Made by a program: the position numbers and the translations under genes | The notes under the pieces: generated by a model | What the model saw: the letters and a program-made list of their open reading frames with translations, nothing else | Told to the model about the DNA's origin: nothing | The model's database searches: none | Assembly: GCA_043807885.1 (NCBI GenBank) | Contig: JAZDFN010000019.1 | Coordinates: 1 to 48,301 of the forward strand | DNA: 48,301 nucleotides | Source of the DNA: a bacterium | Lineage (GTDB): Bacteria; Patescibacteriota; Patescibacteriia; UBA2591; JAZDFN01 | Direction: 5' to 3' | Part shown: one piece after another, positions 1-48,301 of the stretch | How positions within the stretch are numbered: position 1 is the stretch's first letter | How the letters are laid out: every line of letters begins with the position of its first letter

Positions 1-1
1 C

Positions 2-592
2 GTTGCTGACCAGAACAAATACTATCCGGAAGCGCAAATAATCTCAAATTCTAAATGGCCCTATGATGGCGCAGTTGACGCCTGCGGCAATTCTTTGGAC
101 GGCAACGACGCGGTCAGCCGGGGACCGAATAAATTGGGCGGTGACAAAAAAGCCCAAGGTCAAGGCGTTGATGATTTCTTCTGGACTTTTTTCACCAATG
201 ACAAAATTGATTTGGCTCCGCCGAAAATTGATACAGTTGACCCGGCGCCAGATGCCTCTGGCATCGGCAAGGACAAAATCATCGACATCCTTTTCAGCAA
301 GCTGATGATGAAGAGCACTTTGAAGCCGGGGTGCAAATATCAAGACCAGGACGGCAAGGATATCTGCTACATTTCGCTTTTAGACGACAAGGTCGGCTAC
401 TGGATCAACGCCTATGACGAGACCGGAAAAACCCATGCCCAAATCGACCACACAGATTTTCTGGTCGGCACGGACTACAGCGTGGAAGTCACTTCCGAAG
501 TCAAGGATATTTTCCAGAACTGCTATCAACCCTGTTGCGGACCGACTGGCGGAGAAGCCACGCCCTTGCCGAGCGCCAACCAGTGCCAATGA
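2..592 (+). CDS. C-terminal part of a gene that begins upstream of the window; hypothetical extracellular Cys-containing protein
   Basis: Frame 2 has no stop from base 2 to TGA 590-592, so the 95..592 track ORF is only the tail from an internal TTG. Ends CYQPCCGPTGGE...NQCQ. No family recognised. Confidence 0.5.
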   Translation, partial: VADQNKYYPEAQIISNSKWPYDGAVDACGNSLDGNDAVSRGPNKLGGDKKAQGQGVDDFFWTFFTNDKIDLAPPKIDTVDPAPDASGIGKDKIIDILFSKLMMKSTLKPGCKYQDQDGKDICYISLLDDKVGYWINAYDETGKTHAQIDHTDFLVGTDYSVEVTSEVKDIFQNCYQPCCGPTGGEATPLPSANQCQ

Positions 593-644
593 TTTATTAA
601 TTATCCTAGATTCCCGCTCCCCGATCGGAGTCGAGGACAAGTTT

Positions 645-680
645 CGCCTGCCTTGCCTGATAGCGGTCAAGGCGGGCGGG
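645..680. repeat. GC-rich imperfect hairpin directly 5' of the giant ORF; copy of a GC-rich element also present at the tRNA-Pro locus
   Basis: CGCCTGCCTTG (645-655) pairs with CAAGGCGGGCG (668-678, one G-U). GTCAAGGCGGGCGGG (666-680) is the exact reverse complement of CCCGCCCGCCTTGAC at 39289-39303. Confidence 0.6.
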
Positions 681-681
681 A

Positions 682-3600
682 ATGACAGATTTAATGGCAA
701 ATAAAAATAAAAAACTTTTTTTCGTCTGGCTGCCAATGATTTTGGCCGGGTTTGTTTTTTCCGCCCTGCCGGCTTGGGGCGCGGATTTTGGTTTGAGCCA
801 AATTGGCAATGCCATTGGTCTGGGGGGCGATGACCCGCGGGTGATGATCGCCCGCATCATCAACATCGCTTTGGGGTTTCTGGGCGTCATTGCTTTGGGG
901 TTTGTCCTTTATGCCGGCTTCCTTTGGCTGACTTCGGCCGGCGACGAGGAGAAGATAAACAAGGCCAAGAAAATTTTGATCAGCGCGGTCGTTGGCTTGG
1001 CCATCATTCTTTCCGCTTGGGGCATCACTTTGTTTGTTTTGCAAAAATTGGGCGCGGTCACCGGCGTTAACATCAACGGGGGCGGCGACGACAATGGCGA
1101 CGGCAACGGACCGCCGGCCAGCGCTTTGTTGGTCAAGAGTATTACGCCCCAAGGCGAAGTCCAGATTTGCAATCCGGTGGCGAGGATAAAGTTCAACAAG
1201 AGCATTGATCCCAATACGGTTGAAGGCAATATCATCATCAGCGCCAACAGCTCCGCCGGCTGGCGGACGATTGCCGGCACTTTGAAAATTGACGGCGCTT
1301 GGGTGGAGTTTAGGCCGAACAGCGATTGCCCGGCGCCTTATGGCGACAAGAAATGCTGGCAGTTCAATGATGACCCGACGACGGAATATTCAATCAATGT
1401 TTCTAACGGCGTTAAAGCCGCCGATGGCAGTTCTCTCTGGTGCGGTATCGGCTATGAATGCAATGGCAGTTTCACGATTTTGCAGGGCTGTTTTGTCGAC
1501 GCCAGCAGTCCGATTGTCCGAATGACCTATCCTTTTAACGGCCAGCCGATTTGCAGCGATGGCACCGCTGTCAAAGCCTTAGCTAAAGACGATACAGGCA
1601 TTGGCCGGGTGGATTTTTATGTGGACAATAATTATTTGGACGGCGACGCGCCAAGCGAAGCCAATTCAGAATCTTTTGAAGCCGAGGTTTGGTGGGAAAC
1701 CGGCGGATTGGCCATTGGTTCCAGCCACAAGCTGAAGGCCCAAGCTTTTGATTTGGATGACAATAACGCCTGGTCGAAAGAAACGTCGGTTAAGATTTTT
1801 CCGGCCCATTGCTGCAATGGTGTCCAAGACAGCGGCGAAACCGGAATTGATTGCGGCGGCGAATGCCTGGCTTGCACAGGCGATGATTGCGACAGCGGCG
1901 ATGATAATTTGGATACTTGCGTCCAGCCCGATCATCAGCAATGTATCTCCCAGTATTGCCGGGCGGACAATTGTTCCTGCTTGGCCCTGCCTTTGATTAC
2001 AGATGTCAATCCGATGGATGGCGCTTTCGGCAACTTGATTACGATTTGGGGCCAGGATTTTGGCCAAGAAGCGGGCAAAGTAATATTTTTAGGCGGAGAC
2101 GAAAATGAAAATTGTCTGGGTCTGGCGCCGAAGTCGGTTAACAGCGCTTGTACTGATTATTGGCAAAATGACCAAATTATCATCGTGGTACCCAGTTGCG
2201 GCCAGACCGGACCGATAAAGGTAGTGACGAATGTCGGCTTGTATGACCGGACTGATGATTGGCGCGGGCCGGATTTGGGCGATTTTGAAATCAATGATAT
2301 TGTCCGGCCGGGCCTTTGCTTGTTGGATCCCAGCCAAGGCCGTTTTAATGATGCCATTACTTTGCAAGGCATTAATTTTGGCGCCCAAGCCAAGCAGGTT
2401 TGGTTCGGCAATCCCTTGGGCAAAAACAAAATTAAAGCCCAGGCAATCAATAATTGGTCTAACCAGACCATTACGGCAGTCGTGCCCAATTTGAAATCCG
2501 GCAAAGTGCCGGTCTACGCGGAAGCTTTTAGCGGGCAATTCAGCAATGGCGTTAATTTTAAAGTCAGCTCAACCGACGCTGGTCAGAAAACACCCTGTGA
2601 CAGCAACCCGGGCACCAGCCAGTGCGATGCTGATAGCGACTTGTGTCCGGCTGGCGAATTTTGTGATTCAAATACTTGTTTGTGCGCAGTCGGCGATGGC
2701 AATGACGGGAATCCGCCAGCCGGCGGAGAATATTGCGACGCTGATGCCAATAATCCTGGCTGCCAAACCGATGTTAATTTATGTTCAACGGCCAAGCCCT
2801 TCTGCGACCAATTGTCCTGCGAGTGCCAGCCCTATCAGGACTGCAGTTATGTTTGGTCTTTTACTACGGCCGAAAGGACGCTTTGCGACAGTGATTCGGC
2901 CAACCCCGGCTGTCAGGCGGACCGCAACCTTTGCGCCGAAGGCGAAGAATGCCGGGAAGATTGTTTTTGCTATGCCGAAGAAACCCCGCCGACTCCGCCC
3001 GACGGCGAAGTCGAATACTGCGACAGCGACGCCCAAAATCCGGGTTGCCAAGCCGACGCGGATATGTGTTCGGCGGAACAGCCTTTCTGCGACCAATTGT
3101 CTTGTGAGTGCCAGCCCTATCAGAGTTGTAAATATGTCTGGACTTTCAAAACCGGCAGTCCTTTCGTCATTGAAGAATGCGTTGATTACAACAAAGAAGG
3201 CGCGCCTTCGCCCAGCCCCACGCCTTGGAGCAAAGTGAGCAGTAATGTTTGCATTAATGTTCTGGTTTCCGCCCGCTTCAGTGAGCCGGTGGATGAACAG
3301 TCGGTAAAGAACAACGTCAAAGTCCAGATTGACTGTTCCGGCGCCAAATCAGAAGCCGATTGTCCGGCTGAAGGCGATGGTTGTTATTGGGCCAACAGCC
3401 AGTGCGTTTCCCAGCCGTTGGCCGGCTATGTCCATGTCTATGAATGGGATACGGACAACCATTACGGCGCTTTTAAGTTCTACAAAGGAGTTATTAATTC
3501 TAGCGACCGGAGCGAAAATTATTTGCCTAACACTAAATACCAAGTCACTTTGATTGGCGGGCCCAATGGCATCAAAACCAAGGCCGGCGTGCCTTTGATT

Positions 3601-6600
3601 GACGACTATATCTGGTCATTTCAAACTCGGGATTCCAACCAGCTTTGCAAGTTGGACAAAGTGAAAGTGGTGCCGTTTAATGCCAAACTGGTCATCAAGG
3701 ACGCTTTGCAGAATTATTTAGGTGAAACCTACACCAAAGAAGATTCTTGCTTACTGCTTAATTCTGACAGCTATGATTGGGATTGGTGGTCGGAAGACGC
3801 AAGCAAAGGTAAGATTGACGATCAGGATAGCGATCCGAAAAACAGCAAGAACAATGTTCGGGCGGTTGGCGAATCTCCTTCGCCGATCAAGATCTATGCC
3901 CGCATTGAGTCGGAGAAAAAAGAAGGCTATGGCAATTTGATTATTGAGTTTGCCAATTTCGTGCTTTTGAAGCATTGGCCTTGCGGAGACGCCAATGGTC
4001 AGAACGTTTGTCCTAATGCTTTGATCGGCGCTGAATTCAACCGCCAAGTTGACCGGAAATCTTTCGGCGTCAATGAAAGCGACGGGTCGGTTAGTGGCGA
4101 CAGCATCCAAATTTATTCTTGCGACAAAGGGTCTGACTGCAACTTGAACATCTTGCCTTTCAGTAAAGGCAGTAATTGGGATAGAGAACAAAACTTGCGC
4201 GCTGATTTCTTTTTTGACGCCGGCACGGGCAATGAAGAAATCAATGTTTCCACGACGCCGTCGCTTTTGAAGATCGGCAATTATTACCGCATTATTTTCA
4301 AAGATAACAGCCAAGGCATCAAAAATTATTTGGGTGAAGAACTGGACAATCCCAACTATGACAGCGCTCGGGGCGAAGAGTGCGAAGGGGAGAGCGCTAT
4401 TTGCAAAAATTGTCTGAACCAAGGTTTGACTGTCGCTTGTTCGGAAACAACCAAAACCAATTGTTGCGGGGACAAGATCAAGGAGCCGGGCGAAGATTGC
4501 GACGATGGCAACAACTATCCGGGCGACGGCTGTTCCAATGTTTGTTTGAACGAAGGCTCTAATTTCAAAAATCAATGCGGCAATGGCAATGACCAGGATT
4601 TGGGCGAAGATCCGGGTTGCGACACGGCCAATGGTATTTTCTCGGGTTGCAACGATCATTGCGTTTTCAAGGGCTCTTTTGCTCCGGCGATTTGCGGGGA
4701 CGGCGTTGTTGACAAAGCTCATGGCGAAGAATGCGACCAGAAAGGCCAAGCCACTAATGGCGACGGCTGTTCTGGCAAGTGCTTGTTCGAGGGTATTATC
4801 AAAAATGAAGAAGGAGAAGAAGATCCAACCAAATCAACCAAAGAATGCGAACCCAACACCCAAGGCTGTGATGCCAAGGGCGTGCATCTGGGCACTTTGC
4901 CCAAGGTAACCTGCGGGAACGGCAAGATTGAAATTGGCGAAGATTGCGATGATGGTAATACGATTAAAGGCGACGGTTGTTCTGATTTCTGTCTGAATGA
5001 AGGTTCAAACAAGTTCTGGGGCAGTACTTGTGGCAACAAGGTCGTGGAAGGCCCGGAACTGGACAGTTATTCCTGGTATTTCAGGGTCAAAGAAACTCCC
5101 GGTCTCTGCCAATTGTCTAGCGTTGATGTCAAACCGGAGAAAATGACCGCTGAAGTCAATGAAACAATCAATTATCAGGCCGACGCTTATGGCGAAACTG
5201 ATGTTTGCGAGCCCAAAGGCCAGAAATTAAGGCCGGAAGATTATCTTTGGAATTGGTGGTCGGGCGACGCGAAAAAAGCGGTTGTTAATCCTTCAAGCAA
5301 TAATCAAACTGCGGTAATGACCATCGCGGAAACGGGCGATACTCCGGTTAAAGTTTTTGCTTCAGTTAAAGATAAATCCGGCGATAACGCCAAAAATGAT
5401 TTCGGCGAATTGTCCATTGTCGGCCAAGGCATCAAAGGCGGGGAATTGTGCGAGGCAAAAAAACCGAATTATCAATATAATCCCGATGCTCCGGCTGTTT
5501 GCCCGGTGGAAGTGCCGGATTGCGGTCCGGTTGAGATTTATCAGTGTTTGGTCGGTGATACTACCGGTGATGTTTGCAAAACTTATGATGATTGCCCTCG
5601 TTGTTGCTGTGAACCCAAGAAAAAATACAAGAACTTGACTTGTGAGCCAGACCAGGATGAATGCACTGGCTCAACCCGGGGCCTTTATTGCGGTTGCCAA
5701 AAAGACCTTGATTGCACCGAGGTTTATGGCGATAAATACGGCTGCGGATTTAGCGACCCGGCCAAATGCTGCCATCCTCGGCCGTGGATTACTGATTGCG
5801 ACCCGACTTTGGAGTTTACCGGCGTTCAATCGAGCGAAGATACTTGGTGCAAGAGCGGCAATAATAATTTCTGCCCCAATGGCTTAATCAAGGTTTATTT
5901 CGACCAAGTAATCAAACCCGAATCACTGGCCAACAATAATTTTGCAGTGGTTACTCGGTTAATCACCAAAGACGACGGAGAGTGTCCTAAAGGGACGATT
6001 CCGACCGGCCAGATTGATTTAGCTTTTAATAATTCTGAAGAAAATGGTTTTTTTAGCCGGGCTTTGGGCGCCCTGAATGATGGTTTGAATAAATTGTTTG
6101 GTCGTGAGGCCAAAGCGGAAATGGTTGAATTTTGCCAAGTAACCGGCGATATTTACGCTTATCAGTTGTCGGCCAAAGATGAAACAACCGAAGAAGTTAA
6201 ATATTTTACGGAAGCGATTTTCAGCCCTGATGAGAATTTGGAGTTCAGTCGGGTTTATTATGCTTTGGTGGCCGGTGATGATTTAGGAACAGGCGATGAG
6301 GGCGAGGGCGTGGTCAGCATTAAGGGTGTGGGTATGGATTTAAAAGAATCATCCAATGGCGGATGGGTGCCGGCCGGTCAAAAATCAGGCAACAACTTTT
6401 TTTGGTCATTCACGACCAAGGCCGATTTTTGTCCGATTGATCGCGTCAATGTTTACATTAACGGTAATGAAAAGCCGGCGATTTCCGATTTGTTCAATTG
6501 CACCAAGGATGATTGCCCCGACGACTTTAGCCAAAGCAAAACCGGCAACCAGCATCATTACTATGCCGAAGCGTTAGACAAGGACGGCCAAGAAATTAAA

Positions 6601-7995
6601 GCTGATTTTAAGTGGCAGGAGATTGATGCCGGTGGAGCGATTGAGGTAGGGGAGGTAGATACTGACCAACCCGACCAGAAAATAAGATATATTACGGCCA
6701 ATCCCAAAGAAGACGCCCAGGCCTATCTGGATGTTATTGCCAGCGAGGACTTTGCCAACAGCACGGCCAACCAGCTGATTGACGTCCGGGTTTTTGACTG
6801 CGCCAATCCTTGGCCGGCTTTGCCGGATGATATTTATTCTTGGCAGCCGTGGCAGGACGATGTTACCAATTTTCAATTTTATTACTGCCGCGACCGAGGC
6901 GCGATTGGCACAAGTGATGATTTACCGGCCTTGGCTAATCCGCCAGTCATTGTCAATGGTACGGGTGAAATCTTAAAAGAATTTCTTTTTGCTGTTTTAG
7001 ATAGCGACGTGGTTGGTTTCCGAGTTTTGAAAAATGCCGGCAAAAACCAAAAAATTTGTTCCAATGATTGCCAAAAGAGCTGCCTTGACGATACTGAGTG
7101 CAGTGGCGGTTATTGCCTCCGGCAATTTGCTCATTTATCACCTGGACTTTGGTATACTTTCCCTTGCAATGTGCCGGACCCGGGCAGTCCCCAGTCATTG
7201 GAAGTTGACGGCTACAAAGCCGTGCGCGATGGCCGGACAACTTATGCTTCCGCGGCCAATTCCACGCCCGCTGAAATTTTCACCAATATCTATCTGGTTT
7301 CTTACAATGAAGGCGCCAAGGCCGATACCCAAACCATCTACAACCAGATTCTTGGCCATTGGCATTTTAATACCAATTTGGATGATTATCGCGCCTGCCG
7401 GGATGCTGACGGCGAATTGTTGACTTTCGTGCCTTGCGATAATGATTTGGTTTGCCAACCATTGGGTTATTGCGACGCTCGGAAAACCAAAATTACCCGC
7501 GATACCATCCGCTTGGGCGATTTGAATGATCTGGCGCATCTTTTGGAGGCCTATTACAAAAAGAAAGAAGCCAAAGAAGGCCAGGGCGATTATCCGGCCT
7601 TGGCTGGCGGCAGTTATATTAAGGGCTTGTCCACCAGCAAATGGCCGATTTCTTGGGGTTTAACTTTGAAAGGCGAATTAGGCAAGGATTTGCCTCTTGA
7701 CCCGCTTAATCTTTTTGGCGCGGATTGCTCGTTAAAAGACGGTTATGAGGCCTCAACTTGCTGGAATGAAACCAAAAAAGATTTTTATTTGTCGCCTTAT
7801 TCCGATATTTATATTTATAAATATTTTCCCCTGACAACATCAGCGCCGGTGAATTACCATCTCTGTGCGGAATTGGAGTTTAGAGGAGATGGTTTTGGCT
7901 TGCATAATATGGCTGACCAGTGGTTCGGCTTGCCCGATTCCGCGGTTTGGGACTATAAACAGCTTAAATTCGGCCTTAGCCAATGCTATCCTTAA
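682..7995 (+). CDS. Giant (2437 aa) Cys-rich cell-surface protein with N-terminal TrbC/VirB2-like (T4SS_pilin-type) membrane head, Ig-like/IPT-TIG-like domains and Cys-rich repeats
   Basis: Uninterrupted 7.3 kb ORF. The N-terminus has a signal-like segment plus two hydrophobic helices around LYAGFLWLTSAGDEEKINKAKK. IPT/TIG-like segments: ITDVNPMDGAFGNLITIWGQDFG and LLDPSQGRFNDAITLQGINFG. Also CCNGVQDSGETGIDCGGEC, CDxDxxNPGCQxD modules and CGxGxxExGExCDDGNxxxGDGCSxxC repeats. Alternative start ATG 694 (MANKNKK). Confidence 0.85.
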   Translation: MTDLMANKNKKLFFVWLPMILAGFVFSALPAWGADFGLSQIGNAIGLGGDDPRVMIARIINIALGFLGVIALGFVLYAGFLWLTSAGDEEKINKAKKILISAVVGLAIILSAWGITLFVLQKLGAVTGVNINGGGDDNGDGNGPPASALLVKSITPQGEVQICNPVARIKFNKSIDPNTVEGNIIISANSSAGWRTIAGTLKIDGAWVEFRPNSDCPAPYGDKKCWQFNDDPTTEYSINVSNGVKAADGSSLWCGIGYECNGSFTILQGCFVDASSPIVRMTYPFNGQPICSDGTAVKALAKDDTGIGRVDFYVDNNYLDGDAPSEANSESFEAEVWWETGGLAIGSSHKLKAQAFDLDDNNAWSKETSVKIFPAHCCNGVQDSGETGIDCGGECLACTGDDCDSGDDNLDTCVQPDHQQCISQYCRADNCSCLALPLITDVNPMDGAFGNLITIWGQDFGQEAGKVIFLGGDENENCLGLAPKSVNSACTDYWQNDQIIIVVPSCGQTGPIKVVTNVGLYDRTDDWRGPDLGDFEINDIVRPGLCLLDPSQGRFNDAITLQGINFGAQAKQVWFGNPLGKNKIKAQAINNWSNQTITAVVPNLKSGKVPVYAEAFSGQFSNGVNFKVSSTDAGQKTPCDSNPGTSQCDADSDLCPAGEFCDSNTCLCAVGDGNDGNPPAGGEYCDADANNPGCQTDVNLCSTAKPFCDQLSCECQPYQDCSYVWSFTTAERTLCDSDSANPGCQADRNLCAEGEECREDCFCYAEETPPTPPDGEVEYCDSDAQNPGCQADADMCSAEQPFCDQLSCECQPYQSCKYVWTFKTGSPFVIEECVDYNKEGAPSPSPTPWSKVSSNVCINVLVSARFSEPVDEQSVKNNVKVQIDCSGAKSEADCPAEGDGCYWANSQCVSQPLAGYVHVYEWDTDNHYGAFKFYKGVINSSDRSENYLPNTKYQVTLIGGPNGIKTKAGVPLIDDYIWSFQTRDSNQLCKLDKVKVVPFNAKLVIKDALQNYLGETYTKEDSCLLLNSDSYDWDWWSEDASKGKIDDQDSDPKNSKNNVRAVGESPSPIKIYARIESEKKEGYGNLIIEFANFVLLKHWPCGDANGQNVCPNALIGAEFNRQVDRKSFGVNESDGSVSGDSIQIYSCDKGSDCNLNILPFSKGSNWDREQNLRADFFFDAGTGNEEINVSTTPSLLKIGNYYRIIFKDNSQGIKNYLGEELDNPNYDSARGEECEGESAICKNCLNQGLTVACSETTKTNCCGDKIKEPGEDCDDGNNYPGDGCSNVCLNEGSNFKNQCGNGNDQDLGEDPGCDTANGIFSGCNDHCVFKGSFAPAICGDGVVDKAHGEECDQKGQATNGDGCSGKCLFEGIIKNEEGEEDPTKSTKECEPNTQGCDAKGVHLGTLPKVTCGNGKIEIGEDCDDGNTIKGDGCSDFCLNEGSNKFWGSTCGNKVVEGPELDSYSWYFRVKETPGLCQLSSVDVKPEKMTAEVNETINYQADAYGETDVCEPKGQKLRPEDYLWNWWSGDAKKAVVNPSSNNQTAVMTIAETGDTPVKVFASVKDKSGDNAKNDFGELSIVGQGIKGGELCEAKKPNYQYNPDAPAVCPVEVPDCGPVEIYQCLVGDTTGDVCKTYDDCPRCCCEPKKKYKNLTCEPDQDECTGSTRGLYCGCQKDLDCTEVYGDKYGCGFSDPAKCCHPRPWITDCDPTLEFTGVQSSEDTWCKSGNNNFCPNGLIKVYFDQVIKPESLANNNFAVVTRLITKDDGECPKGTIPTGQIDLAFNNSEENGFFSRALGALNDGLNKLFGREAKAEMVEFCQVTGDIYAYQLSAKDETTEEVKYFTEAIFSPDENLEFSRVYYALVAGDDLGTGDEGEGVVSIKGVGMDLKESSNGGWVPAGQKSGNNFFWSFTTKADFCPIDRVNVYINGNEKPAISDLFNCTKDDCPDDFSQSKTGNQHHYYAEALDKDGQEIKADFKWQEIDAGGAIEVGEVDTDQPDQKIRYITANPKEDAQAYLDVIASEDFANSTANQLIDVRVFDCANPWPALPDDIYSWQPWQDDVTNFQFYYCRDRGAIGTSDDLPALANPPVIVNGTGEILKEFLFAVLDSDVVGFRVLKNAGKNQKICSNDCQKSCLDDTECSGGYCLRQFAHLSPGLWYTFPCNVPDPGSPQSLEVDGYKAVRDGRTTYASAANSTPAEIFTNIYLVSYNEGAKADTQTIYNQILGHWHFNTNLDDYRACRDADGELLTFVPCDNDLVCQPLGYCDARKTKITRDTIRLGDLNDLAHLLEAYYKKKEAKEGQGDYPALAGGSYIKGLSTSKWPISWGLTLKGELGKDLPLDPLNLFGADCSLKDGYEASTCWNETKKDFYLSPYSDIYIYKYFPLTTSAPVNYHLCAELEFRGDGFGLHNMADQWFGLPDSAVWDYKQLKFGLSQCYP
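2593..3153 (+). repeat. Four tandem Cys-knot-like coding modules inside the giant ORF (two are close copies)
   Basis: EYCDADANNPGCQTDVNLCSTAKPFCDQLSCECQPYQDCSYVWSFTT (2728-2868) versus EYCDSDAQNPGCQADADMCSAEQPFCDQLSCECQPYQSCKYVWTFKT (3013-3153). More diverged modules PCDSNPGTSQCDADSDLCPAGEFC and LCDSDSANPGCQADRNLCAEGEEC. Confidence 0.8.
4462..5004 (+). repeat. Cys-rich CGxG...DCDDGN..GDGCS..C repeats (myxococcal cysteine-rich repeat / DUF4215-like) inside the giant ORF
   Basis: CCGDKIKEPGEDCDDGNNYPGDGCSNVCLNEG; CGDGVVDKAHGEECDQKGQATNGDGCSGKCLFEG; CGNGKIEIGEDCDDGNTIKGDGCSDFCLNEG; one degenerate copy CGNGNDQDLGEDPGCD... Confidence 0.7.
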
Positions 7996-8003
7996 TAGCG
8001 GTA

Positions 8004-8033
8004 TTGGCCAAGTTTGATTATTTGAGGTATAAT
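8004..8033 (+). promoter_or_regulatory. Candidate sigma70-type promoter for the 8070 gene
   Basis: TTGGCC (8004-8009), 18-nt spacer, TATAAT (8028-8033), about 37 nt upstream of ATG 8070. Confidence 0.35.
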
Positions 8034-8069
8034 ATAAAAGTAAGTTAATAATTAATAAAAATCAAAATT

Positions 8070-8792
8070 ATGTTTGACCAACCTAACCCCATGGCGCCTA
8101 AAGAACCAACCTTGCCGCCTGATAATCCAGGATTGGTAGAGGATATTTTTGATTCTTTTGAGCCAGTCGGCGCTGGCGCGCCGCTCGCTGTTCCGCCGGG
8201 CGGAATTGTCGGAAACGGAATCAATCCGCCCGCTGGCGGACCGCCGGCCGGAAGTGGTTTATCTTCAAATAATTCGGGACCTTTTTCTTCAGGATCGGCG
8301 CCGAAAGCGCCTCAAACCCGGCCGGGCTTGATTGCCAACAAAAAATTCTTCATCATTGGCCTGTCAGCCGTCGTCATCGTGGTTTTGGGAGTTGGCGGTT
8401 GGCTGGCTTACGCCCGATTTTTTCAGGCCCGGCCGGAAGTAACCGTCAACCTTAATCAAGCGCCAATTAATGAGGCGGTTAACGCCAACCAGAATCTCAA
8501 TTTGGAAAACCCGGAAGCCAATTTGAATATCAATGGGCCGGAACTGGCCGGTCCAATTGATACTGACGCTGACGGCTTGACTGACGAAGAAGAAGCTCGG
8601 ATTAATACTGACCCAACTTCGGTTGATACGGACAATGATGGCTTGTTTGACCGGGAAGAGATCAAAGTTTACAAAACCGACCCCAGCGACGCGGATACGG
8701 ACGATGACGGCTATTTGGACGGCGCGGAAGCCAGGGCCGGCTATGATCCGAGAGGCCCGGGTAAATTATTCAGCGTGGAAACCGCCCAATAA
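8070..8792 (+). CDS. Membrane-anchored protein with Pro-rich N-terminus, one TM helix, Asn-rich linker and acidic thrombospondin-type-3-like Ca-binding repeats
   Basis: FFIIGLSAVVIVVLGVGGWLAY TM segment; DTDADGLTDEEE, DTDNDGLFDREE and DADTDDDGYLDGAE repeats. Confidence 0.75.
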   Translation: MFDQPNPMAPKEPTLPPDNPGLVEDIFDSFEPVGAGAPLAVPPGGIVGNGINPPAGGPPAGSGLSSNNSGPFSSGSAPKAPQTRPGLIANKKFFIIGLSAVVIVVLGVGGWLAYARFFQARPEVTVNLNQAPINEAVNANQNLNLENPEANLNINGPELAGPIDTDADGLTDEEEARINTDPTSVDTDNDGLFDREEIKVYKTDPSDADTDDDGYLDGAEARAGYDPRGPGKLFSVETAQ

Positions 8793-8801
8793 TTACGAAT
8801 T

Positions 8802-9761
8802 ATGAATCAAGAACCGAAAAATAACCTTGGTCAACCGTCGACGGCCCCGCCGGTCGGCGGGCAGGTAGGCGGACCGCTGGACATTCATGTTATGCCCCAA
8901 AAGTTTTTGGCGGCTGATAGCGCCGGCCGGAAGGCCAAAATAATCGGCCTGATCATCATCATCAGCGTTTTAGGCGTGGCCTTGACCGCGGCCGCTTTTT
9001 ATTTGAATTACACTTTGCAGAATTCCAAGACCACCCTGCCGGCCGGCAAGCAGGCCAACGCCAATCAGGTTAGCCAGAAAAACGCTAAGGTTAACCAAAC
9101 AAATCAAAAAACCGCCAATCAAAATACCAATGTTAACCAAAATGAGGCGGTTGATGCCAATCTCAACAGCAATGTTAAGGCCAATGGAGAAGAGCCGATA
9201 GTTTTGTCGTCTGGACGGGACAGTGATAATGACGGTCTGACTGACGAGGAAGAAATCCTTTATGCCACCGGTATCAATAATGATGATATTGACGGCGACG
9301 GTTATTCAGACGGCGCTGAAGTCGTTAATCTTTACAACCCGACCGGCGCCGGCCAGCTGATCAGCTCGGCGGCGGTTGATGTTTTCACCAGCTCGGCTTT
9401 TGACTATTCCGTGCTCTATCCAATTAATTGGACTTTGGAAGTGACCGAAGTTGCCGGGCAGGAAGTGATGTTTACCAGCCAGACCGGCGAATTCGTCAAA
9501 ATTTTTGTCCAGGACAATCCCCAGCAGCTTTCAGCCAAAGATTGGTATTGGGCGCAATGGCCGGATTCGCCGGATTCCAGCCCGCTTGAACAAATTGAAG
9601 TTAACGGACTGGAAGGGGTTTGGAGTTTTGACAAATTGAACGTTTATCTGGCTAAAGACGATAAGCTCTATGTGATCGCCTATAATATCGGTGAACGGCC
9701 AACCGCTAACTTTCAGACCACTTTTCAAATGATGGTCAAAAGTTTTGAATTAAAGGATTAG
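8802..9761 (+). CDS. Membrane-anchored protein, same architecture as the 8070 gene plus a globular C-terminal domain
   Basis: TM segment IIGLIIIISVLGVALTAAAFYL, N/Q-rich linker, DSDNDGLTDEEE...DIDGDGYSDGAE repeats, roughly 130-aa C-terminal domain. Confidence 0.75.
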   Translation: MNQEPKNNLGQPSTAPPVGGQVGGPLDIHVMPQKFLAADSAGRKAKIIGLIIIISVLGVALTAAAFYLNYTLQNSKTTLPAGKQANANQVSQKNAKVNQTNQKTANQNTNVNQNEAVDANLNSNVKANGEEPIVLSSGRDSDNDGLTDEEEILYATGINNDDIDGDGYSDGAEVVNLYNPTGAGQLISSAAVDVFTSSAFDYSVLYPINWTLEVTEVAGQEVMFTSQTGEFVKIFVQDNPQQLSAKDWYWAQWPDSPDSSPLEQIEVNGLEGVWSFDKLNVYLAKDDKLYVIAYNIGERPTANFQTTFQMMVKSFELKD

Positions 9762-9765
9762 CCGG

Positions 9766-10134
9766 ATGATTGTTTTAGAGATAAATAATTTAGCTAAAGC
9801 TCGTTTTAATAAAAAATATTTGATTAAGGTTGCCCAACGGACCGGCGCGCGCTTGAAACTTAAAGGCAAACGGCTGGTTTCGCTGGCTTTAGTCGGGACA
9901 ATTGCCAGCCAAAAGCTGAACCGGCAATATCGCCGTCTTGACCGGCCAACTGATGTTTTGTCTTTTAGGGCATCCGCCAGCGGGCGGATTAAATCGGAGT
10001 ATTTAGGAGAGATAATCATCTGTTACCCTTTGGCTCAAACCCAAGCGCGTGATTATAAAATCAGCGTTCAGTCGGAATTAGAGCGATTATTGATTCATGG
10101 CCTGCGGCACTTAACCGGCCATCACCATTATTGA
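9766..10134 (+). CDS. ybeY: rRNA maturation endoribonuclease YbeY (short form)
   Basis: C-terminal HGLRHLTGHHH matches the YbeY metal motif H-G-x-L-H-L-x-G-x-x-H (His at positions 1, 5 and 11). Sits directly upstream of ftsA. Confidence 0.75.
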   Translation: MIVLEINNLAKARFNKKYLIKVAQRTGARLKLKGKRLVSLALVGTIASQKLNRQYRRLDRPTDVLSFRASASGRIKSEYLGEIIICYPLAQTQARDYKISVQSELERLLIHGLRHLTGHHHY

Positions 10135-10145
10135 AATAATAATTT

Positions 10146-11417
10146 ATGTTTGAAAAAATTTTTTCTAAATTGAAAAACAAGATATCCCGAGAAGAGATTA
10201 TTGTCGGTTTAGATATCGGCTCTTCGGCCATCCGCTTGGTGGTTGGCCAAAAAAGCGCGCCGGAACAGCCGTTAAAAATCATCGGGGCGGTGGAAGCGCC
10301 AGCTGAAGGCATTACTCGGGGCGTGATTAACAGCATTGAGGATGCCATTTCTTCCATTTCCGCCTGTTTGGAAAAAGCCGAACGGCTGGTCGGTTTGCCT
10401 TTGGAGCAGGCCTGGGTGGGCATTTCCGGCAGCCATATCATTTCCGAAGAAAGCCAGGGCGTGGCGATTATTTCCAAACCCAATGCCGAGATCCAGGCCG
10501 AGGACGTGGAGCGGGCGATTGAAGCGGCTCGGGCGGTGGCGACCCCGCCCAATTACGAAATTTTGCATATTGTCCCCCGCAGTTTCATGGTTGACGGGCA
10601 GTCGGGCATTAAAGACCCGATCGGCATGACCGGCATCCGCTTGGAAGCGACCGCTCAGATTATCATGGGCCTGTCGGCGCAAGTAAAGAATTTGACCAAA
10701 TGCGTTTATCGCACCACCTTGGACATCAACGATTTGGTGCTGTCGATTTTGGCGGCCGCCGAGGCGGCCTTGGACAGCCGGCAGAAAAATTTAGGCGTTG
10801 TTTTGATTAACATCGGCGCTTTTACCACCAATCTGGTGGTCTTTGAAGAAGGCGAGATTCTGCAGACGGCGGTTCTGCCCATCGGCTCCGGCCATATTAC
10901 CAATGATATTGCCATCGGTTTGAGGATTCCGCTGGATATTGCCGAACAAATCAAGCTGGATTACGGCCACGCTTTGGCGGCCAATTTCAATAAACATGAT
11001 GACTTGGATTTAAGCGAGTTCAGCCAAGGCGAAACGGGCTTGGTGTCTAAAAAATATATTGCGGAAATTATTGCCGCCCGGGTGGAAGAAATTTTTGCCG
11101 GCGTGGACCGGGAATTGAAGCGCGTCGGCCGTTCCGGCAACCTGCCGGCCGGAGCGGTTTTAATCGGGGGTGGCGCAAAATTGCCGGGTCTGGTAGAATT
11201 AGCCAAGAAGGGATTGCGCCTGCCAGCGGCTTTGGGGCAAATCGTCAAATTGCCGACCGTGGCCGACAAGGCGGATGATCTGTCTTTTGCCAGCGCTCTG
11301 GGCCTGGTTTTATGGGGTGAACAGCTGCAACGGCGGGGCGGCAAATTTTCTTCTTTCAGCAACGTCGGCAAAACCGTCGGCGGCATCAAATACTGGCTGA
11401 AAAATCTTTTATCCTAA
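10146..11417 (+). CDS. ftsA: Cell division protein FtsA
   Basis: Actin-like ATPase N-terminus IVGLDIGSSAIRLVVGQ, ...GGGAKLPGL...; immediately precedes ftsZ. Confidence 0.92.
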   Translation: MFEKIFSKLKNKISREEIIVGLDIGSSAIRLVVGQKSAPEQPLKIIGAVEAPAEGITRGVINSIEDAISSISACLEKAERLVGLPLEQAWVGISGSHIISEESQGVAIISKPNAEIQAEDVERAIEAARAVATPPNYEILHIVPRSFMVDGQSGIKDPIGMTGIRLEATAQIIMGLSAQVKNLTKCVYRTTLDINDLVLSILAAAEAALDSRQKNLGVVLINIGAFTTNLVVFEEGEILQTAVLPIGSGHITNDIAIGLRIPLDIAEQIKLDYGHALAANFNKHDDLDLSEFSQGETGLVSKKYIAEIIAARVEEIFAGVDRELKRVGRSGNLPAGAVLIGGGAKLPGLVELAKKGLRLPAALGQIVKLPTVADKADDLSFASALGLVLWGEQLQRRGGKFSSFSNVGKTVGGIKYWLKNLLS

Positions 11418-11443
11418 AATAATATTTAAGAATTTTTAATCCT

Positions 11444-12604
11444 ATGGCGGAAGTTAAACCGGCAATTGAGACGTTTGCTAAAATCAAAGTGGTTGGCGTC
11501 GGGGGGAGCGGTGGCTCGGCGGTTAACCGGATGATTAAAGCCAAAATCAAAGGGGTTGATTTTTTAGCGGTTAATACCGATGTGCAGGCCCTGCATATTT
11601 CTCAGGCCCCGCATAAATTGCATATTGGCAAGAGCATCACTCGCGGTTTGGGCGCCGGCATGGATCCGGAACAGGGCCGGCGGGCGGCGGAAGAGAGCCA
11701 GAATGAAATCCGCGACGCCTTGCGCGGCGCCGATATGGTTTTCATCACCTGCGGTTTGGGCGGCGGCACCGGCACGGGCGCTTCGCCGATCGTGGCCGAG
11801 TTGGCTCGCGACGCCGGTTCTTTGACCGTAGCCGTAGTGACCAAACCCTTTTCCTGGGAAGGCGCCCAGCGCACGGCCATTGCCGAAAAAGGACTGGCTG
11901 ATTTAGTCGGCAAGGTTGACGCGATTATTACCATCCCCAATGATAAGATTTTACAGCTGGTTGACAAGAAAACGCCGATGCTGGATTCTTTTATGACCGT
12001 GGACGAGGTTTTGCGGCAAGGCGTGCAGGGCATTGCCGAAGCCATTACCATCCCCGGCTTGATTAATGTTGATTTCGCCGATGTCAAAGCCATTATGAAA
12101 GAGGCGGGCTCCGCTTTAATCGGCATTGGTGAAGCCAGCGGCGAGGAGCGCGCGGTGGAAGCGGCCAAGCTGGCCATTGCCAGCCCTTTGCTGGATATTT
12201 CCATGGATGGCGCCAAAGGCATTTTATTCATCGTCACCGGCGGGCCTGATTTGACCATGCACGAAGTTGACGAAGCGGCCAAAATTGTTACCGCTTCGGC
12301 CGACAACAACGCTAAAATTATTTTCGGCGCGGTGATTGACGAAAATATTAAAAACAAGGTGAGGATTACCGTGATTGCGACTGATTTTGGCGAACGGGCG
12401 ATGCCGGTTGTCCGCCGGACACCGGGGTTGGAACGGCCGATTTACGAGCCGACGGAATTTGCGACCAGAAGTTTGCCGATGGAAGAAGATTTCCGCCAGC
12501 TGGCGGATTTGGCGCCGGCGCCGAAGGCCAGGAAAGAAACGGCCAGAACCAAAGAAGAAGAGGAATTGGAAATACCGGCCTTTATCAGGAAAAAATTGCG
12601 ATAA
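11444..12604 (+). CDS. ftsZ: Cell division GTPase FtsZ
   Basis: Tubulin signature GGGTGTGASPIVAE, VGVGGSGGSAVNRM, C-terminal peptide LEIPAFIRKK. Confidence 0.97.
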   Translation: MAEVKPAIETFAKIKVVGVGGSGGSAVNRMIKAKIKGVDFLAVNTDVQALHISQAPHKLHIGKSITRGLGAGMDPEQGRRAAEESQNEIRDALRGADMVFITCGLGGGTGTGASPIVAELARDAGSLTVAVVTKPFSWEGAQRTAIAEKGLADLVGKVDAIITIPNDKILQLVDKKTPMLDSFMTVDEVLRQGVQGIAEAITIPGLINVDFADVKAIMKEAGSALIGIGEASGEERAVEAAKLAIASPLLDISMDGAKGILFIVTGGPDLTMHEVDEAAKIVTASADNNAKIIFGAVIDENIKNKVRITVIATDFGERAMPVVRRTPGLERPIYEPTEFATRSLPMEEDFRQLADLAPAPKARKETARTKEEEELEIPAFIRKKLR

Positions 12605-12733
12605 ATATAAAAATAAAATAGACCCGCCTTTTTTGTTAATCTTGTTTTATTAACATTTTCCTTACCATTAAAAGAGCGGAGTGAAAACCGAAATTAAAAA
12701 GTTAAGGACGGTTTTTATTTTTTGCTGTAAAAT

Positions 12734-14956
12734 ATGTCAACCACCAAACATCATTTTAAATTGATTGAGAAACGCAACGGCCAGATGGTTAAATTTGACC
12801 CGAAAAGGATTGCCATTGCGATTTATAAGGCGACCGACGCCATTGGCCAGCCCAACAAGCGTTTGTCCAGAATGCTGGCCGAGCAAGTGGTAGAATTATT
12901 GACGGCCCGTTTGCCTTGGGGCGAAACGCCGACCGTGGAGGGCGTGCAGGACATTGTCGAGGAAGTTTTGGTCAAGAGCCAGAAGGCCGACTTGGCCAAG
13001 ACCTACATTATCTATCGCCAGAAGCATAAGGAAATCAGGGAAGGCAAGATTCCGCCGATTGCCATCAAGGAAGAATTTAATTCTTCGCCCAATGCCCTGG
13101 TGGTTTTAAAAAAGCGTTATTTGAAAAAAGACGAGAAAAACGGCGAAACCGTGGAAACGCCATCGGAAATGTTCCAGCGGGTGGCCCGCAATATCGCTTA
13201 CGCCGACCATCTTTACAAGACGCTTTATTATCAAGACGTGGATGTCAATAAAACCGCCGAGGAATTTTTTCAAATCATGAATCAGGGTTATTTTATGCCC
13301 AATTCGCCGACCCTGATGAACGCCGGCCGGCCCCTCCAGCAGTTGTCCGCTTGTTTTGTTTTGCCGGTGGGCGATTCCATGGTGGAGATTTTTGACGCCA
13401 TCAAGTACACGGCTTTAATCCATCAGAGCGGGGGCGGCACCGGCTTTTCTTTCAGCCGTTTGCGGCCGGGCGGGGATCGGGTCAAAAGCACCCAGGGCGA
13501 ATCGTCAGGCCCCTTGTCTTTTATGAAGGTCTTCAACGCCGCCACCGAAGTGATTAAGCAAGGTGGCAAACGCCGCGGCGCCAATATGGGCATTTTGCGG
13601 GTTGACCATCCGGATATTCTGGATTTCGTCGTTTGCAAAAAAGACGTTAAGGATTTTAATAATTTTAACCTTTCGGTGGCCATCACCGACAAGTTTATGA
13701 TCGCGTTGAAGAATAATGAGGACTATGAATTAATGAATCCGAGGAACGGGGAAGTGGCCAGCACCTTGTCGGCCCGCAAGGTTTTTGACTTGATCGTTTC
13801 CATGGCTTGGCAGAATGGCGAACCCGGCGTGATTTTTATTGATACGATTAATAAATTTAATCCCACGCCGCAATTGGGTCAGATTGAGTCCACCAACCCT
13901 TGCGGCGAGGTCCCGCTTCTCCCTTATGAATCATGTAATCTCGGTTCAATTAACTTGACTAAGATGGTGACCAAGGACAAGCAGGTGGATTGGGAGAAAA
14001 TAAAAGAGGTGGTGCATTCAGCCGTTCATTTTTTGGATAATGTGATTGATATGAATCGCTATCCTTTGAAAGAAATTGAAGAAACCGTGGCCAAGACCAG
14101 GAAAATCGGTCTGGGCGTAATGGGCTGGGCGGATTTGCTGGCCCAATTGGAAATTCCTTATGATTCCCAAGAGGCCTTGGATTTGGCCGAGAAAGTGATG
14201 CTGTTTGTCAGCAACGAGGGTTATTGGACGAGCGAACAATTAGCCAAAGCCAGAGGGGTTTTCCCGGCTTGGCAAGGCGGTTGGTTTGACAAGCACAATG
14301 GGCCGAAGTTGCGTAACGCCACCCTGACCACGATTGCCCCGACCGGCACCATTTCCATTATTGCCAATGCTTCTTCGGGCATTGAGCCCTATTTTTCCAT
14401 TGCCTATACCCGAAAAAATTTATTGGACGCCGGCGATGAATTAGTGGAAGTTAATCCTTATTTTATGAAAGCCGCCAAAAAAGAAGGTTTTTATTCCGAG
14501 GAATTGATTAAAAAATTAGGCGAGCAGGGAAGCGTTAAAAACATTGAAGAAGTGCCGGAAAAGTGGCGCCGGATTTTTACCACCAGCCATGACATTGCGC
14601 CGGAATATCACTTGCGGATGCAGGCGGCTTTCCAAAAATACACCGATAATGCCGTTTCCAAAACTATTAATTTTCCCAACAGCGCCACTATCCAGGATAT
14701 TGAAAAGGCCTATTTAATGGCCTACGAATTGGGTTGCAAAGGCCTGACCGTTTATCGCGACAATAGCCGGGAAAAGCAGGTCTTGAATATCGGCGTTGTT
14801 GCCGAGGCCGAGGAATCAGCCGAGAAGCCAGTTAATGAATTATTGAAAAACGGCGACCATGTCAAGCGTTGTCCGGAGTGCAAAACACCGATGGAAATCA
14901 AGGAGGGTTGCGCCGTTTGCCCCAGCTGTGGTTACTCGGGCTGCAGCGTAAGTTAA
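12734..14956 (+). CDS. nrdJ: Adenosylcobalamin-dependent (class II) ribonucleotide reductase with N-terminal ATP-cone and C-terminal Zn-ribbon
   Basis: ATP-cone (KRNGQMVKFDPKRIAIAIYKA), PNSPTLMNAG, SACFVL, STNPCGE, TIAPTGTIS, C-terminal CPECKTPMEIKEGCAVCPSCG. Confidence 0.9.
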   Translation: MSTTKHHFKLIEKRNGQMVKFDPKRIAIAIYKATDAIGQPNKRLSRMLAEQVVELLTARLPWGETPTVEGVQDIVEEVLVKSQKADLAKTYIIYRQKHKEIREGKIPPIAIKEEFNSSPNALVVLKKRYLKKDEKNGETVETPSEMFQRVARNIAYADHLYKTLYYQDVDVNKTAEEFFQIMNQGYFMPNSPTLMNAGRPLQQLSACFVLPVGDSMVEIFDAIKYTALIHQSGGGTGFSFSRLRPGGDRVKSTQGESSGPLSFMKVFNAATEVIKQGGKRRGANMGILRVDHPDILDFVVCKKDVKDFNNFNLSVAITDKFMIALKNNEDYELMNPRNGEVASTLSARKVFDLIVSMAWQNGEPGVIFIDTINKFNPTPQLGQIESTNPCGEVPLLPYESCNLGSINLTKMVTKDKQVDWEKIKEVVHSAVHFLDNVIDMNRYPLKEIEETVAKTRKIGLGVMGWADLLAQLEIPYDSQEALDLAEKVMLFVSNEGYWTSEQLAKARGVFPAWQGGWFDKHNGPKLRNATLTTIAPTGTISIIANASSGIEPYFSIAYTRKNLLDAGDELVEVNPYFMKAAKKEGFYSEELIKKLGEQGSVKNIEEVPEKWRRIFTTSHDIAPEYHLRMQAAFQKYTDNAVSKTINFPNSATIQDIEKAYLMAYELGCKGLTVYRDNSREKQVLNIGVVAEAEESAEKPVNELLKNGDHVKRCPECKTPMEIKEGCAVCPSCGYSGCSVS

Positions 14957-14963
14957 AATCAAT

Positions 14964-15464
14964 ATGGCCATCCATCTTTATTGCGGCAACGGCAAAGGCA
15001 AAACCACGGCGGCGTTAGGTTTGGCCTTGCGGGCATTGGGGCAGAATCAGAAAGTCGCCCTGGTTCAGTTTATGAAAAAGGGCGAGTTTGGCGAAATTAA
15101 GGCCTTGAAAAAGTTTCCCAATATTATTATCAAACAATTCGGCCGGCAAGGATTTGTCAGAAAAGCCAATCCTCAAGACCGACGGTTGGCTCTGGCGGGG
15201 TTGGAGTTTGCCCAAAAAGTTTTAAAAAAGAAACCGGAAGTTTTAATTTTAGACGAATTAAATACGGCCGTCAGTTTAAAATTATTATCAGAACGAGAAG
15301 TTTTGGGTTTTTTAAAAAAGATTTCGCCAAAAGTTGAAATTATTATCACCGGCCGAGGAGAAAATAAAAAAATAAAAGCCCAAGCGGACTTGGTGACGGA
15401 AATGAAAGAAATCAAGCACTATTTCAAGAAAGGCCTTAAAGCCAGAAGGGGGATAGAATTTTGA
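14964..15464 (+). CDS. cobO: Cob(I)yrinic acid a,c-diamide / corrinoid adenosyltransferase (CobO/BtuR type)
   Basis: GNGKGKTTAALGLALRALG P-loop, LDELNTAV, IITGRG and VTEMKEIKHYFKKG align along the length with E. coli BtuR as I recall it. Confidence 0.88.
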   Translation: MAIHLYCGNGKGKTTAALGLALRALGQNQKVALVQFMKKGEFGEIKALKKFPNIIIKQFGRQGFVRKANPQDRRLALAGLEFAQKVLKKKPEVLILDELNTAVSLKLLSEREVLGFLKKISPKVEIIITGRGENKKIKAQADLVTEMKEIKHYFKKGLKARRGIEF

Positions 15465-15478
15465 TTTCTTGTTGTTTG

Positions 15479-15487
15479 TGATATAAT
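15479..15487 (+). promoter_or_regulatory. Extended -10 promoter element (TGaTATAAT)
   Basis: TG 15479-15480, TATAAT 15482-15487, about 70 nt upstream of ATG 15560. The same TGATATAAT nonamer occurs at 24704-24712. Confidence 0.4.
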
Positions 15488-15559
15488 ACTCTCATGGAAA
15501 ACTAAGACCAAAACAAATTAGCGCCCCCCAGTAACAATTTTGTCTCTAATACGGCTAAA

Positions 15560-15799
15560 ATGGCAGAGGGCTATGATCAGCCAGAATTACGGGAATTGCT
15601 GGAAGAGAACCTGAAATACGCCAAAGCCATATATTGGTCCGTGGAAAAAGTCCGGCGCCACCTTTTTTGGCAAAGGGTTTTTACTTTAATATATATTCTT
15701 GTGCTTATTGTCTTACCTTTGGTTGTCGCCGTCATTTATTTGCCGCCGTTCATCAGCGCCTACCTTAGCCCGTATTTGGAGCTTTTGCAAGGAAAATAA
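15560..15799 (+). CDS. Small membrane protein, hypothetical
   Basis: 79-aa ORF with charged N-terminus and one long hydrophobic segment FTLIYILVLIVLPLVVAVIYLPPFI. Confidence 0.55.
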   Translation: MAEGYDQPELRELLEENLKYAKAIYWSVEKVRRHLFWQRVFTLIYILVLIVLPLVVAVIYLPPFISAYLSPYLELLQGK

Positions 15800-15825
15800 A
15801 ATAATTAACCCATTTATCAACCACT

Positions 15826-15963
15826 ATGCCCACTTGCGAGGAATGCAAATTCTACAAGCCGGTGAGCGAAAGAGAGGGTGATTGTTTTGGCCATCGGATT
15901 CCGTCGGAAATGGACGCTGAAGAATGTCCGACCCAGTCGTTTCAGCCGGAAGAAGAGAAATAA
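15826..15963 (+). CDS. Candidate 45-aa CxxC small protein (below the ORF-track cutoff)
   Basis: ATG 15826 to TAA 15961-15963: MPTCEECKFYKPVSEREGDCFGHRIPSEMDAEECPTQSFQPEEEK. Four Cys. Followed by a hairpin terminator. No clear SD. Confidence 0.35.
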   Translation: MPTCEECKFYKPVSEREGDCFGHRIPSEMDAEECPTQSFQPEEEK

Positions 15964-15992
15964 CCGGGCTTGATCCGTCGATTGGCGGAAAT

Positions 15993-16019
15993 AACCAGGT
16001 ATTAAATACCATGGTTTTT
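15993..16019 (+). terminator. Intrinsic terminator-like hairpin
   Basis: AACCAGGTAT-TAA-ATACC(A)TGGTT stem with one bulge, followed by TTTTT. Confidence 0.5.
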
Positions 16020-16047
16020 AGTCGTCTAATTATTAATCGTTAAAATT

Positions 16048-17292
16048 ATGGAAGACCAAAAATCCTTAAAAAAATTTTTACTGCTGGCTTTGGTCATTAG
16101 CTTGCTGGTCGGCGGTTTGGCCGGCTTTTCCGCCGGCTTGGGTAGCAGTTTGCTTTTAAGCGATTATATTTCGCCTTGGCTGGTTAAGCAGGGCATTAAT
16201 TTGCCGGTAGCCAAGCCCCAGCCACAGACTGAAGAAAATTCGCCAGTGGGCGGACAGGTCGGTCAGCCGGCCGGCGATACCGTGGTCAATGCCGTCCGAA
16301 AAGTCAAGCCGGCCGTGGTTAGTATTGTGGTTACCAAGGATCTGAGCCAGTACCAAGGCGCCACTTCCCCTTTTGGCGATTTTTTCGGTTTTAATCTCCC
16401 CCAAATCCAATTACCACAGGGCGAGCAGCAAATCGGCGGCGGCACCGGTTTTATCATCTCGGCTGATGGCCTGATTTTAACCAATAAACATGTGGTCATT
16501 GATTCGGAAGCGAAATATACAGTGGTGGCTAATGATGAGCAAAAATACGAGGCCAAGATTTTAGCCACTGACCCATTTAACGATATCGGCATTTTGAAAA
16601 TTGAAGCCAATGGCTTGCCAATCGTGACTTTAGGCGACTCGGATAAGCTGGAGGTCGGCCAGACCGTCATTGCCATTGGTAATTCCTTGGGCGAATATCA
16701 GAATACCGTCACCCAGGGCATTATTTCCGCCATTGGCCGGCGAGTGACCGCTGGCAATAATCTGGGCAGCAGCGAGGTTTTGGAAGAAGTGATTCAGACC
16801 GACGCGGCGATTAATCCGGGCAATTCCGGCGGGCCGTTGATTAATCTGGCCGGTGAGGTAATCGGGGTTAATACCGCCATTTCCCAAGCCGGTCAGTCAA
16901 TTGGCTTTGCCATTCCGATTAATCAAGCCAAAAAGACCGCGGAGAGCGTGAAAAAATACGGCCGGATTATCCGGCCCTATCTGGGCATCCGTTATGTGCC
17001 GATTACGCCGGCTTTGGCGGAGAAAAACAAATTAAACGTTGATTACGGCGCTTTGATTGTCCGGGGACAAAACGCCGGCGAATTGGCCATTGTGCCGGGC
17101 AGTCCGGCGGACAAAGCGGGTTTGGAAGAAAATGACATTATTCTGGAGATTAACGGCCAAAAAATTGATTCCGGGCGCTCCTTAGCCAAAGAAATCGCCA
17201 AATTCAACCCGGGCGACAAAATTAAATTGAAAATCCTGCACGACGGAGGTGAAAAAGAAGTGGAAGCGGTTTTGGAGGAGTATAAAGAGTAA
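16048..17292 (+). CDS. htrA: HtrA/DegP-family serine protease with PDZ domain
   Basis: N-terminal TM, trypsin-like core (LTNKHVV, DIGILKI, GNSGGPLINL catalytic Ser motif), C-terminal PDZ-like segment. Confidence 0.9.
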   Translation: MEDQKSLKKFLLLALVISLLVGGLAGFSAGLGSSLLLSDYISPWLVKQGINLPVAKPQPQTEENSPVGGQVGQPAGDTVVNAVRKVKPAVVSIVVTKDLSQYQGATSPFGDFFGFNLPQIQLPQGEQQIGGGTGFIISADGLILTNKHVVIDSEAKYTVVANDEQKYEAKILATDPFNDIGILKIEANGLPIVTLGDSDKLEVGQTVIAIGNSLGEYQNTVTQGIISAIGRRVTAGNNLGSSEVLEEVIQTDAAINPGNSGGPLINLAGEVIGVNTAISQAGQSIGFAIPINQAKKTAESVKKYGRIIRPYLGIRYVPITPALAEKNKLNVDYGALIVRGQNAGELAIVPGSPADKAGLEENDIILEINGQKIDSGRSLAKEIAKFNPGDKIKLKILHDGGEKEVEAVLEEYKE

Positions 17293-17310
17293 TTATTGCG
17301 ACAAATGCGT

Positions 17311-17474
17311 TGGTTCAAATCTCCTGATTTGAACCATTATGTTCTATCCGTCGGTTCAATTCTCTGAATTGAATCGCATTGAGAGACGCAAAATTTTGCG
17401 TCTCTAGGGGTTTGGGTCAGGAGACCCAAACCAAAATCGCAGAACATTAAGGTTCAGGTCAGGAGACCTGAACC
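17311..17474. repeat. Array of five 24-nt hairpins between convergent htrA and glnA; four belong to one family with covarying stems
   Basis: 17312-17335 GGTTCAAATC-TCCT-GATTTGAACC. 17353-17375 GGTTCAATTC-TCT-GAATTGAATC. 17382-17405 perfect palindrome AGAGACGCAAAATTTTGCGTCTCT. 17409-17432 GGTTTGGGTC-AGGA-GACCCAAACC. 17451-17474 GGTTCAGGTC-AGGA-GACCTGAACC. Confidence 0.85.
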
Positions 17475-17486
17475 AACGCTATGGTT

Positions 17487-18803
17487 TTATAAATATTTTT
17501 TCACTTCCCACGGCGTGACTTCCAAACGCGCTTCGTCAATGTCGGTTTTGGCCGCCTGGATAATCGCCTGGAAAGCGTGTTTGCCTAAAAGATTTTTCAA
17601 TATTTCATCCTGTTTTAATTCTTCAATCGCTTCAATTAAATTAGCGGGCAGGGTTTTTATGCCTTTGCTGATTCTTTCTTCTTCAGTCAGTAAATAAACA
17701 TTTTCTTCAACCGCTAACGGCGGGGTGATTTTATTTTTCACGCCGTCCAAACCGCAGGCGAGCATGGCGGCAAAAGCCAGATAAGGATTAGCCAAAGGAT
17801 CCGGGCATCTTAATTCCAGCCGGGTGGCAGAATCGCGGCCTTGGCTGATTTTGGGAATCCGGATCAGGGCCGAGCGGTTGGTCTGGCCCCAGGAGATATT
17901 GACCGGCGCTTCATAGCCCGGCACCAGCCGTTTGTAGGAATTAACCGTGGGCGCGACAATGGCCGATAAAGCGCGGGCGTGCTTCAGTTGGCCAGCCAGA
18001 AAATTATAGGCCAATTCAGACAATTGGTATTTGTCATCAGCTTGGTAAAAAGCGTTGCGGTTGTCCTTAAAAAAGCTTTGGTGGACATGCATGCCCGAGC
18101 CGTTAATGCCCTGGAGGGGCTTGGGCATAAATGTGACTTTGAGCGATTCTGGGCCGGCATAGGCCTTGAGGGCGGATTTGAGCGTCAGGATATTATCCGC
18201 GCTTTTTAAGGCCTTATCATAGCGGATATCAATTTCATGCTGGCCTTCAGCCACTTCGTGATGGTAGCTTTCGCCTCTAATATCAAAAGCCCTTAAAGAA
18301 TCCATGACTTTCCGGCAGATGCGCGAGGCCCGGCTGGTGGGCGTATGGTCAAAATAGCTTTTGCGGTCATGGGGCACCAAGCAAGGCAGTTCGCTTCTTT
18401 CAAACAGGAAAAATTCCAGTTCCGCGGCCGTGTAGTATTCGTAGCCCAACTCGGTCACTTCCTTTAAGGTTTTTTTCAAAATAAACCGCGGGTCGCCGTC
18501 AAAGGGCAGGCCATTGGGCAGATAGATGTCACAGATGAGCCGGGCGGACTTGAATTCGGTGTTGGTCCAAGGCAGAACGGCAAAAGTTTCCAAATCCGGC
18601 TTGAGGAGCATGTCGCTTTCGCAGATGCGGGCGTGGCCTTCCACTGACGAGCCGTCATACCAAGCGCCGGATTCAACGATATCCCGGAAGCGGTGCGACT
18701 CCACTTCCACTACTTTGATGCGGCCGGTTAAGTCGGAAAATTGCAGGAGCAATACCTTGACGCCCTCCTGTTTGATTAGGTCCTCAATTTGTTCATAGGT
18801 CAT
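17487..18803 (-). CDS. glnA: Glutamine synthetase (type I, about 438 aa)
   Basis: MTYEQIEDLIKQEGVKVLLLQFSDLTGR..., FMPKPLQGINGSGMHVHQS, NSYKRLVPGYEAP, RLELRCPD. Start taken at ATG 18803, since the longer track ORF (to 19010) adds a non-homologous extension running into the divergent promoter region. Confidence 0.9.
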   Translation of the reverse strand: MTYEQIEDLIKQEGVKVLLLQFSDLTGRIKVVEVESHRFRDIVESGAWYDGSSVEGHARICESDMLLKPDLETFAVLPWTNTEFKSARLICDIYLPNGLPFDGDPRFILKKTLKEVTELGYEYYTAAELEFFLFERSELPCLVPHDRKSYFDHTPTSRASRICRKVMDSLRAFDIRGESYHHEVAEGQHEIDIRYDKALKSADNILTLKSALKAYAGPESLKVTFMPKPLQGINGSGMHVHQSFFKDNRNAFYQADDKYQLSELAYNFLAGQLKHARALSAIVAPTVNSYKRLVPGYEAPVNISWGQTNRSALIRIPKISQGRDSATRLELRCPDPLANPYLAFAAMLACGLDGVKNKITPPLAVEENVYLLTEEERISKGIKTLPANLIEAIEELKQDEILKNLLGKHAFQAIIQAAKTDIDEARLEVTPWEVKKYL

Positions 18804-18827
18804 AGGTTTGAGATTAATAATTAATAA

Positions 18828-18858
18828 ATAAAAAGCGAAAAGCCCCTTGGAGGGGTTT
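18828..18858 (-). promoter_or_regulatory. Terminator-like hairpin plus U-tract inside the glnA 5' leader (possible attenuator)
   Basis: Minus strand reads CCCCT-CCA-AGGGG followed by CTTTTCGCTTTTTATTT. Lies between the predicted promoter and ATG 18803. Confidence 0.35.
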
Positions 18859-18864
18859 TCTTTT

Positions 18865-18892
18865 ATTTTATCAGAAAGCTTAACCCGGGCAA
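18865..18892 (-). promoter_or_regulatory. Candidate glnA promoter with extended -10
   Basis: Minus strand TTGCCC (18892-18887), 16-nt spacer ending TGA, TAAAAT (18870-18865). Confidence 0.4.
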
Positions 18893-18995
18893 GAGGGGAG
18901 GTGTGGATAAATTGAAAGAAGTTTTTGGGAGATAATTTTTGAGCCGGGCTTTTTTTATTGACTTCCGCCCCATAGCGTGGGAAAATAAAAGGACC

Positions 18996-20339
18996 ATGAA
19001 TCAACAGCAAGCTTTGGAAATATTAAAACTGGGCCACAACGCCTATCTCACCGGCCCGGCCGGTAGCGGGAAGACGTATCTATTAAATCAATACATTGCC
19101 TTTTTAAAGAACAAAAATGTCAATGTGGGCGTCACCGCTTCCACTGGCATTGCCGCCACCCACATGAACGGCCGGACCATCCATTCCTGGAGCGGATTGG
19201 GCATCAAAGATCAATTGCGCAAAAAAGACATCGAGGACATGTTAAAAAAATCATATTTGGTCAGCCGGTTAAGAAGCGCCGGGGTTTTGATCATTGACGA
19301 GATTTCCATGTTCCATAATTTCCATTTGGACATGGTTGACGAGATTTGCCGGTCTTTAAGGGGATTGGACCTGCCTTTCGGCGGATTACAGGTAATCCTT
19401 TGCGGGGATTTCTTCCAATTGCCCCCGGTCAACCGGAACGGCTCGGGTTCGGATTTTGTCGTTAATTCGCAAGCGTGGCAAGAGATGGATATTAAAATTT
19501 GTTATTTAGACCAGCAGTTTAGGCAGGCGGACGCCGAGTTTCTGAAATTGTTGACTGAAATCAGGCAAAACCAAATCAGCGAGGAGTGCTTGAACAATCT
19601 GCTGACTAGGATTAAAGAGCCGGTTGACGGTCCGCTCACGCCCACCAAGCTTTACACCCACAATGCGGATGTGGACGCGGTCAACAATCTGGAATTGGCC
19701 ATGATTAAAAATGATCCAATGACTTATGAAATGACTTCCCGGGGCAACAAAAATTTGGTCAGGATTTTAAAAGACAGCTGTCTGGCGCCCCAAACTTTGA
19801 TATTGAAAGAAGGCGCTTTGGTGATGTTTGTGCAGAATAATTTTGAAAAGGGCTATGTCAACGGCACCTTGGGCAAAATTATCGGTTTTGATAACAGTAA
19901 TCTGCCAATTGTGGAAACCAAGTCAGGGGACCGGATAACGGCCAGCCCGGGTATTTGGACCATAGAAGAAGGGGGATCAATGATTGCCAAAATCAGCCAG
20001 ATCCCTTTAAGATTGGCTTGGGCCATTACCGTCCACAAGAGTCAGGGCATGAGTTTGGATTCAGCCGAGATTGATTTGAGCAAAGCATTTGCCCTAGGCA
20101 TGGGCTACGTGGCGCTTTCGCGCGTCAGGACTTTGGAGGGCATAAAACTGTTGGGTATTAATGATATGGCCTTAAAGGTTGATCCGGCCATCGTAGAGCT
20201 GGACCAGGAATTCAGCCGGCAGTCCCAAACGCTCGCCGAGCAGTTGGGCAAAATGAAGGCAAAAGCAAAGAAACAGAAGCAGGAAGAGTTTTTGAAGAGG
20301 GCAAGGTTAAGTATTAGGGGGAGGGGGTTTTTGGGGTAG
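18996..20339 (+). CDS. PIF1/RecD-like SF1B ATP-dependent DNA helicase
   Basis: Walker A GPAGSGKTYLL, Walker B VLIIDEISM, ILCGDFFQLPPV, C-terminal ITVHKSQGMSLD and ALSRV motifs. Start at ATG 18996 (AAAGGA 6 nt upstream). Confidence 0.85.
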   Translation: MNQQQALEILKLGHNAYLTGPAGSGKTYLLNQYIAFLKNKNVNVGVTASTGIAATHMNGRTIHSWSGLGIKDQLRKKDIEDMLKKSYLVSRLRSAGVLIIDEISMFHNFHLDMVDEICRSLRGLDLPFGGLQVILCGDFFQLPPVNRNGSGSDFVVNSQAWQEMDIKICYLDQQFRQADAEFLKLLTEIRQNQISEECLNNLLTRIKEPVDGPLTPTKLYTHNADVDAVNNLELAMIKNDPMTYEMTSRGNKNLVRILKDSCLAPQTLILKEGALVMFVQNNFEKGYVNGTLGKIIGFDNSNLPIVETKSGDRITASPGIWTIEEGGSMIAKISQIPLRLAWAITVHKSQGMSLDSAEIDLSKAFALGMGYVALSRVRTLEGIKLLGINDMALKVDPAIVELDQEFSRQSQTLAEQLGKMKAKAKKQKQEEFLKRARLSIRGRGFLG

Positions 20340-20413
20340 GGTTTGGTTGACTTTTTTAGGGAAAAGTAGGAAGATTGAGGCAGATAAAATATCTTCAAAT
20401 ATATAATTATTAA

Positions 20414-20608
20414 CAAAATGCCTATGAAAATGAACAAGATCATTATGTGGCCGGGCCGGAATTGTTGGCGGAATGCCGAACCCTGGGCGGCTGCCAAAAA
20501 GGCGAAGCTAAAATAACCAAGGGCTATAATCTCCCCGCCAAGTATGTTATCCATACGGTCGGCCCGATTTATGGCCATGAAAACGGCCAGGAAGACAATA
20601 TATATTGA
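20414..20608 (+). pseudogene. Relic of a macro-domain (ADP-ribose/O-acetyl-ADP-ribose hydrolase) gene
   Basis: Frame 2 reads ...[55 protein letters not shown], the conserved central macro-domain block. No in-frame start: a stop lies at 20411-20413 and there is no ATG. N- and C-terminal parts are missing. Confidence 0.7.
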
Positions 20609-20661
20609 CACCAAAAATAGCTGTGATATTATTAAATTAACCGTTTCAGTTTTTCTACAAT

Positions 20662-21324
20662 ATGATAGAAAAATTGAAACGAATAATTCCTATTAATATG
20701 GCCAAAAAATTACAAAGTATAGCTGTGGAAGAAAAACTTAAAACCTTGGGGCTGGCAGTGTTCACGCCTCGGGAATTTCAAGGCGTTTTTGATGTGCCCA
20801 AAAAAACCGCTTCCATGTTTATTCTAAACAACGTGAAAAGCGGCTTGTTTATAAAATTGCGCAACAACTTTTATGCGATTAAGGATAGCAACCCCGACTA
20901 TTCTTTTATCGCCAACAAATTATATCAACCTTCATATATATCGCTGGAAACCGCCTTATCGCATTATAATATTATTCCCGAAGTAGTATATGGCACCACT
21001 TCCATTACCACCAAAGCGCCTCGGGAATTCAAAACGCCGATAGGTAATTTCACCTACCAACACATTAAAACAGAAGCCTTTACCGGCTATCAATTGCAGG
21101 AAATTGATAGATATAAAGCACTGTTTGCGGAGCCGGAAAAAGCCCTGGCTGATTATTTATATTTTGTTGACCTTAAGAAAGTATCGCTTAACGATCGCTT
21201 AAAATTAAAGGGCGTTAATAGGATAAAATTGGTTGAATACGCCAAACTATTTAAACGGCCAAGCATGTTAAAACTGATTAATCAAATCTATGCTGACTCG
21301 CGCCAACCTCGAACAATTTACTAA
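20662..21324 (+). CDS. abiEi: AbiEi-family antitoxin/transcriptional regulator (type IV TA)
   Basis: wHTH-like N-terminus, conserved YISLETALSHYNIIPE block, overlaps the downstream AbiEii gene by 35 nt. Confidence 0.7.
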   Translation: MIEKLKRIIPINMAKKLQSIAVEEKLKTLGLAVFTPREFQGVFDVPKKTASMFILNNVKSGLFIKLRNNFYAIKDSNPDYSFIANKLYQPSYISLETALSHYNIIPEVVYGTTSITTKAPREFKTPIGNFTYQHIKTEAFTGYQLQEIDRYKALFAEPEKALADYLYFVDLKKVSLNDRLKLKGVNRIKLVEYAKLFKRPSMLKLINQIYADSRQPRTIY

Positions 21325-22024
21325 GCAGTCTCAGGCTAAGCTTGAGAATATTGTCAGGGAATACTGCCAACATTTGTTTTTGGCATATCTTTATCAACAG
21401 CCGGGCTCCGAGCATCTGCTGTTCAAAGGCGGTACGGCTTTGCGAATTATTTTCCATAGCTCTCGCTATTCAGAGGATTTGGATTTTACCGGGGTTAATA
21501 TAACCCAAAGGGAAGTGGAAGAAATTTTTACCAATACACTTGCTGCTTTAGAAAAAACCGGCGTTGGCGTTGAGCTGGAGGAAGGCAAGCCGACCACTGG
21601 AGGATATTTAGGCATTGTAGTTTTTCAAACATATGGAAAAAATATCCATATTCAAATTGAAGTTTCTTTAAGAAATGGCAAAAAAGCGAAAGGTATAAGC
21701 AAGCTAATTGAAAATGATTATATCCCCGCCTATACTCTTATTCACTTGGCAGAAGAAGAAATTATCAAAAGTAAGATTCAAGCTCTAATCAACCGCTATA
21801 AACCCAGAGATTTTTATGATTATTTTTTTCTACTCTCTGGCAATTTTCCGATTGTGAAAGAAAAAGAAAATCTAGCCAAAACTCTTAAATTATTACGAAG
21901 CTCAAAAATTGATTTTCGACGCGAACTTAGAGAATTTTTGCCGGCGGGCCACCTTATGCATCTGCGTAATTTCCCAAAGTTATTGGAGGAAAAAATTTTA
22001 AATTTTTTGGGTAAAGCGCGCTAA
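21290..22024 (+). CDS. abiEii: AbiEii/AbiGii-family nucleotidyltransferase toxin (DUF1814)
   Basis: LLFKGGTALRIIFHSSRYSEDLDFT matches the AbiEii NTase core motif (GGTAL...R.S.DLDF). C-terminal RDFYDYFFL block. Confidence 0.8.
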   Translation: MLTRANLEQFTKQSQAKLENIVREYCQHLFLAYLYQQPGSEHLLFKGGTALRIIFHSSRYSEDLDFTGVNITQREVEEIFTNTLAALEKTGVGVELEEGKPTTGGYLGIVVFQTYGKNIHIQIEVSLRNGKKAKGISKLIENDYIPAYTLIHLAEEEIIKSKIQALINRYKPRDFYDYFFLLSGNFPIVKEKENLAKTLKLLRSSKIDFRRELREFLPAGHLMHLRNFPKLLEEKILNFLGKAR

Positions 22025-22120
22025 AGAAATTTCAAACGGACAAGCAATCAGCCAATGGAGATTTTGGAAGTTAGGTATTAATTTTATAATTAAATAAATT
22101 ATTCATAACCATAAAATACC

Positions 22121-23059
22121 ATGAAGCCAATAATCAAAGAGGCAAAAAGGGGATGGCTGAACCTTACGATTTGGAGCCGGAATGTAGATAAAAAGATTTT
22201 AAAAATCTCTAAGCATTTCGGCATAACCTTCATTGTGATATTTATTATTACCGCCTCAGCGATTACCATTGGGAATGAAATAATGGATGTAGTGCTCGGC
22301 GACGAGTATGATTCTGAAGGTTCTTACGCCGACGAAAGTTATGGCGAAGAATCAAATTGCAATGTTTTGGGGATAAATATCCATGGCGATATAGCCACTT
22401 ATATTTCCAAAGAATATTATGATAAGGATGTAGATGGTTATTTGGTGGACCAGACCGCTTCGGAAGATGTTGTCTCTTACATCCAATCGGCGCAAACAGA
22501 TGAAGACATTAAAGCTATTTTTTTAGAGATTGATTCTACCGGTGGTTCTCCTACGGCCGGCGAAGAGATAGCTAATACCTTAAAACTAACAACCAAGCCC
22601 ACGGTGGTTATGATTAGGAACGCCGGGCTTTCCAGCGCCTATTATGCCGCTACTGGCGCGGATGTTATTTTCGCCTCGCAACATTCTGACGTGGGGAGCA
22701 TTGGCGTCACTTGGTCATATTTGGATTATGCTGAAAAAAATAAGAAAGAAGGGTCGACCTATAATCAAGTAAGTAGCGGGGTATTCAAAGATATGGGCGA
22801 TCCTGACAAGCCGTTAACGGCCGCCGAGAAAGAATTAGCCATGCGGGATATTAATATTATGAAAGAGAATTTTATCAAAGCCGTGGCGGAAAACAGAAAG
22901 TTGGATATTGAAAAGGTGAGGCGAATGGCCGACGGTTCAACCATGCTTGGCCAGATGGCTTTGGAAAACGGCTTGGTTGATAAAATCGGCGGAATCAATG
23001 AAGTTCAGGATTATCTCACAGAGACCATTGGCGAAGAGCCGGAGTTTTGCTGGCAGTAA
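22121..23059 (+). CDS. sppA: Signal peptide peptidase SppA (S49, 36K type)
   Basis: N-terminal TM, IFLEIDSTGGSPTAGEEI, GLSSAYYAATGAD (catalytic Ser region), GSIGV, C-terminal GLVDKIGG. Confidence 0.8.
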   Translation: MKPIIKEAKRGWLNLTIWSRNVDKKILKISKHFGITFIVIFIITASAITIGNEIMDVVLGDEYDSEGSYADESYGEESNCNVLGINIHGDIATYISKEYYDKDVDGYLVDQTASEDVVSYIQSAQTDEDIKAIFLEIDSTGGSPTAGEEIANTLKLTTKPTVVMIRNAGLSSAYYAATGADVIFASQHSDVGSIGVTWSYLDYAEKNKKEGSTYNQVSSGVFKDMGDPDKPLTAAEKELAMRDINIMKENFIKAVAENRKLDIEKVRRMADGSTMLGQMALENGLVDKIGGINEVQDYLTETIGEEPEFCWQ

Positions 23060-23085
23060 ACATAAATAAAGTCATTATAACTTTT

Positions 23086-23469
23086 ATGCCCTACCTCGGC
23101 GTTATCATTGAAGAAAGCTTAAAAGACAAAAACATCCTAAAAGATGTCAAAGTTTTAAGTACTAAAATAGAGGAAGCCGGGGCTGAAGAGGGGACGCCTA
23201 ACCTTGCCCATTGGACCATGCATACTGTTGAAATCCCTGAAGGTGAAGAAGAGGCGATTGCTCAAAAACTCAGCCAGTCGTTATATGCCAATAATAACGG
23301 CCATTGGTATGCCGACTACAAAAACGCCACTCATCACTATATCATCTTTCCCGGCAAAATATTCTACATTGACCGGGCCAAAAAGGAAGAATATGACGAA
23401 GCGACCAAATACGGCATCTCTGTAGGCGTTCCGGCGCATCAATTGGGTTTTTCTCTGGAAGTAATTTAA
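23086..23469 (+). CDS. Hypothetical protein (127 aa)
   Basis: ATG 23086 (MPYLGVIIEESLKD...). The track start 23047 is a TTG overlapping sppA. Contains YKNATHHYIIFPGK, whose coding sequence is repeated at 24626-24663. Confidence 0.6.
   Translation: MPYLGVIIEESLKDKNILKDVKVLSTKIEEAGAEEGTPNLAHWTMHTVEIPEGEEEAIAQKLSQSLYANNNGHWYADYKNATHHYIIFPGKIFYIDRAKKEEYDEATKYGISVGVPAHQLGFSLEVI
23323..23360 (+). repeat. Left copy of a 38-bp direct repeat bracketing the MerR-GHKL/STAS cassette
   Basis: AACGCCACTCATCACTATATCATCTTTCCCGGCAAAAT versus AACGCCACCCACCACTATATCATCTTCCCCGGCAAAAT at 24626-24663. 35 of 38 identical; all 3 differences are synonymous third-codon positions. Confidence 0.85.
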
Positions 23470-23500
23470 GAAATCAAAAAATCGGCTGTAAGTGAGAGGA

Positions 23501-23569
23501 GTAGAAAATGAGTAGATTCGTGTATTTTTGGGTAGATTTGACATATACTTGTGTAGATTTGGATAGTAT
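23501..23569 (+). promoter_or_regulatory. Phased GTAGATT(TG) direct repeats overlapping a long-spacer promoter upstream of the MerR-family gene
   Basis: GTAGAAA 23501, GTAGATT 23512, GTAGATTTG 23532 and GTAGATTTG 23553 (20-21 bp phasing). TTGACA 23538-23543, 20-nt spacer, TAGTAT 23564-23569. Confidence 0.45.
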
Positions 23570-23583
23570 GATACCATTAATAT

Positions 23584-24303
23584 ATGGAAGAAAAATTGCT
23601 AACAATCAGCCAAGCGGCTGAATATTTGGGTATTTCTATAAATACGCTTCGCCGTTGGGATGAAAGCGGTAAGTTAACCGCGATCAAAAAAGATGGCGGC
23701 ACGCACAGATATTACCAAGAAAAGGATTTAGAGATCTTTGCCAGTGATTTAATGAAGTTTGCTTCCGAATGGATTGAGGATGGCGTGGAGTTCCCAGGCA
23801 CATTCTATTGCCCGACCAGCTCGATTTTTAACGCCAGATTGACAAAGATGGAGTATGCTTTGATGCAAAAGCCGGGGTTTGAAAAACTATACTCCCTGAT
23901 CGTTTTAATTGCCGGGGAAATCGGCGATAATTCATTCGCTCATAATTTAGGGAAATGGCCGGATACGGCAGGAATTTTCTTTGGCTACGATCTGGCCAAA
24001 GGCATTATCGTGCTGGCTGATAGAGGACTGGGTATTTTAGAAACGTTACGCCAAATTCGTCCGGAACTTCCGAACCATGTTACGGCCGTAACGGTTGCTT
24101 TTACTGAATTTATTTCCGGCCGGGCGCCGGAAAAACGCGGGAATGGCCTTAAGTTGGTCCGTGAAGTGGTTATTGACCAGCCGATTGATTTATTTTATAC
24201 CAGTGGCGATGCCGAAGTGCGCATGAAGGGCCAGAATAAGATATTTCAGGTTACGCGCGGCCAGCGTATTGTGCGAGGATGCTTGGCAAAAATAGAATTT
24301 TAA
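23584..24303 (+). CDS. Fusion protein: N-terminal MerR-type HTH plus C-terminal RsbW/SpoIIAB-like GHKL ATPase/kinase domain
   Basis: LTISQAAEYLGISINTLRRWDESGKL (MerR HTH). GHKL N-box EIGDNSFAH, G1 box DRGLG, G2 box GNGLKL. Confidence 0.7.
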   Translation: MEEKLLTISQAAEYLGISINTLRRWDESGKLTAIKKDGGTHRYYQEKDLEIFASDLMKFASEWIEDGVEFPGTFYCPTSSIFNARLTKMEYALMQKPGFEKLYSLIVLIAGEIGDNSFAHNLGKWPDTAGIFFGYDLAKGIIVLADRGLGILETLRQIRPELPNHVTAVTVAFTEFISGRAPEKRGNGLKLVREVVIDQPIDLFYTSGDAEVRMKGQNKIFQVTRGQRIVRGCLAKIEF

Positions 24304-24324
24304 TAAATTTTAATAGGTAAATAT

Positions 24325-24618
24325 ATGAAATTACAGCTGGAAAAATTTGGTAAAACATTAATATCGCGGGAATTGGGCAGTGAAGCCCTTAAGGCATTTC
24401 AGCCGACTCTGCGAGAGCTTTCAAAAGACGAAGAACTGGAAATAGATTTTTCCGGAGTATTGACATTGTCGCCTTCTTGGGCTGATGAATTTTTAAGCCC
24501 GCTGTTAAATCAATTGGGCGATCGCTTGGTGCTTTTGCCAAGTGATAATCTTTCAGTAGGCGCAACAATTAGGATTCTTCAGGAGGCCAATAAACAATCA
24601 TTTGGGATTAGGGCCTGA
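24325..24618 (+). CDS. STAS-like small protein (DUF4325-like), probable partner of the upstream GHKL protein
   Basis: 97 aa: LISRELGSEALKAFQPTLRELSKDEELEIDFSGVLTLSPSWADEFLSPLL, as recalled for DUF4325/STAS-like proteins. Confidence 0.6.
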   Translation: MKLQLEKFGKTLISRELGSEALKAFQPTLRELSKDEELEIDFSGVLTLSPSWADEFLSPLLNQLGDRLVLLPSDNLSVGATIRILQEANKQSFGIRA

Positions 24619-24669
24619 TTTCTACAACGCCACCCACCACTATATCATCTTCCCCGGCAAAATGATTTA
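24614..24669 (+). pseudogene. Short relic of a paralogue of the 23086 gene (carries the right copy of the 38-bp repeat)
   Basis: Reads PDFYNATHHYIIFPGKMI*, compared with ADYKNATHHYIIFPGKIFY in the intact gene. Begins at the STAS gene stop. Confidence 0.7.
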
Positions 24670-24680
24670 AGAAGTTCTAA

Positions 24681-24705
24681 AGATCGCCTCCCTGGCGATT
24701 TTTTG
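24681..24705 (+). terminator. Intrinsic terminator
   Basis: ATCGCC-TCCCT-GGCGAT stem-loop followed by TTTTTT. The same ATCGCC/GGCGAT stem is used at 39469-39486. Confidence 0.65.
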
Positions 24706-24712
24706 ATATAAT
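24704..24712 (+). promoter_or_regulatory. Extended -10 element TGATATAAT upstream of the 24783 gene
   Basis: TG 24704-24705, TATAAT 24707-24712, about 70 nt upstream of ATG 24783. Confidence 0.4.
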
Positions 24713-24782
24713 GAAAACAATAAAACAAAAACCCTGGTCCCGATAAATTGAAATGGTGGCGTTGGCAAGATAAAAAATAATT

Positions 24783-25490
24783 ATGAATGCGATTATCAAA
24801 AAAATCCGAAAGGAACTAAAGCAAAACAGCGATCCACACACTAAAGCCACGTGGCCGAGGTTTTTTAAGGAAAAAGTGAAAATCCATGGCGTCAAAACCC
24901 CTCTGGTCATTAAGGCCGGCCGGGCGTTCAATCGGGAAATTATGGCCATGGACAAAAAAGCGGTCTTCGCCCTATGTGAAGAGCTGTGGCAGTCGGGCTA
25001 TATGGAAGAGTCGTTTATCGCTTGCCATTGGTCGTACCTTATCCGTAAAAAATATCAACCGGCGGATTTCAAGGTATTTGAAAAGTGGGTGGCTGATTAT
25101 GTCACCAACTGGGCGTCATGCGATAATTTTTGCAACCATACTGTCGGCGCGTTTGTCGAAAAGTATCCCAATTATTTGAAAAATTTCAAACAATGGGCCA
25201 AGTCCAAAAATCGCTGGATGCGCCGGGCTTCGGCCGTAACCCTGATAGTCCCGGCCCGGCAGGGGAAATTTTTAAAAGATATTTTCAAAATCGCCGATAT
25301 TCTGCTCTTGGACCGCGATGACTTGGTGCAAAAAGGCTATGGCTGGATGCTTAAAGTCGCCAGCGAGGCGCATCAAAAAGAAGTCTTTGGCTATGTCATG
25401 AAAAACAAAGACCAAATGCCCCGGACAGCGCTCCGTTACGCGATAGAGAAAATGCCCCCCGGTTTGAGGGCAAAAGCCATGAAAAAATAA
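24783..25490 (+). CDS. DNA alkylation repair protein (AlkD/AlkC-like HEAT-repeat family)
   Basis: N-terminal IKKIRKELKQNSDPHTKATWPRFFKEKVKIHGVKTP, ...NWASCDNFC..., SKNRWMRRASAVTL and GYGWMLK, as recalled for the DNA_alkylation family. Confidence 0.7.
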   Translation: MNAIIKKIRKELKQNSDPHTKATWPRFFKEKVKIHGVKTPLVIKAGRAFNREIMAMDKKAVFALCEELWQSGYMEESFIACHWSYLIRKKYQPADFKVFEKWVADYVTNWASCDNFCNHTVGAFVEKYPNYLKNFKQWAKSKNRWMRRASAVTLIVPARQGKFLKDIFKIADILLLDRDDLVQKGYGWMLKVASEAHQKEVFGYVMKNKDQMPRTALRYAIEKMPPGLRAKAMKK

Positions 25491-25570
25491 AATAATAAAT
25501 AAGAAACCTGGGTGGCCTTTGCCACAATTTTACAATTGACGATTACTTATTTGAACAGATAATATGGTTT

Positions 25571-25632
25571 TGTTAACCGCGTTTGACAAACAGGTTAACA
25601 TTTGTTAACCTTATAATATCTTAAGGTTAACA
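25571..25632. promoter_or_regulatory. Four copies of the 8-mer TGTTAACC/GGTTAACA (each containing palindromic GTTAAC) upstream of an HTH gene: probable operator array
   Basis: TGTTAACC 25571-25578, GGTTAACA 25593-25600, TGTTAACC 25603-25610, GGTTAACA 25625-25632. They flank TTGACA (25583-25588) and TATAAT (25612-25617). Confidence 0.55.
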
Positions 25633-25640
25633 ACGATTTT

Positions 25641-25919
25641 ATGCAAAATAACCATCAAAAAACCCATATTTCCGTGGCTGAACTGGCAAAAATGCTGGGC
25701 ATCAGCCGGATTGCCGTCTTTAAACGAATTAAAAAGGGACAAATTCCCGCTGAAAGAATCGGGCGGTCTTATGTTATTTCCATAAATGACGTTAATGAAA
25801 TCACCCAGGGAATCGGCCCGAAAATATTAACCAAAGAAAAAAAAGAGGTTATAGAAAAAGCGGTTAAAAAGACGGTCAAAGAATACGGGGAAACTTTAAA
25901 GCTTTTAGGCAAAGAATAA
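25641..25919 (+). CDS. Excisionase/MerR-superfamily HTH DNA-binding protein
   Basis: ISVAELAKMLGISRIAVFKRIKKGQIPAERIGRSYVI resembles the excisionase-family HTH; Lys/Glu-rich tail. Confidence 0.6.
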   Translation: MQNNHQKTHISVAELAKMLGISRIAVFKRIKKGQIPAERIGRSYVISINDVNEITQGIGPKILTKEKKEVIEKAVKKTVKEYGETLKLLGKE

Positions 25920-25922
25920 AAT

Positions 25923-25985
25923 ATGCGCATTGAGAGAATTACTATCTTGGATGTTGAATATGTGGCCCAATTGAAACTTTTTTAA
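25923..25985 (+). CDS. 20-codon ORF, possibly the stump of a toxin-like partner gene
   Basis: MRIERITILDVEYVAQLKLF* starts 3 nt after the HTH gene stop. The resemblance to Doc/Fic N-termini is weak. Confidence 0.15.
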   Translation: MRIERITILDVEYVAQLKLF

Positions 25986-26024
25986 ATACCTATATTTTGG
26001 ATTTATAACTAATAATTAACCATT

Positions 26025-26504
26025 ATGAACACCATCAAACCCACCGGCTGTTGTGAGCCGTTTGACCCCAAGCCCTGGGAAGACAAAGAAATCACTTGGC
26101 AGGACAAAATGTTCGTTAAAGACCACGTCACCAGTTTTTTACATATCCCCCTTAACTTCGGCCAGAAAGTGGTCAAAAACATGAAACTGATAGAATCAGC
26201 CGGCGCTGAAACGCCTTATCAATTAATGCTGACTGATGAAAAATCTCTCTGGGGTTCTGATATTTATATTGACGTGGGTAAAGCCGTGCCAAACGCGCAG
26301 ATGGCCACGCTTTCCGGCACCTTCTTGACCAAAGTTTTTGAAGGGCCTTACAAAAACGCGAGTCAGTGGGCGAAAGAGATGTCCGAGTACGTGAAGGGCA
26401 AAGGCAAAGAATTGAAAAAAATGTATTTTTCCTACACTACCTGCCCGAAGTGCGCCAAGGCCTACGGGAAAAATTACGTGGTGCTTTTCGCGCAGATAAA
26501 ATAA
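26025..26504 (+). CDS. Conserved hypothetical Cys-containing protein
   Basis: 159-aa ORF: N-terminal CCEPFDPKPWEDKEITW, C-terminal CPKCAKAYGKNY. No family named with confidence. Confidence 0.6.
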   Translation: MNTIKPTGCCEPFDPKPWEDKEITWQDKMFVKDHVTSFLHIPLNFGQKVVKNMKLIESAGAETPYQLMLTDEKSLWGSDIYIDVGKAVPNAQMATLSGTFLTKVFEGPYKNASQWAKEMSEYVKGKGKELKKMYFSYTTCPKCAKAYGKNYVVLFAQIK

Positions 26505-26520
26505 TTTCCGCATTAATATC

Positions 26521-26573
26521 GTAGGGACAGAACAGTGTTCTGTCCTTGGGACAGGACGATGTCCTGTCCCTAC
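26521..26573 (+). repeat. Twin covarying hairpins with an alternative outer helix in the 3' region of the 26025 gene
   Basis: GGACAGAAC-AGT-GTTCTGTCC (26525-26545) and GGGACAGGAC-GAT-GTCCTGTCCC (26548-26570). GTAGGGACAG (26521-26530) can alternatively pair with CTGTCCCTAC (26564-26573). Confidence 0.8.
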
Positions 26574-26580
26574 AACGGCG

Positions 26581-26607
26581 AAAAACAAGATTTAATTCTT
26601 GTTTTTT
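26581..26607 (+). terminator. A/T-rich intrinsic terminator
   Basis: AACAAGA-TTTAAT-TCTTGTT stem-loop flanked by an A-run and a T-run. Confidence 0.5.
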
Positions 26608-26613
26608 GTTATT

Positions 26614-26655
26614 GACCCGCCAAGATTTTGCTTCGCAAAAACTTAGGCGGGCAAG
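26614..26655. repeat. GC-clamped long hairpin GACCCGCC...GGCGGGCAA; same ends as the 39427-39446 micro-hairpin but with a nested hairpin in the loop
   Basis: CCCGCC-AAG-a-TTTTGC-TTC-GCAAAA-a-CTT-a-GGCGGG. Compare GACCCGCC-TTG-GGCGGGCAA at 39427-39446. Confidence 0.7.
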
Positions 26656-26724
26656 ACGAGGATTTAAAGGTTAGTTTAAAATAATAAACCTCGCAATATT
26701 GTCAAAGAGGGGTTACCTGTATGT

Positions 26725-26752
26725 TTGACAAAATCCTCTTTTCTGCTATTCT
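26725..26752 (+). promoter_or_regulatory. Candidate promoter of the first surface-protein paralogue
   Basis: TTGACA 26725-26730, 16-nt spacer ending TGc, TATTCT 26747-26752. Strong SD AAGGAGGAG precedes ATG 26828. Confidence 0.45.
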
Positions 26753-26827
26753 TGCCTTAAGGAGGGCAATCAAGCCGTTCCTTGAAAATTTAACCATTAT
26801 CTCAAAACCTTTATTAAGGAGGAGAAA

Positions 26828-29209
26828 ATGTCACGCAAGAATTTGTTTATAGCGACCATAATTATGGCGTTATGCTGGTTAAGTTCCATTGGTCAAGCCG
26901 AACAAATTGATTTTGCTCTGCGTCTTGAGCCAAGCCAAAACACTTTCAAGCCAAATGATGCTTTGCGGGTTTTCCTGGATTTGAATATTAACCAGGCGCC
27001 TGTTGTGTCGGACCTTTACTTTATTATAGCGTCGCCAAATGGATACTATTCCGCTTTTGATTGGCAAAAAGGCATAAGGCCCTTGTTACTGGCCTATCCT
27101 TTTTCCCAGAAATTGTCCATCCAAGACATACTGTTGTTAGAAATTATTTTGCCCAGCGATTTCCCGCCGATTGCCAATGCGGGCGATTATATTTTCGCTA
27201 TTGGCGCTTTTAAGCCCAACACCGGCAATTTGATTTCCAATATCGGCCAAGCAAGTTTTCATTATGAACAAGAAACCGAAGAACCATGGATTGATTTTAC
27301 TGACATTCCGGATTATGGCTCCCCCGGAGTATTGAAAGGTAAAGTCGGCGGCGTTAATTCGGCTGATTACGGAATATTGGTCTATATTGAAGTTGAGACC
27401 GTTTGGTGGACTAAACCGTATTTTAACGCACCGTTAACTACGATTAATACCGATGACACTTGGAGCTGTAATATCACGACTGGCGGCAATGATGCCTATG
27501 CTACTAAAATAGCTGCTTATTTAGTGCCTGTTGGCATTGACCCATTCCAATATCAATGCGGTCCCTGTTACCAGTTGCCGAAAATTCCCGAAGCAGTCGC
27601 TTCTAAGCAGGCGGACCGCAGTCCGCCGCAAAGAACAGTTGATTTTTCCGGTTATCAATGGAATATCAAACGGCGCGATTTTCCGGCCGGTCCCGGTCCC
27701 AATTATTTCTCGGATAAAAAAGAGGATATTTGGGTTGATGGAGAAGGCCTGCATTTGACCATTAAGGAACATGATGGCAAATGGAATTGCACTGAGGCGA
27801 TTAACACCGATTCCTTGGGCTATGGCACCTATGTTATCCAGACCCGCGGCCGGATAGATAATATGGGTTATATTCCGGTATTCGGCATCTTTACCTGGTG
27901 CACCGAAGCCAAGGAATACAACTACAAAGAAATTGACATTGAAGCGGCTCGCTGGGGCCATCTTGATGACACCAACTTTCAGTATGTGGTTCAGCCCTGT
28001 TCCCAATGTCCTGGTTGCGGCGATAATTGTGCCCGCTTTAATGTTGAATTGAGCGATGAAGATAGCAACCTGACCTACTACATAGCTTGGAAGTCGGGCC
28101 AAGCGGAATTTGCCACTTATTACGGTGAACATGGTAAAGGTACTCCGCCTGCCGAGGATTTAATTTATCATTGGGTCCATGCCAGTTCAGATGTCCCGCC
28201 AGCCGGTGGTGAAAACTTCCGATTTAATTTCTGGCTTTTTGGCGGCAATGCTCCGGATAAAGGAGAGCAGGAAGTAGTTGTTACTTATTTTGATTGGCGC
28301 GAAGATTATGTATTCCCCACGCCAACCCCAACTATGACTAAAACGATTACGCCAACCCATACTCCGATTTATCCATCTATGACCAAAACTGCCACCGCCA
28401 CTGCTACTCCGACTATGACAGCCACTAAAACCGCTACCGCCACCTTAACCAAGACGGCAACACCGACTCCGACGCCAACTCCGGGCTTGGAAATTACTAC
28501 TTATCCACCATATGGTTCGCCGGGTTATTTACAAGGCAAAGCGTTAGGCGTTAATCCCCAAGATTATAAGATAACGGTTTACATTTTTGTTCCGACTTCT
28601 TATCCGGTTGGCTGGTGGGTTAAACCGACTTTGGCTAATCCATTCACTTTGATTAATCCTGCCGGCGATTGGAGCTGTAATATTGCTACTGGCGGCGTTG
28701 ATACGGAAGCGACTATTCTGCGAGCTTATTTGATTCCTAATGGCGTTAATCCGCCTCTGGCAAACGGTTGGAATGAATTACCGGAAATTCCCGAAGCGGT
28801 CGCTATGGCAGAAGTATTTAGAACGCCAAACCCGACAGCTACGCCGAGTAATACGCCAACCCCGCCCGACCCTTGGATTATTTTCAGTTATGTGCCATCT
28901 AAAGGCAGTTATGATAATCTGCAAGGAACCGTAGGCGGTGTTAGTCCAATGAGCGATTATAAAGTGATGGTCTATATTTACTATTACGGTTGGTGGACCA
29001 AACCTTATTTTGACACGCCATTGACCTATATTGCCAGTAACGGCAGTTGGACTTGCGACATCACTACCGGTGGCTATGATCAGGATGCCACCAAAATCGC
29101 CGCTTATTTAGTACCGGCCAGCATTGACGCCAACAAATATCAATGTGGCGGTAGTTCAAATTTGCCGGACGTTCCCGAGTCAGTCGCCTTTATTGAAGTT
29201 GATAGGTAA
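26828..29209 (+). CDS. Secreted multidomain protein: shared N-terminal domain, novel about 110-aa repeat (x3), GH16-like beta-glucanase/lectin domain, Thr/Pro linkers
   Basis: Signal peptide MSRKNLFIATIIMALCWLSSIGQA. GH16-type catalytic motif KEIDIEAARWG (E-I-D-I-E). TPTPT linkers. Repeat units at about 27284-27602, 28484-28806 and 28868-29206. Confidence 0.85.
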   Translation: MSRKNLFIATIIMALCWLSSIGQAEQIDFALRLEPSQNTFKPNDALRVFLDLNINQAPVVSDLYFIIASPNGYYSAFDWQKGIRPLLLAYPFSQKLSIQDILLLEIILPSDFPPIANAGDYIFAIGAFKPNTGNLISNIGQASFHYEQETEEPWIDFTDIPDYGSPGVLKGKVGGVNSADYGILVYIEVETVWWTKPYFNAPLTTINTDDTWSCNITTGGNDAYATKIAAYLVPVGIDPFQYQCGPCYQLPKIPEAVASKQADRSPPQRTVDFSGYQWNIKRRDFPAGPGPNYFSDKKEDIWVDGEGLHLTIKEHDGKWNCTEAINTDSLGYGTYVIQTRGRIDNMGYIPVFGIFTWCTEAKEYNYKEIDIEAARWGHLDDTNFQYVVQPCSQCPGCGDNCARFNVELSDEDSNLTYYIAWKSGQAEFATYYGEHGKGTPPAEDLIYHWVHASSDVPPAGGENFRFNFWLFGGNAPDKGEQEVVVTYFDWREDYVFPTPTPTMTKTITPTHTPIYPSMTKTATATATPTMTATKTATATLTKTATPTPTPTPGLEITTYPPYGSPGYLQGKALGVNPQDYKITVYIFVPTSYPVGWWVKPTLANPFTLINPAGDWSCNIATGGVDTEATILRAYLIPNGVNPPLANGWNELPEIPEAVAMAEVFRTPNPTATPSNTPTPPDPWIIFSYVPSKGSYDNLQGTVGGVSPMSDYKVMVYIYYYGWWTKPYFDTPLTYIASNGSWTCDITTGGYDQDATKIAAYLVPASIDANKYQCGGSSNLPDVPESVAFIEVDR
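28316..28483 (+). repeat. Thr/Pro/Ala-rich low-complexity linker coding region
   Basis: PTPTPTMTKTITPTHTPIYPSMTKTATATATPTMTATKTATATLTKTATPTPTPTP. Confidence 0.8.
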
Positions 29210-29234
29210 AAGTGATCTTTTGATTTGAAATTAC

Positions 29235-29266
29235 GCCGACTCTGTTTTGCAGAGTCGGCTTTTTTA
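29235..29266 (+). terminator. Intrinsic terminator
   Basis: GCCGACTCTG-TTTTG-CAGAGTCGGC followed by TTTTTT. Confidence 0.85.
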
Positions 29267-29267
29267 T

Positions 29268-29295
29268 TTGACAAAAAGTTAAAAAAATGTAAGCT
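29268..29295 (+). promoter_or_regulatory. Candidate promoter of the second paralogue
   Basis: TTGACA 29268-29273, 16 nt, TAAGCT 29290-29295 (T-12, A-11 and T-7 conserved), preceded by TG. SD GAAGGAGAG precedes ATG 29359. Confidence 0.4.
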
Positions 29296-29358
29296 TTATA
29301 TACAGTTCATTGACAATTAATTAGTAACAAAAAACAGCTTTTCGCGAAGGAGAGTATC

Positions 29359-32031
29359 ATGAAAAGAAAGTTTTTAACCGCTTTGATTATCATCGTAATT
29401 TGTTGGCCTGTTTTTGCCATTAGCCAAAGCGAAAAAATCGCCTTGAATTTGTATCTAGAACCAATTCAGACAGTTTTTCACCCCAATGAAACCTTTAAGG
29501 TCATATTGGATGTGGGTATTAATGAAACCCCGATTATAACCGACTTCTACTTTATTATGGCGGCTTGGAATTCGGATAGATTCTATTCTTCCCCTGATTG
29601 GCAAGAAGGATTAAAGCCGTTACTGTTGGCTTATCCATTTCCCTTGCCTTTGTCAATTCATGGCATTTTAGCGTTGGAAATTACCTTGCCCGAAGATTTG
29701 CCGCCCATTGAAAGCTTTGGCAGTTACACTTTCGCCGTTGGCGCTTTTCAGCAGGGAGTTCTGGTTTCCAATATCGGTCGCGCTGATTTCTATTACCAAG
29801 AATATGTTCCGGAACCGACGCCGACAACAACGGCTACTGCCACAGAAATTTCAACCATAACCGCAACTCCAATCGTGACATTAACTAACACACTGACCCC
29901 GACCGCAACCGTTACTCCGACCAAAATGGCTACGATTACCTTGACGCCAACGCCAACCCAAACATTAACTCTAACCGCAACTCCAACTAAAACCCAGACG
30001 CCGACGACGACTCAGACAGCCACTGTTACTTTGACGCCAACACTAACCCCGACACCAACTCCCTATTCAGACTGGCCTATGTTCCGCCATGATGCTAAAC
30101 ACACTGGCAGAAGCATATATTTGGGGCCAGAAACTCCAGGACTATTATGGAAGTTTAAAACCGATAATGGAGTATTCTCTTCGCCAACCCTTGGCCCGGA
30201 TGGCACTGTTTATGTCGGTTCTGAAGATGGAAATTTTTATGCCCTGAATCTGGATGGCAGTTTGAAATGGAAATTTGAAACTCCAAAAGAAATTATGTGT
30301 TCACCGGCAATTAATTTTGACGGGACTGTCTATTTTGGCTCTATGGACGGTGATTTTTACGCTCTGAACCCTGACGGCAGTTTGAAATGGAAACTTGAAG
30401 ATGATTACTATGCTTATGCTTCGCCGAATATTGGTGCGGATAACACCGTTTATATTGCTTGCATGAGCGGCATTGTCTACGCTCTGAATCCGGACGGCAC
30501 TATTAAATGGCAATTTACGGCCGATGACGATGATATCAAATCATCACCGGCCATTGGCGCTGATGGCACTATCTATTTTGGTGACGTTACAAAAAGTTTC
30601 TACGCTCTGAATCCGGATGGCAGTTTGCAATGGAAATTTTCAGGGATAAACAACCACGTTGAGTCTTCGCCGGCTATTGGTCCGGATGGCACCATTTATA
30701 TTGGTGATTATAATTCAACCAATCAAGACAATAATTATCTCTATGCCCTGAATCCGGACGGTACCCTTAAGTGGCAGTTTAAGACCAGTAATTGGATTTT
30801 ATCTTCTCCAGCTATTGGCGCTGATGGCACTATCTATATTGTTTACCATATGGGCGGTGATCTCTATGCCCTGAATCCGGACGGCACAGAAAAATGGGAA
30901 TTTGAGATGAAAAATTGGGTCTATTCTTCGCCAACCCTTGGCGCTGATGGCACTATCTATATTGGTTCCATTGATAATTCTCTCTATGCTATAAACTCAG
31001 ATGGCACCTACAAATGGGAATTTAAGACTGATGGCTACGTTTTTTCTTCACCGACTATTGGTTCAAATGGCACTATCTATGTTGGTTCTGAGGATGGCTA
31101 TATTTACGCCATAAATACAAATGGAACAACGCCAACTATAACACCAACCCAGACGGCAACATTAACAAATACGCCAACTCAAACTCCAACGTTAACCCAA
31201 ACGCAGACCCAGACAGCCACTCAAACATCTACACCGACAGCAACGCCAACCCAAACGCAGACCCAGACAGCAACGCCAACCTGGACGCCAACGGGAACAC
31301 CGGGAATGGAATACACTTATGTTCCAGCTTACGGCTCCACTAGTAATCTGGAAGGTAAGGCCTATGGCGTTAATTTTAGTGATTATAAAGTAGTGGTTTA
31401 CATCAATGTGCCTGATTCCTATCCGACCGGCTGGTGGGTAAAACCTTATTACAACAATCCTTATACCACCATTGACGTTAATACCGGTGAATGGATCTGC
31501 GATATCACCACTAATACTTATGACAGCAAAGCCAATATTATCAGAGCCTATCTGATACCCAACAACGGCAATCCGCCGCTGGCTAATGGCTGGTGCTCAC
31601 CGCCTGATGTTACCAATGATCTGGCTTCAGTTGAGGCAGTGCGTTCGCAAATAAGTCCGACGCCGACTCCCACGCCGACTCCCAGCGGGCCTTGGATTGA
31701 ATTTGGCTATGTCCCGCCTATAGGCAACTACGATGATGTGGAAGGAGCAGCCGGCAATGTCAATACTGCGGATTACCGGTCGGCTGTTTACATTTATGTT
31801 CCCGGCTGGGGTTGGGTCTCTAAACCCTACCTTAATTGTCTAACGGTCACTTTGGGTGAAGACGGCTTTTGGGCTTGTGATTATACCACTGGCGGGAGCG
31901 ACCAAAACGCCACGAAAATCAGGGCCTACTTAGTTCCATCTGATCTTGATATGAGCCAGTACCAATGCAGTAAATGTTCTTCACCACCGGATATTCCCGA
32001 AGCTCTGGATTGGGTAGAAATTACCAGATAA
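29359..32031 (+). CDS. Secreted multidomain protein: shared N-terminal domain, Thr/Pro linker, PQQ/BamB-like beta-propeller, novel repeat (x2)
   Basis: Signal peptide MKRKFLTALIIIVICWPVFAIS. N-terminal 150 aa are collinear with the 26828 protein. At least 8 blades of the form YALNPDGSLKWKF...SSPAIG.DGTIY. C-terminal repeats at about 31303-31645 and 31687-32028. Confidence 0.88.
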   Translation: MKRKFLTALIIIVICWPVFAISQSEKIALNLYLEPIQTVFHPNETFKVILDVGINETPIITDFYFIMAAWNSDRFYSSPDWQEGLKPLLLAYPFPLPLSIHGILALEITLPEDLPPIESFGSYTFAVGAFQQGVLVSNIGRADFYYQEYVPEPTPTTTATATEISTITATPIVTLTNTLTPTATVTPTKMATITLTPTPTQTLTLTATPTKTQTPTTTQTATVTLTPTLTPTPTPYSDWPMFRHDAKHTGRSIYLGPETPGLLWKFKTDNGVFSSPTLGPDGTVYVGSEDGNFYALNLDGSLKWKFETPKEIMCSPAINFDGTVYFGSMDGDFYALNPDGSLKWKLEDDYYAYASPNIGADNTVYIACMSGIVYALNPDGTIKWQFTADDDDIKSSPAIGADGTIYFGDVTKSFYALNPDGSLQWKFSGINNHVESSPAIGPDGTIYIGDYNSTNQDNNYLYALNPDGTLKWQFKTSNWILSSPAIGADGTIYIVYHMGGDLYALNPDGTEKWEFEMKNWVYSSPTLGADGTIYIGSIDNSLYAINSDGTYKWEFKTDGYVFSSPTIGSNGTIYVGSEDGYIYAINTNGTTPTITPTQTATLTNTPTQTPTLTQTQTQTATQTSTPTATPTQTQTQTATPTWTPTGTPGMEYTYVPAYGSTSNLEGKAYGVNFSDYKVVVYINVPDSYPTGWWVKPYYNNPYTTIDVNTGEWICDITTNTYDSKANIIRAYLIPNNGNPPLANGWCSPPDVTNDLASVEAVRSQISPTPTPTPTPSGPWIEFGYVPPIGNYDDVEGAAGNVNTADYRSAVYIYVPGWGWVSKPYLNCLTVTLGEDGFWACDYTTGGSDQNATKIRAYLVPSDLDMSQYQCSKCSSPPDIPEALDWVEITR
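29812..30063 (+). repeat. Thr/Pro-rich linker coding region
   Basis: EPTPTTTATATEISTITATPIVTLTNTLTPTATVTPTKMATITLTPTPTQTLTLTATPTKTQTPTTTQTATVTLTPTLTPTPTP. Confidence 0.8.
30064..31125 (+). repeat. Tandem beta-propeller blade repeats (PQQ-like)
   Basis: Recurrent (F/L)YALNPDG(S/T)LKW(K/Q)F ... SSP(A/T)(I/L)G.DGT(I/V)Y(I/V)G at roughly 40-aa periodicity. Confidence 0.8.
31126..31302 (+). repeat. Thr/Pro/Gln-rich linker coding region
   Basis: TTPTITPTQTATLTNTPTQTPTLTQTQTQTATQTSTPTATPTQTQTQTATPTWTPTGTP. Confidence 0.8.
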
Positions 32032-32060
32032 AAGTTTGGTCTTTAATTTTAAAAATATTG

Positions 32061-32091
32061 CCGGTTCGCTTTTTAGTGAACCGGTTTTTTT
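32061..32091 (+). terminator. Intrinsic terminator
   Basis: CCGGTTCGC-TTTTTA-GTGAACCGG (one G-U) followed by TTTTTTT. Confidence 0.8.
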
Positions 32092-32126
32092 ATTGTATTT
32101 TTTTGTTTTTCTGTTAAAATAAGATT

Positions 32127-33179
32127 ATGGAACTGAAACCGCAAATTGAGCAATTGACCGATAAAACCGCTGCGTTGCGCGAGTTTTTTGATTTGGAGAA
32201 AATGGCCCATGAAATCAGGGAATTGGGAGGCGAGATGGCCAGTCCGAATTTTTGGCATAATCAAAACGAGGCCAAACACAAAGCCCAGCTGCTCAAAGAA
32301 TTGCAAGCGGAATATGATGGTTATCAAGACCTGATTAAGGAAAGCCAAGAGTTGGCTAAAAATCCGGATGAAAAATCATTGAAAGATTTAGCAAGAAAAT
32401 ATCAGCAGTTTGAATTGAAATTATTGTTTAATGGCCCGTATGACAGAGAGAACGCGGTTTTGGCGATTCATGCCGGCGCCGGCGGGGTAGATGCCCAGGA
32501 CTGGGCCGAAATGCTTTTGCGGATGTATTTAAGATATGCTGAACAAAAAAATTGGCCAGCCAAGATTTTGGATATTTCCAAGGGCGGGGAAGCCGGCGTG
32601 AAAAGCGTGACCATGGAAATCAGCGGCCGCTACGCTTACGGCCACTTGAAAGCCGAGAGTGGCGTGCATCGTTTGGTTCGCATTTCGCCGTTTGACGCCG
32701 AGAAGATGCGCCATACTTCCTTCGCCTTGGTTGATGTTTTGCCGGAACTGACCGAAGTTAAAGAGGTGGAAGTGAAGCCGGATGATTTGCGGATTGATGT
32801 TTTTCGGGCCGGCGGGCACGGCGGTCAGAGTGTCAATACCACCGATTCAGCGGTCCGGATCGTCCATTTGCCAACCGGCATTACGGTTTCCTGCCAGAAC
32901 GAACGCTCGCAGGCCCAGAACAAAGAAACCGCCCTGAAAATCTTAAAATCCAAGCTTTATCAATATTATCAAACCGAACAGGAAGAAGAGCGCCAGCGCT
33001 TAAGAGGGGAGTTTAAGGAAGCGGCCTGGGGCAATCAGATCCGTTCTTATGTGCTTCAACCCTACCAAATGGTCAAAGACCACCGCACGGACTTGGAAAC
33101 CGCTAATGTGGAAAAGGTTTTGGACGGCGATTTGGATGATTTTATTGAGGCGTATTTGCGCCAGAGTGTTAAAAAATAA
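32127..33179 (+). CDS. prfB: Peptide chain release factor 2, encoded in a single frame (no programmed +1 frameshift)
   Basis: SPF motif (RISPFD), GGQ motif (GGHGGQSVN), collinear with E. coli RF2 as I recall it. The ORF is continuous through the region where the frameshift site would lie (ALREFFDLEKM). Confidence 0.93.
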   Translation: MELKPQIEQLTDKTAALREFFDLEKMAHEIRELGGEMASPNFWHNQNEAKHKAQLLKELQAEYDGYQDLIKESQELAKNPDEKSLKDLARKYQQFELKLLFNGPYDRENAVLAIHAGAGGVDAQDWAEMLLRMYLRYAEQKNWPAKILDISKGGEAGVKSVTMEISGRYAYGHLKAESGVHRLVRISPFDAEKMRHTSFALVDVLPELTEVKEVEVKPDDLRIDVFRAGGHGGQSVNTTDSAVRIVHLPTGITVSCQNERSQAQNKETALKILKSKLYQYYQTEQEEERQRLRGEFKEAAWGNQIRSYVLQPYQMVKDHRTDLETANVEKVLDGDLDDFIEAYLRQSVKK

Positions 33180-33198
33180 ATCTTATTTGACGGGGTAA

Positions 33199-33711
33199 AT
33201 GGACTTTAAAGCAAAAATCAGGGAAATTCCGGACTGGCCCAAGCCGGGCATTTTGTTTTACGACATCACGCCATTATTGGAAGACGCGGAATGTTTCAAG
33301 GCGGTCAATGACCAAATGGCAAGGCCGTTTTTTGGCCAAAAAATAGACAAAGTGGTCGCCATTGACGCCCGCGGGTTTTTATTGGCGCCGGGCGTGGCTT
33401 ACCAGCTTAAAGCCGGCGTTTCCTTGGTGCGCAAGAAAGGCAAACTGCCCCACAAGACCGTGGCCCAGGAATATGATTTGGAATACGGCGCCAATTGCAT
33501 TGAGATGCACGAGGACACGATTAAGCCGGGGGAAAAGGTTTTGATTGTTGATGATGTCTTGGCGACCGGCGGCACGGCCCAGGCCGCGGTTGAACTGGTC
33601 AAGAAACTGGGCGGGGAAGTAGTGGGCGTCAGTTTTTTGATTGAGTTGGAGCTTTTGAAAGGCCGGGGAAAATTAACCGGCTTGGATGTTTTTTCTTTAA
33701 TTAAATACTAA
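33199..33711 (+). CDS. apt: Adenine phosphoribosyltransferase
   Basis: PRPP-binding motif VLIVDDVLATGGTA; DWPKPGILFYDITPLL. Confidence 0.92.
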   Translation: MDFKAKIREIPDWPKPGILFYDITPLLEDAECFKAVNDQMARPFFGQKIDKVVAIDARGFLLAPGVAYQLKAGVSLVRKKGKLPHKTVAQEYDLEYGANCIEMHEDTIKPGEKVLIVDDVLATGGTAQAAVELVKKLGGEVVGVSFLIELELLKGRGKLTGLDVFSLIKY

Positions 33712-33713
33712 AT

Positions 33714-34577
33714 ATGGCGGAACAAAATCAACAAGCCCGCCGTGACTCACCTGCCGGCGAGGCAGGCGAGCAGGCGAGGCAGGCCGAAATCGGGATTTTT
33801 GGCGGTTCGGGTTTTTATGATTTGCTGGAAAATTTACAGGAAGCTGAAATTGAAACTGAATACGGCCGGCCGAGCGACAAAATAATGCTGGGAGAATACC
33901 AGGGCAAAAAAATCTCGTTTTTGGCGCGGCATGGCCGGAATCATAATTTGCCGCCTCATCAGATAAATTACCGGGCCAATATCATGGCTTTCAAAAAATT
34001 GGGCGTGACCAGGATTATCGCCCCCTGCGCCGCCGGTTCGCTCCAGCCGAATATCAAGCCCGGCGATTTCGTGGCCTGCGCTCAATTTGTTGATCGGACC
34101 CGTAACCGGGTTGATTCTTTTTTCAACGGCCCGCAAGTGGCCCACATTGCCGGCGCCGACCCCTATTGCCCGCAACTGTCCCGATTAGCCATTGAGACAG
34201 CGAATAATTTAGGCATTAAGATCCATCCGTCAGGCACGGTGGTCGTGATCAACGGCCCGCGTTTTTCCACCCGGGCGGAAAGCCGTTGGTTTTCCCAACA
34301 GGGCTGGGAAGTAATTAACATGACCCAGTATCCGGAAGCGATTTTGGCCCGGGAAGCGGAGATTTGTTATACCGGCATTGCCTTGATTACCGATTTTGAC
34401 GCCGGTTTGGAAGGGATGCAGGATATTCCGCCAGTGACCATTGAAGAGGTCTTGAAAGTGTTTAAGGCCAATAACGAAAAAGCCAAGCAATTGATTTTGG
34501 CAATGACAACCGCGATGCCGGAGAACAGGGAGTGTCAATGCGCCAGCGCTTTAGCCGGAGCGATTATCTCAAAATAA
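33714..34577 (+). CDS. mtnP: S-methyl-5'-thioadenosine phosphorylase (PNP family)
   Basis: IGIFGGSGFYDL, FLARHGRNHNLPPHQINYRANI, INMTQYPEA. 25-aa charged N-terminal extension. Confidence 0.85.
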   Translation: MAEQNQQARRDSPAGEAGEQARQAEIGIFGGSGFYDLLENLQEAEIETEYGRPSDKIMLGEYQGKKISFLARHGRNHNLPPHQINYRANIMAFKKLGVTRIIAPCAAGSLQPNIKPGDFVACAQFVDRTRNRVDSFFNGPQVAHIAGADPYCPQLSRLAIETANNLGIKIHPSGTVVVINGPRFSTRAESRWFSQQGWEVINMTQYPEAILAREAEICYTGIALITDFDAGLEGMQDIPPVTIEEVLKVFKANNEKAKQLILAMTTAMPENRECQCASALAGAIISK

Positions 34578-35852
34578 ATGAATCATTTTATCCAACAGCT
34601 TAAAACCAGTACCGTGGTCAGAAACAGCGCCATTCTGTTTATCGGTACGATGATTTTTAATATTTTGAATTATGTTTATCATTTGGTGATGAGCCGGATG
34701 CTGTCAACCAATGACTTTGGCGAACTGGAATCATTGTTTGCTTTAATCTACCTCTTGGTAGTACCGGCGACCGCTCTGATGACCGTGGCCATGCGCTTCA
34801 GTTCGATTTACAAAGCGGAGAATAATTTGGCCAAGACCCGGCTTTTTTTAAAGAAGTTCAACCAATACCTGATTTTCATCAGTTTATTGATTATTTTGTC
34901 AGCGCTGATTTTCGGTTCGCTGATTGCCGGCTTCCTGAAATTGGAAAACCGCCAGCCCGTAGTTTTACTGGGTTTGTTCATGGCTTTTTATCTGTTCGCT
35001 CTTTTGGGGCAAGGCGTTCTGCAGGGCTGGCAGAAATTCAGTAGCGTGTCCGTGGCCCTGGTGGTCCAAGGCGTTTTGAAAGTGGGGTTGGCAATTCTTT
35101 TTGTCTGGCTGGCCTGGGGCGTCAGCGGAGCGATTGGCGGGGTGATGGCCGCGGCGCTGGCTTTTTTCCTGATGATTATCTATTTTCAGAAACGGCTGTT
35201 TAGACAAAATGATGAAAATAAGGCCACCCGGATCGAATATCAGGAAATTTGGCGATATTGCTGGCCGGTTTTTTTCACTCTTTTGGCCATCACCGCTTTG
35301 TATAATGTTGACATGATGCTGGTTAAGCATTTTTTTGACGCCGAGACCGCCGGCAATTACGGCGCTTTGGCGATATTGGGCAAAATTATTTTTTTCGCCA
35401 CCGCGCCTCTCATCAGCGTGATGTTCCCGATGGTGGCCGAGAGCCACCGTCTGCGGGGCGATTACCAGAAGGTTTTAAAGCAATCATTGGGGTTGGTTTT
35501 GGTCGTGGGCTTGTCGCCGGTAATTTTGTATTTCTGCTGGCCGAAATTGATTATCGCTCTTTTGGTGGGCAGTAAGTTTTTGGCCATGGCGCCTTATCTC
35601 GGTTGGTTGGGTCTAGCTATCTTTTTTGTCAGCTTGATTAATTTTTTAGCTAATTTTTTCCTCTCAATCCAAAAGAGGAAATTTATTTATTTTATCATTT
35701 TGGGTGTTTTGGCTTTAGTGGTTTTAATGAGTGTTTATCACCGGACTTTATGGCAAGTTATGGGGGTGATGAATGGCGTGATGGCGGGGATTTTTCTTTT
35801 GCTCTTGGGCTATTTTTTCAAATCCGCCGGCGGGCGGAAAAAAAGTGCCTGA
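34578..35852 (+). CDS. Wzx/MurJ-superfamily oligosaccharide/lipid flippase (polysaccharide biosynthesis protein)
   Basis: About 12 predicted TM segments throughout. ATG abuts the mtnP stop. Its stop overlaps the comEC start (TGATG). Confidence 0.7.
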   Translation: MNHFIQQLKTSTVVRNSAILFIGTMIFNILNYVYHLVMSRMLSTNDFGELESLFALIYLLVVPATALMTVAMRFSSIYKAENNLAKTRLFLKKFNQYLIFISLLIILSALIFGSLIAGFLKLENRQPVVLLGLFMAFYLFALLGQGVLQGWQKFSSVSVALVVQGVLKVGLAILFVWLAWGVSGAIGGVMAAALAFFLMIIYFQKRLFRQNDENKATRIEYQEIWRYCWPVFFTLLAITALYNVDMMLVKHFFDAETAGNYGALAILGKIIFFATAPLISVMFPMVAESHRLRGDYQKVLKQSLGLVLVVGLSPVILYFCWPKLIIALLVGSKFLAMAPYLGWLGLAIFFVSLINFLANFFLSIQKRKFIYFIILGVLALVVLMSVYHRTLWQVMGVMNGVMAGIFLLLLGYFFKSAGGRKKSA

Positions 35853-37303
35853 TGGCTAAGGCGAAAATTTTTCTTTGGCTCGGTTTGAGTTTTATTGCCG
35901 GCATCGCTCTCCGTTCCTGGCTGAACATTAATAATTTTCCGGCCTATTTAGCGTTTTTGGTTTGCTTGGCCTGGCTCATTATCTTTTGGCAAAATCGAAA
36001 AATTCGGTTGGTTGGATTAGGAGGGATTTTTTTATTTTTGGGAATTTTAAGGTTTAATTTGAATTTGCCGGTAATTGATGACCGGCATATTGCTTTTTAT
36101 CACAACCGGCCTTTAAATTTTGTCGGCGTAATTAAAAAAGAGCCGGACCAACGGCTTAATCAGGTTAAATTAACAATCGGCGATATCAATATTTTAGGTC
36201 AGGCGATTGAGGGGCAAGTATTAATCAGCGCCAATTTGTATCCGGCTTACCAGTATGGCGATAGGTTGAAAATAAATTGTGCTTTGACAGCGCCCGGCAA
36301 AATTGAGGATTTTGATTATGACCGGTATCTGGCGCGTTATGATATTTATTCGGTTTGCTATTACCCTAAAATAGAATTAATTGCTCAAAGGCAGGGCAGT
36401 AAATTCTATCAGGCAATCTTGAAAATAAAAGGTGAGTTGCAAACGGTTATCAATCAAACATTGCCTGAACCCCAGGCCGCCCTATTGAGCGGGATAATTT
36501 TGGGGGAGCGGGGGAATATTACGGCTGAATGGCAGCAGCGCTTTGCCCGCGCCGGCATCAGCCATATTATTGCCATTTCCGGTATGAACATTACTATCAT
36601 TGCCGGCTTATTGGTGAACTTAATGCTGTTACTGGCTATTGGCCGGCGGAAAGGTTTTTATTTAGCGGTTTTGGTTTTAATTGTTTTCATTATTTTGATC
36701 GGCGCGCCGGCTTCAGCCGTCCGCGCCGGCATCATGGGCATCCTGCTCCTTTTGGCCCAGCAAACCGGCCGGCTGGGCCAGCCGCTCAATATTTTGGTTT
36801 TCACGGCCGGCGTCATGCTGGCAATCAACCCCTTGCTCTTAAAGTCCGATGTCGGTTGGCAATTATCTTTTTTAGCCGTCCTGGGCATTCTTTATTTCAA
36901 GCCGTTTTTAGAAAAAATAAAATCAGAGAAAAGAGACAATTGGCAAATCAGGGAATCGCTGGAAATGACTTTAGCCGCCCAATTTATCACTTTGCCATTG
37001 TTAGTTTTTAATTTCGGCCAATGGTCGCTGATTGCCCCCTTAGCCAATCTTTTAATCCTGCCGGTCTTGCCTTTGTTAACCATGGCCGGCCTGTTGGCGC
37101 CTTTGCTCGGCTTATTGTGGTTGCCTTTGGCTAAGATTTTGTTCTGGCCAATCTGGCTGGTTTTAAGTTATATTCTAAAAGTGGTGGCCATTGCCGATGC
37201 TTTGCCTTTTGCCGCTTGGCAGATAAAATTTCCCTGGTGGCTGGTTGGTCTGGCCTATATTATAATTTTTTTCTGGCTTTGGCGGGAAAATCGCCGTTTA
37301 TGA
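35852..37303 (+). CDS. comEC: ComEC/Rec2 DNA-uptake channel, N-terminal (DUF4131/OB) and competence membrane domains only
   Basis: Start ATG 35852 (MAKAKIFLWLGLSFIAG). FARAGISHIIAISGMNITI competence-domain motif. Many TM helices. Ends in an ATGA overlap with the next gene. Confidence 0.85.
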   Translation: MAKAKIFLWLGLSFIAGIALRSWLNINNFPAYLAFLVCLAWLIIFWQNRKIRLVGLGGIFLFLGILRFNLNLPVIDDRHIAFYHNRPLNFVGVIKKEPDQRLNQVKLTIGDINILGQAIEGQVLISANLYPAYQYGDRLKINCALTAPGKIEDFDYDRYLARYDIYSVCYYPKIELIAQRQGSKFYQAILKIKGELQTVINQTLPEPQAALLSGIILGERGNITAEWQQRFARAGISHIIAISGMNITIIAGLLVNLMLLLAIGRRKGFYLAVLVLIVFIILIGAPASAVRAGIMGILLLLAQQTGRLGQPLNILVFTAGVMLAINPLLLKSDVGWQLSFLAVLGILYFKPFLEKIKSEKRDNWQIRESLEMTLAAQFITLPLLVFNFGQWSLIAPLANLLILPVLPLLTMAGLLAPLLGLLWLPLAKILFWPIWLVLSYILKVVAIADALPFAAWQIKFPWWLVGLAYIIIFFWLWRENRRL

Positions 37304-38151
37304 AAAATCAAAAATTATTTATTTTTTTAGCGATTGCCTTGATGGCGGTTTTGCTGGTCTTGGGCATTTTGTCCCGGCAAGCGCCAAAGGACAATTTTTT
37401 GGTGGCTTTTTTGAATGTCGGACAAGGCGATGCCATTTTCATCAGGACGCCGGATCAACGCCGGATTATCATCGACGGCGGGCCGGATAACAAAGCGCTG
37501 TCAGAACTGGGCCGGCATTTGCCTTTCTTCAAACAAAGGATTGATTTAATGATCTTGACCCATCCGGACAGCGACCATTTGACCGGCTTGGTGGAAATTT
37601 TGAAAAGGTATCCGACGAATCAAATTTTAACTACCGGCGTTTTGCACACTACGGCCGGTTATTTGGAATGGCTGAAATTGATTAAAGAGAAAAATATAGA
37701 GACCCAGATCGCTCGGGCCGGCCAGGAAATGGATTTTGGCGGGGCCAAATTGGCGGTTTTGTTTCCCATTCAGGATTTGAGCCAACAAAAAGTGGCGGAA
37801 CTTAATCAATCGTCAATTGTCATTAAATTAACTTACGGCCAGAATTGTTTTCTGTTAACCGGTGACGCCGACGCCGAGGTGGAAAAATTATTGTTGGCGT
37901 TGAAGATTGATTTGGCTTGCGAGGTCTTGAAAGTCAGTCATCATGGAAGCGACAGCGCTACCGGCGAAGAATTTTTAACAGCGGTTCAGCCGGCCTACGC
38001 CATTGTTTCAGTCGGGGAGAATCGATTTGGTTTGCCCTCCCGACGGATTATCAGTCGTCTTCGGCGGGCAGGGGCCGAGGTTTTGCAAACGAACGAATTG
38101 GGCGAAATTGTTTTTACCAGCGATGGCCAAGCTTTACAGGTTAGCCATTAA
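37300..38151 (+). CDS. ComEC-type metallo-beta-lactamase domain protein encoded as a separate ORF with its own TM anchor
   Basis: ATG 37300 overlaps comEC stop 37301-37303. FLNVGQGDAIFIRTP and THPDSDHLTGL (HxHxDH-type) motifs, plus KVSHHGS. Confidence 0.85.
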   Translation: MKNQKLFIFLAIALMAVLLVLGILSRQAPKDNFLVAFLNVGQGDAIFIRTPDQRRIIIDGGPDNKALSELGRHLPFFKQRIDLMILTHPDSDHLTGLVEILKRYPTNQILTTGVLHTTAGYLEWLKLIKEKNIETQIARAGQEMDFGGAKLAVLFPIQDLSQQKVAELNQSSIVIKLTYGQNCFLLTGDADAEVEKLLLALKIDLACEVLKVSHHGSDSATGEEFLTAVQPAYAIVSVGENRFGLPSRRIISRLRRAGAEVLQTNELGEIVFTSDGQALQVSH

Positions 38152-38191
38152 TTGCTATAATTCAATCAATAGTTTTTTTAATTATTTTTCT

Positions 38192-38779
38192 ATGGAAAGA
38201 TCATTGGTTTTAATCAAACCCGACGGGATCCAGCGCAACTTAATCGGCGAGATTCTCAGCCGGTTTGAGAAAGTCGGTTTGAAACTGACGGCGCTCAAGT
38301 TTTTAATCCCGACCAAAGAGCAGGCCCATGACCATTATGTCAAGAACGAAGCGGAAATCACGGCTTTGGGTCGGCGCTCCATTGACGGCAAAAAGAAAGG
38401 CGGCCAAGTCGTCAATGACGACCCGACCGAATTGGGCAAACAGATTGTTGACCGCTTGGTTCGGTTTCTTTCTTCCGGCCCGATTGTGGCCATGGTTTTG
38501 GAAGGCAATCAGGCCATCGCCATTGTCCGCAAGCTGGTCGGTTCCACCGAGCCCTTGCAGTCGGATGTCGGCACCATCCGGGGCGATTACACTTTGGACA
38601 CTTATGCCATTGCCGACACTGACAACCGATCAGTCCGGAACTTAGTCCACGCTTCGGCCAGTCCCGAAGAGGCCGAGCAGGAAATCAAGGTTTGGTTTGA
38701 AGAAAAAGAAATTTACAAGTACAACAGCGTCCGCGATAAGATTCTTTACGATGTCAATCTGGATAATATTAATGAGTAG
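38192..38779 (+). CDS. ndk: Nucleoside diphosphate kinase (long form with an internal insertion)
   Basis: MERSLVLIKPDGIQRNLIGEILSRFEK, SGPIVAMVLEG, TIRGDY, NLVHASAS (active-site His). Start at ATG 38192, not the 38003 extension that overlaps the MBL gene. Confidence 0.88.
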   Translation: MERSLVLIKPDGIQRNLIGEILSRFEKVGLKLTALKFLIPTKEQAHDHYVKNEAEITALGRRSIDGKKKGGQVVNDDPTELGKQIVDRLVRFLSSGPIVAMVLEGNQAIAIVRKLVGSTEPLQSDVGTIRGDYTLDTYAIADTDNRSVRNLVHASASPEEAEQEIKVWFEEKEIYKYNSVRDKILYDVNLDNINE

Positions 38780-38780
38780 C

Positions 38781-38809
38781 TTGACATCAATTCGTCGGTT
38801 TGCTACAAT
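38781..38809 (+). promoter_or_regulatory. Near-consensus sigma70 promoter
   Basis: TTGACA 38781-38786, exactly 17 nt, TACAAT 38804-38809. The predicted +1 coincides with the A of ATG 38816. Confidence 0.7.
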
Positions 38810-38815
38810 CATATT

Positions 38816-38923
38816 ATGAAAACTTTTGAAATAAACAATAACCAACGGCCAAATTGGCAGTTTAGCAACCGCCAAACTTTTATGTTTGGTTATTTTTATT
38901 TTTCAAAGGTGGCTGATGGATAA
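38816..38923 (+). CDS. Candidate leaderless 35-aa micro-ORF (or the 5' part of a roughly 160-nt small RNA)
   Basis: ATG begins 7 nt after the -10 hexamer. MKTFEINNNQRPNWQFSNRQTFMFGYFYFSKVADG*. Terminator at 38949-38973. Confidence 0.3.
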   Translation: MKTFEINNNQRPNWQFSNRQTFMFGYFYFSKVADG

Positions 38924-38948
38924 TTAGATTAATTTGTCATTATTCAAA

Positions 38949-38973
38949 GGCCGCTCCAATGGGCGGTCTTTTT
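38949..38973 (+). terminator. Intrinsic terminator-like hairpin
   Basis: GGCCGC-TCCAATGG-GCGGTC (one G-U) followed by TTTTT. Confidence 0.5.
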
Positions 38974-39014
38974 AATTAGTTCTTTTCGCTAACAATTAAT
39001 TTTTGGAGGATGTG

Positions 39015-39149
39015 ATGCAAGAAGGAGAAGAGATCCTAAAAGAAGAACAGTCAACAAAGAAAGAAGGAAAAAGAATAGAGGATCTGACTGAAAAGGAGTT
39101 ATGGTCATTGTCTTTGCTTTTGGCGGAAATCGGCCAGCATGGTTGTTAA
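39015..39149 (+). CDS. Candidate 44-aa small protein (below the ORF-track cutoff)
   Basis: GGAGGA SD 5 nt upstream of ATG 39015. MQEGEEILKEEQSTKKEGKRIEDLTEKELWSLSLLLAEIGQHGC*. A strong terminator follows. Confidence 0.45.
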   Translation: MQEGEEILKEEQSTKKEGKRIEDLTEKELWSLSLLLAEIGQHGC

Positions 39150-39155
39150 TATCTC

Positions 39156-39197
39156 GGGCGGCTTAAATTTATTTAAGTCGCCCCTTTTATTTTTTTC
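39156..39197 (+). terminator. Intrinsic terminator
   Basis: GGGCGGCTTAAA-TTTA-TTTAAGTCGCCC (12 bp, one G-U) followed by CTTTTATTTTTTT. Confidence 0.8.
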
Positions 39198-39245
39198 TAA
39201 TCTCTGCTAAGCTGGTAGATATTGAAATTATCGGGGTGTCGCCTG

Positions 39246-39260
39246 TCCGCCTTGGGCGGA
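39246..39260. repeat. GC-rich micro-hairpin inserted in the D-stem of the outer tRNA copy
   Basis: TCCGCC-TTG-GGCGGA. Confidence 0.8.
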
Positions 39261-39306
39261 TATACCGGTAGTACGCATGCATGGGGTGCCCGCCCGCCTT
39301 GACTGC

Positions 39307-39377
39307 CGGGGTGTCGTATACCGGTAGTACGCATGCATGGGGTGCATGTAGACGGAGTTCAATTCTCCGCACCCCGA
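39307..39377 (+). tRNA. tRNA-Pro, anticodon GGG (CCA not encoded)
   Basis: Hand fold. Acceptor CGGGGTG/CACCCCG plus A73. U8. D-arm GTAT-ACCGGTA-GTAC. Anticodon arm CATGC-AT[GGG]GT-GCATG. 4-nt variable loop TAGA. T-arm CGGAG-TTCAATT-CTCCG. The C1-G72/A73 combination is typical of bacterial tRNA-Pro. Confidence 0.85.
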
Positions 39378-39413
39378 TAGTCAAGGCAGTCGGGCGGGCA
39401 TGTAGACCGGGTT

Positions 39414-39443
39414 TCCGCCCGTGGCGGACCCGCCTTGGGCGGG
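39414..39443. repeat. Two adjacent GC-rich micro-hairpins replacing the 5' T-stem of the outer tRNA copy
   Basis: TCCGCC-CGT-GGCGGA (39414-39428) and CCCGCC-TTG-GGCGGG (39429-39443). Confidence 0.8.
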
Positions 39444-39465
39444 CAATTCTCCGCACCCCGAAAAT

Positions 39466-39502
39466 AAAATCGCCTGTCTTGGCGATTTTATTTGTTTTTT
39501 TT
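39466..39502. terminator. Bidirectional terminator shared by the tRNA locus (+) and rpmB (-)
   Basis: AAAATCGCC-TGTCTT-GGCGATTTT followed by ATTTGTTTTTTTT on the plus strand. The 3' arm overlaps the rpmB stop codon. Confidence 0.7.
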
Positions 39503-39661
39503 CAGCGTTTTGAGGCACCGGTTGCAAATTCTCAGTCGTTTCCCGTCGACAGTTTTGGCTTGGAGATTAAGATATTGCTTTTTTCTGGTGGCGATCATGG
39601 AATGGCTGCGGGAAATTTTTATCTGGGGCCCGCGCCGGCAGATATCGCAAACTTTGGACAT
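39488..39661 (-). CDS. rpmB: 50S ribosomal protein L28 (57 aa; absent from the ORF track because it is under 60 aa)
   Basis: Hand translation of the minus strand: MSKVCDICRRGPQIKISRSHSMIATRKKQYLNLQAKTVDGKRLRICNRCLKTLKKNK*. L28 hallmarks M-x-K-x-C, SHS...T(R/K)K, NLQ. Confidence 0.85.
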   Translation of the reverse strand: MSKVCDICRRGPQIKISRSHSMIATRKKQYLNLQAKTVDGKRLRICNRCLKTLKKNK

Positions 39662-39726
39662 AACTTTGAAAAATTAAAAGAATTATGGTAGTATTATTGT
39701 AACGGAACAAAATTAATTTGTCAATT

Positions 39727-40350
39727 ATGGATTCCATTGTCTTGGTTTTTTCTTTCATTGCCGTCATCCTGTCCTTGAGCGTCCATGAGTACGCCCACGC
39801 CTGGATGGCCGACCATTTGGGAGATTCAACGGCTAAACAATATGGCCGGCTGACTTTGAACCCCTTAAAGCACATTGATTTGGTGGGCACGATTCTTTTA
39901 CCTTTGTTTTTGTTTTTGGCTTCCAGCCCGGCTTTGTTTGGCTATGCCAAGCCCGTGCCTTTTAATCCGTTTAATTTAAGGAGCCAAAAATGGGGCCCGG
40001 CTTGGGTCGGTCTGGCCGGTCCGATGGCCAATTTGCTGCTGGTCGTGGTTTTCGGCTTGTTAATTCGTTTTTTGCCCGTGTCCGGGCTGACTTCATTTTT
40101 TTTCATTATTGTTCTGGTCAATATCGGGCTGATGGTTTTCAATTTGATCCCGATTCCGCCTTTGGACGGATCCAAACTGGTTTACGCGCTTTTGCCGGTT
40201 TCTTTGGACAATTTCAAGTTTTGGCTGGAGCGCTGGGGTTTTATCGTCCTGCTGGGCTTGATTTTCTTGGTCCCCGGCTGGTTGAACTATATTTTGAGCC
40301 CGATTATGAATAGCTTGGTTTTTTGGCTGACCGGCTATTCGATAACTTGA
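39727..40350 (+). CDS. Site-2 protease family (M50) membrane metalloprotease
   Basis: HEYAHAWMADHLGD (HExxH) in the first TM region, NLIPIPPLDGSKL motif, multiple TM helices. ATG 39727 preferred; TTG 39718 possible. Confidence 0.85.
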   Translation: MDSIVLVFSFIAVILSLSVHEYAHAWMADHLGDSTAKQYGRLTLNPLKHIDLVGTILLPLFLFLASSPALFGYAKPVPFNPFNLRSQKWGPAWVGLAGPMANLLLVVVFGLLIRFLPVSGLTSFFFIIVLVNIGLMVFNLIPIPPLDGSKLVYALLPVSLDNFKFWLERWGFIVLLGLIFLVPGWLNYILSPIMNSLVFWLTGYSIT

Positions 40351-40374
40351 CTATTTTCCCCAGTTTATTATAAT
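40347..40374 (+). promoter_or_regulatory. Candidate rpsL promoter
   Basis: TTGACT 40347-40352, 16 nt, TATAAT 40369-40374. ATG 40403. Confidence 0.55.
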
Positions 40375-40402
40375 AACCACAATGAAATTAACTCATTAAG
40401 TT

Positions 40403-40819
40403 ATGCCTACGATTAACCAATTAGTCCGCAAAGGGCGGAAGACAACCAAAAAGAAAAGCAAGACCCCGGCTTTGGAAACGACTTTGAATACTTTAAGGCG
40501 CCGGCGGACGAAACTGTCCAAGGGCAGTTCTTTTAAGCGCGGGGTTTGTTTGAAAGTGACGACCAAGACCCCCAAAAAGCCGAACTCGGCTTTGCGCAAG
40601 GTGGCTCGGGTGCGCTTGAGCAACGGCATGGAAGTCACCGCCTATATTCCCGGCGAAGGCCATAACTTGCAGGAGCACAGCATTGTCTTGGTGCGGGGCG
40701 GGCGGGTCAAGGATTTGCCGGGCGTCCGCTATAAAGTGATTCGAGGCGTCTTTGATACTCAAGGCGTGGAAGCCCGCAAGCAGGCTCGGTCCCGTTACGG
40801 CACCAAACGGCCGAAATAA
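40403..40819 (+). CDS. rpsL: 30S ribosomal protein S12
   Basis: [13 protein letters not shown]..., [26 protein letters not shown]. Confidence 0.97.
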
Positions 40820-40858
40820 TATTTGAAATCTAATTAAATATTTTTTAACAACAAAACC

Positions 40859-42223
40859 ATGAATGCCCAAATCAAAAAAACCATCAGTTTAGGAGCGGTT
40901 TTGATTTTGGTTACGAGCGCTTTGGTTTTCCAAACGCCGACGGCCAGCGCCGTTCAAGCCGGGGATCTGGTGAAGATCCCGGGCAATACCGCCGTCTATT
41001 ACATCGGGGCTGACAACAAGCGCTATGTTTTTCCGCACTTCAGCGTCTATGACACCTGGTATCAGGATTATTCCCAAGTCAAGACCATTACTTTGGCTGA
41101 ACTGCAAACTTACGCCATTGGCGGAAACATAACGGTCAGACCGGGTACCAAACTGATCAAGATCCAGAGCGACCCGAGCGTCTATGCGGTCAGCACCAAC
41201 GGAGCGCTTCACAAGATTGATTCAGAAACCCGGGCCAAAACGCTTTACGGCGCCAATTGGGCCAAGCGGGTGATTGATGTGAGCGACGCTTTTTTCGTCA
41301 ATTACATCATGGATTCGGCAATCAGCTCCGACCAGCACCCGGACGGCACTTTGATCCAATATGATGTTCTGCCGGGCAACAAATATTTGGTTGGTTGGAA
41401 TGGCAAGAAACGGATTTTTAAGGATGATGCAACCTTCGCCCTCAATGGTTTTGTTTCAGACAATGTCATTACCACGACTTTGAATTATCCTGACAGTACC
41501 CAAATCGTTGAGAAAGAAAACACTTTGTCTGAACCAAAGGGTGTGTTTGATAAACCAATAGAAGAAACCAAGAAAATAGAAGTCGCCCAATTAATAGTGA
41601 CAACCGACCATAGCCAAATCGCCGCCAACGGCCAAGCCAAAGCGATTGTTACTGTCACCTTGAAGGATGCTAACGGCCAGATTGTTACTGATGCCAGCGA
41701 GCCGGTTTCTTTTAGTTCGAGTAATTCATTGGGGACTGTTTTGTCCACCAATTCCGCCGTGCCTTCAGCTGGTATTGCCAGTACGGTTTTAACGGCCGGC
41801 TATCAAGCCGGCGCCATTGAAGTGGTCGTCAGTTTGAATAATTTGAGTAAAGCCGTAACGATTAACATTGTTGGCGTGGATGTGGTTCAGCCGGGCGTAA
41901 CAATTATGTACGACCCTTCTTTAATATGGCCTTTATACAAAGATAGCGCCGGTTCAAACGAGGACTACACTTTGACTTGGAACAAGATAGAAAATGTCAG
42001 CATTGATTATTATATAGTTGAAGAGGCCACTAACAGCACTTTCACGGAAGGACTGGCCCAGTACACTGTTAATACCAACAGTATTACCTTAAATCACGCC
42101 TATCCGCAGACCAAAAAATATTTTTATCGCGTCAAGGGCGTCCATAATACCGTGGAGGGCTTGTGGAGCGGCAGTTTGGACGGCAATGTGGTGAATCATG
42201 AGGTGACCGGTACTGACATCTAA
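40859..42223 (+). CDS. Secreted protein with Big_1 (invasin/intimin-type Ig-like) and FN3-like domains, inserted between rpsL and rpsG
   Basis: Signal peptide [57 protein letters not shown] (Big_1-like). [21 protein letters not shown]...YFYRVKG (FN3-like). Confidence 0.75.
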
Positions 42224-42240
42224 CTATTTATTTTTTTATT

Positions 42241-42708
42241 ATGCGCGGCAAGCAAGCCATTAAGAGAAAAGGCAAACCCGATCATCGCTACAACAATCTT
42301 GAAGTGAATAAGTTTATTAATTACGTGATGGAACGGGGCAAAAAGACCGTGGCCCAAGCAATAGTTTACGGCGCTTTTGATATTATTGAGCAGAAAACCA
42401 AGCGCCGGCCCATTGAGGTTTTCGAAGAAGCGGTTAAGAACGTGGCGCCGGTTTTGGAAGTCAAGAGCAAAAGAGTCGGCGGAGCCAATTACCAGATTCC
42501 CATGCCGGTTCGGGGCGACCGGCGGTTGGCTTTGGCTTTGCGCTGGATTATCAAGGCCGCCCAGGCGCGCAAAGGCAAGCCGATGCGGGAAAAGTTGGCC
42601 ATGGAACTCTTGGACGCGGCCAATCGCGAAGGCGCGGCTGTTAAGAAGCGGGAAGATGTCCACCGAATGGCCGAAGCCAACAAGGCCTTTGCCCATTTTG
42701 CTCGATAA
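42241..42708 (+). CDS. rpsG: 30S ribosomal protein S7
   Basis: [10 protein letters not shown]...[22 protein letters not shown]..., [21 protein letters not shown], ...KAFAHFAR. Confidence 0.96.
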
Positions 42709-43314
42709 TTGTTTATTTTGTTTTTAGCCGTGGAAAAATATTTCAATCAAGACGGGAAGAAGGCATTGGTTATTGTCGCTCATCCGGATGATGAAACCAT
42801 CTGGCTCGGCGGCGCGATTTTGAAATTTAAAAATTTGGATTGGACGATTTTCTCGCTCTGCCGCGCCAAAGACTCGGATCGGGCGCCTAAATTTTTCAAG
42901 GTCTGCAAACATTATGGCGCGCGGGGTTTGATGGCGGACTTGGATGACGAGAACCGCTTGACTTTGAAAGAGTCATTGCCGGTGATTAAAAAAATTATCT
43001 TAAAAGAATTGCGCGGCAAGAGTTTTGATTTTATTTTCACTCACGGCGCCAATGGCGAATACGGCCACCCGCGGCATAAGGGCGTTCACCAAGCAGTTAA
43101 ACAATTAATTAAAGAAAAAAAATTGCCGACCAAATTTATTTTCTATTTTAATTATTACAATAAAAAAATAAAGCCGGATTTTTCATTAAAATTATCGCCT
43201 CGGGAATTTGCCGGCAAGAAAAAAATTATGTCCGAGCTTTACGGCTTTGACCCGCATGGCATTGACGCCAATTATTGCGCTAATCCGGAAGCGTTTAAAA
43301 TAGTAATTATATGA
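42709..43314 (+). CDS. PIG-L/LmbE-family N-acetylglucosaminyl deacetylase
   Basis: VIVAHPDDETIWLGG metal-binding motif; HPRHKGVHQA. Start uncertain (TTG 42709 versus GTG 42730). Confidence 0.75.
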   Translation: MFILFLAVEKYFNQDGKKALVIVAHPDDETIWLGGAILKFKNLDWTIFSLCRAKDSDRAPKFFKVCKHYGARGLMADLDDENRLTLKESLPVIKKIILKELRGKSFDFIFTHGANGEYGHPRHKGVHQAVKQLIKEKKLPTKFIFYFNYYNKKIKPDFSLKLSPREFAGKKKIMSELYGFDPHGIDANYCANPEAFKIVII

Positions 43315-44456
43315 AAATCGCTCTCCTTTACGCTTATCCGCCCGAGCCAGATGGTTTAAGCTTGCAGGGTGATTTGTTGTATCGCGGCCTAAAAGAAATT
43401 GGCATTGAAGTGATGCCTTGCCATTTCAGCCCGGGACTCCAAAAACAATGGCTATTCTCGGCTTTCAAGCCGGATATTGCCATTGGCGTGGGTTGTTGGA
43501 CCGCCGTGCCGGATATTGTTTTGAGCCCCCAACAAAACAATATTATTCCGGTACCGTGGTTTGTGGCTAACGGCTGGGTGGCTAATTATCATAAGGTGTT
43601 AAGCGACTTGCCTTTGGTTTTTACAACCAGTGATTGGGTCAGGCAAACCTACAAACGCGACGGCGTGGATGTTAAAAATTTTGAGGTCTTGCCGATTGGG
43701 TTTGACCCCAAAGAAATTCGGCCGATCGCCAAAACCGACCCGCAAGTCCAAAAATTCCGCGAGATGATTGGCGTGGGGCCTGAAGAAAAAATGATTTTGA
43801 CTATCGGCGGGGATACCACCAGCAAAGGCAGCCAAGAAATGATTAGAGCGCTGGCGGAAATAGACAAGGAATTTAAAAATTGGAAATATGTCTGCAAGGC
43901 CTCGGACAGCGAGTGCGCGGAAAATCATCACCGCGAAGAAGAGGCGTTAATTGAGGAACTGGGCTTGGATCCGGGTAAAATTATCTACCTGACCGGCATG
44001 TATTCCCATGATTTCATGCCCTATGTCATTTCCGCTTGCGACATTTACGCCGCGCCCAGCCGATTGGAGGGCTTTGGCATGATTCAACTGGAAGCGATGG
44101 CCTGCGGCGTGCCGGTGATTTCCATTAATGTCGGCGGCCCGGCCGAAACCATTATTCATAACCAGACCGGCTTTTTGGCTGAAGTCGGCGAGACCATTCA
44201 ACTAAACGAAGAATGGGCTTATGAAGATATGGGCTTTGACGCCAAGCATAAAATCAAATTTGACCAGCCGAAAATCTTTGCTTATCGCGCCAGCATTCCT
44301 GATTTGGCCAAATACACCAAACAATTATTAACCGATGACAAATTAAGGGAAGAGATGGGCAAAAAGGCGTTGGAACACGCTCTGGCCAATTACCAGTATG
44401 TAGATATTGCCAAAAGGGCGGTGAAAATAATCGGGGAAAAGTTGGGGTTGAGGTAA
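43311..44456 (+). CDS. GT4-family (GT-B) glycosyltransferase
   Basis: PSRLEGFGMIQLEAMACGVPVIS...GGPAETI (E-x7-E region). 4-nt overlap with the PIG-L gene. Confidence 0.85.
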   Translation: MKIALLYAYPPEPDGLSLQGDLLYRGLKEIGIEVMPCHFSPGLQKQWLFSAFKPDIAIGVGCWTAVPDIVLSPQQNNIIPVPWFVANGWVANYHKVLSDLPLVFTTSDWVRQTYKRDGVDVKNFEVLPIGFDPKEIRPIAKTDPQVQKFREMIGVGPEEKMILTIGGDTTSKGSQEMIRALAEIDKEFKNWKYVCKASDSECAENHHREEEALIEELGLDPGKIIYLTGMYSHDFMPYVISACDIYAAPSRLEGFGMIQLEAMACGVPVISINVGGPAETIIHNQTGFLAEVGETIQLNEEWAYEDMGFDAKHKIKFDQPKIFAYRASIPDLAKYTKQLLTDDKLREEMGKKALEHALANYQYVDIAKRAVKIIGEKLGLR

Positions 44457-44462
44457 TAATTA

Positions 44463-45233
44463 ATGAAAAACATGAGGGAAGGAAAACCTTATTTTGAAAC
44501 AAAACTTGAAAATATGATTGCTACCCCAAAAGATGAGCAATCATTTTTAGAGTTTAGGGATCCTCTTTTTAATTGGGAAAAACACCCCAATATGTCTCCA
44601 GAAGGCAAGTTAGAAATTAAAGAAGATAATTTTCAGGTAAATTTTGAATGGGGAGAGAGTAAAGATATTAATGCTATCCGCCAGCCCGGAGTTAAAAATG
44701 CAAAAAGTCAATGGGCTACTCTTAAAAATTTTTCAATTAGTACAAATGAGGGTGGACTTAACATTAATGACTTAATACCTGATGAATGGGCAATAATATT
44801 CAAAAGGGATCCCTACCGTTGGGGAGTAGGTGGAGATACAAAATTAGAAGAAAAAACAATTATAATGTCCTATGATATTACAACTCCTGAAGGTATTATT
44901 GTTCTATGCCACGAAGCCGGCCATGCTAATATTTTTGAAAAAATGACCGAAGAAGAAAGAAAAAGCTATTTGAAGGATAGGGAAAAATTTCAAACAAGTT
45001 TTTCATATAAGTTAGGGCCTATCAGCAATAAAGTAGTTGATAATATTGTTAAAAACGAACGGAATGCTTGGGCTTATGCCATGCGGAAGCTAAAACCATT
45101 ATTAAAGTCAAGCATTATTAAACAAGATGATATAAAAAATTATATCCATCATGAATCCCTTAAGACATATTCTGATGCTACTAGATCTTTGATTGAAAAC
45201 GGATTAATTGAAGATCTGGAGAGTATTAAATAA
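44463..45233 (+). CDS. Hypothetical protein with HExxH zinc-metallopeptidase-like motif
   Basis: VLCHEAGHANIF, and downstream NERNAWAYA as a possible third ligand region. The sequence is visibly more A/T-rich than its neighbours. Confidence 0.6.
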   Translation: MKNMREGKPYFETKLENMIATPKDEQSFLEFRDPLFNWEKHPNMSPEGKLEIKEDNFQVNFEWGESKDINAIRQPGVKNAKSQWATLKNFSISTNEGGLNINDLIPDEWAIIFKRDPYRWGVGGDTKLEEKTIIMSYDITTPEGIIVLCHEAGHANIFEKMTEEERKSYLKDREKFQTSFSYKLGPISNKVVDNIVKNERNAWAYAMRKLKPLLKSSIIKQDDIKNYIHHESLKTYSDATRSLIENGLIEDLESIK

Positions 45234-45255
45234 ATTTACAATAAAATTGATATAA

Positions 45256-45282
45256 AAAAAATCCCCTGAATGGGGATTTTTT
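45256..45282. terminator. Bidirectional intrinsic terminator between convergent genes
   Basis: AAAAAATCCCC-TGAAT-GGGGATTTTTT, with A-run and T-run on either side. Confidence 0.85.
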
Positions 45283-45323
45283 AGTATGGAATCCATGGTT
45301 GACACTCGGATATAAAATAATTT

Positions 45324-45644
45324 TTATTGGCGCTGTAATTCCAATTTAGCCACCCGATCTTCCAATCTTCTCACTTGACTGCCCAATACTAATAATTCCT
45401 GCTCTTGTTTTTTGTATAAAGAAATAAACTCATCAAGTTTAGTGAAGAGTTCACTAGAATTTTCTTTTATAACCTGAACGTCATCTTTTACTGTTTTTAA
45501 TTCAAATTCAACATTTGTCAAACGATTGTCTATATTATCAAGACGGTTATTCACTCCTTGAAAATCTTTCTGAATTGACTGGGCAAACGGTTCCAAGACC
45601 TCAATAACCGCTTCTTTTATATTTTGTTTTGTTTCTTCTGCCAT
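45324..45644 (-). CDS. Coiled-coil hypothetical protein
   Basis: 106 aa with heptad-like pattern: NRLDNIDNRLTNVEFELKTVKDDVQVIKENSSELFTKLDEF...RRLEDRVAKLELQ. Confidence 0.6.
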   Translation of the reverse strand: MAEETKQNIKEAVIEVLEPFAQSIQKDFQGVNNRLDNIDNRLTNVEFELKTVKDDVQVIKENSSELFTKLDEFISLYKKQEQELLVLGSQVRRLEDRVAKLELQRQ

Positions 45645-45653
45645 AATAACTTT

Positions 45654-45681
45654 ATTATAAGGTATAGAAAAATATTATCAA
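45654..45681 (-). promoter_or_regulatory. Candidate promoter giving a near-leaderless mRNA for the 45644 gene
   Basis: Minus strand TTGATA (45681-45676), 16 nt, TATAAT (45659-45654). ATG lies 9 nt after the -10. Confidence 0.45.
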
Positions 45682-45724
45682 GCAAAAGTTATCCACATTA
45701 AAATTTAGCAAGAAATCGCCGAGC

Positions 45725-45752
45725 TTGACTTTTTTTATAAATAGTGTAAGCT
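45725..45752 (+). promoter_or_regulatory. Candidate promoter for the 45872 gene
   Basis: TTGACT 45725-45730, 16 nt, TAAGCT 45747-45752 preceded by TG. Same layout as 29268-29295. Confidence 0.35.
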
Positions 45753-45871
45753 ATAAGCGCGCGGTTAGGCCTTGTCGCGCCAGAAATGAAGTATTTTATT
45801 ATGGCCGGAAGTCATAATAAAATGGCGCCGGAAACGCCCATTTCTCAATTAAAGGCGTAGGAGGTTTTGTT

Positions 45872-46450
45872 ATGTCCTTTTTATTATGGCGTCTTTTGCC
45901 CTTCAAGTTTCGTCATCCTCTAACCAAATTTTGGTTCAAAAGTAATATCCAGAGTTTAATCATAGAACTTGGCTCCTTGTTGTTTTATGGAGGGGCAATA
46001 ATTTTTGCCCTATTGTGGTTCATTACTAAGGAATCTATAGGGACAAAGTGTTTGGGTAGCTTTACTATGTTATTTATTGTTGCTGTACTTATGGTGTTGC
46101 ATGCGACTAGCCCGATACTATGCCCAATCATCAGATTTAGAAGGGACGCTAAATGTCTTGCTGAACTTTTGGAAAGCGATCTGGGTATTTTGAAGGATGA
46201 GTCAATTGAGAAGATAGCTTCTTGTGCTGAAAATTTACTTGTTGCTTTTGCACGAAAAGTTTTGGATATTGAAGAAAAGCATCCAGAAGTCCCTGTTTAT
46301 ATAGACAAGGACAAGCCATTAAAAGAATTGGAAGAATTGGAAGAGGTGAGAGCTGAGATTAAAAAAACCTATGATTTTTTTGTGAAGGAAATGGGTATCC
46401 CAATTAGAGAGGGATATAGATTATATTTCGATTTAGCAAAAAAATTATGA
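45872..46450 (+). CDS. Hypothetical membrane protein (2 TM) with acidic helical C-terminal domain
   Basis: Strong SD AGGAGG upstream of ATG 45872. Hydrophobic segments LIIELGSLLFYGGAIIFALLWFI and FTMLFIVAVLMVLHA. Confidence 0.65.
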   Translation: MSFLLWRLLPFKFRHPLTKFWFKSNIQSLIIELGSLLFYGGAIIFALLWFITKESIGTKCLGSFTMLFIVAVLMVLHATSPILCPIIRFRRDAKCLAELLESDLGILKDESIEKIASCAENLLVAFARKVLDIEEKHPEVPVYIDKDKPLKELEELEEVRAEIKKTYDFFVKEMGIPIREGYRLYFDLAKKL

Positions 46451-46460
46451 ATTTTATCAA

Positions 46461-46488
46461 GGGGATACGAAAGTATCCCTCTTTTTTT
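46461..46488. terminator. Intrinsic terminator between convergent genes
   Basis: GGGATAC-GAAA-GTATCCC followed by TCTTTTTTT. The T-run abuts the stop of the minus-strand gene. Confidence 0.7.
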
Positions 46489-47626
46489 ACCCAAAAAACA
46501 GCACCTTCTTCTGCTTGACGCACTGATAAGCGTAAATATACATGCCGATGGACCACGCCTGCCATTCGCTGCCGGTCGGCTGGCCGGTTTGGCCGTCCAA
46601 ACATTCATTAAAATCCCATTCATCTTTTTTACTTAGACGATTGGCTTCGGTTAATTTTTCCAGAGCGGCTTCGGCTTTTTTCAGATGGCCGGCTTTAATT
46701 AAGGCCACCACGTAAAACCCGCCGATGTAGGGCCAGATGCCGGCGTTAAGGTAGCGGTAAGGGTCGCGGGCGTCGCATTCGTTAAAATAAGACTCCCATT
46801 CAGGATCATTGGGCTTAATCGGCGGAAAAATCGCTTTGACCGGAAATGGTTTATCAATGCCGGCAGTTTCAATGTAATTGAGGATTTTTTCCGTTTGGTA
46901 TTTTTCTGCCAAGCCGAAAACAATCGCCAATAAATTTCCCAAAGAGTCAAACCAATTCTGCTGCTCGCGGTCGCCATTATGGTTTTTCCAAACCCACGGC
47001 AAATAGTAGCCGTGGCTCCGGTCAAACATCACCATATCCGGCCGGCCTTGGCCATTAACGGTTTTCTTGACCAGTTCCGCTTCTTTATTCTTGCCGTAAA
47101 ATTTTAACGCCTGATAATAGAGCGCCTGCGTGCTTAAGACATGGCCGTACTTGTGGGGGAAGGCGTCCTGCCAGTCCGAAGTCGGGTGCTGTTCCGGCAA
47201 GCCGTCTTCGCCCGTGTCCTGGCAAACCAGCCAGAAAAAAACCTTGTCAATCTGCTTTTTATATTTTTTAAATAAAGAATCGTCTTGGTAGGCCTGCCGA
47301 TAAACTTGCTGGCCAATCAAATACCATAAACTGGAATCAATAGTAGTGAAAGTGACATCCGAAGAGCGGTCAACATTAAAATCACCCACGCAGTTGGGAA
47401 TCTGGCCGCTCGTCGGCTGGTTTTTTGACAAAGTCGCCAAACTGAAATTAAAAACCTGTTTGAATTGGTCGTCAACCAAAGCCCCGCCCATTAAAGAGAT
47501 CATGGAATCGCGCGCCCAGACAGCCGCATAGCCGCCCGGCCCGCCCGAAGCGTAAATGCCTTTGGGCGTGACACAGCGGGTTAGTTTTTTTAATGCCTCC
47601 TGATAGGCCTGGTTAGTAAGTTTCAT
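46487..47626 (-). CDS. (alpha/alpha)6-barrel glycoside hydrolase, amylo-alpha-1,6-glucosidase / GH100 invertase-like
   Basis: GIYASGGPGGYAAVWARDSMISLMG, DSSLWYLIG, LPEQHPTSDWQD, GIWPYIGGFYVVALIKAG. Family-level call only. Confidence 0.6.
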   Translation of the reverse strand: MKLTNQAYQEALKKLTRCVTPKGIYASGGPGGYAAVWARDSMISLMGGALVDDQFKQVFNFSLATLSKNQPTSGQIPNCVGDFNVDRSSDVTFTTIDSSLWYLIGQQVYRQAYQDDSLFKKYKKQIDKVFFWLVCQDTGEDGLPEQHPTSDWQDAFPHKYGHVLSTQALYYQALKFYGKNKEAELVKKTVNGQGRPDMVMFDRSHGYYLPWVWKNHNGDREQQNWFDSLGNLLAIVFGLAEKYQTEKILNYIETAGIDKPFPVKAIFPPIKPNDPEWESYFNECDARDPYRYLNAGIWPYIGGFYVVALIKAGHLKKAEAALEKLTEANRLSKKDEWDFNECLDGQTGQPTGSEWQAWSIGMYIYAYQCVKQKKVLFFG

Positions 47627-47630
47627 AAAT

Positions 47631-48301
47631 TTATAATTTTTCCAAAGTTAAACGCGCCAACAAATAAGCAATCGTTGATTCCGCGCCTTCGTTTAAGTTC
47701 AAAGAATTTTTGCCCAAGCCGTCACGGCAACCGCCGGTGATTTCATTGTACATCATCTGCTGCAGGTCGTTATGTCCCAAAAACCACTTGAAAGCGCGAT
47801 GCGCTTTGGTTTTGTACAATTCTTTTTTAGTCGCCTGATAAGCCACGACCAAAGTTTCCACCATGGAGCCGGCATCTTCGGGCTGTTGGTCAAAATAGGC
47901 GCGCTTGCCTTTTTTATAATACCAGCCGTTCTGCCCGATGGGCGTAAAAGAGCCGTTGGTAAAATAAATTGACATCAAAAAATTCAAAGAGGTCTCCGCC
48001 AAAGACAAATACTTTTTATTTTTAGTCGCCAGATAAGCGTAATACAAGGCCTCGCTCAATTTGCTGTTGGAATAAGTCAGATAGGGCTCAAACCATTGCC
48101 ATTCGGCCATGGCTTGGTTTTGATAAAGTTCGCATAGATGGTCGGCAAAATTTTTCAATGAATTAACCGTCTGTTCATCCGGCTTGTTTTTATTGATAAA
48201 ATATAAACCGATAATGGCAAAAGCGACCGCCCGCGGCGATTTCAGCCAATCAATATTTTTTAAAGCTTTGTTTAAAATTAACTGGGCTTGTTCTTTCAGT
48301 T
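47631..48301 (-). CDS. C-terminal part of a gene whose 5' end lies beyond the window; helical-repeat, glycoside-hydrolase-like hypothetical protein
   Basis: The minus-strand frame stays open from 48299 to stop 47631. The track start at 48158 is an internal TTG. Upstream in-frame peptide: ...LKEQAQLILNKALKNIDWLKSPRAVAFAIIGLYFINKNKPDEQTVNS. Confidence 0.55.
   Translation of the reverse strand, partial: LKEQAQLILNKALKNIDWLKSPRAVAFAIIGLYFINKNKPDEQTVNSLKNFADHLCELYQNQAMAEWQWFEPYLTYSNSKLSEALYYAYLATKNKKYLSLAETSLNFLMSIYFTNGSFTPIGQNGWYYKKGKRAYFDQQPEDAGSMVETLVVAYQATKKELYKTKAHRAFKWFLGHNDLQQMMYNEITGGCRDGLGKNSLNLNEGAESTIAYLLARLTLEKL

Follow-up and report, generated by a model that had tools for sequence, protein, structure and literature searches.

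An intact tRNA-Pro(GGG) gene inside a disrupted copy of itself

The stretch of DNA analyzed in this study (48,301 nt; hereafter the window) carries a 230-nt nest at 39232-39461, in which an intact tRNA-Pro(GGG) gene is surrounded by a second, split copy of the same gene (Table 1). The inner copy was the single tRNA called by ARAGORN on the 48.3-kb window, and again the only one called in intron mode. With 49.3 bits against RF00005 in a local Rfam scan (gathering score, 29), it passed as a canonical cloverleaf above the thresholds of both programs, albeit a whole-window Rfam scan in gathering mode missed it, which we take as a filter effect. The inner tRNA is presumed to be the working gene.

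The outer copy is not an uninterrupted cloverleaf but contains inserts of 19, 110, and 30 nt, and neither ARAGORN (normal and intron mode) nor Rfam called a tRNA from it. The 110-nt unit splits the outer gene on the 3' side of the anticodon loop/stem and is fully accounted for by the 71-nt inner tRNA plus arms of 17 and 22 nt, leaving no room for a gene. Four segments of the outer copy are 100% identical to positions 1-10, 11-39, 40-47, and 54-71 of the inner copy (39261-39289 and 39317-39345, 29/29; 39400-39407 for positions 40-47; 39444-39461 and 39360-39377, 18/18), and the last of these pairs with 39231-39238 in the minimum free energy (MFE) fold. A nest of recent origin, gene conversion, or selection acting on the outer segments would account for the full identity over 65 nt. 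The exact 29-mer of 39261-39289 is present in more than 120 metagenome contigs. On the other hand, the 5' T-stem strand reads CCGGG in the outer copy, the commonest allele among the loci, against CGGAG in the inner copy, and the outer copy 'spliced' in silico therefore bears a C.C mismatch. In the inverted-repeat search, insert 1 showed 88% complementarity with 39414-39429.

A first-pass annotation of this DNA had described a canonical 71-nt tRNA-Pro, a second copy of it around an insert, and a 110-nt unit interrupting the 3' side of the outer anticodon stem. The tRNA finders and the segment comparison bear out all three, with one intact tRNA, the inner one. Its statement that the outer halves are otherwise nearly identical to the inner gene does not hold, given the 19-nt and 30-nt inserts and the CCGGG/CGGAG difference; the D-arm and T-loop inserts were absent from that description.

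Table 1. Features of the nest and related elements in the window.
Feature	Position	Strand	Description
Arm-related hairpin without tRNA	640..690	-	CCCGCCCGCCTTGACCGC followed by TATCAGGCAAGGCAGGCG; the junction GC/TA in the loop matches the position of the tRNA in the nest
Terminator-like hairpin	39156..39183	+	12-bp stem with 6 G-C pairs, then T run; closes the upstream unit and sets the 5' limit of the tRNA unit
Possible weak promoter	39195..39223	+	TTCTAA, 17 nt, GATATT; read from the sequence, below acceptance of the consensus scan
Outer copy, tRNA positions 1-10	39232..39241	+	5' acceptor strand, positions 8-9, first D-stem base; 100% identical to 39307-39316
Insert 1, outer D arm	39242..39260	+	19 nt after position 10; palindromic hairpin TCCGCCTTGGGCGGA at 39246-39260
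Outer copy, positions 11-39	39261..39289	+	D arm, 5' anticodon strand, anticodon loop with GGG, first two 3'-strand bases
Left arm of helix	39290..39306	+	Pairing begins at 39286-39288
Inner intact tRNA-Pro(GGG)	39307..39377	+	71 nt, no encoded CCA; ARAGORN and Rfam RF00005
Right arm of helix	39378..39399	+	4-nt bulge
Outer copy, positions 40-53	39400..39413	+	Remaining 3' anticodon strand, variable loop, 5' T-stem strand CCGGG, T-loop TT
Insert 3, outer T loop	39414..39443	+	30 nt; adjacent 15-nt palindromic hairpins TCCGCCCGTGGCGGA and CCCGCCTTGGGCGGG
Outer copy, positions 54-71	39444..39461	+	T-loop remainder, 3' T-stem strand, 3' acceptor strand, discriminator A
Terminator hairpin, both directions	39462..39493	.	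Perfect 13-bp AT-rich stem with T runs on both strands

The leader-trailer helix

The two arms form a helix of 17-20 bp that carries the inner tRNA at its tip. The inverted-repeat search delimited the arms as 39288-39313 and 39370-39395, and the MFE fold pairs 39286-39295 with 39392-39401 and 39296-39305 with 39378-39387 (two 10-bp blocks, separated by a 4-nt bulge on the right-arm side), both in agreement with the bulged, GC-rich helix proposed in the first pass. The 230-nt locus reaches an MFE of -134.7 kcal/mol (z = -6.6), and none of the 200 shuffled sequences folded as well. The arm duplex amounts to -28.9 kcal/mol, as compared with a mean of -5.2 kcal/mol for mismatched arm pairs. The locus thus has the layout of an RNase III-type stem, that is, a long leader-trailer duplex enclosing a mature RNA.

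Long leader-trailer helices are, to our knowledge, no described feature of bacterial pre-tRNAs, and a helix that directly continues the acceptor stem would be expected to hinder RNase P. Similar helices flank 10 of the 17 tRNA-Pro(CGG) genes sited in tRNA operons, so that a stem around a non-terminal tRNA also occurs in ordinary operons of this group. Among the approximately 107 tRNA-Pro(GGG) loci tested, such helices were found at the nests only.

Transcription unit and genomic neighborhood

The nest is flanked by NDK and rpmB, and the downstream terminator hairpin is common to the tRNA unit (+) and rpmB (-, 39661..39488). A consensus scan found no promoter or terminator match between the flanking terminators, and the candidate promoter upstream of the nest would start transcription a few bases from outer position 1. 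The 230-nt locus is best read as a single predicted transcription unit. A putative composite precursor, as considered in the first pass, would fit this organization.

Synteny is broken on both sides of the nest, and homology to the nearest relative (L081) begins at 39495. The closest relatives by neighboring genes, L081 (M50, 93% identical) and L207 (NDK, 93% identical), possess no tRNA at the corresponding place; the uninterrupted single tRNA-Pro anticipated for related genomes was not met with there, and no true pair of empty and filled sites emerged. A ComEC gene is located at 35750-37303.

Searches for enzymes, ribozymes, and splicing motifs

Pfam scans detected no integrase, transposase, RAYT, or reverse transcriptase among the 41 ORFs of the window, nor any match to a splicing endonuclease or ligase family among the ORFs of these 48 kb. 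In a simple scan for bulge-helix-bulge motifs, with the junctions free to shift by up to 4 nt, none of the junctions yielded a candidate complete with its two flanking helices. When the locus and eight related loci were searched against Rfam in E-value mode, only tRNA and chance-level matches were obtained, with no group I/II intron, no self-cleaving ribozyme, and no family explaining the inserts or arms. L181 gave a weak match to tmRNA (26.3 bits). A phage collection searched by BLAST with the locus gave no match. Exact-sequence searches with the L28, M50, and S7 proteins of the window returned nothing, and only the NDK protein identified the window, as an NCBI MAG contig.

The tRNA positions 40-47 and 54-71 are repeated downstream of the inner gene, a direct repeat of the 3' part as in integrative elements at tRNA attachment sites; positions 1-39 are also duplicated upstream, which is untypical of such elements. 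The terminal inverted arms are imperfect (17-22 nt), and the sole possible target-site duplication is an ambiguous 2-bp 'GC'. After removal of the inserts in silico, ARAGORN called a tRNA-Pro(GGG) with one C.C mismatch and one G.U pair in the T stem.

Several candidate explanations were discarded or given less weight. Integrase-type integration was rejected, as there is no integrase and no core duplicated at both junctions, and the insert carries a whole tRNA. Archaeal-type splicing was set aside for want of a bulge-helix-bulge motif, and a single mobile-element family because the arm sequences are not conserved. A MITE-like family with many conserved-end copies is at odds with the one related hairpin in the 48 kb and with the arms of the other nests, which are mostly unlike. 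Reverse-transcriptase stops at m1G37 or within the T loop, as a conceivable source of the nest, agree only loosely with the boundaries (positions 37-41 and 53-60); with no reverse transcriptase detected, such an origin is speculative.

Nests in other Patescibacteria

A metagenome scan retrieved seven additional nests from contigs of uncultured Patescibacteria, namely L188, L148, L105, L123, L138, L135, and L131. Altogether, the nest occurs in at least eight Patescibacteria contigs including the window. The split falls at positions 37-41 in six of the seven additional nests and in the T loop in L131, and the insertion site is equal within 2 nt in seven of the eight. The recurrence at the same site agrees with the first-pass view that the nest is genuine. 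An assembly artefact is probably not the explanation, because the repeated segments measure at most 29 nt and seven independent assemblies share the design while their sequences differ. No orphan tRNA fragment was found beyond 450 nt from the gene, and the nests are thus compact.

The arms are lineage-specific yet always complementary, matched duplexes averaging -20.0 kcal/mol against -5.2 kcal/mol for mismatched ones. Between most nests the arm sequences differ completely, while the left arms of L148, L123, and L105 belong to one family. The right arms of L105, L123, and L148 begin like an ordinary CCA-A/T-rich trailer. Moreover, the right arm of L105 (CCAAAAGAATAAAA) resembles the trailer of its own outer copy (CCAAAATAAAATG), and that of L138 (CCAAGCTGA) likewise resembles the outer trailer (CCAAGTTAGA). 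The arms continue straight into the acceptor stem in L105, L188, and L135.

The outer copies of L148 and L188 read CGGGCTGTCG...CAGCCCGA, as do the plain tRNA genes of L147 and L187, which cluster with L148 and L188 in the M50 tree. The inner copies of L148 and L188 differ from the outer ones in the acceptor stem, and inner and outer alleles also differ in L131. Where this can be judged, the outer allele is that of plain sister genomes, and the inner allele is often another one.

In some relatives (L105, L123, L131, L135, and L138), the outer copies are plainly in decay while the arms stay paired, a decay absent from the first-pass description. Of 38 nt, approximately 9 differ in the outer 5' half of L105, although the 15-bp helix of its arms is perfectly paired; in L135, 6 of 38 nt differ, and pairing holds at 14 of the 16 arm positions. 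Pairing of the outer acceptor stem is retained at 5/7, 6/7, and 4/7 positions in L123, L138, and L135, respectively, and at 7/7 in five of the eight nests. The outer copies of L148 and L188 are devoid of the 5' T-stem strand. Their outer 3' parts differ at 2 of 56 nt, while the S12 genes are 77% identical; as this similarity is above that of the neighboring genes, a function of the outer RNA is conceivable. In the M50 tree, the nests are scattered among plain lineages. Partial 3' duplications were noticed after tRNA-Arg (L101) and tRNA-Ala (L149).

GC-rich palindromic hairpins

The left arm of the helix is identical at 15/15 positions to hairpin bases at 666-680 of the window (E = 5e-4 within the window); this hairpin at 640-690 is the only other arm-related one in the 48 kb. 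The motif TCCGCC-N3-5-GGCGGA is over-represented, with 8 matches in the window against 0.01 expected from shuffled sequence. In six other window copies of the TCCGCC motif, the centre measures 4 nt and the location is within a long ORF; for both reasons, these copies may differ from the insert element. The outer T loop of L148 and L188 contains a 32-nt module of two hairpins that recurs, with 100% identity, in L147 at the 3' end of a gene lying 780 nt from the plain tRNA. By these matches, the hairpin inserts are repeated units.

Proposed reading: a working inner gene in a disrupted relic

We propose, with a probability of roughly 55%, that the inner tRNA is the working gene, that the helix clamps or processes it, and that the outer copy is a disrupted relic colonized by hairpin repeats. 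A resident tRNA-Pro(GGG) would have been split by a 110-nt cassette made up of an intact tRNA-Pro(GGG) with complementary leader and trailer, which would lengthen the acceptor stem into the 17-20 bp helix. The helix may hold the inner tRNA as a separate folding domain, so that the identical outer halves could not mis-pair with it. The usual enzymes would release the inner tRNA from the composite transcript, RNase P acting on its 5' side and trimming with CCA addition on its 3' side, probably after a first cut within the long helix. The outer relic may still provide the promoter and terminator, interrupted as it is by three inserts, two of which are assembled from short GC-rich palindromic hairpins. 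With the outer copy decayed, loss of the essential inner copy would no longer be possible, and the arrangement would be locked in.

Nests may have been formed on rare occasions and afterwards handed down or exchanged among lineages. Homologous recombination via the extremely conserved tRNA halves would be a possible route, as the bacteria carry DNA-uptake genes (ComEC). The pattern in L148 and L188, a resident allele outside and a different one inside, fits an incoming copy that replaced the resident gene. Recombination between the inner and outer copies could in turn remove a nest. A broader version, which we hold to be improbable, is an undescribed mode of tRNA gene turnover in Patescibacteria: a helix-flanked cassette would enter its own cognate anticodon arm, either as a protein-free mobile unit or via an RNA/cDNA intermediate, combined with stem-based transcript processing that other bacteria lack.

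Alternative explanations

The nest could also be the work of a non-autonomous cassette, composed of the arms and the tRNA, that is inserted site-specifically into the cognate anticodon arm by an enzyme encoded elsewhere, the replacement tRNA compensating for the damage. Insertion within 2 nt of the same site in seven of the eight nests, inverted-repeat ends with the possible 'GC' duplication, and inner alleles distinct from resident ones are all consistent with mobility. So are the scatter of nests in the M50 tree, the related 'empty' hairpin at 640-690, the broken synteny on both sides, and the left-arm family common to L148, L123, and L105. However, no arm sequence is held in common across most nests, no multi-copy family was seen, the 41 window ORFs include no transposase, integrase, RAYT, or reverse transcriptase, and the right arms of L105, L123, and L148 start as ordinary trailers. 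We consider such a cassette unlikely. Besides a composite precursor and the scar of repeated recombination, the first-pass annotation had suggested a mini mobile element carrying a tRNA and targeting its own gene; the allele pattern of L148 and L188 fits the replacement that it implied, but the non-conserved arms, the single related hairpin, and the lack of a recombinase, transposase, or reverse transcriptase in or near the nest do not support the element as suggested there, and one family with conserved ends it is not.

Local template switching during replication, in which an acceptor-stem fold-back copies the trailer in inverted orientation and further switches re-copy the tRNA, would leave an immobile structural scar. 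Such a course is suggested by the arms that run into the acceptor stem (L105, L188, and L135), by the right arms of L105 and L138 that resemble their own outer trailers, by the T-loop insert of L148 and L188, which looks like a templated copy of sequence approximately 0.8 kb away, and by the partial 3' duplications after tRNA-Arg and tRNA-Ala. Nevertheless, about three switches would be needed at the same position in several lineages, and neither the differences between inner and outer alleles (L148, L188, and L131) nor the arm families common to distant hosts would be explained. Template switching appears rather improbable to us.

Two functional roles of the outer copy seem highly improbable. 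Firstly, the outer copy might be a multi-intron tRNA from which the three inserts are removed and the exons ligated, giving two tRNA-Pro per transcript. The interruptions in the D arm, anticodon arm, and T loop are at what we take to be positions typical of archaeal non-canonical introns, the arms are reminiscent of the mutually complementary leaders in split tRNAs, the outer segments match the inner copy at 100%, and ARAGORN accepts the in-silico product as tRNA-Pro(GGG). This is countered by the lack of a bulge-helix-bulge at any junction and of any group I/II intron or ribozyme match, by the C.C mismatch in the T stem of the product, by the missing 5' T-stem strand in L148 and L188, and by the decayed outer copies of L105, L135, L131, and L123. 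In addition, bacterial tRNA genes were structurally uniform according to a 2014 review, in which self-splicing group I/II introns were the one significant disruption known at that time (PMC4033280).

Secondly, after release of the inner tRNA, the outer halves might stay paired through the arms and acceptor stem as a two-piece tRNA-like decoy, regulator, or scaffold. The outer copies of L148 and L188, far more alike than the adjacent genes, the full outer acceptor pairing in five of the eight nests, the location of the inserts mostly in loops, and a topology like that of tmRNA (a tRNA-like domain plus a long helix; compare the weak match in L181) lend this some plausibility, but outer decay is plain in L105, L123, L131, L135, and L138, the conserved T-loop module is a repeated unit found elsewhere too, and no non-tRNA sequence is conserved across all nests.

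Novelty and comparison with known systems

The first-pass annotation knew of no such arrangement of bacterial tRNA genes, and the literature we searched yielded no description of one either. A tRNA gene lodged within a disrupted copy of itself, as found in at least eight contigs, adds to the gene architectures described in bacteria. As tRNA finders see the inner gene only, such loci are silently mis-annotated. The locus offers a concrete substrate for studying pre-tRNA processing in reduced-genome bacteria and, on the reading preferred here, a case in nature where an essential gene has been replaced internally and the replacement locked in. Its importance would be much higher if the cassette were mobile or the outer halves spliced; re-joined outer halves would represent the first protein-dependent tRNA splicing seen in bacteria.

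The multi-intron tRNAs of Thermoproteales and the split and tri-split tRNAs of Nanoarchaeum and Caldivirga are likewise interrupted in the D arm, anticodon arm, and T loop, and complementary sequences beside the break join both halves there as well. The nest differs from them in its bacterial host, the lack of a bulge-helix-bulge, an 'intron' that is a complete second copy, and an outer copy that decays in relatives instead of being restored. Archaeal tRNA introns behave as movable units (PMC10714607; PMC4033280). Bacterial tRNA genes bearing group I/II introns share the interruption beside the anticodon, but the insert of the nest is a tRNA plus a helix with no ribozyme core and no Rfam match.

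The processing stems of rRNA operons and the intervening sequences of rRNA are cut by RNase III; here too, a mature RNA is borne on the end of an extended leader-trailer helix as part of a larger transcript. In the nest, the helix flanks a tRNA, and cleavage by RNase III is putative. Among the small palindromic repeats able to invade genes are REP/BIME, Rickettsia palindromic elements, and MITEs. Short, stable palindromic hairpins likewise make up inserts 1 and 3, their motif is over-represented in the window, and the two-hairpin module lies at different places in related genomes, but the units are only 15-16 nt long and no associated transposase was seen. In engineered 'tRNA scaffolds', the anticodon arm gives way to a foreign RNA, and the topology is the same, the acceptor, D, and T arms framing a helix that carries a cargo RNA; the nest is natural, however, with a cargo that is itself a tRNA and a damaged frame.

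Integrative elements at tRNA attachment sites carry a copy of the tRNA 3' part (attL/attR). They resemble the nest in the sublocations used (anticodon arm and T loop), in the replacement of the disrupted gene by an insert-borne copy, and in the orphan 3' fragment, which in the nest (positions 40-71) remains downstream. The insert of the nest is in contrast 110 nt long, has no integrase, brings a whole tRNA, and is bounded by inverted, not direct, repeats. Separately, a scan of viral contigs with a degenerate anticodon-arm pattern gave two matches, L205 and L206.

Architecture of the nest

A single tRNA, a tRNA-Pro(GGG), was found by ARAGORN in the 48,301-nt window, and the local Rfam scan of 700 nt assigned it 49.3 bits against RF00005 (gathering score, 29), in agreement with the first-pass annotation, which had placed an intact gene at this position. 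The Rfam scan of the whole window in gathering mode returned no match even for this tRNA, which we take to be a filter effect, and the negatives of that mode are to be read with care. The intact (inner) gene is held on a helix of complementary leader and trailer sequences (the arms) inside a split outer copy of the same gene. The whole, termed here the nest, was parsed exactly into 230 nt with no remainder (10 + 19 + 29 + 17 + 71 + 22 + 14 + 30 + 18). The outer halves had been described as nearly identical to the inner gene; this holds for four segments with 100% identity, while the 19-nt and 30-nt inserts and the 5' strand of the outer T stem (CCGGG vs. CGGAG in the inner gene) had been overlooked. 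The arms, also reported earlier to pair, were recovered by the inverted-repeat search and in the MFE fold (39286-39295 with 39392-39401 and 39296-39305 with 39378-39387, leaving a 4-nt bulge in the right arm), and the MFE of the nest region was -134.7 kcal/mol with a z of -6.6. When the three inserts (19 nt, the 110-nt cassette of arms and inner tRNA, and 30 nt) were removed in silico, the outer copy was accepted by ARAGORN with a T stem of CCGGG/CTCCG, which contains a C.C mismatch and a G.U pair. The 5' strand of this stem is the commonest allele among the loci, and its 3' strand is that of the inner gene. No match was found by the promoter/terminator scan inside the composite between the two flanking terminator-like hairpins, and TTCTAA and GATATT, separated by 17 nt just upstream of 39232, could be read by eye as a weak promoter-like pair.

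Features of the nest and related elements in the window
Feature	Position	Remark
Arm-like hairpin without tRNA	640-690 (- strand)	GC-rich; directly ahead of the 2437-aa ORF 682..7995
TCCGCC-N3-5-GGCGGA, outside the nest	1252, 2712, 8225, 9973, 12492, 35823	16-mers; 4-nt NGCN centre
TCCGCC-N3-5-GGCGGA, in the nest	39246, 39414	
Terminator-like hairpin	39156-39183	Upstream limit of the composite
Outer segment	39232-39241	100% identical to inner positions 1-10
Insert 1	39242-39260	19 nt; after outer position 10; holds TCCGCCTTGGGCGGA
Outer segment	39261-39289	100% identical to inner positions 11-39
Arm repeats	39288-39313 and 39370-39395	Inverted-repeat search
Inner tRNA-Pro(GGG)	39307-39377 (+ strand)	ARAGORN
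Outer segment	39400-39407	100% identical to inner positions 40-47
Insert 3	39414-39443	30 nt; outer T loop; TCCGCCCGTGGCGGA then CCCGCCTTGGGCGGG
Outer segment	39444-39461	100% identical to inner positions 54-71
Bidirectional terminator-like hairpin	39462-39493	Common to the nest and convergent rpmB (39661..39488)

Recurrence of the design

Metagenome contigs were scanned with the 29-mer of tRNA positions 11-39, which matched at least 120 contigs, indicating that tRNA-Pro(GGG) is extremely conserved. Plain genes were found in most of the matches listed, and the design of the nest was repeated in at least seven distinct contigs, each parsed exactly. The outer copy is split at positions 37-41 in L188 (30-nt T-loop insert), L148 (the same T-loop insert and two D-region inserts), L105 (an extra 87-nt element between the outer 5' half and the left arm), L123, identical to L198 (40-nt T-loop hairpin), L138 (outer 5' copy continuing into its own T loop) and L135 (outer 3' half nearly gone). 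In L131, the split is in the T loop of a degenerate, heavily diverged outer copy. Acceptor pairing of the outer copy is retained at 5/7 positions in L123, 6/7 in L138 and 4/7 in L135.

Bacterial tRNA genes are regarded as uniform, group I and II introns being the only significant disruption known by 2014 (review, PMC4033280). No comparable case of a tRNA nested within its gene turned up in the full-text literature search, and the first-pass annotation had likewise known of none in bacteria. The nest lacks at least one defining feature of each of its nearest analogues, namely the archaeal multi-intron and split tRNAs, the tRNA attachment sites of integrative elements, rRNA processing stems and small palindromic repeats. 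It can be classed with genes whose disrupting insert supplies the replacement copy.

Eight other loci (tRNA-Pro in L142, L199, L098, L203, L181 and L173, tRNA-Arg(CCG) in L101 and tRNA-Ala in L149) have, in this order, an intact tRNA, a GC-rich structured insert of 16-160 nt and a second copy of the 3' part of that tRNA, which begins within the T loop or ahead of it. Their inserts, none of which matched Rfam, share GAGGGGTGAG, a hairpin loop AAACTGCTTT and CGGAGCG...GCGAGGCGGGG; the loop motif is also present in the extra elements of the nests L105 and L135. L145 (5863-5960) and L192 (1437-1534) have, after a plain tRNA-Pro(GGG), a second copy that is truncated at the 5' end and has two GC-rich hairpins (GTCGCC..GGCGAC and CCCGCC..GGCGGG) in place of the D region.

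Maintenance of the arm helix

Among approximately 107 testable tRNA-Pro(GGG) loci, strong leader-trailer duplexes were found only in nests, and the mean duplex energy was -20.0 kcal/mol for matched arms vs. -5.2 kcal/mol for mismatched arm pairs. The arm sequences are unrelated in most nests, except for an AT-rich family common to L148, L123 and L105. The 15-bp arm helix of L105 is perfect, though approximately 9 of the 38 nt of the outer 5' half differ from the otherwise invariant sequence; by a rough estimate, drift of the arms as fast as that of the outer half would have broken approximately 6 of the 15 pairs. In L135, 14 of the 16 arm positions pair (one by G.U), and 6 of the 38 nt of the outer half are different. 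As pairing is kept while the outer copy decays, either selection acts on the arms, at the level of the RNA or of the hairpin, or the arms are regenerated.

Long helices extending the acceptor stem are rare elsewhere (the commonest contiguous run is 2-3 bp), but in the same group they flank 10 of the 17 tRNA-Pro(CGG) genes within tRNA operons, with 9-15 contiguous bp (L094, L096, L100, L101, L112, L152, L154, L163, L170 and L173). Their sequences vary between lineages, and they may be a lineage-specific feature of pre-tRNA processing. Thus, a tRNA-flanking stem within a longer transcript is also found in ordinary tRNA operons of this Patescibacteria group, and the stem of the nest is of the same kind.

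Working and origin of the nest

The allele CGGGCTGTCG...CCCCGCAGCCCGA is shared by the near-identical outer copies of L148 and L188 and the plain genes of L147 and L187, which cluster with these nests in the neighbour-joining tree of M50. L148 and L188 are only 77% (S12) and 69% (M50) identical at the nucleotide level, their arms are unrelated and their inner acceptor stems differ (CGGGGTA/TACCCCG vs. CGGGGTG/CACCCCG). The inner tRNA of the window matches that of L135 at 70 of 71 positions, despite an identity of only 45% between the M50 proteins. From these sequence comparisons, we infer that the outer copy represents the resident gene and that the inner one is its replacement, in many cases with another allele, the two copies having become homogenised to some extent. 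Altogether, we observed one intact tRNA in a recurring design, an outer copy of the resident allele that decays in some lineages, maintained arms and flanking terminators.

The whole nest would be a single transcript, from which the inner tRNA is probably freed by ordinary end-processing aided by a cut in the helix, and the helix would shield it from mis-pairing with the identical outer sequence. The outer copy may be a relic still providing transcription signals, and its decay would lock the arrangement in.

In the origin that we favour, nests were founded rarely and then inherited, or transferred via homologous recombination through the conserved tRNA halves, and were repeatedly lost. One alternative is that the nest is a non-autonomous site-specific cassette; Pfam scans of the 41 ORFs in the window found no members of integrase, transposase, reverse transcriptase or splicing-endonuclease families. 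Another is recurrent local template switching. In L147, a gene situated approximately 780 nt downstream from the plain tRNA ends (last codons and terminator) in a sequence with 100% identity to the 32-nt module of two hairpins that L148 and L188 carry in the outer T loop. The L148 version of that gene is without the module; thus, such hairpin units behave as movable or templated. Archaeal-type splicing of the outer copy is unlikely, since no bulge-helix-bulge motif was found by the scan, no ribozyme matched in the Rfam scans and the outer copies of relatives are damaged.

Genomic context

The window comes from the chromosome of a metagenome-assembled Patescibacteria (CPR) genome and includes the genes for ComEC, a metallo-beta-lactamase-fold protein, NDK, L28, an M50 protease, S12, S7, FtsA, FtsZ, ribonucleotide reductase and glutamine synthetase, and the closest relatives of its M50 protein are of Patescibacteria genomes. 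In the distant Patescibacteria L007-L010, M50 is divergent from rpmB, which is followed on the same strand by a plain tRNA-Pro(GGG) of 75-77 nt; in the complete genome L211 (AP024682.1), a plain tRNA-Pro(GGG) comes after the NDK gene, a gene of 136 aa and rpmB, in that order. Unlike in these genomes, the nest is on the strand opposite to rpmB. The nearest relatives by flanking genes, L081 (M50 93% identical) and L207 (NDK 93% identical), have no tRNA at the corresponding place. Similarity to the window is limited to the portion from 39495 onward in L081 and up to 38783 in L207, so that the nest and approximately 450 nt of unassigned sequence lie between two synteny breakpoints. These 450 nt (38780-39230, between the NDK gene and the nest) are similar to neither relative and contain a strong promoter-like site (38781-38809), a pair of terminator-like hairpins and short ORFs (21-48 aa).

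The palindrome TCCGCC-N3-5-GGCGGA has eight matches in the window vs. 0.01 expected. The six outside the nest are inside long ORFs in differing reading frames and are not certainly the same element as the nest hairpins; the motif might be an uptake signal, a protein-binding site or a mini-repeat. The arm-like hairpin without tRNA has 15 of 15 bases in common with the left arm of the nest; what it shares with the right arm is the 8-mer CAAGGCAG. Its loop reads GC|TA, divided exactly at the spot corresponding to the nest tRNA. It overlaps the ribosome-binding region of the giant surface-protein gene.

In the window (40403-42708) and the relative L083 (3781-6279), the S12 and S7 genes are separated by the same type of gene, of 454 aa with an Ig-like/invasin domain in the window; downstream of S7, the former has PIG-L and glycosyltransferase genes and the latter the elongation factor G gene. 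An AbiEii-type nucleotidyltransferase toxin gene (21290-22024) is located in a low-GC stretch (approximately 38-42% GC over 20-27 kb), which may be an island.

Follow-up and report, generated by a model that had tools for sequence, protein, structure and literature searches.

Rickettsia palindromic elements (RPE) are reportedly (Ogata et al., 2000) selfish palindromes that reside in frame in protein-coding genes and also in RNA genes. MITEs measure 50-500 bp and have target-site duplications on either side, and the GC clusters of yeast usually lie between short stretches of duplicated target bases. Non-canonical introns of archaeal tRNA genes occupy D-arm, anticodon-arm and T-loop positions. 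CPR genomes are tiny and streamlined, and are thought to hold little repetitive or selfish DNA. Hairpin-forming repeats are recorded in organelle genomes, for example in sponge mitochondria (PMC2800124) and in Volvox (PMC2670323). REP, BIME and REPIN sequences are mobilised by RAYT proteins, which are IS200/IS605-like Y1 transposases (PMC3733652). REPs carry a conserved GTAG or CGTC head, are extragenic by definition and reach tens to hundreds of copies per genome. Finally, a later meeting report attributes transposing micro-introns to the tRNA genes of Thermoproteales (Fujishima et al., 2010, cited in PMC10714607).

How does the locus studied here compare with these systems? The window, i.e. 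the whole stretch of 48,301 nt that was analysed, belongs to a member of the Patescibacteria/CPR near Magasanikbacteria and Kuenenbacteria, as indicated by ComEC, ndk, rpmB, an S2P protease, rpsL and their homologues. In all of it ARAGORN calls a single tRNA, a tRNA-Pro(GGG), which is enclosed by the pieces of a second, outer copy (Table 1). This outer copy (39232-39461) is, by repeat analysis and alignment, the inner tRNA plus three clean insertions of 19, 109 and 30 nt. The first separates G10 from T11 of the D arm, while the second (39290-39398) interrupts the 3' strand of the anticodon stem and consists of the intact tRNA with flanks of 17 and 21 nt that pair with each other. The third is composed of two abutting hairpins, which together form one double hairpin (39414-39443; DH in the following); GGGTT and CAATT on its two sides align to the uninterrupted GGGTTCAATT, with no target-site duplication. 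A scan of 39184-39231 yielded no consensus promoter, and just past the terminator-like hairpin that closes the unit rpmB ends on the opposite strand. Related loci were fetched through the neighbouring S2P protease. As the closest relatives available (S2P identity of 93% and 65%) carry another gene upstream of rpmB and lack a tRNA there, the tRNA nest sits at a synteny break.

Table 1. Features of the nested tRNA-Pro(GGG) locus, with positions counted in the window.
Feature	Positions	Strand	Basis or remark
Terminator-like hairpin of the upstream unit, left limit of the tRNA transcription unit	39156-39183	+	12-bp stem, then T run
Outer tRNA-Pro copy, 5' acceptor strand and positions 8-10, CGGGGTGTCG	39232-39241	+	identical to inner 39307-39316
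19-nt D-arm insertion, CCTG plus single hairpin TCCGCC-TTG-GGCGGA (39246-39260)	39242-39260	+	motif scan, alignment
Outer copy, remaining D arm, 5' strand of anticodon stem and anticodon loop, 29 nt	39261-39289	+	100% identical to inner 39317-39345
5' flank of inserted tRNA unit, CCGCCCGCCTTGACTGC	39290-39306	+	pairs with 39378-39398
Intact inner tRNA-Pro(GGG), 71 nt, without encoded CCA	39307-39377	+	ARAGORN; Rfam tRNA, 49.3 bits
3' flank of inserted tRNA unit, TAGTCAAGGCAGTCGGGCGGG	39378-39398	+	repeat analysis, folding
Outer copy, 3' strand of anticodon stem, variable loop, T-stem 5' strand CCGGG and T-loop TT	39399-39413	+	alignment
30-nt double hairpin (DH), CG type, TCCGCC-CGT-GGCGGA / CCCGCC-TTG-GGCGGG, in T loop at TT^CAATT	39414-39443	+	motif scan, alignment
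Outer copy, remaining T loop, T-stem 3' strand CTCCG, 3' acceptor strand and discriminator	39444-39461	+	identical to inner 39360-39377
Terminator-like hairpin (39462-39493) and T run closing the tRNA unit	39462-39503	+	sequence scan

In our reading, to which we assign a probability of about 0.7, the hairpins do not belong to a working tRNA but are copies of a selfish insertion element that is small and palindromic. The sequence-only reading, in which the locus was first noticed, had listed three mini-palindromes, and these are indeed exact matches to YCCGCC-N3-GGCGGR: TCCGCCTTGGGCGGA (39246-39260), TCCGCCCGTGGCGGA (39414-39428) and CCCGCCTTGGGCGGG (39429-39443). Their sharp compositional contrast to the surroundings also holds, at a G+C content of about 80% (about 83% for the adjacent pair) versus about 46%. 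Could they be GC-rich palindromes arisen by chance, or ordinary terminator stems? Some single CCGCC/GGCGG hairpins at other loci (L036, L011, L069) clearly are terminators, located within longer, A/T-flanked palindromes. In the window, however, the hairpins lie within a tRNA copy rather than 3' of a gene, with the real terminator at 39462-39493, and three matches are observed where 0.04 are expected, a number that none of 100 dinucleotide-preserving shuffles reached; the shuffle test refutes this explanation, and we give it practically no credence.

As for their placement, the hairpins had been located where the outer copy deviates from the inner one, in the D stem and in place of the 5' strand of the T stem. 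Insertions in the D arm and in the T arm are what we find, but the T stem is not replaced: the outer copy retains its CCGGG strand, which is the commonest variant among relatives and faces CTCCG with a C.C mismatch, and the 30 nt are inserted inside the T loop. Judged by its sequence, the outer copy is evidently a dead relic, split by 109 nt, with a mismatched T stem and with hairpins that destroy the elbow between D arm and T loop. Such a relic would be free to gather insertions that would be lethal in a working gene, since the embedded inner gene supplies the function. The single hairpin in the D arm has a loop of the T-Y-N type, as do the second halves of double hairpins, and is most likely one half of a DH, left by slippage between internal direct repeats. 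Its membership in the family is less certain because it is single, is accompanied by four extra bases, CCTG, and has no match in its exact form, CCTG plus hairpin, in the 248 fetched loci.

The DH is one member of a family. Its consensus is TCCGCC-NRA-GGCGGA-YCCGCC-TYN-GGCGGR, and a metagenome scan with the pattern TCCGCC-N3-GGCGGA-YCCGCC-N3-GGCGGR returned at least 128 copies with exact stems on at least 120 contigs, with three more contigs found by the DH pattern scan of viral contigs. Family statistics are based on the 131 copies among the matches listed (128 metagenomic and 3 viral). The element had been proposed to operate at a scale of only 15 nt, which has to be corrected to the 30 nt of the double hairpin: many hairpins that seem single adjoin a mutated partner, so that most single ones elsewhere are doubles with a decayed partner, and DH copies thus decay. 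The enrichment suggested as a check for the single-hairpin motif is borne out by 861 kb of CPR DNA sampled by the tRNA core and hence independently of the hairpin, in which 21 matches stand against 0.5 expected, an excess of about 40-fold; there, TCCGCC and CCCGCC outnumber all other GC-rich 6-bp stems that enclose 3-nt loops. At about one copy per 50-150 kb (one per 48 kb in the window, a handful in the 861 kb), the density of the DH is nonetheless low. Within the window it is confined to the tRNA relic, and a scan allowing up to 6 mismatches in the 24 specified bases found no further copy in the window, degenerate ones included (shuffles 0).

This confinement might suggest that the hairpins arose on the spot, through slippage or duplication of one GC-rich palindrome and without any movement between sites. 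All copies of the window fall within 200 nt, the helix flanking the inner tRNA contains a CCCGCC-TTG...GGGCGGG motif, and a tandem duplication could in principle have given rise to the adjacent hairpins. A purely local process would, however, have to account for a two-armed DH whose arms keep their order, whose loops follow one scheme (NRA, then TYN) and whose flanks show one preference at more than 120 unrelated sites, and for the excess of the motif in independently sampled CPR DNA. It would also have to account for a tRNA-Pro 3' fragment in another genome (L020; ACCGGGTT TCCGCCGGAGGCGGA CCCGCCTTTGGCGGG CAATTCCCGGCACCCCGA), the DH of which agrees with that of the window in T-loop position and stems and differs in loop bases. 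We therefore consider a local origin quite unlikely. Adjacent hairpin pairs were also found in L030 and, within the coding region of ComEC, in L103.

What features do the copies have in common? Invariant stems are imposed on the metagenomic sample by the search pattern. Loop 1 of the listed copies reads N-R-A, with A in 95%, and loop 2 reads T-Y-N, its T being present in 93%; the 15-nt arms are therefore mutually reverse-complementary, with the conserved core AGGCGGA|TCCGCCT. The second arm is closed by T..A in 93 copies, by C..G as in the window in 34, by T..G in 4 and by C..A in none. Flank logos of the 131 copies begin with T-T-T to the left and A-A-A to the right of the element, a GTAG or CGTC head being absent, and among symmetric copies, i.e. 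those of the TA type, T occupies position -2 in 86% and A position +2 in 85%, which gives the site consensus T-T^A-A. The window's DH can alternatively fold as one long hairpin. As the general form of the DH, one long hairpin in place of two small ones was considered and dismissed, the variable loop bases being without covariation (13 fully complementary pairs versus 15.5 expected); a preference for insertion into existing palindromes was dismissed as well, the complementarity of the flanks not exceeding that with shuffled partners.

The family is largely found in protein genes, 97 of the 131 listed copies (74%) lying within open frames 450 nt or more in length. They occupy housekeeping genes that are unrelated to each other, among them those for AtpD, AlaRS, RecG, UbiB, DnaJ and ComEC; for AtpD, AlaRS, RecG and others a position inside the gene was verified, and in AlaRS the insertions of two contigs share one common site. 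Of the three peptides encoded by the 97 copies, S-A-x-G-G-S-A-x-G-G prevails (73), followed by P-P-x-A-D-P-P-x-A-E (15) and R-x-x-R-I-R-x-x-R (9). Part of this bias could reflect the target sequence and not selection alone, as TT^AA cannot occupy the phase that makes a TAA codon. Avoidance of stop codons was rejected as a proof of translation, T as the first loop base being depleted in coding and non-coding copies alike (2.7% versus 5.8%).

Presence and absence of the DH can be followed at one site of AtpD, the beta subunit of ATP synthase, where in L219 it separates VDVHF from NNLP. Of 120 close homologues, which belong to Patescibacteria wherever a name is given, three carry a DH at this site, two (P0144, P0146) carry decayed remnants, and the rest are empty. 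The filled genes are scattered over a neighbour-joining tree and have empty sisters at 94% (L219/P0121) and 96% (P0123/P0139) amino-acid identity, from which repeated gain or precise loss at one site follows. The DNA of the two readable filled genes contains an exact 30-nt DH after TTT, of the T..A type in one and of the C..G type in the other, and between filled and empty alleles there is, as in the T loop of the window, no target-site duplication. A second hot spot of AtpD lies directly after Met1, where five further homologues have a DH. The insertion polymorphism for which the sequence-only reading had suggested to look is thus found as filled and empty states between genes 94-96% identical and, together with the enrichment, it supports the view that GC-rich palindromes behaving like mobile GC clusters have colonised the outer tRNA copy.

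While tRNA genes make up only ~0.3% of the metagenomic DNA, 6 of its 128 copies are embedded in tRNA sequences. With those of the window and L020, eight such copies are known (the window, L020, L224, L153, two in L171, L142 and L202): four in T loops (two of tRNA-Pro, one each of tRNA-Leu and tRNA-Ser), three in anticodon loops (two of tRNA-Leu, one of tRNA-Tyr) and one in the D loop of a tRNA-Val. Each follows a T of its loop, with TT before it in six of the eight, GT^ in L142 and TTC^ in L153. In every case the tRNA affected is a partial or extra copy that directly adjoins an intact gene of the same identity.

These positions raise the question of whether the insertions are micro-introns, removed together with the 109-nt insert from the transcript, so that the outer gene yields a working tRNA-Pro in the manner of archaeal multi-intron tRNAs. 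The D arm, the anticodon arm and the T loop are where non-canonical archaeal introns occur, and in-silico removal of all three insertions restores an ARAGORN call of tRNA-Pro for the outer copy; it is only then that the call is made, no tRNA being found with the two hairpin insertions retained. Further, one locus (L171) has a full-length tRNA-Leu with well-paired stems and a DH exactly between anticodon positions 34 and 35, for which removal at the RNA level is conceivable. The host is, however, a bacterium by its sigma-70-type promoters, its rpsL-rpsG-fusA context and its Patescibacteria homologues, and we know of no bacterial splicing endonuclease for such introns. The junctions are located at the feet of perfect 6-8-bp hairpins, and the bulge-helix-bulge motif (3-nt bulges, 4-bp helix) is absent from the predicted folds; even the restored T stem keeps its C.C mismatch, and an intact twin adjoins each tRNA copy that bears a DH. 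In protein genes, moreover, the strong bias to one frame and the survival of copies as decayed peptide remnants argue that the DH is translated and not spliced. The micro-introns of Thermoproteales resemble the DH in length (about 15-30 nt), in having spread among tRNA genes and in their D-arm, anticodon-arm and T-arm positions, but they need a bulge-helix-bulge and the archaeal splicing endonuclease and leave their host tRNAs functional, whereas the DH, devoid of that motif, resides in redundant bacterial relics and is translated in protein genes. Splicing is thus a very unlikely explanation.

Returning to an insertion element, we infer the mobility of the DH from the distribution of its copies. 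The DH persists where it is harmless, i.e. in frame in surface loops of proteins and in loops of tRNA copies that are redundant. It might be inserted, and perhaps also precisely removed, by an enzyme that acts in trans and recognises DNA hairpins, in the manner of the single-strand transposases of IS200/IS605 or RAYT type. In the lack of target duplication, the hairpin arms and the insertion beside a short T-rich motif, the DH resembles the hairpins handled by Y1/HUH enzymes in the IS200/IS605 and REP/RAYT systems. The 1,396 ORFs from DH-bearing loci (0.8 Mb) cluster only as housekeeping families, with no recurrent transposase or other linked gene; no RAYT gene was seen near any DH copy, and the 1.6 Mb of fetched loci contain no autonomous parent element and no transposon with DH ends. 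Additionally, recombination between paralogues may spread the DH, since the two tRNA-Leu copies of L171 bear a nearly identical DH at one site.

The behaviour of the hairpins had been likened to mobile GC clusters or REP-like elements, and of these two comparisons the first is upheld. REP, BIME and REPIN sequences share with the DH short GC-rich hairpins, often in inverted pairs, the lack of target-site duplication and a plausible handling of single-stranded hairpins by a trans-acting enzyme, and they provide the best available analogy for a mechanism. The DH is nevertheless no REP: it has T-rich and A-rich flanks in place of a head, lies mostly inside genes, with 74% of copies in long open frames, and occurs at low density. 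With the GC clusters of yeast mitochondria and the hairpin repeats of organelles, the DH has in common that short GC-rich palindromes populate a genome richer in A+T, insert into intergenic DNA, RNA genes and coding regions, are polymorphic among relatives and have an insertion mechanism at best partly known. These repeats differ from it in their organelle hosts and unrelated sequences, and the DH is without target duplication.

The likeness to RPE is a broad one. Both are palindromic, non-autonomous, frame-preserving insertions in unrelated housekeeping genes and also in RNA genes, both are present or absent among close relatives, and both have bacteria with reduced genomes as hosts. Taken by the defining traits of RPE, the DH is a palindrome in frame in unrelated protein genes and in RNA genes that is polymorphic among relatives. 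RPE are set apart by their size of about 100-150 bp versus 30 nt, by their Rickettsiales hosts versus CPR, by an amphipathic peptide segment where the DH encodes a 10-residue Gly/Ser/Ala loop and, presumably, by unrelated sequences. MITEs, too, are non-autonomous, and the arms of the DH are like two terminal inverted repeats joined without cargo; yet it has only 30 nt and no target duplication, and no parent transposon with such ends was found. By analogy, the closest systems are RPE, organellar GC clusters and hairpin repeats in behaviour, REP/RAYT in possible mechanism and the micro-introns of Thermoproteales in tRNA context, with the DH differing from all systems compared in size (30 nt), sequence and host group. 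A search of the full-text literature by nucleotide string, peptide string and keyword found no published description of the DH or of nested CPR tRNAs.

The presence of the DH across essential genes (ATP synthase, aminoacyl-tRNA synthetases, RecG) and tRNA relics shows an ongoing small-scale turnover of CPR genomes, with gains or losses between relatives as close as 94-96% identity. This makes it a ready-made marker for tracking strains in metagenomes, and likewise a source of annotation errors in the form of odd Gly/Ser-rich protein inserts, broken tRNA calls and false small ORFs. The insertions are also a natural experiment on the tolerance of proteins for 10-residue loops, and an enzyme acting on so minimal a substrate could offer a DNA-insertion activity that is new and needs only a very small unit for recognition.

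In novelty, the nested arrangement of the tRNA genes may surpass the hairpins. Of about 119 CPR genomes examined that carry the tRNA, at least 8 have a nested tRNA-Pro(GGG), with a plain gene in the others. In the nested loci a complete tRNA-Pro(GGG) lies between the 5' and 3' pieces of an older tRNA-Pro gene and is flanked by an inverted repeat of 10-15 bp that extends the acceptor helix; the flanks of the window and L030 are homologous, with compensatory changes. It looks as though a unit carrying a tRNA had inserted repeatedly into resident genes for tRNA-Pro. The tRNA context shows how essential single-copy tRNA genes are replaced, their remnants being left as nested relics. A phage origin of the unit was considered and rejected, neither the tRNA core nor the 3' half occurring in the viral contigs of IMG/VR.

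Could the outer scaffold and its hairpins instead be functional RNA modules, which stabilise the embedded tRNA, guide its processing or bind a protein? The 230-nt unit folds far better than shuffled sequence (-132.8 kcal/mol, z = -5.8), and both the nesting in eight or more genomes and the compensatory changes in the flanking helix could be taken as signs of function, as could the fact that the window, L020 and L098 all have a hairpin in the outer piece's T loop. A low folding energy is, however, an automatic consequence of a nested duplication with palindromes, and most of the roughly 119 genomes do with a plain gene. Truncation, mismatches and layering vary among the outer pieces, as they do in relics, and the 30-nt DH occurs also in unrelated protein genes and in other tRNA relics, to which such a role is inapplicable. 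In the hairpins, outer pieces and spacers of the window and eight related loci no Rfam family other than tRNA was detected; elsewhere in these loci the sole matches above the curated cut-off are an rRNA fragment and a T-box leader, and other matches near the tRNA region of the window are weak, far under the gathering scores. We regard a functional module as unlikely.

Under the reading as an insertion element, a wider scenario can tentatively be drawn, which we hold to be possible but less than probable. In it, the DH would be an active, ultra-small mobile element of CPR and the smallest known, inserted and perhaps precisely removed at T-T^A-A without target duplication by a putative enzyme, remodelling surface loops of essential proteins and disabling spare tRNA genes. 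Linked to it, the units carrying tRNA-Pro would be a second element that replaces the gene it breaks, which would explain the Russian-doll relics in at least eight lineages. In L030 and L121 the relic pieces are stacked in several layers. At least 120 CPR genomes share a conserved 23-nt core of the tRNA, and the inner tRNA-Pro(GGG) of the window differs from the tRNA of L012 by 1 nt.

What is the nature of the nested tRNA-Pro arrangement in the window? An older tRNA-Pro gene, broken into a 5' and a 3' piece, here encloses a complete tRNA-Pro(GGG), which is bracketed by an inverted repeat of 10-15 bp. The inner tRNA is genuinely there: an Rfam scan of the whole window at the gathering threshold returned zero matches, having missed it owing to the speed filters, while in a scan restricted to a 500-nt region it scored 49.3 bits against a gathering score of 29. 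Such nesting recurs in at least eight genomes of the CPR, the ultra-small Patescibacteria group, among them that of the window and those of the fetched loci L012, L024, L030, L073, L098, L099 and L121. In L030 and L121 the relic tRNA-Pro pieces are multilayered, and the flanks of the inner tRNA are homologous between the window and L030, with compensatory changes between them. Taken together, the recurrence, the relic layers and these homologous flanks suggest a tRNA-carrying unit that would enter tRNA-Pro genes and take their place.

Positions of the features discussed
Feature	Locus	Position	Strand
Two-piece tRNA-Pro enclosing tRNA-Pro(GGG)	window	39232-39461	
Synteny break relative to L001 and L002	window	39462-39520	
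Promoter and stretch following it	window	38781-38990	
Three tandem tRNA-Leu(UAA) copies	L171	2330-2900	minus
Low-complexity insertion in AtpD	L219	residues about 40-95 of the query	

Gene order changes at the same place, as the synteny break with the closest relatives, L001 and L002, coincides exactly with the tRNA nest. Upstream of rpmB these relatives carry a 137-aa gene and lack the tRNA; the counterpart of this stretch in the window comprises ComEC, an MBL-fold protein, ndk and the nest. Elsewhere in the window lies a strong promoter of sigma-70-like type, TTGACA-17-TACAAT. The roughly 170 nt downstream of it hold a pair of terminator-like hairpins and lack a long ORF; no match to this stretch was found in Rfam, and it could represent either a small RNA or a leader.

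Palindromic insertions of several kinds seem to gather in relic tRNA copies. Hairpins unrelated to the double hairpin (DH), a 30-nt palindromic unit of two 15-nt arms, are inserted before the T loop in the outer piece of L098 (CCTGCCTGCCGGTAGGCAGG) and, with a length of 35 nt, in the D loop of the outermost piece of L030. The tandem tRNA-Leu(UAA) copies of L171 are one intact, one partial and one full-length, the latter two carrying near-identical DHs, each between anticodon positions 34 and 35, which could stem from gene conversion between paralogues or from a hot spot. The stems of the full-length DH-bearing copy are paired, and removal of the DHs at the RNA level is conceivable.

The DH is also enclosed by larger conserved repeats in GC-rich contigs (L161, L167, L192, L217, L234; L174, L185, L186), in the composite forms GGGCGGAGCT[DH]GAAGCTCCGCCCCTACG and CCCTTCGACA[DH]RGCTCAG, whose hosts may lie outside the CPR. 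A separate small repeat family with a CCGCC/GGCGG hairpin core, GTCATTCTGAG-hairpin-CGAAGAATC, is represented in both orientations (L167, L192, L227). Three predicted viral contigs from IMG/VR (L124, L125, L126) contain the DH, in at least two of the three within long ORFs, and viruses could spread it between hosts.

In the ATP synthase beta subunit (AtpD) of L219, an additional insertion of low complexity, about 50 residues long (SAASGGTPPFKGGGAS...), comes on top of the 10-residue DH insert. At the same position, the 94%-identical sister protein carries an unrelated, much shorter segment of about 20 residues; the low-complexity insertion may derive from other, decayed insertion elements.
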